The notes under the pieces: generated by a model | Database searches by the model: none | What the model was told of the DNA's origin: nothing | The model's input: the letters and a program-made list of their open reading frames with translations, nothing else | NCBI GenBank assembly: GCA_030390025.1 | Contig: CM059432.1 | Location: 50,098,001 to 50,162,000, forward strand | Source: Squalus acanthias | Lineage: Eukaryota | Direction of reading: 5' to 3' | DNA: 64,000 nt | Program-made: the position numbers and the translations under genes | Shown: positions 1-64,000 of the stretch, in pieces | Numbering within the stretch: position 1 is the stretch's first letter | Layout: each line of letters begins with the position of its first letter

Positions 1-631
1 TTGCAAGGGGCTGAAATTTCACAGGGTTTCTGCCAATCTCCCACCATAACTCCAGCAGGAGACCTGTGGAACCCCCAGGGAAATGGCAGAGACCCTGTTT
101 ACAGCAGGTCTCCATCAGTTACGGGACTTTCCTTGTTGCCTTGTAAGGGGTGGAACTTCCATGCACCCCTTACAAGACAAATGACGGGCAGGGGTGGGGC
201 TGGAGATGGGGACTCCTTTCACCGGGCGTTTTACTCCTGATCCATAGTCAGGACTTGGCATTTCTGTGGCAGGTGGTATACCCAGTGAGAGGTGCTGGCT
301 AGGCAAGAATCAAAAACAATTTTTGGGAGAAATTTTATCCAGATTGATGCCATTTGGTCTAATGTTAAAAAGGATATTTTAATCTCGGTGTGGATATGGT
401 ATGCCACATAAGCACGGAATCATACAGGTCAATACCTGCTACCAAAGTTTTAATAATGTCTTTATTTTACACAATCATCTGTGCCAGCTTTATTCTAAGG
501 GGAATGATGCATGAAAGAATTGCACTAGGGAAACCAATGTTGCCCTTTGCAGGTTTACCGTGGTCTATGATACCCGTGTGCTAACCATGGACAGAAGCAG
601 AGCACAGATGCAATGAAACTCGATATACATT

Positions 632-1395
632 GGCCCAGAAATTCGCGTGTCCGGCTTGCCGCGGGGGTAAGGATCGCGCGCGCTCTTACCTACCGCGCCT
701 GCCGTTGTGTTTTGGGCCCACGGGAACTTCGGGTCCTGGGCCTCTCCCAACTGCCGGCGCGCAGTGCTTGTGTGTTCCAGGGGCGTAGTTAGTGCGATGC
801 GACCCCTGGGATCACGTGGGCCATGGAGAGCCAATGGCAGCAGACCATCTTTCATTCATAGATTTGACAGGAGACCTGTCAAATCTGTAAATTGAAATCG
901 GCCCCAAAAGAACAGCTAAACTTAAAATAAATTTAAAAAAAAACCATCACATTTATAAAATAACTATAGTTAAATAAATTAACCACTTTAAACAAAAATT
1001 TAAATTTTTGAAAAAATTAAAATACTTTTTAAAAGTTATAAAAATAAACTTACCTTTCTTTAAAGTATCTAAAAAAGATAAACCTGTTGAAAAAAATTTA
1101 AAATTATACTTAATTAACCACTTACCTTGTTCAAAAGGGGTCGTACGCCTCCTTTTTATTAGCGTAGTATCTTCAATACTTACCCTCGCGTAGAAACCTG
1201 AAAAAAAATCTAAGTGTGCTGCGTGCGCGCGGCCTCTAGCGCGCACGCAGTTCACCTAGGAACTGCCCCCTTCACCATACCGGAAGTTCCGGTTTCCCGC
1301 GCATGCGCAGTGCATGCAGGAAACCGGCACTTCGGGAAGCAATACGGATGAGTACACACTGTGTACTCACGCGGGAAGGGCCGAATTTTTGGGCC
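632..1395. mobile_element. Non-autonomous DNA transposon (MITE), Harbinger-like
   Basis: TIR ggcccagaaattcg ... cgaatttttgggcc (1 mismatch); 3-bp TSD att (629-631, 1396-1398); GC-rich arms around an AT-rich core; related copy at 41255-42006 in opposite orientation. Confidence 0.85.
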
Positions 1396-1699
1396 ATTAT
1401 CAAATGTATCTTAAAGCAGCATTTTGTAATATGGATTGATTGGGACCAATCTTACATACAATCCTTCTCCCTCGCCGGGTCTTCCAGAATATTTGTCATT
1501 TACTGTTTGCTCTATTAGTTCACCCTCAAAGAGGCCTCAACATGCAAACTCATGACCAGAATGGCAAAGCCACAGTAGAGTGAGATGGGAAAAATGCCGA
1601 TGAGGAATTAGCAGTGCCACCAGCAATTCAGCAAGGAAGACCAGGCACTAATTCCAGACAGCTTCCAAGCAGTACCACAGCTATACATTTCATAATGGG

Positions 1700-2341
1700 A
1701 CAAAGCTTAACTGGACCAGCTAAATCAACATTGTTGCAATAAGAGCAGAGCAGAAGCTCAGAGGCTTATCTCCTGACCCCTCAAAGCCTCTCCACCATCA
1801 CGAGTGGGGAATGTGATAAAATACTCATCATTTGCCTGGATGGGTGCAGCCTCATCAACACACAAGAAGTTTGACACCATCTAGGACAGAGCAGTTCACG
1901 TGATTGGAGTCCCTACAATGATTCAATATCCACTGCACACCCCCCCCCCCCCCCACGCCCCACACTTCCCTCATCACTGGCACCCTATGGCCGCAGTATG
2001 TACAATCTACAGGATGCTTCGATGTTGCTTCAATGGCATTGGCCACCCCTGTGAACTTTACCAGCAAGAAGGCAAGAGTAGCCATATCATGGGAACCATT
2101 ATCCCCAAGTTCCCCTCCAAGTCACACCATCTTGATTTTGATATATATTGTCACTTTTTTCATCATTACTGGATCTATATCCTGGAATTCATTACCTAAT
2201 AGCATTGTGGGAGTGGCATCACCACAAGGACTGCAGCAGTTCAAGGAGAAGGCTTCAAACTATCTTCTCAGGGCAACAAGAGATGGACAATAATTATGAC
2301 CTTATCAGCATCGCCTACATCCTGAAAACAAATGAAAAAGA
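1700..2341 (+). mobile_element. Old 3' fragment of the tRNA-headed CR1-group LINE family
   Basis: Diverged match to 49760-50430 (MAAVCTIYRM; ccaagttcccctccaagtcac; 3' end catcgcctacatcc...aatgaaaaa). Confidence 0.8.
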
Positions 2342-2546
2342 TATCACATATAGCTGGATGAGGCAGTGTCAATGAGGTTGAAAAGCTAGGTTTCGGTCAT
2401 GACCAGGATGTCGATGAACTTATTGAGAATGAGGTTGTGGATGGGGAAAGCCCTTGTTTACAAGGGAACTGACATTTTGCACAGTGATAGGGACTGGATG
2501 GGTAGAAGTAGACCCACAGAGGGGTTTAAGACCAGGGAGATGGAAA

Positions 2547-3627
2547 GATAGAATCATAGAATGGTTACAGCACAGTAGGAGGCCATTCAGCCCGTCGAGC
2601 CCGTGCCAGCTCTCTGCAAGAGCACTTCAGCGAGAACCACTCCCCCGCCCTTTCCCCGTAGCCATACAAATCTTTTTCCTTCAGGCAATTATCCAATTCC
2701 CTTTTGAAAGCCATGATTGGATCTGCCTCCACCACCATTTCAGGCAGTGAATTCCAGATCATAACCACTCGCTGCGTAAACAAGTTTTTCCTCATGTCGC
2801 CTTTGAATCCTCTGCCAATCACCTTAAATCTGTGTCTGCTGGTTCTCGACCCTTCCACCAATGGGAACAGTTTCTCTCTATCTACTCTGTCTAGACCCCT
2901 CATGATTTTGAACACCTCTGTCAAATCTCCTCTCAACCTTCTCTGCTCCAAGGAGAACAATCCCAGCTTCTCCAGTCTATCCATGTAACTGAAGTCCCTC
3001 ATCCCTGGAACCATTCTCATAAATCTTTTCTGCACCCTCTCGAAGGCCTTCACATCCTTCCTAAAGTGCAGTGCCCAGAATTGGACACAATACTCCAGTT
3101 GTGGCAGAAACAATGTTTTATAAAGGCTCATCATAACTTCCTTGCTTTTGTACTCTATGCCTCTATTTATAAAGCCTAGGATCCTGTATGCTTTTTTAAC
3201 TGCTTTCTCAACCTGCCCTGCCACCTTTAACAATTTGTGCACATATATCCCCAGGTCTCTCTGTTCCTGCACCCACTTTAGAATTGTACCCTTTAGTTTA
3301 TATTGCCTTTCCTCGTTCTTCCTACCAAAATGTATCACTTGGCACTTTTCCGCATTAAACTTCATCTGCCACGTGTCCGCCCATTCCACCAGCCTGTCTA
3401 TGTCCTCTTGAAATCTATCCCTATCCTCCTCACTGTTCACTATACTTCCAAGTTTTGTGTCATCCTCAAATTTTGAAATAGTGCCCTGTACACCTAAGTC
3501 CAAATCATTAATATATATCAAGAAAAGCAGTGGTCCTAGTACCGACCCCTGGGGAACACCACTGTATACCTTCCACCAGTCCAAAAAACAACCGTTCACC
3601 ACTACTCTCTGTTTCCCGTTTCCTGTC
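2547..3627 (-). mobile_element. 5'-truncated CR1 LINE (RT C-terminal half, open frame)
   Basis: ORF 2565-3716 has GVPQGSVLGP, KFEDD (degenerate FADD), LEYCVQFW, RRLRGDL; (ATTCTATG)-type tail at 2547-2562. The ORF portion 5' of about 3627 is non-CR1 flank. Confidence 0.93.
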
Positions 3628-4144
3628 AGATGGATAAAAGATGGTTGTGAAAGTCTACCCTGGAGAGTAAAGTGTACAAAAGATGTGCTGGGAGAAGAGG
3701 TTGAGGCAATTAGCATTGATGCACTGGGAGAGGTGCTTCACTGGGCACAGTGGAAGATGCCAAGGTTGGAACAGACGGAAGCCAAGGACCCATCCAGGAG
3801 AGCCTCAAGCCTCAAATGATGACTGGAAAGATCAATGATAGAGTTGTGATAGGTGAAGACTGTCATGATACAGTGAGGGATGAGGGGAAAGAGGGACTGT
3901 GAATGAGAAAGTCAAAAAGGAGGAGGAGGGCCAGAGATGACTAAGGGGAAGAAGAGGATGGGGAGTCGGCCTACAGAAAGATAGAGGGATTCAGGTCTGT
4001 AGCAGCAGCCAATACAAATAACCAGATTGACACAGAAAGGCCAATTGCGTCCATAGTTCGGGGCTTTATCAATCTGGAATGAGATTTTGTAAAATTGGCC
4101 CCAAAGTAATAGCCTCGATTTTCATATGCAAACTGTGAGATAAC

Positions 4145-7100
4145 GGGGTCGACATTAACCCTCCCACGACAGGCAGGAGAGGGTCGGGGCGGACGATTCA
4201 GAATTAAAAATCAGGGAACGCGTCCCCAACCCGCCGCATATGTGCCATTCGGCATTTTTACGTTGGTGGGTACCGTGGTGTGTGTGTGTGCCCCATCTTG
4301 GAGAGGCGGAAAACTTCAATATAGTATTTATATCAGGCTCCCACAGTGGAGTTGGGAGCCTGATTTAAATTGAACAGCTGCCAGCCGGGTTTCCCAGAGC
4401 TCGGGGAACCTGGCAGCGAAATGGAGACGGAAGCAGCAGGCTGCAGCAGGTAAGTGCTTTTTATAGCATTCCTTGTGGGTCTGGAGGAGCAGGAGAGCTC
4501 CCTCATCAAGGAAGCCTTCAGAGTCCCTTTTGCCCATTATGGCGTCTCCTCGCTGCCATGATTGGCTGACCACCCCATTCCAACCCCAATCTCCGGCCTG
4601 CCTGATCTTTCTCTCCCTCCCTCGCCATTACTGTTCTTTGATCGCACCCGCCTCCTGCCCCCACCTGACTTTGATCTTTCCAGCCTGTCAATCTGGCTGG
4701 CTGCCAGGTGGGAAACAGAAGAAGAAATTGATAATGAGGTCCTGTAACTGAACCGACTAGGGGGCAAGCAACCTTAGATCTGGTCCTGTGTAACGAGACA
4801 GGATTAATTAAAAATGTCCTAGTAAAGGATCCCCTTGGAATGAGTAACCATAACATGGTTGAATTCCATATTCAATTAGAGGGTGAGAAGGTTGGATCTC
4901 AAACAAGCGTGCTAAGCTTGAATAAAGGAGACTATGAAGGTATGCGAGCGGAATTGAGTAGAGTGGATTGGGAAAATAGATTATAAGTTAAGACGATACA
5001 TGATCAGTGGTGTACATTTAAGGAGTTATTTTACAACTTCCAAAAAAAATGTATTCCACTGAGAAGAAAAGGGTGTAAAAGAAAAGACAGTCATCCGTGG
5101 CTAAGTAAAGAAATTAAGGATAGTATTCAACTAAAAGCAAGGGCTTATAAGGTAGCCAAATCTAGTGGGAGGATAGAGGATTGGGAAAACTTTAAAAGAC
5201 AGCAAAAAATAACAAAAAGATTGATTAAGAAAGGGAAGATAGATTATGAAAGTAAATTAGCAAAAAATATAAAAACAGATAGGAAGAGTTTTTATAGTTA
5301 TATAAAAAGAAAAAGGGTGGCTAAAGTAAAGGTTGGTCCCTTAGAGGATGAGACCAGGAAATTAATGGTGGTAAATATGGAGATGGCAAATACACTGAAT
5401 GAATATTCTGTATCAGTCTTTACAGTAGAGGACACTAAGAATATCCCAACACTGGACAAACAGGGGGCTATAGGGGGGGAGGAGCTAAACACGATCAAAA
5501 TCACTAAGGAAGTGGTACTCGGTAAAATAATGGGACTCAAGGCGGATAAATCACCTGGACCTGATGGCTTACATCCTAGGGTCTTGAGGGAAGTGGCGGT
5601 AGGGATTGTGGATGCATTGGTAATAATTTTCCAAAACTCCCTGGACTCAGCAAAGGTCCCGGCAAACTGGAAAACTGCTAATGTAACACCCTTATTTAAA
5701 AAGGGCAGTAGACAGAAGGCTGGAAACTATAGACTGGTTAGCCTAACATCTGTGGTAGGTAAAATTTTGGAGTCCATTATTAAGGAGACAGTAACGGGAC
5801 ATTTGGATAATCATAATTTAATAGGACAAAGTCAGCATGGTTTTATGAAGGGGAAGTCATGTTTGACAAATTTGCTGGAGTTCGTTGAGGAAGTAGCATA
5901 CAGGGCGGATAAAGGGGAACCAGTGGATGTGGTGTATTTAGACTTCCAAAAGGCATTTGACAAGGTGCCACACAAGAGATTATTGCTTAAGATAAAAAAT
6001 CACGGGATTGGGGGTAATATTCTGGCATGGATAGAGGATTGGCTATCTAACAAAAGGCAGAGAGTTGGGATAAATGGTTCATTCTCAGACTGGCAATCAG
6101 TAACTAGTGGTGTTCCGCAGAGGTCAGTGCTGGGTTCCCAACTCTTTAAAATCTATATTAACGATTTGGAGGAGGGGACCGAATGTAACATATCAAAGTT
6201 TGCAGATGATACTAAGATGGGAGGGAAAGTAGTGAGTGAGGAGGACATAAAAAATCTGCAAGGGGACATAGACAGGCTAAGTAAGTGGGCAGAGATTTGG
6301 CAGATGGAATACAATACTGGAAAGTGTGAGGTTATGCACTTTGGCAGGAAAAATAGTAGAGCAAGTTATTATCTTAATGGCAAGAAACTGGAAAGTACTG
6401 AAGTACAAAGGGATCTGGGGGTCCTGGTGCACGAAACTCAAAAGGTTAGTATGCAGGTGCAGCAAGTGATTAAGAAGGCCAATGGAATGTTGGCTTTCAT
6501 TGCTAGGGGGACAGAATATAAAAATAGGGAGGTATTGCTTCAGTTGTACAAGGTATTGGTGAGACCGCACCTGGAATACTGCATACAGTTTTGGTGTCCA
6601 TACTTAAGAAAAGACATACTTGCTCTCGAGTCAGTACAAAGAAGGTTCACTCGGTTAATCCCGGGGATGAGGGGATGGACATATGAGGAGAGGTTGGGTA
6701 GATTGGGACTCTACTCATTGGAGTTCAGAAGAATGAGAGGCGATTTTATTGAAACATATAAGATTGTGAAGGGGTTGGATCGGGTGGATGCGGGGAGGAT
6801 GTTCCCGATGATGGGTGAAACTAGAACTAGGGGGCATAGTCTTAGAATAAGGGGCTGCTCTTTCAAAACTGAGATGAGAAGGAACTACTTCACTCAGAGG
6901 GTGGTAGGTCCATGGAATATGCTGCCCCAAAAAGCTGTAGAAGCTACATCATTACATAAATTTAAAACAGAAATAGACAGTTTCCTAGAAGTAAAGGGAA
7001 TTAAGGGTTACGGGGAGCGGGCAGGAATTTGGACATGAGTCTAGGTTCGGATCGGTCATGGCCCTGTGGGTAGCGTAGCGGGCCCAGGGGCCGTGTAGCC

Positions 7101-7380
7101 TGATCCTGCTCCTATTTCGTGTGTCCAATTCTGTTAGGTTCAGGAGATGTTTCTGTGATAGTAGATTGGCGGTTAGGATCAGATCAGCCATGATCTTATT
7201 GAATGGCGGAGCAGGCTCGAGGGGCCAATTGGCCTACTCCTGCTCCTATTTCTTATGTTCTTATGTTCTTATGTCCTGCCATTAAATTTGGCAGGAACTC
7301 CGCGTCCCAGGGATTTCCGGGTTTACTCCCACAACCGCACTCCCCCGCACCCTTCCAACCTCCCTGTAAATATTGGGGCC
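4145..7380. mobile_element. MITE (G-rich-repeat family) interrupted by a CR1 insertion
   Basis: 4145-4744 and 7273-7380 match the reverse complement of the two ends of 51085-52184; 3-bp TSD aac (4142-4144, 7381-7383). Confidence 0.75.
4745..7272 (+). mobile_element. 5'-truncated CR1 LINE, same subfamily as 33642-38099
   Basis: 605-aa RT ORF at 5221-7038 nearly identical to ORF2 of the full-length copy; (TTCTTATG)n tail; TSD gtcctg (4739-4744, 7273-7278). Confidence 0.96.
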
Positions 7381-7809
7381 AACCTGTGTGTGTGGCTATC
7401 TACATTCTTAAAGATGAAGCTCGAGCATTATAGTTGGATTCTGCCGGAGAATTGAAAATTCTGCCAAAACTCATGTAAATGAATTCATTACAACCTTTCA
7501 GTTTGTCTCGTCTAACATCATTGCATTAAAAAGCATCTTTGATTGCTTCATAAAACATGATTTTATAGAGAAATGCTCTGCTGCACAACATAACATTCTT
7601 TTACTTTGCCAAAATATATGTATTGCAAGCAATGCATTAACTAAAGCAGTGAGGACAAGATGATTTGCAACTATAGCAGAACTCATAATCAAATATTGAT
7701 TGATATCTGTAATGGGATGATTTAATTATAGTTATGATTTATTAATCTGTACCATGTTTACCCAGTGGAGCTAGAAATAATAAAAAAAATATTCACTGGA
7801 AATCAGAAC

Positions 7810-7856
7810 TATAAACAGAAAATGCTGGAAACACACAGCGGGTCTGTCAGCACCTG
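7810..7856 (-). mobile_element. Short Penelope-like terminal fragment
   Basis: aacagaaaatgctggaaacacacagcgggtctgtcagca resembles 61861-61900. Confidence 0.55.
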
Positions 7857-8149
7857 ATAAGTGTCTACCCCCCAAAAGTGAACAAGTTGAATTCTCTTGT
7901 TGCCAGGTTCGCAGCAGAGTTGAAATACTGCCCACCTGCATGATTCCACCAGCAACCCACAAACCTTCCTCTGAGGTCCTTATTTACAATACTGGTAATA
8001 CTGCTCCTTGGGTTACCGCCGCTGGGAGAGAGGAAATTCAGTGCTGGTGTTACCCATAAAAGGCAATTAAAGGGGGAACATCCATTTTCTGCAGCAGAGA
8101 GTGCAAAACATCTGAAGAAGCAGCAGCCTATAGGGGTCAGCAGCAGGAA

Positions 8150-8360
8150 GGTCTCCCAGCTGTGCAGATGCATCTGTGGAGGTGTTACTGGCTGAAATCA
8201 GGACCAAAACGGAGAGATTATGGGTCAGAGAGGACAGGATATCCCATAAGAAGGTCATGCACATTGTATGGAGGGAGGTGGTAAAAGCTGTCAGTGTGCC
8301 ACCCCAAGTACTGCCACACAGTGTCGGAAGAGGTTCAGTGACCTCGGAATGGTAGCCAAG
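8150..8360 (+). pseudogene. Harbinger Myb/SANT-like gene remnant (exon 1); probable later exon remnants near 9303-9420 and 10270-10800
   Basis: Frameshifted translation PSCADASVEVLLAEIR...WREVVKAVS...TATQCRKRFSDL parallels 18222-18465; GKLAHNQ follows an acceptor-like site near 9303. Confidence 0.65.
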
Positions 8361-8557
8361 ATAAGTCAAGGCACTGTTGCCAATCCAGATGCCTAACCAC
8401 TCATATACCCTTTACTCACCTCCTTACCTCTCACATTATTTCTCTGGCAGCGCCTATGTGTCAAGGAGACTCACTGATGCAAAGGGAAACCTCTGCAAAC
8501 ACTCAAGCACCATCTTTACTCAAAAACACTCTGACAACTCACATTGCTTACTCCTGC

Positions 8558-8708
8558 TACAACAACAACTTGCAGTTATATAGCACCAATAATGTAGTAA
8601 AATGTCCCACGGTGCTTTACAGGAGCATTATCAAATAAAATTTGACACCAAGCTATATAAGGAGTTATTAGGAGAGATGAGGTAGCGTCTTAAGGAGGAA
8701 AGAGATGT
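8558..8708 (-). mobile_element. L2 LINE 3' fragment
   Basis: Matches 11248-11430, including the (TTG)n tail. Confidence 0.75.
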
Positions 8709-9157
8709 AAAGAAAGAAAGACTTGCATTTATATAGCGCCTTTCACAGCCACCAGACGTTCCAAAGCGCTTTACAACCAATTAAGTACTTTTTGAAGTGT
8801 AGTCACTGTTGTAATGTAGGAAATGCGGCAACCAATTTGTGCACAGCAAGCTCCCACAAACAGCGATGTGATAATGACCAGATAACCTGTTTTAGTGATG
8901 TTGATTGAGGGATAAATATTGGCCATGACTCCGGGGAGAACTCCCCTGCTCTTCTTCGAAATAGCACCATGAGATCTTTTACATCCATCTGAGAGAGCAG
9001 ACGGGGCCTCGGTTTAACGTCTCATCCGAAAGACGGCACCTCCAACAGTGCAGCACTCCCTCAGTACTGCACTGGAGTGTCAGCCTAGATTTTTGTGCTC
9101 AAGTCTCCTGGAGTGGGACTCAGAGGCAAGAGTGCTACCAACTGAGCCACAGCTGAC
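8709..9157 (-). mobile_element. tRNA-derived Deu-domain SINE (SacSINE1-like) with L2-type tail
   Basis: Minus strand: head gtcagctgtggctcagttggtagcac (A box; B-box region deleted), Deu-like core ggaggtgccgtctttcggatgagacgttaaaccgagg, tail ggcgctatataaatgcaagtctttcttt. Confidence 0.85.
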
Positions 9158-9783
9158 AATAAGAGGTAGCTATCAAAAACTGTGCATTTAAAGGGAAACT
9201 GCAGCTCCACTCCCATGGAATAATAATGGGATACAAATGCTCATAGCAAAGAAGTGTCCATGCCATTCATATGCCTTTAACATTGTCTTTTTTCCTTCCA
9301 AAGGAAAGCTGGCCCATAACCAGTGCCAGAGAAATGTGACTAGGAAGAACAACTATGACTGAAAGCCCTGACTCCACTCAGGAGGCACTGGATATAATTG
9401 GCAGGTAGACAGACAGAAGAGGCTAAAGGAGATGGTAAGATTGGAGGCAGGGTGGAACAGAAGGTTGGTAAAAGCTGGAATATGCTCATCACAGGTAGTG
9501 TCAGTTTTAGGTGCTTTCTCAAAAATGTGCAATGCCTTAACGCTTAGCTGACATTTCTTCAAGGAGGAATGTCACTGTGCACGCAGCTAAACAAGCTCTT
9601 CTGTGTTTCATATCTTGGGAGGGGGGGGGTGGGGTCCTTGCAGGAAAAGGTCAGATAATCCGATGACTACCCACCATTTCCAGATCGGAAACTTACTTCT
9701 GCCACTTCACCATCTATTCCATCATGGCATTTCGCTTACTCTCGCACCAGCCCAGAGACACCCAGTCAGGAAAAAGTAGTTCA

Positions 9784-10262
9784 GGGAAATGGTAGAATAG
9801 TGGTTATGTTACTGGACTAGTAAACCAGAGGCTGGGACTAATAATCTGAGAGACATGAGTTCAAATCCCACCATGGTAGTTGGAGAATTTAAATTCAGTT
9901 GATTAAATAAATCTGGAAAAATAAAAAGGTAGTATCGGTGATGGGTATTAGTATTGAAACTATTGGACTGTCATTTAAAAAAACACAACTGGTTCACTAA
10001 TGTCCTTCAGGGAAGGAAATCTGCTACCCTTACCCAGTCTGGCCTATATGTGACTACAGACCCACAGCAATGTGGTTGACTCTTAGCTGCCCTCTGAAAT
10101 GGTTTAGCAAGCCACTCAATTGTATCAAAACTGCTACAAAAAACTCTAATCCACATGGTTCAAGAAGGTGGCTCACCACCACCTTCTCAAGGTCATCTCG
10201 GGATGGGCAATAAATGCTGGTCTTGCCAGCAAAACCCACATCCCATGAATGAATAAAAAAAA
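9784..10262 (+). mobile_element. tRNA(Thr-like)-derived SINE sharing both ends with the LINE at 22408-26447
   Basis: A box tagaatagtgg, anticodon-like loop ctAGTaa, B box gagttcaaatcc; body matches the reverse complement of 25270-25535; last ~105 nt match the LINE 3' end. Confidence 0.88.
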
Positions 10263-11247
10263 GTTAGCGAGTCAGAAGGGTTTCCATGGGTGAAACACAG
10301 AACACTAGTGAGAATGTAGGAGCTGGGAGTGGGAGAGATGGAGAGTGACATTCCTCCACGGAGGTTTTAGAAACAACCACTCTCGGTTGAGGAACCTAGG
10401 GACCCAGATTTCTGGAGCCAGTTTTTCTAAAGAGCTATGATTAGGGAGCAATGGAGATAGTATCCATGCATATGGTCAAGATGACCAGCGGGAGCAGTCC
10501 ACTACCTACATCTCCAACTCATAGCAGAAAGTTTCCTATGACCTGAAGAACACTCTGGTGACAATGACAGTCTGGGAGATTTCTGCAGCATCAAGATGCC
10601 AGGAACAGCTTCTAAGAAGATTTGTGGCTTACTGAATGGCGGCTAACAGAGCTGCAATAGATGCTTTGAACAGGGCACTTTTATAGGGCTTCCAAGACCT
10701 GATTGGGACTATTTGGTCTGTGATGACACCAACCAATAGCTTTTCAAAGCTTGTGACCAGTGCCAGTGGACTGCAGAAGGACAGCAACCGTGGGGGAATA
10801 GGAGGAGATTGACCCCAGTGTGAATGCCACCTTCACAACATAAAACAAATGGAAGCAGTGCAGGAAAAAGATTAATCACCTTACTTGGTCAGCCAAGGTA
10901 CAACCCATTGTGACCTTATATTAATGCAATATACCAGCCATGTACAACACTTACAATTCCCTGCCTCTCATATAGGGGCCCAAAATCCTTGGCCGCTTAC
11001 CGCTGGCAGAGCTGCAGTGGAACAGGCTATGCACAATTAATTAAATGATACTAGCAGTGTCTCTAGTGACAGATTGAAATGACTAGACACATAAAGGTTG
11101 AGTGTGGAGATGACTTTTATTGCCACTGGCCTGTGGTAGAACACAGTTGCAGATCTGCTTGCTGCACGTGGTTTAACTCCATTATAGCTTCCCTGGTGAA
11201 TCAAAGCCTTTGCAAACACTGCTGTTCAGAGAAGTAGCATTATGTAC

Positions 11248-14130
11248 ACAACAACAACAACTTATATTTATATAGTGCCTTTAACGTAGTAAAACGTCCC
11301 AAGGTGCTGCACAGGAGTATTATAAGACAAAAAATTTGATACCGAGCCACCTAAGGAGAAATTAGGGCAGGTGACCAAAAGCTTGGTCTAAGAGGTAGGT
11401 TTTAATGAGCGTCTTAAAGGAGGAAAGAGAGGTAGAGAGGTAGAGGCAGGGAATTCCAGAGCTTAGGGCCTAGGCAACAGAAGGCACAGCCACCAATGGT
11501 TGAGTGATTATAATCAGGGATGCTCAATTAGGGCAGAATTAGAGGAGCGCAGATATCTCGGGGGGTTGTGGGGCTGAAGGAGATTACAGAGATAAGGAGG
11601 AGCGAGGCCATGGAGGGGTTTGAAAACAAGGATGAAAATTTTGAAATCGAGGCGCTGCTTAACCGGGAGCCAATGTAGGTCAGCGAGCACAGGGGTGATG
11701 GACGAATGGGACTTGGTGCGAGTTAGGACAGGGGCAGCCGAGTTTTGGATGACCTCAAGTTTACGTAGAGTAGAATGTGGGAGGCCAGCCAGGTGTGCAT
11801 TGGAATAGTCAAGTCTAGAGGTAACAAAGGCATGGATGAGTTTTCAGCAGCAGATGAGCTGAGGCAAGGGCGGAGACGGGTGATGTTATGGAGGTGGAAA
11901 TAGGCGGTCTTAGTTATGCTGTGGATATGTGGTCGGAATCTCACTTCAGGGTCAAATATGACACCAAGGTTGCGAACAGTGTGGTTCAGCCTCAGACAGA
12001 TGTTATATAATAAATACAGGAATGTTATATCCCTGTAACACACACTGTGTTATATAATATATACAGGAGTCAGTGGCTAGAGAATGGAGTTTGTGGTGGG
12101 GACCGAAAACAATGGCTTCAGTCTTCCCAATATTTAATTGGGGAAAATTCCTGCTCATCCACAACTGTATGTTGGACAAGCAGTCTGACAATTTAGAGAC
12201 TGTGGAGGGGTCGAGAGAAGAGGTAGTGAGGTAGAGCTGGGTGTCGTCAGTGTACATATGGAAACTGACGCTGTGTTTTCGGATGATGTCGCCAAGGGGC
12301 AACATGTAGATGAGAAATAGGAGGGGGCCAAAGATAGATTATTGGGGGACACCAGAGGTAACGATGCGGAAGCAGGAAGAGAAACCGTTGCAGGTGATTC
12401 TCTGACTACAATTAGATAGATAAGAATGGAACCAGGCGAGTGCAGTCCCACCCAGCTGAACGGCGGTGAAAAGGCGTTGGAGAAGGATGGAGTGGTCAAC
12501 CGTGTTAAAGGCTGCAAACAAGTCAAGAAGGACGAGGAGGGTTAGTTTACTTTTGTCACAGTCACAAAGGATGTCATTTGTGACTTTGATGAGAGCTGTT
12601 TTGTTACTGTGGCAAGGGCGGAAACCTGATTGGAGGGATTCAAAAATGGAATTGCAGGAAAGATGGGCACGGATTTGGGAGGCAACAACACATTCAAGGA
12701 CTTTGGAGAGGAAAGGGAGGTTAGAGATGGGGTGGTAGTTTGCAAGGACGGAGGGGTCAAGGGTTGTTTCTTTGAGGAGAGGGGTGATGATGGCAGATTT
12801 GAGGGAGAGGGGGACAGTACCTGAGGAGAGAGAACCGTTAACAATGTCAGCTAACATGGGAGCCAGAAAAGGAAGTTGAGTGGTCAACAGTTTGGTGGAA
12901 ATAGGGTCGAGGGAGCAGGAAGTGGGTCTCATGGACAAGATGAGCGCGGAGAGGTCATGAGGGCAGATCGGAGAGAAACTGGAGAAAGATGTGAATTCAG
13001 GGCTAGAGCAGGGAGGAACCTTAGAGGAAGTTTGGCCCGGTTGGCTAAGGGAAGGAAGGGAAGTGGCAGAGGCAGCTGAACGGATGGTCTCAATCATAGA
13101 GACAAAGAAGTCCATGAGCTTCTCACACTTGTTATCGGAGGTGAGGGTGGAGGAGACGGGGAGAGGGGTTTAAGAAGATGGTTAGCGGTAGAGAATAGGA
13201 GCTGGGGTTTATCTTTGCATTCCAGAATGATTCTGGAATAGTGAGCAATTTTGGCAGATGAGAGCAGGACCCGATAATGCTTTATGTGGTCCAGCCAGAT
13301 CTGGCGGTGAATGGCTAAACCAGTTGTCCGCCATATCCGTTCAAGTCTGCGTCCCTTGGACTTAAGGGAGCGAAGATGAGAGCCGTACCAGGGGGAACGG
13401 TCAGGGTGAGAGAGAGTAATTGTTTTAGTAGGGACTAGGGCATCAAAGGTGGTGGTGAGGGTGTGGTTGAGCAGATCGGTATCTGCAGAAATGTCATGAT
13501 GAATGGAGGACCAAAGGCTGGACAGTTGGGATTTCATAAGTGCAGTTGTATGTAAGAGAGTTGGGAGAGAGTTTTTTCCAGGGGCGGACACAGAAGGAAG
13601 TAGGTTTGGGGGGGGTGGAAGTGGATGTGGGTGGAGAGCGATACGAGGAAGTGGTCAGAGATGGCCTCATCTGTGATTGACACAATGGGAGTCGCGAGGC
13701 CACAAGAGATGGCAAGGTTGAGGGGGTGGCTGTGAATATGGGTTGGGGAGTTTACATGGAGGGAGAGATTAAGGGAGGATAGGAGGCTAGTGAACTCAGA
13801 GGAGAGAGAGCATAATGAATTGAGATGGAGGTTGAAATCACCGAGGATGAGTAGTCGTTCGGTGCAAAGGCTGAGGGAGGAGAACAGTGGAGATATCTCA
13901 GTAATAACATTTTTATGGTACTTGGGTGGGCAGTAGAGAACCAGAATTTTAAATGAGGTGAGAGGGGTGGAATAAGGTGAGATGCTAAAAGGAGGAGAAA
14001 CTGCCGGAGGAATAGAGGGACAGACCAAGGTGTGATTTGGTGATGAGAGCCACACCACCACCACGGCGGTCTGAGCGGGGCAAGTGGTGGAAGGTATAGC
14101 CAGGTGGGGAGGCTTCATTTAAGGGTAGGA
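11248..14130 (-). mobile_element. L2 LINE, 5'-truncated within the endonuclease, frameshifted
   Basis: Fragments GYTFHHLPRSDRRGGGVAL, LLILGDFNLH, ISDHFLV, QSGFRPCHS, LLDLFAAFNTVDH, SGVPQ, HMYTDDTQLY; (TTG)n tail. Confidence 0.93.
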
Positions 14131-14284
14131 GTAACCTCCACATGCATATATTAGTGTGGGTGCAGATCACCTTTGATGCACCCTGACCTGCCTGGCATCC
14201 CTCTGTTTGTCCTCCTTCTTCGAAAAAGCAGAGATACAGGGGAATTTGCAGTGGAAGGTCCATTGTGGCACCATGACAGCAGGA

Positions 14285-14400
14285 AAACATAGAAACATAG
14301 AAAAATAGGAGCAGGAGTAGGCCATTCGGCCCATCGAGCCTGCTCCGCCGTTCAATATGATCATGGCTGATCCTCTATCTCAATACCATATTCCCACTCT
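14285..14400 (-). mobile_element. CR1 3' UTR fragment
   Basis: aaacatagaaacatagaaaaataggagcaggagtaggcc...tcatggctgatc matches other CR1 tails. Confidence 0.85.
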
Positions 14401-14639
14401 GCAACAGTTATCACAAAGGTTGTTCAAATACCCCAGTGTCAACAGAAAAAGCAAAGGACAAAAGAAAAGCTTCGGCATTGACCTGAAAATGTTGTAGTCT
14501 TACTATGGTCTCTTTAAACTGATTCCCATGCGAAGCTCAAGGATTGATTCCCCAATCAGATGAGGAGTGTCACTCACAGGGAGTGCTGAATCTTCTCCTT
14601 ATATCAGGCAGTTGCCTATTGGAACCAATAAAAACTGTA

Positions 14640-14835
14640 ATTTAACAAAAAATTTAAAGGAAACTTAACAAATTAAATTTAAATACTATTCTTTGGGGTA
14701 GCGATGCACTCCAGTCCCTCCGCTGCCCACCGATCATGGAAGGCCGCAAGCGTGCCGGTGGACACCGCGTGCTCCATCTCCAGGGACACCCAGGCGTGAA
14801 TGTAGCCGCGGAAGAGAGGCAGGCAATCGGGCCGA
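14640..14835 (-). mobile_element. 3' end of a Tx1/L1-group LINE ORF2
   Basis: PDCLPLFRGYIHAWVSLEMEHAVSTGTLAAFHDRW resembles Tx1-like ORF2 C-termini (from recall); CpG-rich and followed by an AT-rich tail. Confidence 0.6.
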
Positions 14836-17012
14836 AACACAGGGAGTGCTGGTTGGGAAATTGCAGGCCAGCAATGCCTGATTATCCATTCCTTTAAATT
14901 AATGAACATAAAATCTGGGAATCCAGGCCCGTGATTTCCCAACTGGGACTTCCTGCGAGCAGAGCTCATAGCCTGGAGCAACCAATCAGGAAATTAACCT
15001 TTCAATGCCTAGCAACTCTGAATACCTAGTTTATATGGGCAAGTAAAGGAAATAGTATTAAAGAGGCAGAAATGCGTGACGTCCCTACAACAGTTGGAGG
15101 CATGTTTGACAATGTAGTGGCTACCAGCACCTGCCTGTTCCATGGCATTCCACCAATGCTTTGAGGAGTCTCGCTGGAGTGGGATAACGTATGGACACGC
15201 TGAGGGGATTTTGCTCATCAGACCCTTCTTCTGCTGCACCCTTGGTGCTGGGAAATGCAGCTGGATGACCAGCGATCAGCACGAGAGCCATTCATAGGAT
15301 GTGTCTGATCTGGGTAAAGCCTGCCATCATTGCTCTTTGCAAATGTTTTCCCAGTCTGTCAAATCCGACAACCAAACTATAAGTTGGTATCCAAGGTCTT
15401 AGTGGTGCCAATCACGCTCGTGAACTTACTTTGTTCTCTGCTTGGTCCCTCTTTGGAGTTCCGCTGGAGATTTGCTCAGTGACTGTAGTGATGCTGGAGG
15501 TACATTGCGGCACATTCTCTGCTAGCCACTGTAGACTGTTCATGGTGGATGTTACAAATGCCTTTTGCTGTTGCACAAACATCCCACGGGACAATTGGGA
15601 GCACCCCCATGAAAATTCAACCCTGTGGTGAGGATTGGACTTGGCCGTGATGCCCCCTCTCCACGTGGTGAATAGCCTGCAGATACTGGCTGGGACAGAC
15701 ATTCCTCTTGAGTGCTTGGGTGCAAAGCATTGCCTGGACACTGTGCATAGAGGAAATTCAGGCAGGGAGGATTGTGCACCTGTAATGGAGCCCACTCGAT
15801 TTTCCAACCATTCTTTTAAATGATCAGAAAAACATGTGCCGAACGTGCCCATATCTCCGATATGCACACCAGGTGGCCAAGGGTATCTGTCCTGCAATCT
15901 GAAAATTAGCCCTTCCAATTCAGTCTTCTGTGAAGTATTCCTTTAAGTTAAGTAGGTCTTTCTTTTAATTCAGATGAAACATCTAGGCCACAAACATTGG
16001 CAGGGGTTGTCCTGATCTCCTGCTGCAACTTCAACAGTAGATTGTCAAAACCCCTGCAGAAATTCACGGCCCAGACCTTTTACTGTTTCCTCATTGCATT
16101 TAATTGGCATCATTTTCAACAGTCAAGCTCTTTTCACTCGCACAGATCGATGGCACCAATGCATTATTTATACAAAGGCATAACAGAATTGAGCAAGGGT
16201 TTTGCTAACTGATGTGCAGCAAGAATATAGTTTTATAGCTGCCATCACCGGAGTTTCATTTGCTCTGTGCAGTGGTTAATGAGTTCCTGTCTGTGTCATT
16301 TTCAAATAAACAGGTTAATGACAGGACAGGAATTTAATTTGAACGTGTTAACCAATGTGCTAAAAATAGTTCACAGTGGCAATTTAAACCCCAAGGTGAG
16401 TCTACAATAGTCATTAATAATGAAAGACAAGGACGAGAATAGTAAGTAAAAGCTGAATAACATTTAAATTTTTAATAGTTCAATGCTACCCAATAAAATA
16501 AATGGATGAAACAATTGGAACATATTGTAATTTAAAACAAATACCTGGTTATAATTTAATAATTGCTACAGTGATGGTAAAATCAGTTAGAATTTCAATA
16601 GTTTTAATTAGTTATGGATCAGAAGCTACAAAATGAAACAGCGTGATTGACCACTGATCACACACGTAGGGTATTTTTGTAAATGAGCTATAATTAAATG
16701 ATTATAGAACTTAAAGAATTGGAAGGTGTGCAAGATGATTCATGTACTCTATGATTAGAACAGATATGGGACTTCTATATTACAATCAAGCGCAGCAGAA
16801 AACTTGTCTCAATTCTGCAAATCTTTTATCTCTCATCATGTATAATTCATCATATGACTCAGAAAATGGAGTAACAGCAGTGCTTCATTCCCATGTTGTT
16901 TCCCTTAGGTCATGAGCCCCATATCAGGCATCAGCACGTCTAAGTGGAATTTGATTACTTTTGCTTATTTGATTCAGAACAAGTGAGGATTCTGTAAATA
17001 CCACAATACAAT

Positions 17013-17108
17013 GGGGTTGAAATTCAACATCGGGGGGTGGGGGCACAAGACAGGTGATAGTGAATCAGCCGTCAGCTTTATGCCCAGCCGAAGTTGAATT
17101 TCACCCCC
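17013..17108. mobile_element. ~96-bp mini inverted-repeat element
   Basis: ggggttgaaattcaacatcgg ... ccgaagttgaatttcaccccc; related ends at about 58613-58728. Confidence 0.6.
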
Positions 17109-17371
17109 ATTTAATCAAGGCATTTCATCAGATGACACATTTACTGCACTTCATTGATGAAATATCTTCAAGCCATTAAGCTATTGTTCTGGCCAGTTAC
17201 TTACAACTGTGCGTTACTTTAAGAAAGGGTCATAAGAGACATTTAATGCTTGAACTGATAGATGAGGAGATGTGCAGAGTGTTAGAATTCTCAAAAATAA
17301 CCAAACTCCTGAGAGAGAAGTGCATCAATTCAATGCTCAGCAAAAAAAAATTATCAGTATCAAATACTCAC

Positions 17372-17430
17372 CTCGACAACTTGCTGAAAATCATGCAAAC
17401 AGACATGCGAAGGTGAATGATAATCAGATT
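17372..17430 (-). other. Candidate 59-nt host exon (unidentified gene)
   Basis: Acceptor ttttattccatttgtacag and donor GAG|gtgagt in unique sequence; open frame SDYHSPSHVCLHDFQQVVE; no homology recognised. Confidence 0.3.
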
Positions 17431-18221
17431 CTGTACAAATGGAATAAAACCAAACCTGTAGCTCAACATTTACATTTTTTTATTTATGCTGAAATACCAC
17501 ACGATTAATGAAGTTAATTAATTCATGTTTCACACTGCGCCTTCCTGTTATACACCATTTCAGTCAACCAATACATGTTCTTGGGAAACATAACTGGATA
17601 TTGTTAAACATGAGTTTGTCTACAAGATTATGGATTGGATGTTATCCCATTCACTATAAATAGAAGAAAAACAGGCCCCTGAATGACTCATTTAGTATGG
17701 TATTGAGCTGCACACATTTGGAAGGTCCCAGATCTGAAATCTTAATCTATACTAAGTTAGATGTCCTCAACTGGGCCATGGAAGGTGCCTCTATGTCACC
17801 GGACAGGGAAAACACACAGTAAGGGTTCCTGGTCCTGATTGCTATCCAATGATCTTTGCTGGAAAGTGCATTATATGCATGAATAAATTAATGAAATAAA
17901 TACATGTGCCTAGAAATTCATTTGCCCCCGAAAAAGGGGGCGGGGATCGCGATACGCTTGCAACCCATGCCTGTTTGGAGAACTGCAGGCAGAAAGCAAA
18001 CTTTGTGCTGCTTGCTCATTTCCATGATTGTGGCGGTCAGCCCAATGTTAAATGCGCTGCTGAGTGGCAGAACGCTCAGCAGGGGGCCCAAGTTCGTGTG
18101 AGGCTAGCACCAATTAAAGCTGCACTTCTGAAAGGCAGACTGCACCTCTTAAAGGTGAGGTGCATTCTGTCTGCAGCAGCTCATTCAACTGGCTGAGGAA
18201 AAGAGTGGAAAACAAACAATT

Positions 18222-19803
18222 AATGATAGTACAACAGGGCAGAGAGCGTGCAGCAAGGTTCTCCGATGCAGGACTGGAGGCCTCAGTGCAAAAGGTCAAA
18301 AGAAGGAGAGAGGTCCTCTTTCAACAGGGGGCCAGGAGGCCCTCCAGGCAACAGTGCAAAGTGCAGTGGGAGCAGATAGCCACTATGGTGAATGCCAGCA
18401 GTGTAGCTCTGAGGATGTGGATGCAGTGCAGGAAGATGTTTAATGACCTCACACGAGTGGTCAAGATCAGTGAATTCATCTTCAAATGCCATATCCCATC
18501 ATCTGCACCACTAGCTCAATGCACCACACCACCATCACTCACCTACCAACAATCTCTACCAAACACAACTCATACCTTACATTCATAGCTTCACCTCAGC
18601 CTAACACACTTACCACTGCTGCAAGCCTCACACCCACATCTTACAGCTTGCAAACACTGCTAGCTATTTACCCATGACAGGCACATCACCCAAACACATT
18701 GCACCACACTCACTAACACACTTCCCTTTCTCTTGCAGGAAAAGGTGGTGCATGAGACTGTCCCCCACCAGCAGAACCTAACCGGTGGGGAACAGGCTCA
18801 CCTGCATCACTTCATGCTCATGGAGGAGACGGTGCTGGCCATTCTTGGGAGAGGCATGGCTGAGCCCGTGGCCAGCGGCGGAGCTGGAAGAATACAAGAT
18901 GCCAGTATGTTAGCCTCCTTCCCACATCCCACATCCCCCTCATCCCATAATTCTTCTGATTTACAAGCGGCACATGGTGTAAGCAAGCACCTCTTGCTTC
19001 CCCCCCTCCCCTCACCACAACCCTACCCTTGAGTTTTTCTCATTTCAGAGACCCAAGAAATCCAACCTGCCCAGCCAATGGTTCAAGAAGAAGAGGGAGA
19101 GGAGAGTGATGAAGAAGAAGAAACACTGTCACTCGATCTGACACTCGCAGGCACCAGCTCAGATACTGGTACTGCGCACAGTTTAGAGGGTAGCTTAGAG
19201 GTGGTATTTGCACAGGGTGAGACACTGAGCACGAGTGGGCTGCAGCCAGAGCAGGGGGAAAGGGTAGCGCAGTTGCTAGCTCCCCGGAGGGCGAGGTCGC
19301 ACATGAGTTCTGCTGCAGAGGACTCAGATGAGGACTTCGATGAGATGGCCTACAGAAGAACGCTGATGGGTATGGACAGCAAAATGCTTGGTGCATTGGC
19401 AGGCCTGTCAGAAAGCCTGAGTGCAATGTCAAGGAGCATGGAGGAGTCCAGCAGCAACCTTGAACAGGGCTTTGCGAAGAGCTTGGAGCCCATCCTTTCC
19501 AGTATAGAAGGGGTGGGCAGATTTATTCGCGCACTTGTAGACCCAACCATCATGCAGCGTCTGATGGCTGATGTCTCAGCTCCCACTGCAGCACAAGCAC
19601 AAGCCACCCAATGTCTGAGTGCTGCAGTGGAAGCTCAGACTGCTGCCATCATGGCTGGGTTTACCAGTGTGAAAAAGGGCTTGCAGGGTGTCACGCATTC
19701 CAGCAATCTGTCCTCCAACAGATGGCTAGGAATGCTGAGGCACCACCCCGTGGGAGTGGCAGTGGCTCCGTGGAGCAAGAACCTGCGTCCTCTTTCAGGG
19801 TGA
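18222..19803 (+). pseudogene. Harbinger Myb/SANT-like DNA-binding protein gene, three exons (18222-18465, 18739-18904, 19049 to about 19800)
   Basis: RERAARFSDAGLE...WEQIA...QCRKMFNDL; acceptors ttgcag and tttcag; joined exons stay in frame; first donor reads AT instead of GT. Confidence 0.8.
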
Positions 19804-19859
19804 CAGCATTCGTCCTCCCACTACTGCCACTCTGCCAGTGCCCTTGCTGTTACCACCTT

Positions 19860-20900
19860 TCACTTCCTACTCCTCCTCTTTCTCCTCTTCCTCCTCCTCC
19901 TCTTCCTCCTTCTCCTCAGCTGGTCGCCGTATGCCTGGTGGCAAGATCTGGGCCCTCATGATGGCGAGGTTATGGAGCTTGCAGCAGACCACAAAGAAAT
20001 TGAGATGCATTCTGGTGAGTACTGCAGAGCTCCTTCAGAGCGGTCCAGGCCCGGAACCATTGCTTCAGCACCCCAATGGTCTGCTCTATCAGATTCCGTG
20101 TGGCAGCATGGCTCTCATTGTACGCATGCTGCCCACGTGTGGTTGGGTTGCGGAACAGAGTTATGAGCCAGGTGGTCAGTGGATAGCCCTTGTTGCCCAG
20201 TAGCCACCCTCTGGTTTGTCTTGGTGGCTCAAAGACTGAGGTAACAGCAGACTGCTGCTGAGTAAATGCATCATGACTGCTGCCAGGATATCGGGCATTC
20301 ACCAGCATGCTGTGCGGAACATGGTCGCACACGAACTGTACATTCAGTGAGTGGTAACCTTTGTGGTTGCGGTACATCTCAGCATTTAGATGTGGTTCCC
20401 GCAAAGCCACTTGTGTGCAGTTGATGGCGCCCTGCAACATGGGGAAGCCCACTATCCTGGCAAAGCCACATGCACACTCCGCCTGACAATGAAGTCCCAT
20501 CTCCTGGCTTAAAGAGTGTCTGTCACCTCTCTTATGCAGCAGTGGACGGCGAACTGTGAGATGTTACAGATGTCGTCTGCTCCAGCCTGGAAGGATCCCG
20601 ACGCGAAGAGATTCAGGGCCACGGTCACCTTCACAGCCACTGGCAGCACTATCCTTACCCTGGTGTGAGGCTACAGCTGTGGTTGCAAAAGGTAGTAGAG
20701 TTCTGTGAATGCCTCATACTGCTCCTCACTCAGGTTGAGCTAAGAGAATTGCTCTCGGAAGACCCTAGATGGGTAAGGCCTCCTACTGAGAGCCCTTCTC
20801 CCCCTTCTCCTTCTTCCTCTGCGAGCAGCTTGTCCTCTTCTTTGCTGCATCTGCTCCATCTCCTTGTCATGCTGCAGGCCAAGGGGATGACAACACCCAT
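19860..20900 (-). pseudogene. Harbinger transposase (DDE_Tnp_4, HARBI1-like), disrupted
   Basis: [90 protein letters not shown]; stops and frameshifts. Confidence 0.9.
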
Positions 20901-21399
20901 GACTGGGAGCAAGTGATCTGACCAGAACCCTTGAAGTTAGAACCAAGGCCTTCTCCAGTTGCAGCACCACTCCCTGTCACCTCACCAACTTTAAACAACT
21001 CTAGAAAGCTCCAAACTGTTCCACAAACTTAGATAGAGCCAGTAGAAATTAATCAGCAACTCACCTGAGAGTGGTTGATGATCCCTTTAAATATCACTTG
21101 TAGGGGGTCCTTTTTGAGCTGCTGAATGCATGTTTAGTTGTGTGAGGTTAACGCAGGGCATTAGTTCCAGCATTGAGGATGAAAATGGCAGTGCAGGCAT
21201 CAAATCAGCGTTGCATGCTGATTGACGTCACTAATTGCCTACTCTACATACTTCTGGCGTATGCTCCCAGTGCTGATGCTAATGCCCTCACCAAGAATTG
21301 TGGGCACGTGGCTTGGACGCCATTTTTGACCCAAAACAGCACCCATAGTGACCAAACAATGGGTGCTACTCAATCGAATACTCATCCTCCACCCTTATA

Positions 21400-21890
21400 A
21401 ACTTCAGCCCATCCAAATCTCAACTGTTCAAATCCTATCCTGCACCTGGTCCCACTCACCCATCAACTTTGTTTTCACTGATCTACATTGGCTGTATCAA
21501 ATCTCAAATTGAAAATTCTGATTCTTGCATTTAAATTCCTCCCCATATCTGTAACCTCCTCCACCAGTGGAAATACCTTCCCCAAAGTCTCCATCTCTCT
21601 GACTCTGGCTTCTTGTACATCCACCTCTCAACCCACCATTGGCAGCTGTGTCTTTAGCTGCCCAGGCTCCATGCTCTGGAATGACCTCCCGAATCCTCAA
21701 GTCTCTTTATTTTTCTCTCCTCCTTTAGAACCCTCCTTAAAACCCACTCTTCGAACCAAGTTTGTAGTCACCCCTTGAAATAGCTCCTTCTTTGGCTCAA
21801 CATCCATTATTTTCCCCTTACACTTCTGTGAAGCTCCATAGGAAGTTTCCTATATTAAAAACACCACATAAATGCAAGTTTGTTGTTGTT
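21400..21890 (+). mobile_element. Old L2 3' fragment
   Basis: Similar to 47245-47860; ends ataaatgcaagtttgttgttgtt. Confidence 0.75.
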
Positions 21891-22407
21891 ATCTACCTGA
21901 ACAGAACATCTTAGATCATCTTGATACAGTAGTGCACAGTGGTTTGGCAAATGTGACTGAAGTGACCAGAGGAAGATGGGAACGACCCACTGCCGTACAG
22001 ATTCAGCGTTGTGCTCCTTGTTGAGCTGGGCTATGAATCTACGGGCAGTAGCTGGAATAACTGCCCAGTAGCCTCTGGGAAAGTGCAGCTTTCAACCACA
22101 ATGTGGAGAATTTTGGTTTGGGCACTGAACGGGTGCAATATTAATGATTAATGCAGCACCCGTCCAACAGGGCAATTGGGAGGCTCAAACCACCTTCAGG
22201 TTTGGGCCTCATTAACATTTTGGCAGCGAACTGCGGCCAAGATGGGAACTCTGCCGCAGTTCACCGGTTTCCTGCTATTATGCCGCAGGATTTCCAGGGC
22301 TTCTCCTAATGGATGGAACTTGATGAGCATCTATAATAACTATAGGCCCAGTGTTCAAATCTAAATTGTTATTTTGTGCTTTGCGGCATGGGGCGCCCAT
22401 GATGGAC

Positions 22408-25400
22408 TTTTTTTTAAATTCGTTCTTGGGATGTGGGCCTCGCTGGCATGGCCAGCATTTATTACCCATCCCTAAATGCCCTTGAGAAGGTGGTTGTGAG
22501 CCACCTTCTTGAAACGCTGCAGTCCTTGTGGTGAAGGTACTCCCATAATGCTGTTAGGGAGTGAGTTCCAGGATTTCGACCCAGTGACGATGAAGGATCG
22601 GCGATATATTTCCAAGTCAGGATTGTGTGTAACTTGGAGGGGAACTTACAGGTGATGGTGTTCCCATGTGCCTGCTGCCCTTGTCCTTCTAGGTGGTAGA
22701 GGCCGCGGGTTTGGGAGGTGCTGTCGAAGAAGCCTTGGCGAGTTGCACAGTGCATCTTGTAGATGGTACACACTGCAGCCATGGTACGCCGGTGGTGGAG
22801 GGAGTGAATGTTTAAGGTGGTGGGTGGGGTGCCGATCAAGTGGGCTGCTTTGACCGGGATGGTGTCAAGCTTCTTGAGTGTTGTTGGAGCTGCACTCATC
22901 CAGGTAAGTGGAGAGTATACCATCACACTCCTGACTTGTGCCTTGTAGATGGTGGAAAAGCTTTGGGGAGTCAGGAGGTGAGACACTCACTGCAGAATAC
23001 CCAGCCTCTGACCTGCTCTTGAAGCCACAGTATTTATTTGGCTGGTCCAGTTATGTTTCTGGTCAATGCTGACCCCCAAGATGTTGATGGTGGGGGATTC
23101 GGCAATGGTAATGTTGTTGAATGTCAAGGGGCAGTGGTTAGACTCTCTTTTGTTGGAGATAGTCATTGCCTGACACTTGTGTAGTGCGAATGTTTGTTGC
23201 CACTTATCAGCCCAAGCTTGAATGTTGTCCAGGTCTTGCTGCATGCAGGCATGGACTGCGTCATTATCTGGGGAGTTGCAATCATTAGTGAACATCCCCA
23301 CTTCAGACCTTATGATGGAGGGAAGGTCATTGAAGAAACAGCTGAAGATGGCTGAGCCTAGGACACTGCCCTGAGGATCTCCTGCAGCGATTACCTGGGG
23401 CTGAGTAGATTGACCTCCAACAACCACAACCATCTTCCTTTCTGCTTGTGACTTTAATTATACTAGGGCTCCTTGATGCTACACTCGGTCAAATGCTGCC
23501 TTGATGTCAAGGGCAGTCACTCTCACCTCACCTCTGGAATTCAGCTCTTATGTCCAAGTTTGGACCAAGGTTGTAATGAGGTCGGGAGCCGAGTGGTCCT
23601 GGCAGAACTCAAACTGAGCATCGGTGAGCAGGTTATTGGTGAGTAAGTGCCACTTGATAGCACTGTCGACGACACCTTCCATCACTTTGCTGATGATTGA
23701 GAGTAGACTGATGGGGTGGTAATTGGCCGGATTGGATTTGTCCTGATTTTAGTGGACAGGACATACCTGGGCAGTTTTCCACATTGTCGGGTAGATGCCA
23801 GTGTTGTAGCTGTACTGGAACAGCTTGGCTTGAGGCATGGCTAGTTCTGGAGTGCAAGTCTTCAGCACGACAGCCAGGATGTTGTCAGGGCCCATAGCCT
23901 TTGCTGTATCCAGTGCACTCAGCCGTTTCTTGATATCACATGGAGTGAATCGAATTGGCTGAAAACTGACTTCTGTGATGGTGGGGACGTCAGGAGGAGG
24001 CCAATATGGATCATCCACTCGGCACTTCTGGCTGGAGATGGTTGCAAAATCTTCAGCCTTGTCCTTTGCACTCACGTGCTGGGCTCCACCATCACTGAGG
24101 ATGGGGATATTCATGGAGCCTCCTCCTCCTGTTAGTTGTTTAATGGTCCACCACCATTCACGACTGGATGTGGCAGGACTGCAGAGCTTTGATCTGATCA
24201 GTTGATTGTGGGATTGCTCAACTCTGTCTATAGCATGCTGCTTTCACTGTTTAGCATGCATATAGTCCTGTGTTGCAGCTTTACCAGGTTGGCACCTCAT
24301 TTTTAGGTACGCCTAGTGCTGCTCCTGGCATGCTCTTCTGCACTCATTGAACCAGTTCTGGTCCCCTGGCTTGATGGTAATGGTAGAGTAAGTGATATGC
24401 CAGGCGATGAGGTTGCAGATTGTGGTGGAGTACAATCCTGCTGCTGCTGATGGCTCACAGCGCCTCATGGATGCCCAATTTTGAGCTGCTAGATCTGTTC
24501 TGAATCTATTCCATTTAGCATGGTGGCAGTGCCACACAATACAATGGAGGGTGTCCTCAGTGTGAAGATGGTTCTTTGTCTCCACAAGGACTGTGCGGTG
24601 GTCACTGCTACCAATGCTGTCATGGACAGATGCATCTGCGATAGTTAGATTGGTGAGGACGAGGTCAAGTAGGTTTTTCACTCGTGTTGGTTCTCTCACC
24701 ACCTGCCGCAGGCCCAATCTGGCAGCTATGTCCTTCAGGACTCGGCCAGCTCGGTCAGTAGTGCTGCTACCGAGCCACTCTTGGTGATGGACATTGAAGT
24801 CCCCTGACCCAGAGTACATTCTGTGCCCATGCTATCCTCAGTGCTTCTTCCAAGTGGTGTTCTTCTATGAAAGTGTACTGATTCATCAGCTGAGGGAGAG
24901 CAGTAGGTGATAATTAGCAGGAGGTTTCCTTGCTCATGCTTGACCTGAAGCCATGAGACTTCATGGGGCCACTCCCTCCCAACTGTATATCACTGTGCTG
25001 CCACCCCTGGTGGGTCTGTCCTGCCAGTGGGACAGGACATACCCAGGGATGGTGATGGAGGAGTCTGGGACATTGGCTGAAAGGTATGATTCTGTGAGTA
25101 TGACTATGTCAGGCTGTAGCTTGACTAGTCTGTGGGACAGCTCTCCCAATTTTGATACAAGTTCCCAGATGTTAGTGTGGAGGACTTTGCAGGGTCGACT
25201 GGGCTGGGTGTGCTGGTGTCGTGTCTGAAGTCGGTGTGGGGTGGTCCGTCCGATTTTATTCTTATTATTTCTTTCTGTAATGGTTTGTTACAAATGAGTG
25301 GCTTGCTAGGCTATTTCAGCGGGCAGTTAAGAGTTAACCACATTGCTGTGGGTCTGGAGTCACGTATAGGCCAGATCGGGTAAGGACGGCAGATTTCCTT

Positions 25401-26447
25401 CCCTAAAGGTCATTAGTGAACCAGATGGGTTTTTATGACCCCATTACTGATACTAGCTTTTTATTCCAGATTTATTTAATTAACTGAATTTAAACTCCCC
25501 AGCTGCCATGATGGAATTTGAACTCACGTCTCTGGCTCAGTGAATGGGCGAGAACATGGCAGATGGAATATAATGTGGATAAATGTGAAGTTATCCACTT
25601 TGGTAGAAAAAACAGAAAGGCAGAGTATTTCCTAAATGGTGAAAGATTGGGGAACGCAGATGCTCAAAGGGACCTGGATGTCCTTGTACATGAGTCACTG
25701 AAAGTGAATGTGCAGGTGCAGCAAGCCATTAGGAAGGCAAATGGTATGCTGGCCTTCATTACAAGAGGATTTGAGTACAGGAGTAAAGAAGTCTTACTCC
25801 AATTATATAGGGCCTTGGTGAGACCACACCTGGAGTACTATGTACAATTTTGGTCTCCTTACCTAAGGAAGGATATACTTGCCATAGAGGGAGTGCAACG
25901 AAGGTTCACGAGATTGATTCCTGGGATGGCGGGACTGTCGTATGAGAAGAGATTGAGTAAACTAGGCCTGTATTCTCTTGAATTCAGCAGAATGAGAGGG
26001 GATCTCATTGAAGCATACAAAATGATTACAGGGCTTGATAGGATGGATGCTGGGAGAATGTTTCCCTTGGCTGGGGAGTCTAGAACCAGGAGCCACAGCC
26101 TCAGGATAAAGGGTAGGCCATTCAGGACTGAGATGAGAAGATATTTCTTCACACAGAGGGTGATGAATCTTTGGAATTCTCTACCCCAGAGGGCTGTGGA
26201 GGCTCAGTTATTGGGTATATTCAAAACAGAAGTCGATAGATTTCTGACTAGTAAAGGCATCAAGGGATATGGCGATAGGGCCGGTGAATGGAGTTGAGGC
26301 AGAAGATCAGCCATGATCTCATTGAATGGCGGAGCAGGCTCGAAGGGCTGAATGGCCTACTCCTGCTCCTATTTCTTATGTTCTTATGTTCTTATCTAGG
26401 CCTCTGGATTACTAGTTCAGTAACATAAACACTATGCTACCATTCCC
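22408..26447 (-). mobile_element. CR1-group LINE with tRNA-derived 5' head, decayed EN-RT frame and no ORF1; head interrupted by a CR1
   Basis: Head at 26396-26447 and 25270-25535; EN motifs QPDIVILTES, GDFNVHH, LDLVLT, SSDH; RT motifs KAMGPDNI, PQGSVLG, WADKWQ, YKAQVRS; 3' end gccagcga...cccacatccc plus A-rich tail. Confidence 0.88.
25536..26395 (+). mobile_element. 5'-truncated CR1 inserted into the tRNA head
   Basis: ORF 25518-26297 (WQMEYNVDKC, RPHLEYYVQFW, RMRGDLIE); (TTCTTATG)n tail. Confidence 0.95.
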
Positions 26448-27329
26448 ATATGCTACCTGAGCTGCCTAGGAACCCCCTCAAATCAGAGGTTCTGATTGGG
26501 GCCAGGCAGAAGACCTAAACAGTACGCAACCTCTCAAGTCTTCATTTTCCTCCCCCACTTTCCCTGCCAAGTGCTGCACCTGTCCAACCCCGGGACAGAG
26601 GACAGAGGAAAACTCGACCCCATAGTGGCAGATCAAACCTGCTCATTTTAGAAGATCCTCAGAATATCAATCACATAGAGTGTTTGAATTGAATTGAATA
26701 ACTTGATCCATTGATTTGTTCCAAAAAATGAAAACCTGTGATTGCCAGAAACTAAGGCCCTGAATGTCTTTGTTGTGTTCAGCATTTTTGCCACTGTTAT
26801 ACTGTTATTATGCCAAAAAGATTGAAGACATTTGCATTTTAGCACATTATGCTGCTTATGCGCTGTTAGTGCACTAAACACAAATATCCTTGATCTTTTT
26901 AACAATGCAAATCTTACCCCTGTCAAAGCTCCTCAGGACTCCTTTGCATAGCTGAATTGTTCAAGTGCATAGGAAATTTCCTGGATTTATGTCGCTCCTG
27001 CTATCAGTGTAACAATCCAACAAAAAGCCGGCTAACTTCTCTCCCTATCACTTCAGACAAGTGTAAGTGAGGAGTTGGTGAGCTGAAGAGGGAGCCAACT
27101 TCATTTACTGATTACTCTGAAGACAATTTTTTAACCCTTTCCTTCACATTTTTCTACTTGGTGACACCTACACTTCATTTTACCGCAGTGCTTTCCTCTC
27201 TTCCCAGAATATTTTTTTGGGACACCTGACGTCCCGCACCCCCAAACCCACACTCAGTTTAACTTCAGACAAGCTTTCCCCATCGGCATACCACTCTATG
27301 CCAACATAATGGAGGAGGAGTTGTAGCAG

Positions 27330-27870
27330 CAGTGTGTCAAAGCCAGGAGAATCAGGCAGCATGGCAGAGGACAGCAGCCCCTCATGTTCTACCCTCCCCA
27401 ATGTGTGTACAGGCCTCACCGGTTCTACGAGGACCTCTCTGAGGAACTGTGCGTCTGACAGATATGCCTCTTCAAGGACGCCACTGGGCATTTCCACCAA
27501 CATCATCACAAAGATTTGAAGACTCGCTCCACTGCCACAACTGCTTTGCCCATGGAAATATAAATGACAGCAGCCCTCAACTTTTATGGCTCTAGATCCT
27601 TCCAGACTACCACAGGGGATATGTGCAACATTAACCAGGGAGCAGGTGAGGGCCGCCTTTTTTCATAGAGGAGCTGAAGTCATCTGCTTCGGTATCACCC
27701 CCAGGCAGCAGAGGAAATGAGCTGGGAACTTCTACAGGATAGCTGGATTCCCCAGCGTGCTAGATGCCATGATGACATGCACATGGCACTGTAGGTGCCA
27801 ACAAAGCAGCTGCTGATGTATGTGAATAGGAAAGGGTTCCATTCCCAGGACATCCAGCTCATCTATGGTG
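27330..27870 (+). pseudogene. Harbinger transposase remnant
   Basis: YPPQCVYRPHRFYEDLSEELC, TALPMEI*MTAALNFYGSRSFQ, FYRIAGFPSVLDA, YVNRKGFHS. Confidence 0.8.
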
Positions 27871-28429
27871 GAAACTAGGTCGTGTCCTCACTTGCTGCCT
27901 CAAGGGGCATCAGAGGGCAGATTCTGCAGGACGTCTTTGTCAACTGATCAACTGCAGTGAGACCACCTCAGTCTTACCTTCTTCTACACATCCTACCAGG
28001 TGACATCAAAGCAGATCTCTTTGGCCCAGCAGGACCTTATCAGAAATCCTCACCTGCGTGAAGAGGTCTGAACCTACGCAATCATCTATTTCCTGACTTA
28101 CTGTAATGTTCAGAAACAAAAAGTACCTAGTGAATTTTAAGGAAAACATTTATTTTATTCCAAGTTGAAGGGGTGGAAGGTTGTGTGTGAAGATTAGGCT
28201 GTCAGTTAAGGACTGTGTGGCAATTGTGATGGAAGAGATGAAGTGAGAGATGGAGGGGTCTGAGGATGTTAGAGTGGAGGAAAGTATTTTGGGGTTGTGC
28301 AGGCAGTTGGTGTGTGTTAGGGGAGTTGTAGACACCCTTACCCAGAGTATACTATGAAGGGTTAGTAGTGTGAGTGTGAATAATGTGGTGGTGCCCATGG
28401 AGGAAAGGGAGAGTGTAGTGAGATGCTAC

Positions 28430-28690
28430 CATCGCCTGCCCTCATTAAGTGTTTTCACTTCTTTCTGCACTGTTAATCAGTGCTGGATGTGAGGGACTTG
28501 GGAGTCAGTGCCAGTGCCAGCTACCTGCAGGCGACACAGCTGATGCTTGGTGAAATTAAAACACAGGAGTTTGAGGCTCTTGTCTTGTACCTCTTGAGGA
28601 AGGGTTTGGAGATCTTCATCAGAGAAGTTAGTTGTACTTCTTCTGCCTGCTACCTTGGTGTGGTCCCCAGTAGGCACAGCTGGCAACTAT
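28430..28690 (-). pseudogene. Harbinger Myb/SANT-like remnant, convergent with 27330-27870
   Basis: RRSTTNFSDEDLQTLPQEV resembles the RAARFSD..LE motif. Confidence 0.6.
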
Positions 28691-29384
28691 GTGGGCATGA
28701 TGGTGCCAACCTGGACTGATTCCATGGGTCAGAGATGCCGTCAAGTGATTTGGTGGAAATTGCGAGCAAAATCACTTGTCAGTTGCAAACCTTGCTTTCG
28801 GATATTGTTCTGCAGCTGCGGGGCATTTGCAGAATGTTTTTAAAGAGTTACGTCATTATTGCACAGAAGTTTCCTGGAGGAGGGGATGTGTGTGTGTGTA
28901 TCAGCAACTTACTCTCAAGTTACATCAGTACAGAAGAAAAAAATGGAATTAAGTATGATAAAAATAACTTACCGATCACATACATGGATAAATTAAAGTC
29001 TCACTTGATGGCTCATGTGGAGAATTAATCAAGTAGATGGGCTAAACAGATGAGGAAGAGATAAGGTTCAGTCTATGGTTTGTGCTGAGTTAGCTGGTCT
29101 CAGTGGAATGGTGGTAGGTGTACTATGATTAGCTTTAGTGCCATTGGGCTAAGGAGAAGGGAAACCACTGGTTCACTATTCAGTGATTCTAGATAGAATG
29201 GTATGTGGATGAAGGTGGAGAAAAAGAAATACAGATTTCAGTCAAATAATACGCAAGTGTTTGGATTTTCTGAGTATGGGACAGCAGCTAGGAATGTAGC
29301 CCAGCACCAGTGCATATCAGAAAATCACAGGTGCATTTCTCTGATACGTGTGATGCTGGGCAAGATTCTCACAGTCAGCCTGCA

Positions 29385-29540
29385 GAATAGAATCATAGAA
29401 TATTACAGCACAGAAGGAGATCATTCGACTCATCATACCTGTGCTGGCTATTTGAAAGAGCTATCCAATTAGTCCCACTCTCCCACTCTTTCCCCATAGC
29501 CCTGCAAATTTTTCCTTTTCAAGTATATATCCAATTCCCT
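29385..29540 (-). mobile_element. CR1 3' tail fragment
   Basis: atagaatcatagaatattacagcacagaaggag, similar to 2547-2700. Confidence 0.8.
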
Positions 29541-30744
29541 TGTATTCAGTAAACTTAAGGCAAAATATACGATACACATTGAGATTTTTCAAAAATAACT
29601 AATTTCATTCCTTTCCAATAATATTAAATTATATTTAAGTATCCTGTTATGTGCAAATATTATAAATATCCTAATGTTAACACTGAGTCATCAAACTAAA
29701 CAAAGTCTGGCAGCAGTTCATTTATATCTCCACTGTCTCCCTTGCCAAAGTGAAAATGAAAAGAATATAAAACTGAATGGAGGCTGAATTAACAAGTATA
29801 TTTTAATCAGTGCTCAGTGTGAGAGGGTCAACCAGCTCCATCCCAAAAAGCAAGAGGTGAGAAGAAAAATAATTTTATAATTTGATATTGACCACCCAAG
29901 TCTCATCTACTAATTCTCTCTTATATTCTCAGAATTCCTGTTTGTTTGCTAGGTACAACCAGCTTTTCATAAAGTCATGTTGACTTGGATTTATTGCCTT
30001 TACTTTTGCTAGGCACTCTTGAATTGCTTTCTTCATGACAGGTTCCAGTACTTTTCCTCAGTATAGATGTCAAGCTGACAGGCTTATAATTCCCAGGATC
30101 ATGCTCCTGACCCATTTTAAAGATTAGAGTCACATTACCTATCTTTCAGCCATTTGATGCTACCAATGTGTCCCATGAGCTTTGCAGAAGTTCCACCATC
30201 GCAGCGCTTATTTTTAATTTCCTTTAGTATTCTCAAATACATTCCATTCTATGGAGGTATAATGACTCTACTTTCTAACTGTACTGAAAATTGGGTGATA
30301 AGGCCAAATGCCATATCCGGCCCCACTAAGGCAAACATCTTTGGCTGTTGCATTCTCATCCTGCACATATCCCTTACTTACTGTCAAATCCCCCCATGAT
30401 AAAGAATGCCTCTGGGAAAGAAACATTGCGGGTAGGCTCTATTGTTGAAGGGCAGAAGGGACCTGGAGCATACCTGAAGGGAAGTTCTTAGGGGGCAGAA
30501 TTGGGTTGTGCCCCCTTTGGGGTGCTAACTTCGCCGGGGCGTTACTTTTAGTGCCCCGAAAATCACGCAACTTGTCGCGATATAGTGATTCCAGTACTAC
30601 GCTCATGGATGCACGAGTGTCGATTTCCATGGGTATCCTGGTTCCTGTGACATCTACTTGGATAACGATACCTCACGAATCACCGTTAGATACCGTCGTG
30701 CTCCTGATGACTTGAATCTCCAGAAACTCCTCGTCCTGCTGCTG

Positions 30745-33078
30745 GATTAATTAATGATCTCAAACTGAAAGATCCTCTTGGGAAGAGTGATCATAGCATG
30801 ATAGAATTTCAAATTCATTTTGAGGGTGGGAAAGCTAGGTATCAAACTAGTGTCCTGAACTTAAACAAAGGTAATTACAAAGGTATGAAGGGAGACTTGG
30901 TTAAAGTGGACTGGGAAAATATATTACAGGGTAAGATTGTAGAAAAGCAGTGGCAAACATTTGAGAAGATATTTCATAACTCTCAGCAAAGATATATTCC
31001 AGTGAGAAAGAAAGACTCTAAGAGAAGGATGAACCATCCGTGGCTAACTAAAAAAGTAAAGGATGGTATCAAATTGAAAACAAAAGCATACAATGTTGCG
31101 AAGAATAGTGAAAGGCCAGAGGATTGGGAAATTTTTTAAAACCAGCAAAGGACGACTAAAAAAATGATAAAGAGAGAGAAGATAGCTTATGAGAGTAAGC
31201 TAGCAAGAAATATAAAAACAGACAGTAAGAGCTTCTACAGGTATATAAAAAGGAAGAGAGTAGCTAAAGTAAACGTTGGTCCCCTAGAGGATGAGTCTGG
31301 GGAATTAATAATGGGAAACAGGGAAATGGCGGAGACTTTGAACAAATATTTTGTATCGGTCTTCACGGTAGAAGACACTAAAAGCATCCCAATAATGGAT
31401 AATCAAGGGGCTACTGGGGTGGAGGGGGGGAACTTAAAACAATCACTATCACTAGAGAGAAAGTACTAGGCAAACTAATGGGACTAAAGGTGGACAAGTC
31501 CCCTGGACCCGATGGCCTGCATCCTAGAGTCTTAAAAGAGGTGGCTGCAGAGATAGTGGATGCATTGGTTGTAATCTACCAAAATTCCCTGGATTCTGGT
31601 GAAGTCCCAGCGGACTGGAAAACCGCAAATGTAACGCCTCTATTTCAGAAAGGAGGGAGATAGAAATCAGGCAAATATCGACCAGTTAGCCTCACATCTG
31701 TCAATGGGAAAATGCTGGAGTCCACCGTTAAGGAAGTGGTAGCAGGACATTTAGAAAATCATAATATAGTCAAGCAGAGTCAGCATGGTTTTATGAAAGG
31801 GAAATCATGTTTGACAAATTTGCTGGAATTCTTTGAGGATGTAATGAGCAGGGTGGATAAAGGAGAACCAGTAGATGTCATGTATTTGGATTTCCAGAAG
31901 GCATTCGATAAGGTGCCACATAAAAGGTTACTACACAAGATAAGAGCTCATGGGGTTGGGTGTAATATATTAGCATGGATAGCGGATTGGCTAACTAACA
32001 GAAAGCAGAGAGTCGGGATAAATGAGTCATTTTCAGGTTGGTAAACTGTAACTAGTGGGGTGCCGCAGGGATCAGTGCTGGGGCCTCAACTATTTACAAT
32101 CTATATTAATGACTTGGATGAAGGGACCGAGTGTAATGTAGCCAAATTTGCTAATAATACAAAGATAGGTGGGAATGCAAATTGTGTGGAGGATGCAAAG
32201 AATCTCCAAAGGGATATAGATAGGCTAAGTGAGTGGGCAAAAATCTGGCAGATGGAGTTTAATGTGGGAAAATGCAAGGTTATCCACTTTGGTAGGAAAA
32301 ATAAAAAAGCAAATTATTATTTAAATGGAGAGGGATTACAAAATGCTGAGGTACAGAGGGATCTGGGGGTCCTTGTACATGAATCACAAAAAGTTAGCAT
32401 GCAGGTACAGCAAGTAATTAGGAAGGCAAATGGAGTGTTGGCCTTTATTGCAAAGGGAATGGAGTATAAAAGTAGGGAAGTCCTGTTACAACTGTACAGG
32501 GCGTTGGTGAGACCACACCTGGAGTACTGCGTACAGTTTTGGTCTCTTTATTTAAGGAAGGATATACTTGCATTGGAGGCAGTTCAGAGAAGGTTCATGA
32601 GGTTGATTCCAGGGACGAAGGGGTTGTCTTATGAAGAAAGGTTGAGCAGGTTGGGCCTATACTCATTGGAGTTTAGAAAAATGAGAGGGGATCTTATTGA
32701 AACATAAATGATTCTGAAGGGGCTTGACAGGGTAGATGCAGAGAGGATGTTTCCCCTCGTCGGGGAATCTAGAACTAGGGGGCATAATTTCAGAATAAGG
32801 GGGCACCCTTTTAAATCGGAAATTCGGAGAAATTTCTTCTCTCAGAGGGTCGTGTATCTTTGGAATTCTCTTCCCCAGAGAGCTGTGGAGGCTGGGTCAT
32901 TGAATATATTTAAGTTGGAGATAGACAGGTTTTTGAAAGGTAAGGGAGTCAAGGGTTATGGGGAGCGGGCAGGGAAGTGGAGTTGAGGCCAAGATCAGAT
33001 CAGCCATGATCTTATTGAATGACGGAGCAGGCTCTACTCCTGCTCCTAAGTCTTATGTCTTACGTCTATGTCTTATGT
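30745..33078 (+). mobile_element. 5'-truncated CR1 LINE, disrupted ORF2
   Basis: Successive ORF fragments 30798-32986 homologous to ORF2 at 33881-36832; (TCTTATG)n tail. Confidence 0.95.
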
Positions 33079-33880
33079 CTCTTCAACAGTATGTAGTGTC
33101 TGGCAATTTCTACTTCTAGCATTGCCAGTCGGTGTACTCTTCTGTCGGGACGCCTTTGCAAGATGCCCGGTTTTCTTGCAGTAGAAACACTCTGCCTTCA
33201 CATATGAACAGCTTTGAGCGATGTGTTGTCAGAGGCACCGATAGTACAACTTCAATGCATTGTTACCTTGGCCAGTTGCTGAGGCTTTGGGGCCCAACTG
33301 CCTTTTACTTTTAGCCTGAAACTGATTCACCTCGGTTGTCTGACGACTGGAAATGGCACGGAACTCACAGCAGTATCGGTCGGTCATATCCATCGACATA
33401 GCTGTCTGACAAGCTAAGTCACAAGTCAAATTACAGGTTGTCAATAATTTATTTCTGATACGTTCATTTTTCAACCCACAAACAAAGCGGTCATGCAAAG
33501 CTCGGTCCTGAATGTTTCCGAAATGACAGTGAATGGATAGCTTTTTTAAAGCTACAATGTACTCACTGATACCCTCGTCAGTTAATTGATCATGTGTTCC
33601 AAAATGATCACTTTCAGCAATTTCGAGGGTTCAGGACTGTACATAAGAACATAAGAACATAAGAAATAGGAGCAGGAGTAGGCCAATCGGCCCCTCGAGC
33701 CTGCTCCGCCATTCAATAAGATCATGGCTGATCTGATCCTAACCGCCAATCTACTATCTATCACAGAACCATCTCCTGCATCTAACAGAATTGCACACAC
33801 GAAATAGGAGCAGAATCAGGCTACACAGTCCCTGGGCCCGCTCCACTACCCACAGGGCCATGACCGATCCGAACCTAGAC

Positions 33881-36832
33881 TCATGTCCAAATTCCTGCCC
33901 GCTCCCCGTAACCCTTAATGCCCTTTACTTCTAGGAAACTGTCTATTTCTGTTTTAAATTTAATTAATGTTGTAGCTTCTACAGCTTTTTGTGGCAGCAT
34001 ATTCCATGGACCTACCACCCTCTGAGTGAAGTAGTTCCTCCTCATCTCAGTTTTGAAAGAGCAGCCCCTTATTCTAAGACTATGTCCCCTAGTTCTCGTC
34101 TCACCCGTCATCGGGAACATCCTCCCCGCATCCACCCGATCCAACCCCTTCACAATCTTATATGTTTCAATAAGATCGCCTCTCATTCTTCTGAACTCCA
34201 ATGAGTAGAGTCCCAATCTACCCAACCTCTCCTCATATGACCACCCCCTCATCCCCGGGATTAACCGAGTGAACCTTTTTTGCACTGCCTCGAGAGCAAG
34301 GATGTCTTTCCTTAAGTAAGGACACCAAAACTGTATGCAGTATTCCAGGTGCGGTCTCACCAATACCTTGTACAACTGAAGCAATACCTCCCTATTTTTA
34401 TATTCTATCCCCCTAGCAATGAAAGCCAACATTCCATTTGCCTTCTTAATCACTTGCTGCACCTGCATACTAACCTTTTGAGTTTCGTGCACCAGGACCC
34501 CCAGATCCCTTTGCACTTCAGTACTCTCCAGTTTCTTGCCATTAAGATAATAAATTGCTCTAGGATTTTTCCTGCCAAAGTGCATCACCTCACACTTTCC
34601 AGTGTTGTATTCCATCTGCCAAATCTCTGCCCACTTACTTAGCCTGTCTATGTCCCCTTGCAGGTTTTTTATGTCCTCCTCACTCACTACTTTCCCTCCC
34701 ATCTTTGTATCATCTGCAAATTTTGATATGTTACACTTGGTCCCTTCCTCCAAATCGTTAATATAGATTGTGAAGAGTTGGGGACCCAGCACTGACCCCT
34801 GTGGAACACCACTAGTTACTGATTGCCAGTCTGAGAATGAACCATTTATCCCAACTCTTTGCTTTCTGTTAGATAGCCAATCCTCTATCCATGCCAGAAT
34901 ATTACCCCCAATCCCGTGATTTTTTACCTTAAGCAATAATCTTTTGTGTGGCACCTTGTCAAATGCCTTTTGGAAGTCTAAATACACTACGTCCACTGGT
35001 TCCCCTTTATCCACTCTATATGTTACTTCCTCAAAGAACTCCAGCAAATTTGTCAAACATGACTTCCCCTTCGTAAAACCATGCTGACTTTGTCCTATTA
35101 AATTATGATTATCCAAATGTCCTGTTACTGTTTCCTTAATAATGGACTCCAAAATTTTACCTACCACAGATGTTAGGCTAACCGGTCTATAGTTACCAGC
35201 CTTCTGTCTACTGCCCTTTTTAAATAAGGGTGTTACATTAGCAGTTTTCCAGTCTGCCGGGACCTTAGCGGAATCCAGGGAGTTTTGAAAAATTATTACC
35301 AATGCATCTACAATCCCTACCGCCACTTCCTTCAAGACTCTAGGATGTAAGCCATCAGGTCCAGGTGATTTATCCGCCTTGAGTCCCATTATTTTACCGA
35401 GTACCACTTCCTTAGTGATTTTGATCGTGTTTAGCTCCTCTCCCCCTATAGCCCCCTGTTTGTCCAGTGTTGGGATATTCTTAGTGTCCTCTACTGTAAA
35501 GACTGATACAAAATATTCATTCAGTGTTTTTGCCATCTCCATATTTCCCACCATTAATTTCCCGGTCTCATCCTCTAAGGGACCAACATTTACTTTAGCC
35601 ACCCTTTTTCTTTTTATATAACTATAAAAACTCTTACTATCTGTTTTTATATTTTTTGCTAATTTACTTTCATAATCTATCTTCCCTTTCTTAATCAATC
35701 TTTTTGTTATTTTTTGCTGCCTTTTAAAGTTTTCCCAATCCTCTGTCCTCCCACTAGATTTCGCTACCTTATATGCCCTTGTTTTTAGTCGAATACTATC
35801 CTTAATTTCTTTACTTAGCCACGGATGACTGTCCTTTCTTTTACACCCTTTTCTTTTCAGTGGAATATATTTTTTTTGGAAGTTGTAAAATAACTCCTTG
35901 AATGTACACCACTGATCATGTGTCGTCTTACCCTTTAATCTATTTTCCCAATCCACTCTACTCAATTCCGCTCGCATACCTTCATAGTCTCCTTTATTCA
36001 AGCTTAGCACGCTTGTTTGAGATCCAACCTTCTCACCCTCTAATTGAATATGGAATTCAACCATGTTATGGTCACTCATTCCAAGGGGATCCTTTACTAG
36101 GACATTTTTAATTAATCCTGTCTCGTTACACAGGACCAGATCTAAGGTTGCTTGCCCCCTGGTCGGTTCAGTTACATACTGCTCAAGAAACCCATCCCTA
36201 ATACACTCAATGAACTCATCCTCAAGGCAGCCCTGCCCCATTTGATTTGTCCAATTAATATGATAGTTAAAATCCCCCATAATTATAGATGTTCCCTTAT
36301 TACATGCCTCAACTATTTCCTGATTGATACTCCGTCCAATAGAGTTGCAACTGTTCGGAGGCCTATAGACTACGCCCACTAATGTTTTTTTCCCCTTATT
36401 ATTCCTTATCTCCACCCAAACTGTTTCATTATCATGATTTTTTGACCCAATATCATTACTCTGTATTACAGTGATTCCTTCCTTTATTAACATAGCCACC
36501 CCACCTCCCCTTCCTTCCTGCCTGTCCTTCCTGATCGTTAAATAACCTGGTATGTTTAATTCCCAGGCATTGTCACCCTGCAGCCATGTTTCTGTAATGG
36601 CCACAATATCATAACCATATGTAGTTATTTGTGCCATTAACTCGTCTATTTTGTTACGAATGCTACGTGCATTCAGATAGAGAACTTTCAAATATGCTTT
36701 GTGGCACTTAGTTCCTGCTTTTTCACTTTTTACCAGTTTACCTTTTACTCCACACACTCTGTCCCTTCCTGCCACGCTCTGATTTGTGATTCCCCTACTG
36801 CTACCTATGTCTATGACCCTCTCTGTTGTCAT
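33881..36832 (-). CDS. CR1 ORF2: AP endonuclease and reverse transcriptase (983 aa)
   Basis: YLNARS, ITETW, GDFN, LDLV, SDH; QHGF, YLDFQKAFD, GVPQGSVLGP, FADD. Confidence 0.97.
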   Translation of the reverse strand: MTTERVIDIGSSRGITNQSVAGRDRVCGVKGKLVKSEKAGTKCHKAYLKVLYLNARSIRNKIDELMAQITTYGYDIVAITETWLQGDNAWELNIPGYLTIRKDRQEGRGGGVAMLIKEGITVIQSNDIGSKNHDNETVWVEIRNNKGKKTLVGVVYRPPNSCNSIGRSINQEIVEACNKGTSIIMGDFNYHINWTNQMGQGCLEDEFIECIRDGFLEQYVTEPTRGQATLDLVLCNETGLIKNVLVKDPLGMSDHNMVEFHIQLEGEKVGSQTSVLSLNKGDYEGMRAELSRVDWENRLKGKTTHDQWCTFKELFYNFQKKYIPLKRKGCKRKDSHPWLSKEIKDSIRLKTRAYKVAKSSGRTEDWENFKRQQKITKRLIKKGKIDYESKLAKNIKTDSKSFYSYIKRKRVAKVNVGPLEDETGKLMVGNMEMAKTLNEYFVSVFTVEDTKNIPTLDKQGAIGGEELNTIKITKEVVLGKIMGLKADKSPGPDGLHPRVLKEVAVGIVDALVIIFQNSLDSAKVPADWKTANVTPLFKKGSRQKAGNYRPVSLTSVVGKILESIIKETVTGHLDNHNLIGQSQHGFTKGKSCLTNLLEFFEEVTYRVDKGEPVDVVYLDFQKAFDKVPHKRLLLKVKNHGIGGNILAWIEDWLSNRKQRVGINGSFSDWQSVTSGVPQGSVLGPQLFTIYINDLEEGTKCNISKFADDTKMGGKVVSEEDIKNLQGDIDRLSKWAEIWQMEYNTGKCEVMHFGRKNPRAIYYLNGKKLESTEVQRDLGVLVHETQKVSMQVQQVIKKANGMLAFIARGIEYKNREVLLQLYKVLVRPHLEYCIQFWCPYLRKDILALEAVQKRFTRLIPGMRGWSYEERLGRLGLYSLEFRRMRGDLIETYKIVKGLDRVDAGRMFPMTGETRTRGHSLRIRGCSFKTEMRRNYFTQRVVGPWNMLPQKAVEATTLIKFKTEIDSFLEVKGIKGYGERAGIWT

Positions 36833-36870
36833 TTTTATTTTTTGCTCTCTTGAAACCTCCCCCCCACTAA

Positions 36871-37827
36871 TTAGTTTAAAGCCCTCTCCACAGCCCTAGT
36901 TATTCGATTCGCCAGGACACTAGTCCCAGCACTGGCCAAGTGAAGTCCGTCCCAACGGAACAGCTCTCTCCTGCCCCAGTACTGGTGCCAGTGTCCCAAG
37001 AAGCAAAACCCATTTTTCCCACACCAGTCTTTGAGCCACGCATTCAACTCCCTGATTTTATTTACCCTAGCCAAATTTGCTCGTGGCTCAGGTAGTAATC
37101 CAGAGATTATTACCCTCGAGGTTCTGCTTTTTAATTTGGCCCCTAGCTGCTCAAACTCCCTCAGCAGAACCTCTTTCCTTGTCCTATCTATGTCATTGGT
37201 ACCAACATGGACCACGACAACTGGATCCTCCCCCTCCCACTCCAAGTTTCTCTCCAGCCCAGAGGAGATGTCCTTAACCCTGGCACCGGGCAGGCAACAC
37301 AGCCTTCGGGACTCTCGCTCTTGGCTGCAAAGAACCCTATCTATCCCCCTAATGATACTATCCCCTACCACTACAACATTTCTTTTTACTCCCCCCACTT
37401 GAATGGCCCCCCTTACCACGGTGCTGTGGCCAGGTTGCTCATCCTCCCTGCAGTCCCCGCTCCTATCCACACAGGGAGTAAGAGCCTCGAACCTGTTGGA
37501 CAAGAGCAAGGGCTGCGGCTCCTCCAACACTACCTCCTGGATCCCTGTACCTGCCTCACTCGTAGTCACACCTTCCTGTCCCTGACCACGGGCTACTTCT
37601 GAATTAGTTACTCTAATTGGTGTGACTACCTCCTGAAACACGGAGTCCAGGTAACTCTCCCCCTCCCTGATGTGTCGCAGTGTTTGAAGCTCGGACTCCA
37701 GCTCATCAACACGGAGCCGGAGTTCCTCGAGCAGCCAACACTTACTGCAAATGTGTTCACCGTGAACATCAATGGTGTCCACCAGCTCCCACATATTGCA
37801 GCAGTAACACATCACCTGCTCTCCCAT
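36871..37827 (-). CDS. CR1 ORF1: zinc finger, coiled coil and SGNH/GDSL esterase (318 aa)
   Basis: CYCC...CSKC, leucine-heptad segment, VVVGDS, LPGA, HVGTND, DGLHL. Confidence 0.95.
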   Translation of the reverse strand: MGEQVMCYCCNMWELVDTIDVHGEHICSKCWLLEELRLRVDELESELQTLRHIREGESYLDSVFQEVVTPIRVTNSEVARGQGQEGVTTSEAGTGIQEVVLEEPQPLLLSNRFEALTPCVDRSGDCREDEQPGHSTVVRGAIQVGGVKRNVVVVGDSIIRGIDRVLCSQERESRRLCCLPGARVKDISSGLERNLEWEGEDPVVVVHVGTNDIDRTRKEVLLREFEQLGAKLKSRTSRVIISGLLPEPRANLARVNKIRELNAWLKDWCGKNGFCFLGHWHQYWGRRELFRWDGLHLASAGTSVLANRITRAVERALN

Positions 37828-37959
37828 TCTATGTAATTAATTAAAAATGTATTATTTACCCTTCAGTTAATTTATGCCAGCAGTCTCTGCTACACCACAG
37901 ATACCCGAGAAACAATAAAATTGAAGTTTTGTATAAAAAAAAAGAGAAATACTCACCAA

Positions 37960-37990
37960 CCAATCACTTACCTGCTTTCTGGTGACGTCA
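37960..37990. promoter_or_regulatory. CCAAT box and CRE palindrome in the CR1 5' UTR (putative internal Pol II promoter)
   Basis: ccaat at 37960-37964 and tgacgtca at 37983-37990; motif match only. Confidence 0.4.
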
Positions 37991-38573
37991 CACTTCGATT
38001 ATTTTTTACCTCTCTCCTGCTCGGTGAAAGCCTACCTGGTCGCTGCCGCCTTTTACCGCCGCCGCCTCGCCACTGTTGCTCCACCCAGGTCCGCCGCCTC
38101 TGTAGTGCTGTAGTGCTGTAGTGCTGTTCTAACTTGGTTAGGATCTCCTTCAATGACATGTCCTTCGGCTTGGCGAGAACAAGCAAATTTTTCAGGGTCT
38201 CATGCACCTCTGGGCCTGCTTCAGTCAAAAAAAAGCCCGTTTCATTTCTAAAACCACCCGGTTACGGTTTACATCATCGGGGACTTCGACGATACTATTC
38301 ATGGTGAAAAACATTTCTAGCCGCTCCTCATACACTCTGAAAGTCTTTCGGTCATGATGGAACTCACCCAAGCACCCTATTATTCCCACAGGCGTGGCCA
38401 CCTGAACTCTGGCAAGATCGACAGTTCAGCCATGTTTGCTCAAAATTTACCTCGGATTTTTACGTTTTTCTGCAAAACGAAGAACCTCTAACAGTCCCTC
38501 CATCGGTTGGCAGGATTATCCTCCAAAAAAATTTCAGCTAGGGAATCAGCAATCTCATCCTAATCGCCAATTC

Positions 38574-38693
38574 TGTGATATCCTGTGACACAGCATATAT
38601 ATACAAAAGCACAACATGGCTTCCGGTAAGAACCGTACTGCATATGGCTTTATTATTATATACATCAGTAGTCCACCAGGTGGCTCTATTACA
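38574..38693 (-). repeat. Short (120-bp) putative 5' LTR
   Basis: Minus strand TGTAATA...TATCACA with internal AATAAA; PBS-like tggcga follows 4 nt later, then gag. Confidence 0.7.
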
Positions 38694-39249
38694 ATCGGGC
38701 CGGAGCATCGGGTGAGGGGGCAAGGGAGAGAAATGTCCACCAAGTAAAACTTTAAGGGGATATGTTTTGCACACACACACTCTCTCATGAGGAAGTCTTT
38801 GGCTGATGAGTACTTTCTGATATTGGTGAGCAGCACTATATATAAATGTGTATACATAAAAAATATCAAAGGTGACAGTCAAGGACAAAAGAGATCAATC
38901 GAATCATGTTCCCACCGTGCACAGTCTATTTCCTCCAAGCCTAGGTCCCAAACACAGCAATGACTAAGAAACTCCCAATGGCTTTGCAACTGCACAATTG
39001 TTGAGATGGCGGCCTTGGATGCACAATTTTTTTTTAAATTCCGAAACAAAAAGATATCTGCAGCTTGTTTGCTCTAAATAAAGGGATAGCCGATAGGAAC
39101 AGGCCGATCCCTTTTAGCAACAGCTGACATAAGACATCATTTTGATCGCTGTGTATTACTTACGTGGCTGCAATCTGAATAATGTCAGCAGCACTCACAC
39201 TTACTACATTCAATGTAATCGCTGACTGTGGTCCACTTCACCTCACAGA

Positions 39250-39960
39250 ACGGGGCCGGAGCATTGGGGGGGAAGGAGAGGAGATCGGGGCCAAAACATT
39301 GGGAGGGAGGGAGAGAAGATTGGGGCCAGAGCATTGGGGGTGGGGGGGGAAGAGAGGAGATGGGGGCCAGAACATTGGGAGAATGGAGAGAAGACTGGGG
39401 CCGGAGCATCGGCGGGGGGGAGGGAGAGAAGATCAGGGCCAAAGCATCGGGGGGAGGGTGGGGGGGAGAATGGAGAGAAGATCAGGGCCGGAGCATCAGG
39501 TGGGGGGAGGGAGAGAAGACCGGGGCCGGAGCATCAGCGGGGGGGGTGGAGGGAGAGAAGATCGGGGCCGGAGCATCGGGGGGGGGTGGAGGGAGAGAAG
39601 ATCAGGGCCGGAGCATCAGGTGGGGGGAGGGAGAGAAGACCGGGGCCGGAGCATCGGCGGGGGGGTGGAGGGAGAGAAGATCGGGGCCGGAGCATCGGGG
39701 GGGGGGGGGGGGTGAGAGAAGATCGGGGCCAGAGCATCGGGGTGGAGGAAAGCAATGACCGGGGCTGGAGCATCGGCGGGGGTGGGGTGGGATGGGAGTT
39801 ATGGAGGGAGAGAAACATGCACCCGCACTGGAGGATCGGGGTTGGGGGGAGGGGGGGAAGCATCGGGGCCGGCCTGAGGATCATAAGTGGTGGGGGGGGG
39901 AGCATTGGGGTCTGAGGATCATCGATGGGTGGCCGGTGGAGTCTGGGAAGGCCATCGGGG
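39250..39960 (+). repeat. G-rich minisatellite (~38-40-bp unit ggggccggagcatcggggggggtggagggagagaagatc) inside a MITE-like element ending near 40323
   Basis: More than ten visible tandem units with variable G-run length. Confidence 0.92.
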
Positions 39961-40441
39961 GCGCCATGGGGGGTCTCCGATTGCAGGGGGTGGGTGAGGC
40001 AGAGACGCTTACATCCTGGATCCAGCAGTCCTCGCCTTACTTTAGCTGGCGGGTTTCTTGAGGCCTGCGAAACCCGACTAGCCACAGTTAAATTTGAAAT
40101 GCTGGTTAAATGTGAGGCACGCCAGCCTCATTATAATATTTAAATAGATGACCTGCCTCCTGGCAGTGAGGTGGCTGCCCCCCACCCACCCCCCCCCCCA
40201 CCCCCCCGTTCCGCCTCCATTAAAACCGGAGGTGGGCGGGTTCGGGACAGGATTCAGTTTTTTAACACATTAACCTCCCACCCGACCCCAACCTACCCGT
40301 TTGTTGGGGTTAAAATTCCCCCCATAGTGTCTACAGCACAGAAACAGGCCGTTCGGCCAGCTGATCTATGTTGGCGTTTATGCTCCACACAAGCTTCCTA
40401 TCATCCCTCTTCTTCTAACCCTAAATCCATGTCCAAACCAT

Positions 40442-43083
40442 CTAGAAAATGAAAGAGACAAAACAAGATAGGACTTAATATGAGAGTAAATTAGCAAGAA
40501 ATATAAGAACAGATTGTAAGAGCTTTTACAAGTATGTAAAAAGGAAGAGAGCAGCAAAAGCAAGTGTTAGTCCCTTAGAGGTTGAGACAGGAGAAATTAT
40601 ATTGGGGAACAAGGAAATAGCAGTGACCTTAAATAAATATTTTGTATCTGTCTTCACAGTAGAAGACACAAAATGTATACCAGAAATAGTGGAGAACCAA
40701 GGGGTTAATGAGAGTGAGGAACTTAAAGTAATTAATATCAATAGAGAAAAAGTACTTGGGAAACTAATGGGACTAAAAGCCAACAAATCCCCTGGACCTG
40801 ATGGACTACATCCTAGGGTTCTAAAAGACGTGGCTGCAGAGATAGTGGATGCATTGTTGTGATCTTCAAAAATTCCCTAGATTCTGGAACGGTCCCAATG
40901 GATTGGAAGGTAGCTAATATAACCCCACTCTTCAAGAAAGGAGGGAGAGTGAAAACAGGGAACTACAGGCCAGTTAGCCTAACATCAGTCATCAGGAAAA
41001 TGCTGGAATCCATTATTAAGGAAGTGGTAACAGGGCACTTAGAAAATCATAATATGATTAGGCAGAGTCAACATGGTTTTATGAAAGGGAAATCGTGTTT
41101 GACAAATTTATTAGAGTTTTTTGAGGATGTAATGAGCAGGGTAGATAAAGGGGAACCAGTGGATGCAGCATATTTGGGTTTCCAAAAGGCATTCGATAAG
41201 GTGCCACATAAAAGGTTATTGCACAAGATAAGGGCTCATGGGGTTGGAGGTAATGGCCTGTATTTTCCGATGCCTACGGGTGTGTACGGGCTGTGTACAC
41301 ACCCATAGGGAGATCAGAAGTGCCGGTTTCAGTCATGCGAAGCGCATGCGCTGAAAACCAGCATTTCCAATCTGTCAAGAATGCTCTTGACAGATCGGAT
41401 GCCTGCCTTAGAGAAGGGCCTCTGCGGGGTGGGGGAGTTCCACTTTCTGCAGAACCTCCGCCCACTGAAAACCCTTAGAAATCTTACGCCTGATAAAAGC
41501 ATAAGGCCTGCTTTTACCAGCATAAGAGTTGAAAAAAGTTTAAAAACATTTTTGTTCACTCATTTATAATTTTAAAATACTTTTAAAAAAGGTAAGTTTA
41601 TTTTTAGCCCTGTAAAAAACTTTAATTATTTTTTCAAAAGATTAAATTTTTGTTTAAAATATTTAATTTATTGTAATTTTAACTCATTTTAAAAACGTGA
41701 TTTAAAAAAAATTTATTTAATGATTTACTGTGTTTTGGGGGTGATCTCCATTCATATATTTGACAGGTCTATCTGTCAAAAGTATGAAGGGAGATTCCCT
41801 TCTCTTGGCTGGCCTGGCCCACGTGATCCCAGGGACACTTGCGAACTGCATGTGCCTCCGGGACACGTGGGCCCTGCGCATTTCGACTTTAGAGAGGCCC
41901 AGGAACAGAAGTATACGCACCTCGGGAGCCCTCAGGTAAGTTCGTAGATTTTTTTCCGATAGGAGGCCTCCGCATGCAGGAAGCCTCCTATCGGAAATTA
42001 CGGGCCAATGTATTAGCATGGATAGAGGATTGGTTTATGGACAGAAAGCAGAAAGTTGGGATAAACAGGTCATTTTCAGATTGGCAGGCCGTAACTAGTG
42101 GGGTGCCGCAAGGATCAGTGCTTGGGCCTCAGCTATTTACAATCTATATTAATGACTTAGATGAAGGGACAGAGTGTAATGTATCTAAGTTTGCTGATGA
42201 TACAAAGCTAGGTGGGAAAGTAAGCTGTGAGGAGGACACAAAGAGCCTGCAAAGGGATATAGACAGGTTAAGTGAGTGGGCAATAAGGTGGCAGATGGAG
42301 TATAATGTGGGGAAATGTGAGGTTATTCACTTTGGTAGGAAGAATAGAAAAACAGGATATTTTTTAATTGGTGAGAAACTATTAAATGCTGGTGTTCAAA
42401 GAGATTTAGGTGTCCTCGTACAGGAAACACAGAGAGTTAGCATGCAAGTACAGCAAGCAATTAGGAAGGCAAATGGCATGTTGGCCCTTATTACTAGGGG
42501 GCTAGAGTACAAGAGTAAGGAAGTCTTACTACAATTGTACAGAGCTTTGGTGTACAGTTTTGGTCTCCTTCTCTACTTGCCTTAGAGGCGGTTCAACGAA
42601 GGTTCACTAGACTAATCCCTGGGATGAGAGGGTTGTCCTATGAGGAGAGATTGAGTAGATTAGGCCTATACTCTTCAGAATTTAGAAGAATGAGAGGAGA
42701 TCTTATTGAAACATATAAGATTCTGAGGGGGATTGACAGGATAGATGCTGAGAGATTGTTTCCCATGGCTGGAGAGTCCAGAACTAGGGGGCATATTCTC
42801 AGGATAAGGGGTCAGCCTTTTAAGACTGAGATGAGGAGGAACTTCTTCACTCAGAGGGTTGTGAATCTTTGGAATTCTCTGCCCCAAAGGGCTGTGGATG
42901 CTCAGTGATTAATATATTCAATGTTGAGAGAGATAGATTTTTGGACTCTAGGGGAATCAAGGGATGTGGGGATAGGGCAGGAAAGTGGTGTTGAGGTTGT
43001 AGATCAGCCATGATCTTATTGAATGGCAGAGCAGGCTCGAGGGGCCGTATGGCCTACTCCTGCTCCTAATTCTTATGTTCTTA
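40442..43083 (+). mobile_element. 5'-truncated CR1 LINE interrupted by a MITE
   Basis: ORF fragments 40602-41254 and 42010-42908; tail ttcttatgttcttat. Confidence 0.94.
41255..42006. mobile_element. Harbinger-like MITE inserted in a CR1
   Basis: TIR ggcctgtattttccgat / atcggaaattacgggcc (15/17); TSD aat (41252-41254, 42007-42009); removing it restores the CR1 frame GGNVLAW. Confidence 0.92.
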
Positions 43084-43089
43084 TTAATG

Positions 43090-43740
43090 CCACTACTAAT
43101 ATCTTGGCAATCTTAGAAAACATCCATTCATCTGTACTTTTTGTTTTCTGTCTTTCATCATTCCCTCAATACAAACTGTCACCTTACCTTTAATACTAGG
43201 GTCTTAACATACTCAACAAGTTTCTTATATTGTGCTTCATCAAATGTTTTTTGAAAGCCCATATGTACAACATCTAAGGCATTCCATTTATCATGCACTT
43301 GGTATTTTCCTCAAAGAGTTCAATTAAAATAAGTCATACATGAACTGCTCTTTATAAATCAATGTTGCCTGTCCCTGATTAGCCCATACCTTTCCAAGTG
43401 TTCACTGATAATATTCCTAATTATGGTCTCTAGCAATTTTCTTACGACCAATGTGTGGCTTAAATGGTCTATAGTTACCTTGTCTTTCCCTTCCCCATTT
43501 TTAAACAGTTCTGTGACATTCACCACCCTCTGGTACTTTAGCACAAGTCCTGTTCCAAAGAATTTTAGAAAATTATGATTAGTTCCTCTGCTATTTCATC
43601 AAAAATCTCCCTCAATATCCTACAGTGTAGACAATCTGATCGTGGTGACTTGTCAACTTCAAGTCACATTAACTCGTTCAATGCCATGTCCTTTTAATAT
43701 TTATATGGATGAATGGTGCCTCCAGCTACTTCTCTGGTAC
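43090..43740 (-). mobile_element. Old CR1 RT fragment
   Basis: NVTELFK...VVRKLLETIIR...EHLERYGLIRDRQH. Confidence 0.75.
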
Positions 43741-43758
43741 TTCTTCAGTCCTTCTTTC

Positions 43759-44215
43759 ATAAGAACATAAGAAATAGGAGCAGGAGTAGGCCATTCGGCC
43801 CTTTGAGCCTGCTCCGCCATTCAATAAGATCATGGCTGATCTGATCTTGGCCTCAACTCCACTTTCCTGCCTTTTCCCCATAACCCTTGACTCCCCTGTA
43901 GCTCAAATATCTATCTATCTCCGCCTTGAATATATTCACTGACTCAGCCTCCACAGCTCTCTGGGGTAGAGAATTCCAAAGATTCATGACCCTCTGAGAG
44001 AAGAAATTCCTCCTCATCTCCATCTTAAATTACAACAGTGACTCCACTTCAAAAGTACTTCATTGGCTGTAAAGCGCTTTGAGACATCTGGTGGTCGTGA
44101 AAAGCGCTATATAAATGCAAGTCTTTCTTTCTTTCTTAAATGGGTGACCCCTTATCCTGAAACTATGCTCCCTAGTTCTAGATTCCCCCACGAGGGGAAG
44201 CATCTCCTCAGTATC
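43759..44215 (-). mobile_element. CR1 3' fragment containing a Deu-type SINE 3' piece (44031-44133, plus strand)
   Basis: CR1 tail ataagaacataagaaatagg; SINE piece flanked by 8-bp TSD tcttaaat (44023-44030, 44134-44141). Confidence 0.88.
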
Positions 44216-45040
44216 TAAATAGGTGCAATACCAGTTAAGCATCTCTGCCATGCTGTTTCTTCTTTGTTCCTTAGTGGCCCCACTCCTTCTTTGAGTATCT
44301 GAAATGTACAATATCTGAAACCAGAAGCTGAAACCGAAAGCTTGAAGAAATTCAAATTCTCTTGTAGTCCAGGTTTGGTCTGAGATTCAGTGCTCCCATT
44401 TTTTACATAGGCAACATACATCAATTCAAACCTCAGAAATACACCAGTGTAATGCTCAGCCTTGATGAAACATCTGAATGAGGCTACAAAGTTAGAATTC
44501 ATGCTAATTAGTAACACATCTGAGAGCTGCGAATGCATGTCTATATGTGTCTATTGTGTGATGGGAACTGACTCAGACTGAGACTGCTGTAGCCCTTTCG
44601 ATTGCATTTCCTAATAAGGGAAAGGGAGAGAGAAAAGACTTCATCCTTTCTACCTGGACAATCCAGAGGCAAGAGGTGAATTCACTACTCACAAGTGTAT
44701 TTTTAAATCAGTCTTCAGTGGATCAATGTTAACATCTTTATCTAATTTCTTACTCACGTAATGTCATTTTATGCAGCACATTCACTCCTGCTATGCAAAC
44801 ACCTTCTGTTAAATAACTTAATAGATCGTCAGCAAAATATTCAGCCATTTATTTAATTTCATAGGTTAGCAAATGGTAGTTTGTAGAAATAGCAGCAGTA
44901 ATGAATCCTGGGATTTTTAGCAGCATGCGGCATTAGATTGAAAACTAGCACTTTCACTTAGTCAGCTCCATTAGGTTATAGAAAGCGTTTTATCAACCAG
45001 GGCTGGTTAAAAAATATTGTGAGACATTGATAGATTTATA

Positions 45041-45501
45041 GGGCTGGATTTTGAATGACCCATGGAGTCGGGTTTGGAGGCGTGTGGGGGGTTAAATTTG
45101 CGGGGTCGGGGTTTCCGACCCCATCCCACCTCCATCCCGCCTCCACGCAATTTTGACATAATCAGTCGCGGGGTTCCCGACTCCATCCTGCCTTCAAGAG
45201 GCGGGAGAGGCCATTAAAGCCCTTAACAAGCTCTAAATTGGCTCTGTAATGCCATTTTGAAACGCTGTAGCTAGTTTAACCCTCTTCTGACGTGAAGCAC
45301 GCCTGGTGTGAAACACTCCAGTGAAACCTGGCAGGAGCACAAGTGGATAGCTGACTATCGGCTGCAGGCCCACTGTTACAACGGAGATGTGATGAAAGTA
45401 GTAGTAGTATTAGGTGTGAACGCCACCTCTGATGCTGCTGCATTGATGCTGCTGCATTGAATGTCTTCAGAGACTGCCTGGGAGGACTTGCTTGGGGAAA
45501 A

Positions 45502-45532
<31 letters not shown>

Positions 45533-45806
45533 CACTCCCCATTTATCCAGGTCCACTCACATCAAAAGCCAGGCAAGTCCTCTCTCACCAACAGTCTCTG
45601 AGACTAGGCAGTCAGCAATGATGACATCATCAGAGGCGCCTTTCAGACTGAAAACACTAATGAGTTCATGGGTTCCCACATGCTCCAACTCAATTGCCCA
45701 ATTAAGTGAAAATTGCATCAGGCATCCACATTAATCTGGAGTCGGGGGGGGAACACGAAATGCGGATTACACGACCCCAACCCAACCCCAAGACAAAATC
45801 CAGCCC
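45041..45806. mobile_element. Harbinger-like MITE
   Basis: Perfect 12-bp TIR gggctggatttt / aaaatccagccc; TSD ata. Confidence 0.85.
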
Positions 45807-46500
45807 ATAGTCTATTAATCATGTTTCAAAACTGTTTCCAATACAAATCTTTCAATTTATGCTTTTTAATATTGAATTCTTCCAAGATCAAAGGATGAGC
45901 ATGTTCACTGATAAGATATGAAGCCACCCTTGTTGTGTCGACAAGTTCAAGATGAATGTGGAAACCTAGCAGGGAAGAGAAACATTGACATTTATTTTCC
46001 ACGGGCAGTTGCTATCTCATGGGATATTCCAACAATGTGACAGGAACTCTTGCAACCACTTAGATCAGCTACAAATTTTTGTTAAAGGGGAAATGTTATC
46101 GAGAAGTGATTATAAAAGAAGAAATCAGTGTTTCCAGTGTTACCTTTTATGCTTTAAAGCTACTAGTTAAAAGTGGTCGAGGAGCAGACATTTTTGGGAG
46201 AATTTCCACACGGTGAGTTTTGCCGCTGTTACGCCATTAAAAGAAGACTTGCGCCCACCACTAGTCAGAAGAGGTATTTACATTAGGGTTTCCTAGGTCA
46301 GCTCATACCCAATAGAGTAGCCATTGTCGCAAATCCTGTGTAAAACTGGTGTAAACTGATGCAGTGCATGGAGACTGCTTGCACAATTCAGCAGCAGACT
46401 TGGGGAAGGAGCACTACTTGGATCACTCACTTGACTCTCAGCTAACTTTACTGCATGTCGCATCAATTCTTTTCTCATTCTTTTCAAGACTGTCTACAGC

Positions 46501-46770
46501 ATGACCCTCTGCGGCAAGCAGCCAAAGAATGCAGCAAGGGATGGCACCCAGACACAGAAGATGAACTTTTCTGGTTCACAGCTCCAAGCCCTTCTCAAGG
46601 AAGCTGAAGGCAGGAGGCATAGACTCCTGGGTGTCCGAGCCAGCAAGCCTGCCAGAATGCCTCCCATGTACCTGGAGGGAGGTGGGACTGACACTGAGTG
46701 CCAGCTCTCACCCCCAGAACTGGTGACCACTGCCACAAGAAGTTCAATGACTGCACCAGGTTAGGCAAGA
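46501..46770 (+). pseudogene. Harbinger Myb/SANT-like remnant
   Basis: QKMNFSGSQLQALLKEAEGRRHRL...WREVG...RTGDHCHKKFNDCTR (frameshifted). Confidence 0.7.
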
Positions 46771-47244
46771 TAACACACCAGACACTCTTTGTTTTCTTCC
46801 TTGCCCACCATGGGCACCAGCACATTCTTCACCCTCTTAAATTGCACTTCTTTAACAATGCTCTCTGGTTAAGGGAGAGGGGGTGGGTGGTGGCTCAAAC
46901 TTGGCATCTTGCACTAAGGTTACCTAGCTCTCCTAACATCAATTACTTCCATGCACAACCCTAAAACCCCTTCCTCCACTTTAGCAGGCTGATATCCCCA
47001 CATCTCTTACTTCAGATCACCTGTAAACTTGGAAGACACTCCTCAACTGCCAGCCTTACCCTCATGTACTCAACCTTCTTGTAGGAGATATTGGCTTGGA
47101 ATTTGAAGGAGCACACGCACAGTGACAGACATGTGCGTATCCTGCGTACCAACATGGGTGTCAGTAAGTGACTATGCATCGTACAGTAAGATTGTTTCAC
47201 AATAATTTGAGAAGTTATGGCTTTGGAAGATGTGAGTATGGTGT

Positions 47245-47865
47245 CGTTGCTTCAGCCCATCTGCTGCTGAAACCCTCATCCCTGCTTTAGTTACCTCCAG
47301 TCTCGAGTATTCCAATGCTCTTCTGGCCAGCCTTCCATCTTCCACCCTCCATAAACTTAAGCTCATCCAAAACTCTGCTGCCTGTATCCTAACTTGTACA
47401 AGTCTCAGTCACCCATCACCCCTGTGCTCGCTGACCTACATTGGCTCCAGGTGCAGCAATGCCTCTACTTTAAGATGCTCGTCTTCGTGTTCAAATGCCT
47501 CCACAGCCTCACTTCATATCTCTGTAACCTCCTCCAGCTCTACAACCCTCTGAGAACCCTGCGTTCTCCGACTCTGGCCTCTTGTGCATCCCCCCTCTTC
47601 AATCGCCCCATGATTGGTTGTTGTTGCTTCAGCCGTCTAGGCCCTAAGCTCTGGAATTCTCTCCCTAAAACTCTCTGCCTCTCCACCTCTATCTCCTCCT
47701 TTAAGACGCTCCTCAAAACCTACCTCTTTGACCAAGCTTTTGATCACCTGTCCTAATATCTCCTTCTTTGGCTCAGTGTCAATTGTTGTCCGATTACACT
47801 TCCATTATGTATCTTGGAACGTTTTACTATGTTAAAGGCTTTATATAAATGCGAATAGTTGCTAT
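47245..47865 (+). mobile_element. L2 3' fragment
   Basis: PITPVLADLHWL...LWNSLP...SSFKTLLKTYLF; L2-type tail. Confidence 0.9.
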
Positions 47866-48132
47866 TGTGAGGATTTGAATTGTACGTTGTAGCTTGAAGG
47901 GTGTTTAACTGTGGTATGGGTATGCATGAGATACAATGGAAGAGCTGTAAGTTTATACAAGGGCTTGGCATGGGTGAGAAGTAAATCTGGGACATATTGG
48001 CAGATGTGGAACATATTGACAGATGTACTGCTCACCCATGCCAGGCTCTCACTTGCAATCTTGGGCTGCCTATCCAATCTATCTGATACATGGTACTGTT
48101 GGGTAATAGCTTCTCATGCATCTCTTCCCAGT

Positions 48133-48219
48133 GTTTTTTTTTTATTCATTCATGAGATGTGGGCATCGCTGGCAAGATCAGCATTTATTGCCCATCCCTA
48201 GTTGCCCTTGAGAAGGTGA
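48133..48219 (-). mobile_element. 3' end of the tRNA-headed LINE/SINE family
   Basis: Reverse complement matches 10180-10262. Confidence 0.8.
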
Positions 48220-49249
48220 ATCAAGCGCTACCTCTTCTCTTGGGGAGCTAAAGTGTGTGAGAGGGGCGGTAGCAGCAGAGCACTGACAACACTGCCGGCA
48301 TCAGAGGCTCCTTCCCTCGCTTAAAGGGAAGGGCCAATGAAGGGATGCAAGAATCTTCCTCGTCTTTCTGTGGGGCCACGGGACCTGCGCGACTTGCATT
48401 ATAACCCCAAGCACTCTAAGAGAGTGGAGGGCTGAGTAATCGAGCATCAATCAGATGTGAAAAACATTCAGCAGGCACCAGACTGGTGCGAAGAATAAAG
48501 TTTGCCCTACCCGACCACCACTGCCTTTAAATATCGCCCTCCAAGCGGCCAGCCGAGGTGACAACGCCTCCTGCTGCTGCCGTTGTTGACGCCCGGCAAT
48601 GCAGCAAGGGGCGGGAGCGAATATCAGATCTGGGATGGTAACGGGGCGCTGCACACCTGATGACATCACGATCTACGGGTCGCAACAGAGCAAGGTGGTA
48701 AGTGTTAGCGCCAGCGCAAAACTGCCAGGGAAATTCGCGTGCTTTGGTGAATTCGTCGCGCCCGGTCGGTAACCCCTTAGCGCCCCGTTAACACCCCCCG
48801 CAGGTGCTAATGGGAGGCGCTAAGCAGCCAAAATTCTAGCCCTTACCTGCTGATCAAATTTTCCGTATTTCACATTCCGTAGCCATCTTGAACAAGGCCA
48901 AAGCTGCACAGGTAGTTTGAAATAACTGAGTTGACCATGGATGATCGGGGGCAAGCAGCTCACTGCGCTGTTGACGCATTTTACACTAGCAGCAAGGCAG
49001 AAAATTGGCCCTATAATAGTCAGCTTCTCTAGCTCACATGCATAACAAACTTTGTAATGCTACAAACACATCTCATATGTCTAATCAATTCGGAGGGCTG
49101 ACTTCAGAACCCCTCCAGACCGATGGCATGTTGCACTCATCGGAAATCTCCTATATATTTCTGCTGTGTTGCTAAATCCATTTTAAAATAGGGTAAATGA
49201 ACTTCATTGCAATTAACCTTTAATTGCTAAGAACAAGGACATTACTTGT

Positions 49250-50631
49250 CCCATTGACATCAGGCAGCATCTGACCGAGTGTGGCATCAAGGAGCCCTTG
49301 TAAAACTGAAGTCAATGGGAATCTGGGGAAAACTCTCCACTGGCTGGAGTCATACCTGAGCACAAAGAAGATGGTTGTGCTGGTTGAAGGTCAATCATCA
49401 CAGCCCCAGGACATCACTGCAGGAGTTCCTCAGGGCAGTGTCCTAGGCCCAACCATCTTCAGCTGCTTCATCACTGACCTTCCCTCTAACATAAGGTCAG
49501 AAATGGAGATGTTCGCTGATGACTGCACAGTGTTCAGTGCCATTCACAACTCCTCAGATAATGAAGCAGTCGATGCCCGCACGCAACAACACCTGGACGA
49601 CGTTCAGGCTTGGGCTGATAAGTGGCAGGTAACATTCGCGCCACAGAAGTGCCAGGCAATGACTTTCTCCAACAAGCGAGAGTCTAACCACCGCCCCTTG
49701 ACATTCAACTGCTTACCATCGCCGAATCCCCACCATCAACATCCTGGGGGTCACCATGACCAGCCACATAAATACTGTGGCAACAAGAGCAGGTCAGGGG
49801 CTAGGTATTCTGTGGCGAGTGTCTCACCTCCTGACTCTCCAAAGCCTTTCCACCATCTACAAGGCACAATTACATTTCCCACCTGGCAGCCAACCAAATT
49901 GACAAGTAAGGAGTGTGATGGAATACTCTCCACTTGCCTGGATGAGTGCAGCTCCAACAACGCTCAAGAAGCTCGACACCATCCAGGACAAAGCAGCCCA
50001 CTTGATTGGCATCCCATCCACCACCTTAAACATTCACTCCCTCCACCACTGGCGTATCGTGGCTGCAGTGTGTACCATCTACAAGATGCACTGCAGCAAC
50101 TCACCAAGGCTTCTTCGGCAGCACCTCCCAAACCCACGACCTCTTCCACCTAGAAGGACAAGGGCAGCAGGCACATGGGAACACCACCACCTCCAAGTTC
50201 CCCTCCAAGTCACACACCATCCTGACTTGGAAATATATTGCCGATCCTTCATCGTCACTGGATCAAAATCCTGGAACTCCCTCCCTAACAGCACTGTGGG
50301 AGTAACTTCACCACAAGGACTGCAGTGGTTCAAGAAGGCGGCTCACCACCACCTTCTCAAGGGCAATTAGGGATGGGCAATAAATACTGGTCTTGCCAGC
50401 GACGCCCACATCCCAGGAACTAATTTTTAAAAAGTCCATCATGGGCGCCCTATGCCGCAAAGCACAAAATAACAATTTAGATTTGAACACTGGGCCTATA
50501 GTTATTATAGATGCCCATTAGGGGAAGCCCTGGAAATCCTGGGGCATACTAGCAGGAAACCGGTGAGCTGCGGCAATAAATGCTGACCTTGCCAGCGACG
50601 CCCACATCCCACAAAAATGAATTTAAAAAAA
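49250..50631 (+). mobile_element. 5'-truncated copy of the tRNA-headed LINE family with a 3' extension and a second 3' end
   Basis: GVPQGSVLGP, MFADD, WADKWQ; 3' end near 50433, extension 50434-50575, repeated 3' end 50572-50631. Confidence 0.9.
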
Positions 50632-51084
50632 TTACTGCTTTGAAATTATGAGCTGTTGAAGTTTATGCCTTTGTTTTTTGGAGGGTACGTGACCGCTTGA
50701 TGTCCAGTCCTCCTCAATCAAATTTATCATGTTCCAAAACCCAACACTCGCTTTAATCACTTCCAAGATATCAGATAATCTGCTCTCTAAAAATATTTGT
50801 AATAAGAATAACAACATCACTGCAGAAGTTGTACATTGTTGTTGACACTATTGGGTGATATACATGAAAATCTCAGCCTTCAGTCAATTGGTGATGATTA
50901 TCATTTAATTGCGTTCACTTATTGGGAAACAAAATAGTTCACAAGTGCAGGTTTATAAAGACTTCACAAATTTCTTTCTATATGTGAATTGGCTCATTTA
51001 GTCACCTCCAAGATTAATTTCTGTTGTTTCTTTCATTGTGTTTCTCGTATTTTTTTCTTTCTATGTTTTATGCAATCAAACACA

Positions 51085-52184
51085 AACCTCCAATATTTAC
51101 GGGAGGCGGGGAGGGAGTTGGGGAGCGTGGTTGTGGTAGGGAGGGGGACCTCATTATCATTGTTTAATTACGTTTCCCACCTGGCAGCCAACCAAATTGA
51201 CAGGCTGGCCGGCTGCCGAGCGGGGATGTCAACGGCAGAAGACTGCAGCCGGGGACCATTGGGGACGATCCCCGGCAATCGGGAAAGATCGTAGCGCAGA
51301 AGGGGGGGGCTCGGACCTGCAATTGGAAGGGAGAGAAAGATCGCAGAGCAGGAGGTGAGGGGTCGGACCGGCAATAAAGAAAGAAAGACTTGAATTTATA
51401 TTGCCCCTTTCACAACCACCGGACGTCTCAGAGCGCTTTACAGCCAATGAAGTACTTTTAGAAGTGGAGTCACTGTTGTAATGTGGGAAACGCAGCAGCC
51501 AATTTGAACACAGCACGCTCCCACAAACAGCAATGTGAAAATGACCAGATAATCTGTTTTTGTTATGTTGGTTGGGGGAGATATATTGGCCATGACACCG
51601 GGGATAACTCCCCTGCTCTTCTTCGAAATAATGCCATGGGATCTTTTACGTCCACATGAGAGGGCAGACAGGGCCTCAGTTTAACGTCTCATCTGAAAGA
51701 CGGCACCTCCGACATAAGGAGGGAGAGAAAGGAGGGAGAGATCACGGGGCAGGAGGTGGGGGGTCAGACCGGATATAAGGAGGGAGAGAAAGATCGCAGG
51801 ACGGAAGGCTCGGGATCGCGGGTTGGAGAGGGGGGGCTCAGCAGATTGTGGGGCAGGCAGTCAAAGGTCAGAGGTTGGAGCAAGGAGAGGCTGCAATCGG
51901 CAAAAGGTTTGCTTGAGGGGCAGTGATCCAAAAAGCACTTACCTTCTCCAATGGGGCAACGGAAAACGGGGCTGCAGCCATTAAATTTACTGCACTGTGG
52001 GAGCCTGATTTAAATATTATAATGAAGTGTCCTGCCTTTCAAAGATGGGACAGAGACACGCCACACAACCGCCGCCATAAAACTAGCGGCAGGCGCATAT
52101 GCGGCAGGTTGGGGTCATGTTTTGCGATTTTTAACTCAAGCCCGACCCCCTCCCGCCCGTTGTGGGGGGGATAATATCGACCCC
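51085..52184. mobile_element. MITE (G-rich-repeat family) with a nested Deu-type SINE (51376-51714, minus strand)
   Basis: Ends homologous to 4145-7380; SINE homologous to 8709-9050. Confidence 0.8.
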
Positions 52185-52762
52185 AAAGTATCCAAAATTC
52201 TACTTCGGGCCAATGTATGAGTGGGTAGAGCTCCATTCAATGGTCGGAAAATAGGGCAGAACCTAGTTCTGCCTGGATACTGGCCCATTTGTACTCTTGG
52301 GAGAACGTTCAGAGAGGGATTATAAGAGTGAATCTTCTACCTGCTCCCCTACGTCAAGGGGGCATGTCTGGGTGAGTTCCCGGACTACCCTGGAATTCTT
52401 ACCATTACACCCTCAGTAGTTCTCAACAGATCTCTCACCAGCTCTAAGCTGAACAAACCAACCAGCCAAGGAAATGTTTTCGATCTAAAGTGTTTGATCT
52501 ACTCACATTGGATGTCATTGAGGTCACTGCTTTATCTTGCTATCACCTATGACTTTGGACATGTTAAATGCTCTTCTAAACCCAGGGTTAGGGAATCAAA
52601 GGGTCTCATTTGGTCCTTTTGCACTACGGTTGGAACTTCCTTGTCTATTTAGGAATAGCTGGTGGGCAACTTGATCTACTGTGACATTGCAGTGTGTGTT
52701 CAATTTTGTGGATTCATTGCTGAGTATTCGTATGGTCCTCCAAGCATTCCTGCTGCTAAGGG

Positions 52763-53391
52763 TAGGGTTTCCAACTCTGGTTGTTCACGTTCCTGGAGGA
52801 TTGATCTCGTGACATTCTGACCGCATGACATCTGACCATGTGACATCTGATCACTTGACATCTGGTCACATGGCTTCTACAAATGTTATTGCATATACCT
52901 TATAATGGTTGGGCCTCCTGCAGTTGAGTACTTTTGCTCATGGTTTCTCCCCAGCGGCTGTTGTGCGAGAAGTTCCAAGAACCAGGAAGCCACCCATGAG
53001 TAGACGAAGAGGAAAATCAAGGACAGGAAAGGGGGAAGACCGAGGAACCCCCCCACTCCCCATTTCAGACCCCCACATTTCAGAGAACTGGTATTTCAGA
53101 GACCATTCCCATTTCAGATTTCAGAGACCCCCATTTCAGAGACCACCGATCGCCGAGACTCCCCAAATAGTGACACCCCTGATTCCAGACTCCCCGGTTC
53201 CCGACTCTCCAGCAGCCTCCTCCCAACTGTGCTCCACGTGGTCGCGGCTCTGCGGACATGGAGTGGAGTGGGGGGCGCACTGCGGCGGGAAATTTAAATC
53301 ACTGATCTTCTGGGTGGCTGGAGGCAGCGCTTAGGGAGGAAACACCGATTCCGGGAAACCTTCGGTCATTCCGGGAGGGTTGGGAACCCTA
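52763..53391. mobile_element. hAT-like non-autonomous element
   Basis: TIR tagggtttccaac / gttgggaacccta (12/13); 8-bp flanks gctaaggg / gctgtggg (6/8). Confidence 0.72.
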
Positions 53392-53424
53392 GCTGTGGGT
53401 CACAGCAGTTAATTTAATCGTCTT

Positions 53425-54168
53425 GGGGTCGAGTTTCCATTAGTTTGCGCTAATATTATCAGTGCAAAATGGGTGAAATCGGCCGAACCAGCGCAAAAAG
53501 ATCGGGGAACTTTAAACGCAAGTTACATCTGCTGTAAATCGAGTTTCTGTGGTCTTTAACGATGGTTTAAAAATCATTTCGCCCGACGATGGCCCCACCC
53601 ACAACACTGGCCACATCCCCGGATCGAAATAAAGAGCATGGCGAGTTTCCAGTGACTGCACCAGTTTGCGACCATTCGAGGAGGCTCTTCAAATTAAGTT
53701 TGCTTTCTTAGGCACACAGGCACAAGAAGGCATGTTTTAAAAGTTTTTACATATTAAAAAATAATTAATTTACTAAGAAGCTGACTAGTGTACACCAATG
53801 AAACTAGTAAATGGTTCTGTGTAGTTTTTTTACATCATTTTCAGTGATTTAAAATCAGGTTCCTCACAGGTGGTGGACGAGACACTTATTAAAAATGCTT
53901 ATTTTTGGTAATAAACCCATTTTCAGCTGTATTAATAAAACTGCACCAGGTTACCACTCTTAAATACATCAAGGAATATTTTTAATGCAAAGAAAAAAAA
54001 ATGATTACGTTCTATTACGCTGCCCGATTGCACTGGTTCATGGAAGATTTTATATTTGTGATTATGCAAATGAGTTGGAGCAGAAACTTGAGCCACAACT
54101 TCACTTCGGAAAAACAGCGCAATTTACACCCAGTTTCCTGACTGCACCCAACGCAGAAACTCTACCCC
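53425..54168. mobile_element. Harbinger-like MITE
   Basis: TIR ggggtcgagtttc / gaaactctacccc (12/13); TSD ctt. Confidence 0.8.
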
Positions 54169-54214
54169 CTTATGTTCAACTAATGCTCAGATCCCCAAAA
54201 TACGATGTTCGCAA

Positions 54215-54690
54215 GTAATGTAGCCATTTTGAAACCAGGTAAAGACCCTACAAGCTCAAAGAACATCAGACAAATTTTTCTATTGTGTTTCACGAATAAG
54301 TTATTCGAATGCCTCATTTTGAACCAGTTCTCCCCCCATGTGGAACAGCTTACCCCAGAACAGGCAGGTTGCCACCTTGGAAAATCACGCACAAACCAAC
54401 TACTTAATCTGACCCAGCATACTGAAGATGGATTTGAACAAGGCCTAATAACTGGAGCTGTCTTTGTTGAGCTGTCAGCTGCCTATGACACTGTTAATCA
54501 CCACATACCTGTGCAGAAGGTTTTTAACATGACGAAGGATGCTTGTCCGAACTTTATTAGCGAATCACCGTTTTTTTCAAGGAACAATGTGGAAAAAAAA
54601 GTCAACAGCGTGGGCAATGGAATGGGCTCCCACAAGGTAGTGTGCTTGCGTCAATGCTATTCAAATACTAATGACTAACCCATTCATCCT
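54215..54690 (+). pseudogene. Vingi/Ingi-like LINE reverse transcriptase fragment
   Basis: ILKPGKDP...PEQAG...GKS...QLLNLTQHTEDGFE...TGAVFVELSAAYDTVNH. Confidence 0.75.
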
Positions 54691-54806
54691 GGTAGCCTTG
54701 TGATAGGGAAGAGTGTGAAGATAGGATACAATATATATATACTAATGACTAACCCATTCATCCTGGTAGCCTTGTGATAGGGGAGAGTGTGAAGATAGGA
54801 TACAAT
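54665..54806 (+). repeat. 68-bp direct duplication separated by atatat
   Basis: 54665-54732 and 54739-54806, one mismatch. Confidence 0.95.
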
Positions 54807-56988
54807 GATGATGAGCTGAATGTTGAATGAGTTCTGCTGAAGACCCACCAAAGACTTCAAACTTTAGAAGGCAAAAGCAATAGATATTATTCAGGAACAG
54901 ACACCCCGGCAACATTGGAAACCAAAGAAAAAATAATTACTTTGTTCATTGGGCCCTTCTGCCCTCAATGTGACATGGAACCACTTTAATTTTCGGAGCC
55001 TTTGTTGGGGAGGGTACTGCTGATGTGTCCTTGCAGGGGTCTGTGGCCCTCCCTAACCAATTAGATAACCCTATCCCTGGGACTTGGAATAGGTTCTGGA
55101 TCACAACATCTGGGTAGCCAGGAAACTCATTCCGCCAAACATCCGCCTAAGCACCACACCCGCTGCTAAATGCATGTCTTTTATTCTGCAATTGTACTTA
55201 GGTTACAACGCATTGTCATACCTTACTTTCATACTGTACAAGAATATGAGTGTATGTGTTACAGAGTAAGAATGTATGGGATTTACAAACTGGCTTGCAG
55301 GTAACCCAGGAAACTGATTCTAGGGTGTGGTAGCTGTGTTAGTATCCCAGCATTTCTCTTGCTTTTTCTTTTTGAAGAGCAAGAGATCACTATGGGAGTA
55401 TTCAAGCATTCAGCGTGATTGTGAAAGCTCTATTAAAATTATAGGGTCTGCAGTGGGCTTTAATAGCGGGAATTCACTATCACTATAGGTGCGGATGTAG
55501 CGCTGCTTCTCCAATGAGAAAGCAAATCAGTTGCATCCCGTGTGGTCAGATGGGCTGTGAAGAGAGAAAGCAAAATACAGAAATGGGGAAATGGGAGTAA
55601 CAGAAAAAAAGGCAGTAGGAAAGAGGTTAAGGAAGAGAAGCCATTGATGCCACTTGGCTGCCCCCTGCAGCCCATGTGACAAGTACAGCTTACCATCTTT
55701 TTGTTTCTGGTGTGAGTTGACACCATATTCTGAATTTGCACTGCTGGTGGAGATCTTTGCCCATCAGCCTCTCACATCAAGAAATCACAGGCATGCTGCT
55801 CATGATTTTCCATCTATTAATTTCAATGGATAGAAAATCGTGGGTTGCTCACCCATAATTTCCTGATATGTGTTCGGAAAATTGATCATGTTGTGCATAG
55901 TGCTCAGTCTGAAAATCGCACACCGAAGATTTGCCCATGTTCACACTCACACTGACCCAGGAGGACTTCCACCAGTTGGCCTGGCCCCACCACAAGCCCA
56001 AACAATTTTCCTGGATGGGGGGGGGTGCTGTTGGCTGGAGTCAATATGTATGCAGGGCTGGTCAGCTGCCAGGAAATTCTCCCAGTGCTGCAGCAGAACT
56101 GTCATTGGAAGAGGTGGAGAATATTTAAAAGGTGCTGAAGTGCTCTACAGATTAGAATTCGATGGGTGAGAGATTGAGGTAAAATGGAAGGAGAGGAGGC
56201 CATCACTCAACCCTCTCCCTCCATCCAGTGACTTTTGGGGCTTACCCATTGCTACCTCTGTGGCTACTGCCAGACTTTTCCTTGTGGTCCCAGGGAGCAA
56301 CAGTAAGAAGCTGAGGAAGGAGTGGCCATCCTGATGGATGAGGGTGGATGGAAATTTACTTGAGGTGGATAGGGGGTAGTAAGCCTTGCTGCCCAATATT
56401 CACCACTATTTCTGCCACTATCCCACATGATTGGGGTTGGATAATGGAGGAAAAGGCAGCCCAGAATATCTGTTAGATATTTTTGAAGGAGTCATGGACA
56501 TTATAGATAACAGGCAGTAGTTTTGGCCTCCATTGGTATTTTGAGTGTTTTTGCTAATCCCATACGTTTTTTTTTACATTGTATGTGAGGTGACTATCGT
56601 AGGGCTGCGAGCAGAGGGCCCTAGTTGTTCCTCTTCCTCCTCTGCTTCTTCTTGGTTGGGCACATCTGGAGGAGAAGAAGAGAGATTAAATTTGGTTGCT
56701 GAGAAATAGAGTTCACACATGGCTTTCAGTAGAAGGTGTAACATGAGACTTTGTCAATCTAGTTTTCTGACAGATAATGTGGAGCACAATGGGATGATAA
56801 GCAAGAGAAGCAGAATGTTATGAAGAACAGCTTCCTCTTTGTATAGGTGAGAGGGCAGAGGTGGGGGAGGGGTCAGAGGGAATCCACCACCAGTTGACAA
56901 TCTCTCTCTGGAGTGAGACCTTACTGAGTGCAAATCAGCTGCCGTGTTTTTGGCTGTAAAGCACTTTGGGGTCATGAAAGGAGCTATA

Positions 56989-57105
56989 TCCTTCCTTCCT
57001 TCCTTCCTTATTCCTCCCCTTCCTCTCTTTCTTCGTTCCTCTCTTTCTTTCTTTCCTATCCTTCTTTTCTTTCCTTCCTTCCTTTCTGTCTTTCTTACTT
57101 TCTTG
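56989..57105 (+). repeat. (CCTT/CTTT)n microsatellite at the tail of a SINE fragment
   Basis: Pyrimidine repeat following ggctgtaaagcactttgg...gctatat. Confidence 0.8.
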
Positions 57106-57109
57106 TTAT

Positions 57110-58090
57110 GCTACTGAAGATATTTAAATCTTGCAGAAGCATGGCCCATCCCAAGCAGTCAACTTGCAACACCTGGAACTTACCCTCAATGTTATAATGA
57201 AGCTGACCCTAGAAACTTTGGTGGGGTCAGTGCTCGTGCGATTGGTTCTGTGTTGTCCCACCTCCTGCAGGGATAGCACCCTTTCTGAGAATTTGGGCTG
57301 TTTTGTAATTGATATTGGCCTGGGTTTTGTGGTCAGTGACGAAGGAACGGCACTTGCTGTTCATTGTGCTTACAGCTGCCCACAGACTTTTGGTGGGCTT
57401 TTGGGTGGCAACTTACAGTATTTAGAGATCCTTTTCAGCACGGTGCCCCCTGCAGGGGATCTGTGGCATGTGTGAGCAGGTCAAGCAACAGCGTGTCTCT
57501 TCAACCAATCAGATTGAAGAATCGTCACTGAGGCATGCACAGTCTAAACCAGGAAGTAAAATTAGAATATTTAATTCAATGTAAAATCATATACAAAAAG
57601 CGAAATGAGAGGAAAAGAAAGATGGAATTAAGAGAGAGAGATAAATGACACAGAAATAAAAAGTAAAAATTTTTTTTAATTTTTTTAAAATCTCCAACAA
57701 TAATTAAATACTGAAGGAATAAGACTCCACGCTTGTAAAATTAAATTTTCAAAGCCAGAGAGGTTGTTTGGTACTAATTAGGCCTTATCACACCGTTAAA
57801 AATTCACTTACAGCTGAATGCACCAAACCTAACTTTATCTGGCATGTTTAGTGGGTAACTAGTGAGTAAGTATTGCAACTTCACGCCCTTCATGTAACTT
57901 AATGCTGAATCTATGGGCGAGGTACCAGTGTAGCGAAGCTTCAGGAGAAGCAGGGCAACTCAGACAGAAACTTCCAGATTTACACATTTAACTGCGCATG
58001 TGCGGTCGCCGATGGTTGCTATCCGATTTATTCCACAGTAACGGTGAGCGCTGATAGCCTCACCGTTATCCTTAATGCAAAATCCGGGCC
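57110..58090 (-). mobile_element. Harbinger-like terminal segment with Myb remnant
   Basis: Terminus gcaaaatccgggcc then att; minus-strand KQPKFSERVLSLQEV; acidic exon-like piece after a strong acceptor near 56670. Confidence 0.5.
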
Positions 58091-58847
58091 ATTAACTTTA
58101 AGAAAATAGCTGCAGTCTGTCAATTAGCTTGAATTCATTTGCATTGTCACTGCTAATGAGATAAGCGGCTGAAAATAGCAGCCATCTATTTGTAATATGT
58201 TTATAATTAGTAGCAAAATGTTTACTTAATGTCTGTCTGTTAACCTTGATTACCCCAACAGATGGTAACCTTGCCATGGCTGCTCTGTGGTCTTGTAAAG
58301 TCAGTGTATAGACATTTCAGAAACGTGATGCGAGTTACCTTGGGAACAAGGATGCTGAATGCTCAGGTGAAGCACTCAGTGATTGGATGTAGTCCCTCTC
58401 CTAGACACCCCTTAAGTAATGGTCTTTTTTTTGTAACATCTGCTTATAAACATAGGCTACAAGAAATTGTTACGTTCTCTCTGCAGTTTATCTGAACTTT
58501 AAGAAGGACATAATAGAAAATAAGTTGCCAAGGTACCCAAGGTATATTCCTGTGAACAACATCATGGTCAACACAGGCAGTACAGAGAATGTATTTGGGC
58601 CACGCTTTTCACGGGGGGGTAAAATTCAACTTTGGCGGGTGTGCAAAATGGATGGTAGCAGTTTGACTGCCCATTATATACATGCCTGATTTTCCTTTAC
58701 TTTCAGTTAATGGAAGGGAATTCAGCCCATGCCCTCTGCTGGGTGATATTTTAATTCCCTGTGTCACTCACGTTAATCAAAACAGCGTGGGAGTTGTTCC
58801 GCACCTGTTAAATGCCTTAACAGCCCCAATAATTGGTATATACAGCT

Positions 58848-59192
58848 GTCCCTATCTCTGTAATCTTCTCCAGCCCTACAATCCTCTGAGATATCTGCGT
58901 TCCTCCAATTCTGGCCCCTTGCGCAACCCGATTTTAATCGCTCCATCATTGGCAGCTGTGCCTTCAGCTGCCAAGGTCCTAATCTCTGGAATTCACTCCC
59001 TAAACTTCTCCGCCTCTCTACCTCTCTTTCCTTCTTTAAGACGCTCCTCAAGACCTACCTCTTTGACCAAGCTTTTGGCCATCTGCCCTAATATTGCCTT
59101 TTGTGGCTTGGTGTCAAGTTGTGTTTGATAATACTCCTGTGAAACCCCTTGGGGCGTTTTATAAGGTGCTATATAAATACAAGTTGTTGTTG
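58848..59192 (+). mobile_element. L2 3' fragment
   Basis: Reverse complement of 11248-11600; (TTG)n tail. Confidence 0.88.
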
Positions 59193-59439
59193 TAGTAAAG
59201 AGCGGAGAGCATATGGCAGCGCCCGTACTAGGATAGTCACATCAGCTGCAAAAGCCCCCACTGATGCAGTCCTAAGTACTGCCCAAGTCTGGTCACACCG
59301 TTTCTGTATTTGCAGATAAAGTGCTGGTGTGCCAGCAGAGATTTTCAGATCAGCATGTTGCACAACATCCAAGAACAGCTTAAAAAGAAAAAAATCTTCT
59401 AATCTCTCTTTTAATACTTTTGGGAACAATTTCAAATTT

Positions 59440-59760
59440 ATGCTCTCTAGTTACTGACTCACTGACCAGTGGCAATATTTTTCCTGATTTATCTTATCAT
59501 AATTTTGACCACCTCTATCAGATATTCTCTTAACTTTATCTCTTGTAATGAAAAGACACCCATTTTCTCTAGTCTCTCCTAATATGGAAGCATTTTATCC
59601 CAGGTATCATCGTAGTGAAATTTTTCAGTGGCCTAACCAATGATTTGAATAGATTTGCAATTACCTCTTAACCTTTGATCTTGGTGCCCCTATTTATAAA
59701 ACATGGGATTCCATATTTGTTCATACAAGCTGTTTTGCATTGACCTTTGAAATAGGTTTT
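59440..59760 (-). mobile_element. Old CR1 3' fragment
   Basis: Diverged match to 2830-3200 (FINRGTK). Confidence 0.6.
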
Positions 59761-60593
59761 ATTTCTAGACAGTTTTTTAACCCTCTGTTCTAATATGTCA
59801 AGTTCATAATTTTCTGACAATTTAAGGACACAACAGCTTCTGCAGTGTGTCTTTAAGACTCCATTTCCACCATTGTTGGCTGACCCTGGCAAGAATGCCT
59901 GTTTTATATGGGTCTTTCTTAAAAGAGCAGAGTTCAGATTGGAAATGACAGCATTTAGGACAGGTGATATTATCCCACTCTAAATCCATCATTTTCATGC
60001 TTGCACAGTTTATAGAGAGGACACTTCTTCCTCCTGTCCTCAATTACAGTAGGATTTGAATTGCATTTTAAATGGGGCAGATACCTGGAAGATCCTGTCT
60101 TGGCCCAAATACCTGACCCCTCCCCCTTGCAGAAAGTGCCACCATTGCACCTTCCCGACCCCAGGAATTTCAGGCCCTTAACCTTTTCAGGCTTCATTTA
60201 AAATGAAGTAGTAACGTCCCTGATGTATTGCAAATTCGGATATAAAGTGCAATGCATATAAATGCTGATTGGAGAACCCATATAAAGCACTCTTCCTTTG
60301 ACCTAGAAATAACTCTTGCAAGCAAAAAATGTGCTGACTCCATTGTTAAGCAAAGTTACTACTTTAATCATGAAGTTTTCCCAGATTCCCATTTTGCTTG
60401 CAGTGCTTCCAGCATGATCCTTTCTTTTACTGGTTACTAAATTTTCTGCAGCCTGTGAGATCCCATAATTATCTGTTAAAATGGAAACCAGACACTTTGC
60501 CTGTATTTAAGGCTGGCCGATCATTGAGCAATATTGGTTGACTAAGCAATGAAGTCTTGCAGGCATCTGTAGCCTTGGTAATGCAGAGATGAC

Positions 60594-61275
60594 GGCCCTG
60601 ATATTTACAGAGAGGTGGGGAGGGAGCAGGGGGAGGAGTTCTGGATGGGAAACATAGAAGTGCGGGTTTCCTGGACATCCTGCAGATATTAACTGCAGCA
60701 CATCTTTTAAATTTTTTTCTGCAGGTTTCCCGCCCGACACCCAGCTTGATTGACAGGCTAGCTGCCTGTCGGGCAGAAAAGCCTGTAGCACAAGGCCATA
60801 GCTGAGGAGCAGAGAGCCTGTAGGGAGGGACAGAGGGATCGCATTCGGTGGGGGGGGGGAGGTTCTCATCATTGAGAAGAGAGGGGGAAAGATCGTGCAG
60901 GAGGGGGGGAAAGATTGCAGGAAGGGGGGGATGAGTGTGGGATGTGGAGGGGGAGATCGGAGGCAGTCATCCATCATGGAGCTGGAAGCAGGTAAGCTGG
61001 TTGTGCCGGGAGGAAACACTCCTGTTGCTCCTATCCCACAATCAGTGCTGTAAATGCACTTACCTTACGGATCTGGCCCTTCTCATTTCCTTTTACCTGA
61101 TGGGTTTCCTGAGACCCAGGAAACTCGCCCGAAATGGGTTAAAAATAAAAAGCTTGGAAAAATGGTGGCACCCAACTTCCTTAAAAGTTTTTACCGACCG
61201 ACCCGCCTCCTGAGAGCGGATTGGTTGCCCGTCCCGCCTCTGTTAAAACTGGAAGTGGGCGGGTTGGAGGCAGGT
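60594..61275. mobile_element. MITE (G-rich-repeat family), one end lost
   Basis: Start ggccctgatatttac and gattgacaggc motif as in 51085-52184. Confidence 0.65.
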
Positions 61276-61279
61276 TATA

Positions 61280-61855
61280 TTACATAGTATTACATCGCAA
61301 TTACAGCACAGAAACAGGCCATTCAGTCCAACAGGTCCATGCTAGTGTTTATGCTGCACACGAGCCTCCTCCCACCCTTCTTCATCTAACCCCATCAACA
61401 CATCCTTTTATTCTTTTCTCTCTCATGTGTTTATCTAGTTTCCCCTTAAATGCATCTATGCTAGCTGCCTCAACTATTCCTTGTGATAGCAAGTTCCACA
61501 TTCGAACCACTCTCTGGATAAAGAACCTTCTCCTTAATTCCCTATTGAATTTATTAATGCCTATCTTATATTTCTGGCCCATAGTTCTGGTCTCCCCACA
61601 AGTGGAAAGATCTTCGCTACATCTACCATATCAAACCCTGTCATAATCTTAAAGACCTCTATCAGGCCACCTCTCAGTCTTCTATTTTTAAGAGAAAAGA
61701 GCCCCAGCATGTTCAATCTTTCCTGATAGATACAACCCTTCAGTTCTGGTATCAACCTAGTAAATCTTTTTTGCACCTTCTCTGCTGCCGCTATATCCTT
61801 TTTATAATATGGAGACCAGAACTGTTCACAGTACTCCAAGTGTAGTCTATCCAAT
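61280..61855 (-). mobile_element. CR1 3' fragment
   Basis: RLHLEYCEQFWSP...RRLRGGLIEVFK...FFIQRVVRMWN. Confidence 0.9.
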
Positions 61856-61918
61856 ATAACAACAGAAAACGCTGGAAAAACTCAGCAGGCCAGGCAGCAT
61901 CCGTGGAGAGAGAAAGAG

Positions 61919-61955
61919 AGTTAACGTTTCAGGTCGATGACCTTTCATCAGAACT
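61919..61955 (-). ncRNA. Minimal type I hammerhead ribozyme
   Basis: Minus strand AGUU-CUGAUGA-a-AGGUC-auc-GACCU-GAAA-CG-UU-AACU: conserved core, stem II, ACGU stem III, stem I AGUU/AACU. Confidence 0.8.
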
Positions 61956-62225
61956 GGGAAGAGCCGGAAATCAAATAGATTTAAGGCCAGGGTAAAGCTG
62001 GGAAAAGGGGGAGGGGATAAAGGAACAAAGGGGGAGATGAAGAGACATTAAGAGATATGCAAGGCTAGAGGTGGTGTTAATGTGACAGATTAAGGCTGAA
62101 TGAAGTGTGAAATCCACTGGCAGAATGAAGGACAGCTGCCAGCTTCTAGGAGGGAAAAAAAAAGGTGGGGGGGGGACAAATAAAAGGGTGGATAAAATAA
62201 AATATAAATGTGATTGGAGCTGAGG

Positions 62226-64000
62226 TTATGATCTAAAATTGTTGAACTCGATATTGAGTCCAGAGGGCTGTAGCATGCCTAAACGAAAGATGAGGTGCTG
62301 TTCCTCGAGCTTACGCTGAGCTTCCGTGGAACAGTGTAATAGGCCGAGGACGGTGAGGTCAGAGTGGGAGTGAAGCGGTGAATTAAAGTGACAGGCCACC
62401 GGGAGCTCGGGGTCCCCCTTACGGACTGAACGGAGGTGTTCCGCAAAGCGGTCACCCAATCTGCGTTTGGTCTCCCCAATGTAGAGGAGTCCACATCGTG
62501 AGCAGCGAATACAGTATACTAAATTGCAGGAAGTACAAGTAAATCGCTGTTTCACCTGGAAGGGGTGTTTGGGGCCCTGGACAGTGGGAAGAGGGGAGGT
62601 ATAAGGGCATGTGTTGCATCTCCTGCGCGTGCACGGGAAGGTGCCGGGCGAAGGGGAAGGGGTGCTGGGGGTGGTAGAGGAGTGGACTAGGGTGTCGCGG
62701 AGGGAACGGTCCCTACGGAATGCTGAAAGGGGAGGTGAGGGGAAGATGTGTTTGGTGGTGGGATCACGCTGGAGGTGGCGGAAATGGCGGAGGATGATCC
62801 GTTGAATGTGGAGGCTGGTGGGGTGAAAGGTGAGGACAAGGGGAACCCTATCGTGGTTCCGGGAGGGAGGGGCAGGGGTGAGGGCAGATGTGCGGGAGAT
62901 GGAACGGACACGGTCGAGGGCCGTGTCGACCACGGTAGAGGGGAATCCTCGGTTGAGGAAAAAGGAAGACATGTCGGAAGCACTGGTATGGAAAGTGGCA
63001 TCATCAGAGCAGATGCGGCGGAGACGGAGAAACTGGGAGAATGGAATAGAGTCCTTACAGGAGGCGGGGTGGGAGGAAGTGTAGTCCAGGTAGCTGTGGG
63101 AGTCGGTGGGCTTGTAGTGAATGTTAGTCAATAACCTATCCCCAGAGATGGAGATGGAGAAGTCGAGGAAGGGAAGGGAAGAGTCGGAGATGGACCATGT
63201 GAAGGTGAGGGAAGGGTGGAAATTGGAAGCATAGTGAATGAAATGTTCTAGTTCAGGGCGAGAGCAGGAGACGGCACCGATACAGTCATCAATGTACCGG
63301 AAAAAGAGGTGAGGGAGGGGACCCGAGTAGGACTGGAACAAAGAGTGTTCCACATATCCCACGAAAAGGCAGGCATAGCTAGGACCCATGCGGGTACCCA
63401 TAGCAACACCTTTAATTTGGAGGAAATGGGTAGAGTCAAAGGAGAAGTTGTTCAATGTGAGAACAAGTTCAGCCAGGCGGAGGAGGGTGGTGGTGGATGG
63501 GGACTGGTTGGGCCTCTGTTCAAGGAAGAAGCGGAGCGCCCTCAGGCCATCCTGGTGGGGAATGGAGGTGTAGAGGGATTGTACGTCCATAGTGAAGAGG
63601 AGACGGTTGGGGCCGGGAAACTGGAAACTGTTAAAATGGCGGAGGGCATCGGAAGAGTCGCGGATGTAGGTGAAAAGAGACTGGACAAGGGGAGAAAAAA
63701 TAGAGTCGAGATAGGAAGAGATAAGTTCCGTGGGGCAAGAACAGGCTGAAATGATGGGTCTACCGGGGCAGTCCTGTTTGTGGATCTTGGGAAGGAGGTA
63801 GAAGCGGGCTGTGCGGGGTTGGGGAACTATGAGGTTGGCGGCCGTGGGGGGAAGATCTCCAGAGGAGATGAGGTCAGTGACAGTCTTGGACACGGTGGCT
63901 TGATGTTCGGTAGTGGGGTCATGGTCCAGGTGGAGGTAGGAGGAGGTGTCAGAGAGTTGGCGTTCAACTTCCGCTAGGTAGAGGTCGGTTCGCCAAACAA
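62226..64000 (-). CDS. Penelope-like reverse transcriptase and GIY-YIG endonuclease (5' partial)
   Basis: LPKIHK, MDVQSLYTSIP, GVAMG, RYIDD, VYCIRCSRCGLLYIGET, GLN; frame stays open past 63893 to the window edge. Confidence 0.95.
   Translation of the reverse strand, partial: VWRTDLYLAEVERQLSDTSSYLHLDHDPTTEHQATVSKTVTDLISSGDLPPTAANLIVPQPRTARFYLLPKIHKQDCPGRPIISACSCPTELISSYLDSIFSPLVQSLFTYIRDSSDALRHFNSFQFPGPNRLLFTMDVQSLYTSIPHQDGLRALRFFLEQRPNQSPSTTTLLRLAELVLTLNNFSFDSTHFLQIKGVAMGTRMGPSYACLFVGYVEHSLFQSYSGPLPHLFFRYIDDCIGAVSCSRPELEHFIHYASNFHPSLTFTWSISDSSLPFLDFSISISGDRLLTNIHYKPTDSHSYLDYTSSHPASCKDSIPFSQFLRLRRICSDDATFHTSASDMSSFFLNRGFPSTVVDTALDRVRSISRTSALTPAPPSRNHDRVPLVLTFHPTSLHIQRIILRHFRHLQRDPTTKHIFPSPPLSAFRRDRSLRDTLVHSSTTPSTPSPSPGTFPCTRRRCNTCPYTSPLPTVQGPKHPFQVKQRFTCTSCNLVYCIRCSRCGLLYIGETKRRLGDRFAEHLRSVRKGDPELPVACHFNSPLHSHSDLTVLGLLHCSTEAQRKLEEQHLIFRLGMLQPSGLNIEFNNFRS

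What the first reader, a model, noticed from the sequence alone, without database searches (positions are those of the whole stretch)
9784..10262. SINE that looks like an internal deletion of the tRNA-headed LINE
Seen: the first ~355 nt are co-linear with the 5' end of the LINE at 22408-26447 (head and body up to gcaagccactca..tgta..aaa), then the sequence jumps to the LINE's last ~105 nt. Known: SINEs normally share only the 3' tail with the partner LINE, and shared 5' parts are described mainly for RTE and Vingi clades. Here even the tRNA head is shared.
Basis: partly seen in the sequence, partly recalled or inferred. Interest (0 to 1): 0.75.

Follow-up and report, generated by a model that had tools for sequence, protein, structure and literature searches.

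The report
SINE cut from a tRNA-headed LINE
A 480-base repeat in a shark-type genome matches both ends of a 3.2-kb protein-coding jumping gene, tRNA-like head included, so it is likely that gene with its coding middle deleted, which would be a one-step way to make a SINE.

Summary
Observation confirmed. The element at 9784-10264 matches the long element at 22406-26447 (minus strand) in head (90%), body (88%), the next 24 nt (74%) and tail (87%), and skips about 2760 nt coding for endonuclease and reverse transcriptase.

The body-to-ORF junction is not unique to this locus. It recurs in whale-shark gene models and an ENA contig. A second short form with a different breakpoint exists, read from two proteins. 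The SINE also keeps about 40 nt that align with the 5' UTR of head-less relatives of the LINE. The LINE's coding strand is short of T runs (7 vs 13, P=0.009).

It is not SacSINE1 or a Deu SINE: a true Deu SINE at 8708-9158 was the control.

Best reading (0.6): an internal-deletion derivative of a multi-copy, single-ORF LINE that had gained a tRNA head. Untested: whether this breakpoint is a subfamily, which element came first, and Pol III transcription. This scan noted the headed LINE before, on other DNA of this genome (at least 10 unchecked notes). Ten paper searches found no description.

The parts
9784..9878 (+). tRNA-like head; A box 9793-9803 (one mismatch), B box 9859-9867 (exact); about 26 extra nt in the variable region
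   Evidence: Rfam tRNA model 15.1 bits, below gathering 29; ARAGORN none; the only A+B box pair at tRNA-like spacing in the window (box consensus recalled)
9879..10100 (+). body of unknown origin, shared with the long element; not Deu
   Evidence: Deu motif absent here, present in the control SINE
10101..10149 (+). end of body plus linker, likely the LINE's own 5' UTR sequence
   Evidence: matches 25307-25272; the LINE counterpart aligns with the same position in head-less relatives L002 and L001; same reading in P0086 and P0016
10150..10155 (+). 6-nt filler at the deletion join
   Evidence: sequence
10156..10264 (+). LINE 3' tail with two predicted hairpins and an A run
   Evidence: 87% to both LINE copies; folding z = -3.9
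26400..26447 (-). head of the long element, 5' part with A box
   Evidence: 43 of 48 to the SINE head
25534..26399 (+). nested 5'-truncated CR1 fragment of another family; separates A and B boxes by about 870 nt
   Evidence: 70-76% to other CR1 copies in the window; microsatellite tail
25272..25533 (-). B-box region, body and linker of the long element
22514..25271 (-). single decayed endonuclease-RT reading frame and start of 3' UTR; no room for ORF1; the part missing from the SINE
   Evidence: Pfam Exo_endo_phos_2 E=1.8e-9, RVT_1 E=3.1e-20 on the read-through P0001
22406..22513 (-). 3' tail of the long element
   Evidence: z = -4.1
49251..50435 (+). second, 5'-truncated copy of the same LINE
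   Evidence: 878 of 978 identical to the first copy
8708..9158 (-). a true SacSINE1-type Deu SINE, unrelated to the finding; used as positive control
   Evidence: Deu motif exact at 9018-9040; head matches the SacSINE1 head printed by eye; no significant whole-element or body alignment to the finding's SINE

Best explanation
The element at 9784-10264 matches both ends of a multi-copy, single-ORF LINE and is likely a non-autonomous derivative of it, made by losing about 2.76 kb of the middle. Shown: colinearity with both ends at equal divergence; recurrence of the body-to-ORF junction outside this locus; shortage of T runs on the LINE's coding strand. Inferred step 1: an ancestral single-ORF LINE gained a tRNA-derived head and about 220 nt of body in front of the last part of its own 5' UTR, since its nearest fetched relatives have no such head. 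Inferred step 2: the headed form replicated as a unit, probably transcribed from the A and B boxes by RNA polymerase III. Inferred step 3: internal deletion, probably by a template jump during reverse transcription, joined the 5' UTR to the 3' tail. The product keeps the promoter and the hairpin tail that LINE protein would bind, so it would be a working SINE at once. At least two different breakpoints appear to exist.
For: Head 43/48, body 211/239, tail 84/97; head+body vs tail P=0.59, and SINE-to-LINE vs LINE-to-LINE divergence P=0.38. Of 150 listed proteins, 6 carry body-derived sequence; 4 run on into the LINE 5' region or endonuclease (P0086, P0016 contiguous; P0020, P0015 with a skip) and 2 run into a shorter tail (P0024, P0116). 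P0015, P0016 and P0020 are whale-shark gene models. The window SINE keeps LINE-type bases on both sides beyond that shorter form's breakpoint. The 140 nt before the endonuclease start align with the same stretch of L002 (0 of 1000 in both nulls) and weakly L001 (P=0.07, 0.015); further upstream there is no similarity (P=0.25-0.8). L001, L002 and P0168 are the nearest relatives (36-39% aa; RT tree 96/94); no tRNA or body match in the loci. Runs of three or more T in the ORF: 7 vs 13.1 in synonymous shuffles, P=0.009; A, C and G runs normal; two CR1s, one L2 and L001 not depleted; 2.9 vs 10.3 per kb against L001, P=0.001. All 30 bins are covered in 4 of 4 runs from four organisms.
Against: Only one copy of this SINE form was seen, so a subfamily is not shown. 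The head on a long copy was seen only here; none of the outside proteins reaches it, and P0016 covers only the last 30 nt of the body. The protein query was biased to endonuclease-bearing hits, and gene models may splice. The same colinearity follows if a headed SINE came first. Runs of four T, the usual terminator, are not significantly depleted in this copy (3 vs 4.9, P=0.25; 3 vs 2.3), although 2 of the 3 look copy-specific. The three-T test was chosen after the four-T test failed. The anchored UTR test was designed after seeing an alignment; unanchored tests were negative or marginal. The tRNA score is below Rfam's cut-off. No start codon for the ORF was found in this copy. No target site duplication was found for the long element, and the SINE's is doubtful.
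Confidence: 0.6

Rival explanations
1. SINE first. A bipartite LINE remnant (5' UTR piece plus tail) gained a tRNA head and body, as in the Bov-tA model, and became this SINE. The SINE's 5' part later crossed onto the full LINE once, through the shared 5' UTR piece. The SINE is then the donor of the head, not a deletion product.
For: It predicts the same anatomy, including the LINE-native segment ending the body. It follows the order proposed in PMC5786205. Head-less relatives show the head was added at some point. The shorter form (P0024, P0116) could be a deletion of this one.
Against: SINE and LINE are as close in head/body as two LINE copies are in the ORF, which needs a recent transfer or steady exchange. 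The body matches no conserved SINE domain I could test, so nothing shows it is older than the LINE.
Confidence: 0.25
2. Headed long copies are repeated chimeric retrocopies, like U6-L1: reverse transcriptase finishing a LINE RNA jumps onto an abundant SINE RNA at the shared segment. The master LINE is head-less and Pol II-driven.
For: Such chimeras are known (passages of PMC4494074). A shared segment at the junction would favour the jump. No outside sequence showed the head on a long copy.
Against: T-run shortage along the ORF implies selection on the coding strand of the master. No alternative 5' UTR turned up among shark-type hits, though most do not reach that far.
Confidence: 0.1
3. Locus accident: a SINE inserted next to, or into, a 5'-truncated LINE here, and only the tail is truly shared.
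For: The window is dense with nested repeats.
Against: The long element lacks the SINE's tail after the body, and the junction recurs in whale-shark gene models and an ENA contig.
Confidence: 0.03

Closest known systems
Bipartite LINE derivatives and SINEs built on them (Bov-B/Bov-A/Bov-tA, RTE-derived SINEs, SINE2-1_ACar/Vingi-2_ACar; PMC5786205, PMC4494074, PMC7245038)
   Same: Short element holds a 5' UTR piece and the 3' end of its partner LINE behind a tRNA head.
   Different: In those cases the head sits on the SINE only. Here it sits on the long coding element too. PMC5786205 lists only RTE, Ingi, Vingi and R2 as sources; this LINE's RT motifs look CR1/L2-group by recall, clade not formally assigned.
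RTE-1_DAn and relatives (one sentence in PMC5786205)
   Same: A LINE carrying a tRNA-like sequence that hits SINE2 elements.
   Different: RTE clade; position and role of the tRNA-like part are not given in the text I read, and no derived SINE is described there.
SacSINE1 / LmeSINE1 Deu SINEs with L2-2_CM or CR1-4_DR-like tail (PMC5499810, PMC3747384)
   Same: Shark tRNA SINE of similar length (463 bp, PMC2746220) with a LINE tail.
   Different: Different head, no Deu motif, different tail; a true SacSINE1-type copy lies at 8708-9158 and does not align significantly.
HE1 V-SINE with HER1 LINE (table in PMC3747384; original papers not read)
   Same: Shark tRNA SINE sharing a tail with a LINE.
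   Different: No V-type motif found (weak test); tail unrelated to the window's CR1 tail. HE1's own sequence could not be compared.
U6-L1 type chimeric retrocopies (passages of PMC4494074)
   Same: Small-RNA sequence fused 5' of LINE sequence by template switching.
   Different: Those are one-off products; here the fusion point recurs across genomes and sits at the LINE's 5' end.
LP-SINEs of molluscs (passages of PMC4758252)
   Same: Exchange of 5' modules between LINE and SINE.
   Different: Opposite direction: a LINE 5' UTR replaces the SINE's tRNA head.

Membership tests
tRNA-derived SINE (SINE2) | tRNA-like head with A and B boxes | tested here: met
   A box one mismatch, B box exact, only such pair in the window; Rfam tRNA 15.1 bits, below gathering
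tRNA-derived SINE (SINE2) | 3' tail shared with a partner LINE | tested here: met
   87% over about 100 nt, two hairpins
tRNA-derived SINE (SINE2) | target site duplication | tested here: inconclusive
   an imperfect A-rich repeat flanks it but stops 4 nt short of the 5' end (by eye)
tRNA-derived SINE (SINE2) | this exact form is multi-copy | tested here: inconclusive
   one copy in the window; no genome held; no protein with this join among 150
tRNA-derived SINE (SINE2) | transcribed by RNA polymerase III | not testable with these tools
   no T4 inside the element, first one 100 nt downstream; no transcript data
SacSINE1 / Deu SINE | Deu (Nin) domain | tested here: not met
   23-nt motif hits 9018-9040 and 51685-51707 only; bodies do not align, P=0.64
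SacSINE1 / Deu SINE | SacSINE1 head and tail | tested here: not met
   printed head fits 9158-9090, not 9784; head and tail local scores near background, P about 0.05 each; the motif found nothing because the control copy has a deletion there
V-SINE (HE1) | V domain | tested here: inconclusive
   bivalve V primer motif absent from the whole window, so no positive control
CORE-SINE | CORE domain | tested here: inconclusive
   motif absent from the whole window, no positive control
MetaSINE | Meta domain after the head | tested here: inconclusive
   motif absent from the whole window, no positive control
Bipartite LINE derivative (Bov-A/Bov-tA type) | 5' and 3' parts of one LINE joined | tested here: met
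Bipartite LINE derivative (Bov-A/Bov-tA type) | head present on the SINE but absent from the partner LINE | tested here: not met
   head at 26447-26400 on the long element
Bipartite LINE derivative (Bov-A/Bov-tA type) | partner in RTE, Ingi, Vingi or R2 clade | not tested
   tree had no named references; it only sets the LINE apart from the window's CR1 copies
Autonomous LINE (long element) | endonuclease plus reverse transcriptase | tested here: met
   Pfam
Autonomous LINE (long element) | intact headed copies able to make protein | not testable with these tools
   this copy has stops, frame shifts and a split promoter; no genome held

The most novel reading that the evidence does not exclude
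[quoted passage not shown] LINE and SINE are then two lengths of one element.
Probability: 0.35. Interest if true: 0.85.

Novelty: new variant of a known kind. Interest (0 to 1): 0.62.

Why it matters
The origin of SINE bodies is an open question, and the standard model needs two steps: deletion, then gain of a head. A headed LINE gives a one-step route that can be tested by counting breakpoints in any shark assembly. LINEs are described as Pol II transcripts, and Pol III is thought too weakly processive for long elements (passages of PMC10886601). A Pol III-made coding retrotransposon would raise the question of how an uncapped RNA is translated. In practice, repeat libraries may be splitting one element into a SINE and a LINE.

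Tried and rejected
SacSINE1/Deu identity was my own first guess from recall; it was rejected. No genome is held, so copies could not be counted. The junction motif had 0 matches in metagenome, viral and prokaryote collections, which is uninformative for a vertebrate repeat. No RNA holder was listed. Laying contigs printed no piece bridging the junction and no joint of either SINE form; only 15 of 9030 joints and 32 of 913334 pieces were shown and depth is no copy number, so I count it only as showing a high-copy family in four organisms. Searches with P0086 found only itself or nothing. Related loci in viral contigs: none. Unanchored profile searches between the relatives' UTRs and the window found nothing significant; the P0168 N-terminus ranked 29th of 6384 at the right place, not significant. 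The four-T test was not significant. No target site duplication for the long element within 700 nt downstream. A motif search of full texts gave 3 unrelated papers. Sequence look-ups in earlier findings were blank. The supplement of PMC5499810 (SacSINE1-CM and L2-2_CM alignments) could not be read, and the 2006 Deu-SINE paper and a 2019 review are not held; these and Repbase/Dfam entries may already hold this family.

Full report
Observation. The element at 9784-10264 aligns with the long element on the minus strand in four blocks. Over aligned columns the identities are 43 of 48 in the head, 211 of 239 in the body, 17 of 23 in the next segment and 84 of 97 in the tail. The part skipped is 2758 nt. 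The match just after the body motif is not chance: it beat 5000 of 5000 random stretches and all but 14 of 5000 shuffles. The host looks like a shark, inferred from whale-shark gene models at 57-72% identity.

Anatomy. The head fits the Rfam tRNA model weakly (15.1 bits, cut-off 29) and ARAGORN finds nothing. It holds the only A and B box pair at tRNA-like spacing in the window (consensus recalled). The tail folds into two hairpins (z = -3.9 and -4.1; the 50 kb copy only -1.2). The long element has one decayed endonuclease-RT frame and no room for ORF1, whereas a CR1 in the same window has an esterase ORF1. In an RT tree of 15 rows it groups with L001 and P0168 (96/94), apart from the window's CR1 copies. 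No named references were in the tree, so the clade is not assigned.

Is the junction unique? No. A search with the first 190 codons returned 231 proteins, 150 listed. Six of the 150 carry body-derived sequence. P0086 reads through about 120 nt of body, the linker and the LINE 5' region. P0016 reads from the last 30 nt of the body into the endonuclease. P0020 and P0015 join body to endonuclease with a skip that may be a predicted intron. P0015, P0016 and P0020 are whale-shark gene models and P0086 is from an ENA contig. None reaches the tRNA head. The query favoured such hits, so these are not proportions. The stretch 24900-25533 was held, wholly or partly, by 20 of 24 listed runs. Four runs from four organisms covered all 30 bins, with summed depths of 2e5 to 1.4e7 in the 29 bins that overlap the element and 12 to 74 in the flank bin. 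That shows a high-copy family; no printed piece bridged the junction.

Is the SINE a deletion product? Three points favour it. First, head+body and tail are equally close to the LINE (P=0.59), and SINE-to-LINE divergence matches that between two LINE copies (P=0.38). Second, P0024 and P0116 show a different short form, where the body runs straight into the last 70-80 nt of the tail (my reading of their residues against the tail frames). The window SINE keeps extra LINE-type bases on both sides of that breakpoint. Third, the linker seems to be LINE-native. Of 21 related loci fetched, L001 and L002 are the closest with a 5' end. They share a 5' UTR with each other and show no tRNA or body match. 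Anchored on the endonuclease start, the upstream 140 nt align with L002 better than 1000 of 1000 controls in both nulls, and with L001 at P=0.07 and 0.015; the 70-140 nt part alone gives P=0.006 to 0.027; beyond 140 nt nothing. This test was designed after I saw the alignment, and unanchored tests were negative or marginal, so it is moderate evidence. None of this fixes the order of events: a headed bipartite SINE that later donated its 5' part to the LINE gives the same anatomy.

Pol III. Runs of four T are not significantly rare in this copy (3 vs 4.9; 3 vs 2.3). One of the three is absent from the second copy and another falls on a residue that differs in two shark proteins. After earlier notes raised the point again, I tested runs of three or more: 7 against 13.1 in synonymous shuffles (P=0.009), with A, C and G runs normal, 3 against 5.8 in the second copy (P=0.09), and no shortage in two CR1s, one L2 or L001. 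The rate is 2.9 per kb against 10.3 in L001 (P=0.001). This fits a Pol III template but does not prove it. How the ORF would be translated is unexplained: four outside proteins show an AUG near the end of the linker that appears to be out of frame with the endonuclease, and it is mutated here.

What it is not. I first took it for SacSINE1 by recall. The supplement of PMC5786205 prints the SacSINE1 head and a Deu domain. A Deu motif from there hits 9018-9040 and 51685-51707, not this element. The SINE at 8708-9158 has the SacSINE1 head and does not align significantly with the finding (P=0.14 whole, 0.64 bodies). V, CORE and Meta motifs were absent from the whole window, so those tests lack a control. 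With Deu excluded, the great age of Deu SINEs gives no argument that this SINE is older than the LINE.

Literature. Read: PMC5786205 parts 1-4 of 5 and supplement passages; PMC5499810 parts 1-4 of 6; PMC7245038 parts 1-2 of 4 and a supplement search; PMC4824008 passages, a supplement search and supplement part 1 of 4; passages only of PMC3747384, PMC10468316, PMC2746220, PMC4758252, PMC10886601, PMC5804259, PMC1845163 and PMC4494074. Bipartite SINEs are known from RTE and Vingi, with the head added to the short form. [quoted passage not shown] Ten searches listed no paper on a tRNA-headed LINE with a colinear SINE. Subscription papers, Repbase and Dfam were not searchable.

Earlier notes. At least ten notes from this scan describe the same headed LINE on other DNA of this genome. 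They are unchecked and I do not count them as support. Several name Deu SINEs or HE1 as closest; my test excludes Deu.

Verdict. A real feature and a new variant of a known kind. Deletion from a headed LINE 0.6, SINE first 0.25, repeated chimeras 0.1, local accident 0.03. Interest 0.62; 0.85 if Pol III transcription of the coding element holds (probability 0.35).

Noticed in passing
window 50436-50637 vs 22405-22252: The second LINE copy is followed by 140 nt of the first copy's 3' flank (135 of 140 identical, against 878 of 978 in the LINE body; P=0.008), then by a second 60-nt tail joined at a 4-nt microhomology. The flank is low-copy in four runs. Possibly a repair template switch between the inverted copies, or a 3' transduction.
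   Followed up: partly
window 8708-9158 (-), 51375-51714 (+), 44023-44134: SacSINE1-type Deu SINE copies; the first has a deletion through its B-box region.
   Followed up: partly
window 18118-20563: Myb/SANT ORF (+) and DDE_Tnp_4 transposase ORF (-) facing each other, Harbinger-type by recall.
   Followed up: partly
window 33641-37836 (-): Near-intact CR1 with a 1004-codon open ORF2 and an esterase ORF1; 96% identical to the copy at 4743-7274, so a young family.
   Followed up: no
L001 450-3552 and L002 368-600: Single-ORF relatives (939 aa in L001) with a shared 200-290 nt 5' UTR, no ORF1 and no Rfam match; their promoter type is unknown.
   Followed up: partly
window 25270-25160 (-); P0016, P0018, P0030, P0086: A short upstream frame beginning near the end of the linker overlaps the endonuclease start in another frame; translation start of the ORF is unexplained.
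   Followed up: no
window 1708-2339 (+), 48136-48242 (-): A more distant copy of the same LINE (66%) and a tail-only fragment.
   Followed up: no
window 39247-39902: G-rich tandem array with a unit of roughly 40 nt.
   Followed up: no
window 54184-54678 (+): RT fragment of another LINE type, beside a 74-nt tandem duplication at 54665-54806.
   Followed up: no

Follow-up and report, generated by a model that had tools for sequence, protein, structure and literature searches.

We describe a family of shark LINEs in which a single endonuclease-reverse transcriptase (EN-RT) frame is preceded by a tRNA-like head. On balance, its sequences favour an autonomous, ORF1-less APE-RT LINE family that would use a SINE-type expression route. 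The copy analysed lies on the minus strand of the window, the whole 64,000-nt stretch of Squalus acanthias DNA under study (contig CM059432.1). In its full form, the proposal is that of a vertebrate coding retrotransposon whose whole length is transcribed by Pol III and whose RNA is translated through a factor-free, non-viral IRES of the dicistrovirus IGR type, within a LINE lineage also present in bony fish and marine hosts. The SINE body would then be the remnant of a ribosome-binding IRES, maybe letting SINE RNA capture nascent LINE protein. Taken as a whole this proposal is tentative and falls just short of probable.

Organization of the element and its family

Once the CR1 fragment at 25536-26395 is removed, the minus strand reads A-box, CTAGTAA loop, B-box and body, which confirms an earlier sequence-only reading of this DNA. 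That reading also placed the endonuclease within about 80 nt of the body. The first endonuclease strand lies at 25191, and the gap is about 90-100 nt. The decayed EN-RT frame and 3′ tail that it saw further on end at a TAG (22474-22472) and at the A-tail of the copy (22408), respectively. The features of the window are as follows.

22408..26447, minus: tRNA-headed, ORF1-less APE-RT LINE, full-length decayed copy (92.9% to the family consensus) with a CR1 fragment inside
26396..26447, minus: tRNA-derived head, 5′ part (start GGGAA, A-box, first anticodon arm)
26439-26429, minus: A-box TAGCATAGTGT
26415-26409, minus: anticodon-arm loop CTAGTAA (AGT, tRNA-Thr-like by eye)
25536..26395, plus: inserted 3′ fragment of a CR1-type LINE, in the orientation opposite to the host element
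25513..25525, minus: putative B-box of a Pol III internal promoter, fitting the B-box consensus GWTCRANNC
25320..25512, minus: non-coding spacer followed by the structured body, in which the upstream domains of a putative IRES would lie
25294..25319, minus: anticodon-arm mimic, a stem with the 7-nt loop CTAGCAA (AGC at loop positions 3-5)
25279..25281, minus: site of the codon mimic, an in-frame GCT in the consensus (336-338) that has decayed to ATT here
25192..25278, minus: basic, K/R-rich leader without AUG, predicted to be coding, in frame with the endonuclease
24590..25191, minus: APE endonuclease domain, decayed and frameshifted here (Pfam PF14529/PF03372 on copy L076; consensus motifs)
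23070..23730, minus: reverse transcriptase domain, decayed, limits approximate (Pfam RVT_1 on copy L074, E 4e-37)
22474-22472, minus: stop TAG closing the decayed EN-RT frame
22408..22520, minus: 3′ end common to LINE and SINE (last codons, stop, UTR of about 55 nt, A-run), lacking a target-site duplication
49251..50631, plus: 5′-truncated family copy with an extra tail
9785..10262, plus: partner SINE, in which consensus nt 1-353 runs directly into 3208-3313

The body runs to about 25284. Compared with the family consensus, about 10 nt of the head are missing at the CR1 insertion, and the inserted fragment matches other CR1 copies in the window at 70-76%. The second copy occupies 49251-50424 and is followed by about 150 nt of the 3′ flank of the 22408-26447 element (50425-50571) and by a second family tail (50572-50631). 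This locus probably arose by read-through transduction.

The family is abundant in the genome and about 3.3 kb long. Its members are dispersed and 5′-truncated, with a fixed 3′ end, an A-tail and no LTRs, as in APE-type LINEs. Target-site duplications were not evident, the longest match being just 0-5 nt in all ten full-length copies tested. In a search with the body-EN junction, all 40 scored matches, one of them the window itself, spanned the junction at 88-91%; these were the best 40 of 6823 first-look candidates, which mix in SINE-only and EN-only matches and do not represent a copy number. Chance proximity of a SINE and a truncated LINE, which the sequence-only reading had named as a danger, does not account for so recurrent a junction. 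Two queries blind to the head were also used. With the EN alone, 16 of the 29 other loci listed reach the tRNA head, 10 stop in the head or body and 3 in the ORF; with the middle of the ORF, the corresponding numbers among 29 listed loci are 9, 7 and 13. No foreign sequence abutting the 5′ end was common to any two of these 58 loci. All copies examined have the A/B-box head as their 5′ end or break off inside the element, and none carries another 5′ UTR or an ORF1, the other finding that would have told against the sequence-only reading. Only 329 nt separate the 5′ end from the ORF, which bears out the earlier remark that there is no space for the ORF1 of a canonical two-ORF LINE. Among 107 distinct 5′ copies, 44 begin at nt 1-3 (38 at nt 1), and copy L085 is a clean insertion, from head to A-run, into a CR1 3′ end. 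Thus the element spread as a single head-to-A-tail unit.

The A and B boxes are intact in both subfamilies, as in the 5′ part of SINE2 elements. The first anticodon arm is duplicated in the family consensus and single in the older copy L281. ARAGORN called no tRNA gene anywhere in the window, and Rfam matched the partner SINE's head to tRNA only below threshold (E 4.2), so that the term tRNA-derived relies on boxes and arms recognized by eye.

The SINE at 9785-10262 is an internally deleted form of the LINE, in agreement with the earlier proposal that 9784-10262 is a non-autonomous partner. The family gave rise to SINEs repeatedly by internal deletion, and at 25 of 29 SINE junctions the retained 5′ part reaches nt 338-346 and so includes the codon mimic. 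SINEs with the LINE's head spread independently. The partner is short and non-coding as expected for SINE2, whereas the LINE (3.3 kb, 973 codons) is not.

Coding frame and anticodon-codon mimic

One intact ORF in a consensus was the outcome proposed as a check by the sequence-only reading, and the consensus of 41 copies holds one, a 973-codon frame with the APE endonuclease and the reverse transcriptase. Within it, 43 of 68 recurrent non-CpG variants are synonymous (24% expected); the EN-RT frame is under purifying selection. A PDB search returned human L1 ORF2p as the sole match (E 6e-11), and no NPGP motif was found in the family.

These data bear on whether the element could be chimeric, with a SINE 5′ part fused to a 5′-truncated LINE and mobilised in trans, or a pair of chance neighbours, the true master having a 5′ UTR and an ORF1. 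Template switching produces such chimeras, according to PMC5499810, and rare longer masters could be missed since only the best 40 matches per search were scored. However, the ORF is intact and selected, no other common 5′ extension occurs in any of the 58 listed loci, and the body-EN junction is found in two age classes (L281, 72%; L287, 74%). Moreover, the whale-shark gene model P0025 joins body-derived residues to the EN. Such a chimera is largely refuted and very improbable.

As with IGR IRESs, the ORF starts without AUG: its first Met is residue 287, past the endonuclease. Seven in-frame stops lie upstream, the last two at 309 and 327, and the only near-cognate codons before the EN are ACG339 and AAG354. 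Length changes between the GCT and the EN are multiples of three in 43 of 67 cases, compared with 4/41 in the spacer, 5/26 in the body and 0/22 in the EN, which indicates that the leader between GCT and EN is coding. The -3 and -12 indels of the leader fall on short repeats, so that slippage could yield such changes without selection, and the share of synonymous leader variants is just 4 of 9 for the main frame, with 1 of 9 for other frames.

Just 5′ of the ORF, a stem carries a 7-nt AGC loop that can pair with the in-frame GCT 21 nt downstream. We propose that the uncapped RNA is probably translated through an IGR-IRES-like body, in which the AGC anticodon-arm mimic would pair with the in-frame GCU and set the frame; decoding would then begin at the next codon (Thr), with neither an AUG nor an initiator tRNA. 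The EN-RT protein would then copy the element RNA by target-primed reverse transcription, the established LINE mechanism. An earlier pseudoknot idea, pairing AAACC with GGTT and taking GCT as the first decoded codon, was set aside for the AGC-loop model.

The same arrangement is found in two metagenome relatives, L111 and L165, where the 7-nt AGC loop sits on an 11-12 bp stem of wholly different sequence and an in-frame GCT follows after 23-24 nt. The 80 metagenome loci scanned contain 7 matches to a canonical loop, with AGC in these two only. L111 is the top-scoring relative and is open for 967 codons from its GCT; a quick tree joined it to the shark family with weak support (SH-aLRT 83). Back-translation of three protein relatives, P0033, P0183 and P0176, allows an AGC loop on stems of 11, 12 and 8 bp, located 20-23 nt upstream of an in-frame Ala. 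These relatives were picked by eye, and back-translation measures compatibility, not DNA. Their stems were matched in 0, 6 and 27 of 1000 shuffles, respectively, and 8 bp were reached at 9 of 638 other Ala positions. P0191 is compatible only with an AAC loop and in P0135 the motif is apparently out of frame. An in-frame upstream AUG is present in P0033, P0176 and P0191; L111 has one out of frame.

In a 7-row alignment 60 of 69 cells pair, the covariation amounting to about one contrast, shark versus L111/L165, in a structure drawn from the same rows. The main-family consensus fails the stem scan, with four contiguous pairs and then an A-C mismatch; the older SINE subfamily has G-C at that site in 20 of 22 copies. 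RNAalifold recovered the AGC hairpin from 9 rows, with two-sided change in just 1 of 31 pairs. In the body, consensus 192/264 is the one compensatory pair between subfamilies, the folding z of -0.22 is no better than that of shuffles, and Rfam gave no IRES match. Thus sequence and comparative evidence point to a counterpart of PKI, an anticodon-like stem-loop pairing with an in-frame triplet, and equivalents of PKII/PKIII, SLIV/SLV and L1.1 were not identified in the body by Rfam, folding or the compensatory pair.

This incomplete match to the IGR architecture (Rfam, folding, RNAalifold) would also suit a Pol III RNA translated from another start, namely ACG339, an out-of-frame AUG (274 or 358) followed by a -1 frameshift, or stop read-through, the AGC hairpin serving as a TPRT, packaging or stability element. 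In the consensus, the frame from AUG274 is open across the EN start, and in 31 of 101 copies it contains an AUG at 358-360. However, of 25 older SINE copies 12 have ACG in place of AUG274. Codon 339 reads ACA, through an A at position 341, in 47 of the 107 copies, and is also ACA in L111 and L165. Synonymous leader variants are fewer in the AUG274 frame (1/9) than in the main frame, and the loop and its in-frame GCT persist as a pair through turnover of the stem. We consider a start of this kind unlikely, and retain initiation next to the GCU as the probable reading.

T-run depletion and transcription

Over 3300 nt, the sense strand contains no T4 run and seven T3 runs, compared with 38-51 three-base runs of A, C and G. 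The T3 observed/expected ratio is 0.31 in the family. It has a median of 1.21 (minimum 0.79) in 62 relatives of at least 2 kb, ranges from 0.78 to 1.27 in five CR1 stretches of the same genome and is 1.02 in the headless L111. Pieces of the older headed subfamily give 0.45 (L287), 0.17 (L304) and 0.76 (L281). The probability of finding no T4 was 0.11 by synonymous shuffling and 0.20 with a dinucleotide model, and 0.017 and 0.011 with looser models; taken alone, the absence of T4 is weak evidence. The T signal sits in a general depletion of TT (0.71), which might have a cause other than Pol III. An old fragment (1703-2339) shows no depletion (TT 1.05). Separately, a run on raw reads yielded 151 reads, 91% of them continuing into unlike sequence.

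Depletion of T-runs on the sense strand fits Pol III transcription. Probably, Pol III would transcribe the entire 3.3 kb from the internal A and B boxes, T-runs having been purged from the sense strand and termination thereby avoided. The RNA could instead be made by Pol II, through host read-through or a promoter in the head or body; the tRNA head would then be a captured passenger and the T-poverty otherwise caused, and the mimic might still serve translation. LINEs are generally Pol II transcripts (PMC5786205), and the missing T4 runs are not significant by themselves under the strictest nulls. However, T-run depletion is restricted to headed lineages and is not seen in L111, CR1 or the 62 relatives. 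The 5′ ends are sharp at the head, both boxes are intact in the two subfamilies, and SINEs with the same head spread independently. L111 and L165, which have the mimic and no tRNA head, would suit Pol II; all in all, a Pol II origin seems improbable, and Pol III remains the preferred reading.

In the 80 metagenome relatives, blastn found no match to the tRNA head or body, and the calls of relaxed ARAGORN were scattered, with none at 5′ ends. Because L111 and L165 carry the mimic without a tRNA head and with normal T-runs, the anticodon-codon mimic would predate the head. Cap-independent translation would thus have come first, permitting later capture of the tRNA promoter.

Relation to known systems

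If true, the proposal would break the usual division in which LINEs give Pol II messengers whereas Pol III retroelements do not code for protein: a compact tRNA promoter, an IRES and one 3-kb ORF would yield protein from a vertebrate Pol III transcript. It would also let SINEs arise directly, through deletion alone, and provide a testable function for the conserved SINE body, a long-open question. No published account of the family was found in the literature searched; Repbase/Dfam and some earlier studies may already hold a consensus.

As described in PMC5786205 and PMC3414825 for RTE Bov-B/Bov-A/Bov-tA, Vingi, Ingi/RIME and R2 SIDEs, recurrent internal deletion of an ORF1-less LINE has here left short elements composed of its 5′ and 3′ ends. 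Kojima 2018 names no source of such bipartite derivatives other than RTE, Ingi, Vingi and R2. In these systems only the SINE has a tRNA head, and the LINE is regarded as a Pol II or Pol I transcript. In the shark family the head also stands at the start of the coding LINE; the partner SINE is therefore a pure deletion product. SacSINE1 (Deu)/L2-2_CM and HE1 (V-SINE)/HER1 likewise combine a tRNA head, a body and a LINE-common tail in cartilaginous fishes, and these papers report tail homology only (PMC5499810, PMC3747384). An initial label of Deu-domain SacSINE1 was dropped on comparison by eye with the Deu rows printed in supplements. By eye, the body is likewise unlike the Meta, UCON3, V and CORE rows printed there. 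Four body motifs searched in three supplements gave no superfamily-domain match, and the body is only weakly like an RTE/Ingi 5′ UTR motif. The body motif had no match in prokaryote and viral collections, and protein scans of these collections gave none confirmed.

ORF1-less LINEs of the CR1/L2 group with 2A peptides (PMC3894237) belong to the same broad group and have a single APE-RT ORF, and several distant relatives found here carry NPGP motifs. The shark family differs in having no NPGP, no AUG and a putative Pol III head. In a quick tree its RT stands apart from the CR1 copies of this genome, and it has an A-tail, not the CR1 microsatellite tail. R2 and L1Tc/Ingi likewise have a single ORF; their RNA is uncapped and cap-independent translation has been proposed, with a tRNA-like structure for L1Tc (PMC3414825, PMC3383444). 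Self-cleavage by an HDV-like ribozyme frees these RNAs from Pol I or Pol II transcripts, whereas the shark 5′ ends lie at the tRNA head. An Rfam search gave no match to an HDV-like ribozyme of the kind that sets the 5′ end of R2, RTE and Ingi, and no second cluster of 5′ ends was seen inside the body.

The AGC hairpin resembles a tRNA paired to its codon, and certain insect viruses begin capless translation in this manner. Luke et al. 2013 (PMC3894237) went no further than suggesting that non-LTR elements might have IGR IRESs, and the shark family would give this suggestion a testable answer. In PKI of the dicistrovirus IGR IRES, as presented in PMC4132737, an anticodon-like loop similarly pairs with an in-frame triplet after a variable linker, and a K/R-rich leader is read straight after a non-AUG start. 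The shark mimic differs in its triplet (GCU versus the CCU described there for IAPV), in its 3-4 pairs versus 5 and in its host, a retrotransposon.

Anatomy of the element and its family

The sequence-only reading had described a tRNA-headed, protein-coding LINE at 22408-26447, and all of its claimed parts (A-box, loop, CR1, B-box, body and EN-RT frame) were found on the minus strand.

Parts of the focal element (window positions)
26439-26429, minus: A-box, from sequence reading
In the head, minus: CTAGTAA loop, from sequence reading
25536-26395: CR1 3′ fragment interrupting the element
25525-25513, minus: B-box
To about 25284, minus: body
25191, minus: first endonuclease strand
Ending at 22472, minus: decayed EN-RT frame, 55 nt before the A-run

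The anticodon arm of the head is tandemly duplicated (consensus 27-66; window 26396-26420 and 9810-9850). In L281, the oldest copy, the head is simpler, with just one arm.

A majority consensus built from the window copy and 40 others (41 in all, 91-97% identity) bears out the expectation of a single intact ORF. Its 3315 nt hold one 973-codon frame with APE and RT domains, and since this frame starts at nt 330, ORF1 has no room. Seven in-frame stops lie upstream, and the first Met is residue 287, past the endonuclease. Among recurrent non-CpG variants, 43/68 are synonymous versus 24% expected (12/68 and 9/68 in the other frames); therefore the source elements needed the protein. The consensus frame has no 2A motif. 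2A-like NPGP motifs precede the endonuclease in many distant protein relatives (P0037, P0065, P0081, P0087, P0117, P0139 and others), the alternative strategy that Luke et al. describe (PMC3894237).

The body-EN junction is recurrent and not unique: in the 3.7 Gb genome, all 40 scored matches of a junction query span it at 88-91%. Longer copies with a conventional 5′ UTR were not found, two head-less queries (29 loci each) giving no common foreign 5′ flank. Of these loci, 16 and 9 reached the head, 10 and 7 ended in the head or body, and 3 and 13 ended in the ORF. Consensus 290-520 is spanned by 107 distinct copies, a set partly chosen via junction queries; 44 of them have their 5′ start at nt 1-3. 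One copy, L085, splits a CR1 3′ end precisely, from head to A-run; thus the LINE unit moves whole. None of 10 full-length copies showed a target-site duplication longer than 5 nt. The junction is kept in two older copies (L281 and L287, 72-74% identity), and in the whale-shark gene model P0025, residues derived from the body are fused to the endonuclease. Near-identical words of the family occur in sequencing runs from six organisms. The family is almost certainly real.

Several other traces were observed: an older SINE subfamily (L251-L280, about 80-86% to the main consensus), older LINE copies of the same lineage at 67-75% (L281, L287, L304 and window 1703-2339, plus) and a lone 85-nt family tail (window 48134-48218, minus). 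LINE pieces lie inside shark gene models of Heterodontus francisci (P0205, P0152) and Rhincodon typus (P0017, P0020, P0025); such models, one of them named CWC25 homolog, are probably annotation artefacts.

Partner SINE and neighbouring repeats

The proposed non-autonomous partner at 9785-10262 (plus) proved to be one, the SINE consensus being 98-99% identical to the LINE ends. A search with 9785-10262 supplied 30 loci, chosen for their similarity to that one copy: 29 SINEs and 1 LINE. Two of the SINEs were omitted because of neighbouring repeats, so the consensus has 27 rows. The 5′ breakpoints fall at nt 338-346 in 25/29 SINEs, and the 3′ breakpoints spread across 3173-3208. The SINEs retain the whole putative IRES. 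Because both the opening and the closing codons of the ORF also survive in them, the polarity is from LINE to SINE.

The 3′ flank of the focal element (22252-22407) recurs once among scored genome matches, at 50425-50571, between a 5′-truncated family copy and a second family tail (window 49251-50631, plus). About 150 nt of flank is present there, and the nearest T4 downstream of the focal element is 546 nt away. This daughter is probably a read-through transduction with template switch, or a conversion. Its coding part, however, shares few variants with the focal copy (3 non-CpG), which would make it a chimera or conversion product.

An inverted pair of CR1 copies (window 4743-7274 and 33641-36176) shares 96% identity along 2.5 kb; their open frames run to 683 and 764 codons. 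The pair represents a young subfamily, and nesting with the tRNA-headed family is contemporaneous and in both directions (focal element, L085). Pieces of another, L2-like LINE (11244-13016 and 47247-47869; 30% protein identity to the family) and, by self-comparison, tandem arrays (39247-39902 and 54665-54806) were also observed.

Scarcity of T-runs and lineage history

Pol III terminates at T-runs, so their scarcity is the mark expected of a long Pol III transcript. On the consensus sense strand T4 runs are absent and T3 runs number 7, where the other bases have 38-51 runs. The observed/expected ratio for T3 is 0.31 within the ORF and 0.78-1.27 in five CR1 stretches of the same genome; among 80 metagenome relatives, the 62 of sufficient length have a median ratio of 1.21, with 0.79 as the lowest value. 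Taken alone, the absence of T4 has P 0.01-0.2, varying with the null model. TT depletion was not found in the old fragment at 1703-2339. Pol III probably transcribes the LINE.

The metagenome relatives L111 and L165 lack the tRNA head, and T-runs are normal in L111. In a quick tree the shark RT falls loosely beside L111 (SH-aLRT 83), apart from the CR1 of the genome. On the simplest reading, cap-independent initiation would have come first and the shark lineage would then have adopted the tRNA promoter.

One relative carries the name of the fish Leuciscus chuanchicus. In runs X19 (recorded as 'coral metagenome') and X18 ('metagenome'), over 3000 contigs each span the whole element (L066:730-3980) at 80-99%, with common variants that run X17 does not show; either horizontal transfer or contamination would account for them. 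A coral SINE also resembles the family in body and tail.

Leader, hairpin and predicted initiation

From consensus 336 to the endonuclease, 43/67 length changes are multiples of three (elsewhere 4/41, 5/26 and 0/22), the commonest indels there sitting on short repeats. Leader variants are synonymous in 4/9 cases in the main frame and 1/9 in each other frame. By these counts the stretch behaves as coding. Ala-Thr-Lys opens the leader, which is immediately preceded by a hairpin closing a 7-nt loop, CTAGCAA. The AGC in the middle of this loop is able to base-pair with the in-frame GCT of that Ala, 21 nt past the loop (decayed to ATT in the window's copy). The stem has an A-C mismatch in the main-family consensus and failed the stem scan; 20/22 older SINEs have G-C there.

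AGC loops also occur in L111 and L165, on unrelated 11-12 bp stems with an in-frame GCT at 23-24 nt; these were the only two among 7 canonical-loop matches in 80 metagenome loci. In L111, the best-scoring metagenome relative, the reading frame that starts at the GCT stays open for 967 codons. Five further relatives, picked by eye, have predicted proteins reaching far enough upstream. On back-translation, P0033, P0183 and P0176 are compatible with stems of 11, 12 and 8 bp that close an AGC loop at a distance of 20-23 nt, these stems being matched by 0, 6 and 27 of 1000 shuffles. P0191 fits the model with an AAC loop only, and the motif of P0135 is apparently out of frame.

In folding, the body does not outperform shuffled sequences; it has no Rfam match, and IGR-IRES ribosome-binding domains were not identified in it. 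In the alignment 60/69 cells pair; this count amounts to one phylogenetic contrast, and the structure was itself derived from those rows. A single compensatory pair (consensus 192/264) distinguishes the two subfamilies. On balance we favour initiation by anticodon mimicry, with fair confidence, and its combination with Pol III transcription has slightly better than an even chance.

In headless relatives (L111:430-660, L165:365-500; P0033, P0135, P0176, P0191), the 5′ UTR is short and structured and contains a conserved motif ahead of the AGC hairpin; this region is a candidate upstream IRES domain or ribozyme. The body (consensus 205-230; window 25385-25410) weakly resembles an RTE/Ingi 5′ UTR motif shown in the Kojima 2018 supplement. 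RTE/Ingi 5′ UTRs may merit a search for anticodon mimics as well.

We found neither a tRNA-headed coding LINE nor a PKI-type mimic in a LINE in the literature searched; Repbase, Dfam and some original papers may already hold this consensus. Shark SINEs are reported as sharing only tails with LINEs (PMC5499810, PMC3747384), bipartite derivatives are described for RTE, Ingi, Vingi and R2 (PMC5786205, PMC3414825), and IRESs are proposed in R2 and L1Tc (PMC3414825, PMC3383444); PMC7245038, PMC4824008 and PMC10468316 belong to the same literature. IGR IRESs in non-LTR elements are put forward as a speculation in PMC3894237. As described in PMC4132737, PKI of the dicistrovirus IGR IRES imitates an anticodon-codon pair and translation starts at the next, non-AUG codon, the same geometry as that of the LINE hairpin and its in-frame GCT.

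Follow-up and report, generated by a model that had tools for sequence, protein, structure and literature searches.

A tRNA-headed Zenon LINE of Squalus acanthias whose family majority is free of RNA polymerase III terminators on the sense strand

LINEs are regarded as messengers made by RNA polymerase II (Pol II), and the products of Pol III as short and non-coding. A LINE with a tRNA-like head, lying in a 64,000-nt stretch of the Squalus acanthias genome (the window: assembly GCA_030390025.1, contig CM059432.1, positions 50,098,001 to 50,162,000), raises the question of whether a long coding element can be a Pol III transcript. The original prediction held that the sense strand of this LINE nearly lacks Pol III terminators, that this reflects selection for Pol III read-through, and that it independently supports the finding that preceded it. 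The features of the window that bear on this question are as follows.

22408–25539, minus strand: Zenon LINE copy 1 (head remainder, 5' leader, decayed EN-RT frame, short 3' UTR, A tail), from the family-majority match
26395–26447, minus strand: A-box half of the tRNA-derived head (its first 53 nt), from blastn of the family majority against the window
25540–26394, plus strand: CR1 3' fragment within the Zenon head, foreign to the element, seen as a gap in the family-majority match
25514–25525, minus strand: B-box region of the tRNA head of copy 1, by alignment mapping
22472–25343, minus strand: coding frame, beginning at the first in-frame ATG and running to the stop; 988 codons long in the family majority, interrupted in copy 1
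24046–24049, minus strand: T4 run of copy 1; T3 in the family majority
23962–23965, minus strand: T4 run of copy 1; TCTT in the family majority
23336–23340, minus strand: TGTTT, a weak terminator of copy 1; none in the family majority
22956–22959, minus strand: T4 run of copy 1; CTTT in the family majority and in copy 2
22401–22463, minus strand: 3' end, with the AATAAA position (altered in copy 1) and the A-rich tail
49251–50424, plus strand: Zenon copy 2, 5'-truncated, family positions 2135–3294, from the family-majority match
9785–10262, plus strand: SINE form, head and leader (1–353) joined to the LINE tail (3197–3302), from the family-majority match
1703–2339, plus strand: old 3' fragment of the Zenon lineage, 67% identity to the majority, by sequence match
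33881–36895, minus strand: CR1 ORF2, used as a control; T4 runs (8) and terminators (16) at their expected numbers

Copy 1 is a worn Zenon LINE with about 90–92% identity to the family majority, and Pfam Exo_endo_phos_2 and RVT_1 were matched on the pieces of its frame. The CR1 insertion, which bears an RT-like ORF (25512–26297) and repeat families D1, D2 and D14, splits the head into two pieces; the A box, in the piece at 26395–26447, is mutated and contains TGTTT. Because its head is split and four terminators are present, copy 1 itself would be silent by the Pol III route. The original prediction had listed neither the TGTTT at 23336–23340 nor the 53-nt piece with which the head begins.

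The counts on which the prediction was built were accurate. The sense (minus) strand of 22440–25535 (3096 nt, T 0.212) has exactly three T4 runs and no T5, and the plus-strand aaaa lie where they had been placed (22956–22959, 23962–23965 and 24046–24049); the first of these sites reads cttt in copy 2, the body of which (49261–50420, plus strand) contains neither TTTT nor TVTTT, and the CR1 ORF2, claimed to have at least eight such runs, has exactly eight of T4 or longer, two being T5. The significance attached to these counts did not stand. Three T4 runs in copy 1 compare with 4.85 expected by base shuffle (P 0.27) and 2.4 by dinucleotide shuffle (P 0.78), and their absence from copy 2 with 1.5 expected (P 0.19); the T4 count of a single copy is no different from chance and was rejected as evidence. 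The comparison with CR1 was rejected as well, since CR1 is richer in T and its eight runs agree with its own expectation (7.1–8.8). For the depletion to reach significance, the family majority has to be taken and the set of T-run motifs widened.

The family majority was drawn from 28 copies and has 3304 nt. The three T4 runs of copy 1 are not found in it, its 3' end has no internal terminator, and its sense strand is free of T4 throughout, which is rare by base shuffle (P 0.015) but not by synonymous shuffle (P 0.11). TTT runs number 7 against 25 expected, their deficit persists when protein and codon usage are fixed (P 0.003–0.008), and TTT is the most depleted of the 64 trimers against both the base and the dinucleotide expectation, CCC being mildly depleted too (0.75). 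According to the relevant part of PMC8466645, TTTT and TVTTT are the shortest tested Pol III terminators and were shown to stop Pol III. For this set, which was adopted from that paper after the TTT deficit had been seen and is one of four motif measures tried against several nulls, the whole-element majority has 0 against 7.1 expected by composition (base shuffle, P 0.0002; first-order Markov, P 0.025), and the frame 0 against 3.5 when the protein and its codon usage are kept constant (synonymous shuffle, P 0.012). The antisense strand carries 20 terminators. Five-nucleotide windows containing four or more T occur once against 9.5 expected (P 0.007), while A-, C- and G-rich windows match expectation. 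An unbiased 800 kb sample yields the identical terminator-free majority. These data show that sense-strand-specific terminator depletion beyond composition and codon usage is real at the family level. T4 is not an absolute stop, as tRNA-Lys genes of the S. acanthias genome contain internal T4. Avoidance of the target of the element's own endonuclease, which we take to be TTTT/AA, was rejected as a cause, since A-runs on the sense strand are at expectation.

This pattern is not shared by related LINEs that have no head. In the same genome, observed and expected terminators are 16 and 16 for CR1a, 15 and 12 for CR1b, 15 and 14 for L2, and 5 and 3.6–4.4 for RTE (T 0.166), which has no visible head but also just one T4 in 3.2 kb. 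Among 130 related LINE frames, mostly richer in T (T ≤0.24 in just 13), pooled T4 is 1.2 times the expectation and one frame is terminator-free (1.0 expected); none of 70 long frames is free of T4. The T-rich window ratio of the majority, 0.11, is the lowest among 134 frames, the next being 0.59. The nearest relative with DNA, L150, has one T4 against 3.7 expected, a T-rich window ratio of 0.6, and seven terminators, including T5 and T6 preceding the tail; the six members of the family's protein clade with DNA have 1–26 T4 runs each. Read-through selection thus survives, at the family level, the tests by which the original prediction was to be refuted. The proposed check of Phe codons is weak: TTT:TTC is 3:15, but Tyr, His and Asp likewise favour C-ending codons and RTE has 6:26. 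The low Phe content (1.8%) was rejected as evidence, because the whole subclade, L150 included, is poor in Phe.

The majority contains a single frame of 1011 codons, with no other sense-strand frame of at least 150 codons. By Pfam matches it is one APE endonuclease and RT frame without ORF1, as Zenon requires, and the majority and most copies end in A tails; a poly(A) tail is, in the portion of PMC13343379 dealing with it, unique to Zenon among CR1-group elements. A quick tree sets the family apart from CR1 and L2 of the same genome, in a clade of 55 rows (SH-aLRT 99), none of them named Zenon, and a subclade of 41 rows around the family is Phe-poor throughout (1.8–3.4%). The first ~300 letters of the majority match SquAca_Zenon-1 with few differences, in a comparison by eye that covers this 5' part. 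By this match and its length of 3.3 kb, the element is identified as the elasmobranch Zenon LINE described by Stuart et al. 2026 (PMC13343379). Purifying selection acts on the 1011-codon frame: subfamily sites have a pN/pS of 0.19, compared with 0.83 for rare changes, and the value along the master lineage is 0.19–0.31.

In the head alignment, the 5' end of the family is tRNA-like and contains an A box and a B box, assigned by what we take to be the A/B box consensus. The Rfam tRNA model gives 26.3 and 23 bits in two of four copies, below the gathering score of 29, and ARAGORN reports no tRNA anywhere in the window, nor in any of 60 related loci, the Zenon head itself being missed as well. By eye, all seven elasmobranch Zenon rows of the published supplement start with the head and are free of TTTT over their first 400 letters, although in the stingray row the B box differs by one letter, whereas the three hagfish and coelacanth rows are headless and have T4 runs in this region. 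The head is common to five shark and ray species and to an older wave of the family, and is present in one old, nearly full-length copy. In the text of PMC13343379 that was searched, the main part mentions no tRNA, polymerase or promoter and the supplement no tRNA; the family itself is already published, and its head and terminator loss are undiscussed there.

We suggest, with a probability of roughly 0.62, that the family-majority Zenon is terminator-free because Pol III makes its RNA and internal stops lose the 3' end. The A and B boxes of the head would start transcription, and Pol III would read across the A tail and stop in the flanking DNA, as happens with SINEs that have no terminator of their own. 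An internal stop would remove the 3' end required for copying, so that only terminator-free masters would give tail-bearing RNA, which is a strict filter. As the ancestor was probably T- and Phe-poor before the head was captured, few changes would have been needed afterwards. Pol III transcription of Zenon as such appears probable. As a sequence feature the terminator depletion does not depend on the head, but its support for such transcription remains indirect. PMC6023835, in the part concerned, states that Pol III RNAs are uncapped and that their translation is doubted; as a guess, the conserved 350-nt leader may here allow translation to begin without a cap. We lean slightly towards the fuller scheme, in which elasmobranch Zenon would be an autonomous coding LINE with a captured tRNA-type promoter, a purged strand and an uncapped, translated RNA, shedding SINEs by deletion.

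Transcription by Pol II from the leader or head, with U-runs avoided for another reason at the RNA level (presumably U-tract protein binding, or cryptic splice or 3' processing signals), seems to us rather unlikely. It would resolve the translation problem by a capped RNA and would fit the AATAAA upstream of the A tail, although some SINE Pol III transcripts are reported to be polyadenylated via AATAAA. Some type 3 Pol III promoters recruit Pol II too (PMC6023835, in part), and lepidopteran Zenon and its short derivative are described without a tRNA head in the section of PMC6740152 on them; however, five elasmobranch species and the old wave all keep the head at the 5' end. Moreover, CR1, L2 and RTE of the same genome meet identical RNA factors yet are undepleted, and the absent motifs are those demonstrated to stop Pol III, as far as PMC8466645 describes them.

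It is still less probable that T-runs were never selected against, and that a T- and Phe-poor frame was inherited and chance did the rest in a single lineage. The Phe-poor subclade of 41 rows fits such a history, L150 and RTE are nearly T4-free through composition, T4 alone is not significant by synonymous shuffle, and the shark copies share one lineage and so are not independent trials. Yet the deficit persists with protein and codon usage fixed (TTT, P 0.003–0.008; terminators, P 0.012) and is specific to T and to the strand; RTE, lower in T, has five terminators, and L150 has its seven, the T5 and T6 before the tail among them. A divided route, with Pol III making the template RNA of a “giant SINE” and the protein coming from rarer capped Pol II transcripts, such as host-gene read-through, we consider very improbable. 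It would account for the head and for the loss of terminators with no need of cap-independent translation, and the family already produces a true SINE form; but this form is outnumbered by long copies, and purifying selection on the master lineage (pN/pS 0.19–0.31) is easiest to understand if the copied RNA is the translated RNA.

Compared with known systems, the named elasmobranch Zenon elements (SquAca_Zenon-1/2/3, CarCar, RhiTyp, ScyCan and HypSab_Zenon-1; PMC13343379) share with the family a length of about 3.3 kb, a single EN-RT frame, a poly(A) tail and the lack of an ORF1; for Zenon of rays and galeomorph sharks that paper gives an identity of more than 84%. Invertebrate, hagfish and coelacanth Zenon or CR1-Zenon share the protein clade, single frame and A tail; in these relatives ARAGORN found no tRNA in the 60 loci, with a tool that misses the shark head too. 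As treated in parts of Kojima 2018 (PMC5786205), SINEs cannot encode protein and LINEs use Pol II, and tRNA-derived SINE2, including bipartite LINE-derived ones, have the same 5' A/B-box head, a LINE-type tail and no internal terminator. Shark Zenon has ten times their length and codes for an EN-RT of its own, which is under purifying selection; in this case it is the LINE that carries the head, and leaving out the middle of the LINE gives the SINE. “Short and non-coding”, as a SINE should be, describes only the form at 9785–10262 and not the 3.3 kb LINE. Persaeus of Lepidoptera resembles the shark short form in having Zenon 5' and 3' ends with the middle deleted, but is without tRNA homology or a Pol III promoter in the account of PMC6740152 as far as seen, while the A-box and B-box motifs are both present in the shark form. 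SacSINE1 and CmiSINEs are likewise tRNA-headed and from cartilaginous fishes, and are set apart by their description, in an excerpt of PMC5499810, as having Deu or CORE bodies and L2 tails. In engineered Pol III reporters (PMC8223928, in part), an A/B-box promoter and a TTTT-purged frame gave protein that was lowered by a Pol III inhibitor, though their frame is short and artificial, unlike Zenon.

If the proposed Pol III origin is true, a LINE with a SINE promoter erases the boundary between Pol II messengers and Pol III non-coding RNA: Zenon would provide a natural 3.3 kb Pol III transcript encoding a 988-residue enzyme, a direct test of cap-independent translation of Pol III RNA, and a way for a LINE to become a SINE in a single step. 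The strand-specific terminator deficit may also serve as a footprint for finding further Pol III-driven coding elements, provided that it is scored against composition and TVTTT is counted.

The Zenon family covers 51,706 of 800,000 sampled bases (about 6% of the genome). Among full-length young copies, 11 of 31 are without TTTT or TVTTT; copies have 0.8–0.9 T4 per 3.3 kb against 0.69 under simulated neutral decay, and in this comparison no concealed T4-carrying subfamily was seen. The frequency of T alleles at terminator-creating sites is not clearly below that at other sites, and the change creating the T4 at 22956–22959 recurs in one further copy, L049. None of 66 subfamily variants creates TTT. 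The older wave (1112 columns, 129 differences) has no terminators (count alone, P 0.24) and one TTT run against 5.0 expected (P 0.023). An alternative 5' end was rejected: 23 truncated copies have no common upstream sequence, apart from CR1 tails in four of them and a single 73-nt match. Folding of the leader gives a z of -2.0, with 6 of 200 shuffles equally good, and compensatory changes were found in 6 of 60 pairs; we claim no structure. No relative was found in the viral contigs searched. The SINE form, of which the 800 kb sample has four, carries no terminators at 9785–10262, and a comparable joint of head and leader to tail occurs also in contigs from other organisms.

The scarcity of runs of four T (T4) had been read as selection for Pol III read-through in one tRNA-headed LINE copy of the Zenon family:

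22440-25535, minus strand: LINE copy body

In this single copy, the sense strand (T 0.212) holds three T4 and zero T5, located as in the original prediction; copy 2 (49261-50420) holds none and the control frame, CR1 ORF2, holds eight, so that the counts themselves were confirmed. The three T4 are at chance level (4.85 expected, P 0.27; 2.4 by dinucleotide shuffle), and neither the zero of copy 2 (1.5 expected in shuffles) nor the eight of CR1 ORF2 (7.1-8.8 expected) is unusual. None of the three is present in the family-majority sequence. One worn copy does not carry the proposed selection; what stands, from sequence comparison, is a real deficit of putative Pol III terminators at the family level, which points to probable Pol III transcription of the element and supports the original interpretation in part.

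The majority was built from 28 copies. From 10,120 candidates, an own-genome search with the 5' part of the element scored 40 matches; 39 were fetched, 12 fragmented ones were left out and 27 were aligned with the window copy. The majority is 3304 nt long and runs from a tRNA-like head through a leader and a single 1011-codon frame (988 codons from the first ATG), in which Pfam detected endonuclease and RT, to AATAAA and an A tail. The head matched the Rfam tRNA model in two of four copies, below the Rfam cut-off; in the window copy it is interrupted by a CR1 insertion, its first 53 nt lying at 26395-26447. Tiles totalling 800 kb, chosen regardless of content, yielded 63 family matches that occupy 51,706 bases; among them are five long copies with the head and four SINE forms. 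The window has one such form as well, at 9785-10262, built of head, leader and tail. The SINE-type joint is present in contigs from other organisms, with deletion joints different from that of the window SINE, and family sequence is present in sequencing runs from eight organisms. Along the master lineage, purifying selection acts on the frame: pN/pS is 0.19 over 58 changes at subfamily sites and 0.31 for old vs young majority, compared with 0.83 for rare changes. Two annotated proteins (P0100 and P0108, one from the shark Heptranchias) contain 120-residue pieces 69-76% identical to it, either exonised fragments or annotation errors.

The protein relatives are single-frame LINEs of ~950 residues (33-40% identity; named matches from lancelet and crab), which a quick tree separates from CR1 and L2 of the same genome. 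According to Stuart et al. 2026 (PMC13343379), sharks and rays have Zenon elements that lack ORF1 and end in poly(A); the first ~300 letters of our majority match, by eye, SquAca_Zenon-1 there. Among the rows seen in that source, elasmobranch Zenon (five species) starts with the tRNA-like head in 7/7 and has no TTTT in the first 400 letters, whereas in hagfish and coelacanth the head is absent in 3/3 and T4 runs are present over the same length. The family is already in the literature. No description of the head or of the terminator deficit came up in listings from a library poor in subscription papers and Repbase reports, or in passages of PMC5786205, PMC7245038, PMC4824008, PMC6740152, PMC11481361 and PMC5499810. 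Passages of bioRxiv 10.1101/443036, where CR1-Zenon occurs once, do not mention tRNA or polymerase III.

The majority has no T4. Over the full length 4.0 would be expected (P 0.015), and 1.86 when protein and codon usage are kept constant (P 0.11), so that taken alone this absence is modest evidence. TTT runs number 7 vs 25 expected, and TTT is the most depleted of the 64 trimers under two nulls. The shortest working Pol III terminators are TTTT and TVTTT, 20-65% effective in assays (PMC8466645). The majority lacks both motifs, where base shuffling predicts 7.1 (P 0.0002), synonymous shuffling of the frame 3.5 (P 0.012) and a first-order Markov model 3.7 (P 0.025); part of the signal is absorbed by the latter two nulls. 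The antisense strand has 20. Five-base windows with at least four T number 1 vs 9.5 expected (P 0.007), and their A, C and G versions are all at expectation. These P values are uncorrected for the choice of measure: four were tried, and the TTTT/TVTTT set was picked after the TTT deficit had been noticed. Among the aligned copies, 19/28 are T4-free; another 29 copies, selected by their middle part, hold 17 T4 in 73,320 bases, the family sequence of the 800-kb random sample holds 14 in 51,706 bases, and simulated neutral decay gives 0.69 T4 per copy.

The older wave (29 matches below 80% identity; 1112 columns, 129 differences) has zero terminators (P 0.24 alone) and one TTT run vs 5.0 expected (P 0.023), and 0/66 subfamily variants create TTT. 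One old, nearly full-length copy has the tRNA-like head.

As controls, 160 related loci were taken from metagenome and genome contigs; 130 have a homologous frame of at least 400 codons and 30 were left out. The 130 frames have a TTT ratio of 1.07 (sd 0.19; minimum 0.48), vs 0.29 for Zenon. Pooled T4 reach 1.2-fold the expected number, all 70 long frames contain T4, the 13 low-T frames together have 60 T4 vs 54 expected, and one of 130 is terminator-free (1.0 expected). In the same genome, the terminator counts of CR1a, CR1b and L2 (16, 15 and 15) equal or exceed expectation. A long T4-free stretch in one copy led to an RTE family (29 copies) whose sense strand is very low in T (0.166) and has only a single T4 over 1064 codons; therefore a tRNA head is not needed for near-absence of T4. 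Its five terminators (3.6-4.4 expected) and TTT counts are nevertheless normal. The 300 nt ahead of the frame, which may not reach the RTE 5' end, show no tRNA-like head. This control, the sharpest of all, cuts both ways and weakens a claim based on T4 only. The RTE family is young (locus L396, 2000-5330, minus strand; L473-L502), with copies 95-97% identical to its majority and a TG repeat ahead of the frame.

Most likely (probability about 0.62), Pol III would initiate Zenon RNA at the tRNA-derived head and read through 3.3 kb and the A tail into flanking DNA. Copying of a LINE starts from the 3' end, which a transcript cut short by an internal terminator would lack. Masters with such a stop would leave no progeny; their loss predicts the observed strand-specific and T-specific deficit. 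Inheritance combined with chance is an improbable explanation. The nearest relative with DNA, L150, is poor in Phe (2.2%) and in T4 (1 vs 3.7 expected), yet its terminators number seven, T5 and T6 ahead of the tail among them; thus low Phe is a clade trait, probably a pre-adaptation rather than evidence.

Translation is the gap in the Pol III proposal. PMC6023835 doubts uncapped Pol III RNA as an efficient template and reports Pol II use of type 3 promoters, which favours Pol II transcription with U-runs avoided for another reason, an unlikely alternative that we rank above inheritance combined with chance. A route split between template and messenger seems very improbable. PMC8223928 obtained protein from A/B-box promoters on a TTTT-cleared reporter frame and cites precedent; nothing convincing was found in a search for a conserved fold in the Zenon leader. 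Of the 30 best tRNA loci of this genome, 29 have T4 or longer within 5-7 nt downstream, although most are tandem copies of one tRNA-Lys gene that itself holds an internal T4. This tRNA-Lys(TTT) gene forms tandem arrays on several contigs (L443-L472), their period being about 1.8 kb.

A 146-nt segment after the tail of copy 1 (22255-22400) was found at one other genomic place only, after the tail of copy 2 (50441-50631), 27 kb away. There it is inverted, 87% identical and flanked by a second Zenon tail of 58 nt, which comes after it. The shared flank, which holds no terminator, looks like 3' transduction with template switch or local DNA-level duplication; with just 8 derived changes common to the two bodies over 1095 columns, any duplication must have been early. 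Elsewhere, a CR1 copy (33881-37836, minus strand) has an intact ORF2 (1004 codons) and an ORF1-like frame (321 codons), and an inverted CR1 copy at 4743-7161 is 96% identical to it. A GC-rich repeat at 18000-21000, with Myb-like and DDE-like frames and relatives in random tiles, is presumably Harbinger-type, and an old RT fragment at 54184-54678, low in copy number (21 genome matches), comes from a different LINE group that we take to be of Vingi or I type. Animal-type LINE contigs in many prokaryote genome bins (L150, L153-L229) are probably host contamination. A G-rich tandem repeat with a 38-42 nt unit lies at 39266-39790.
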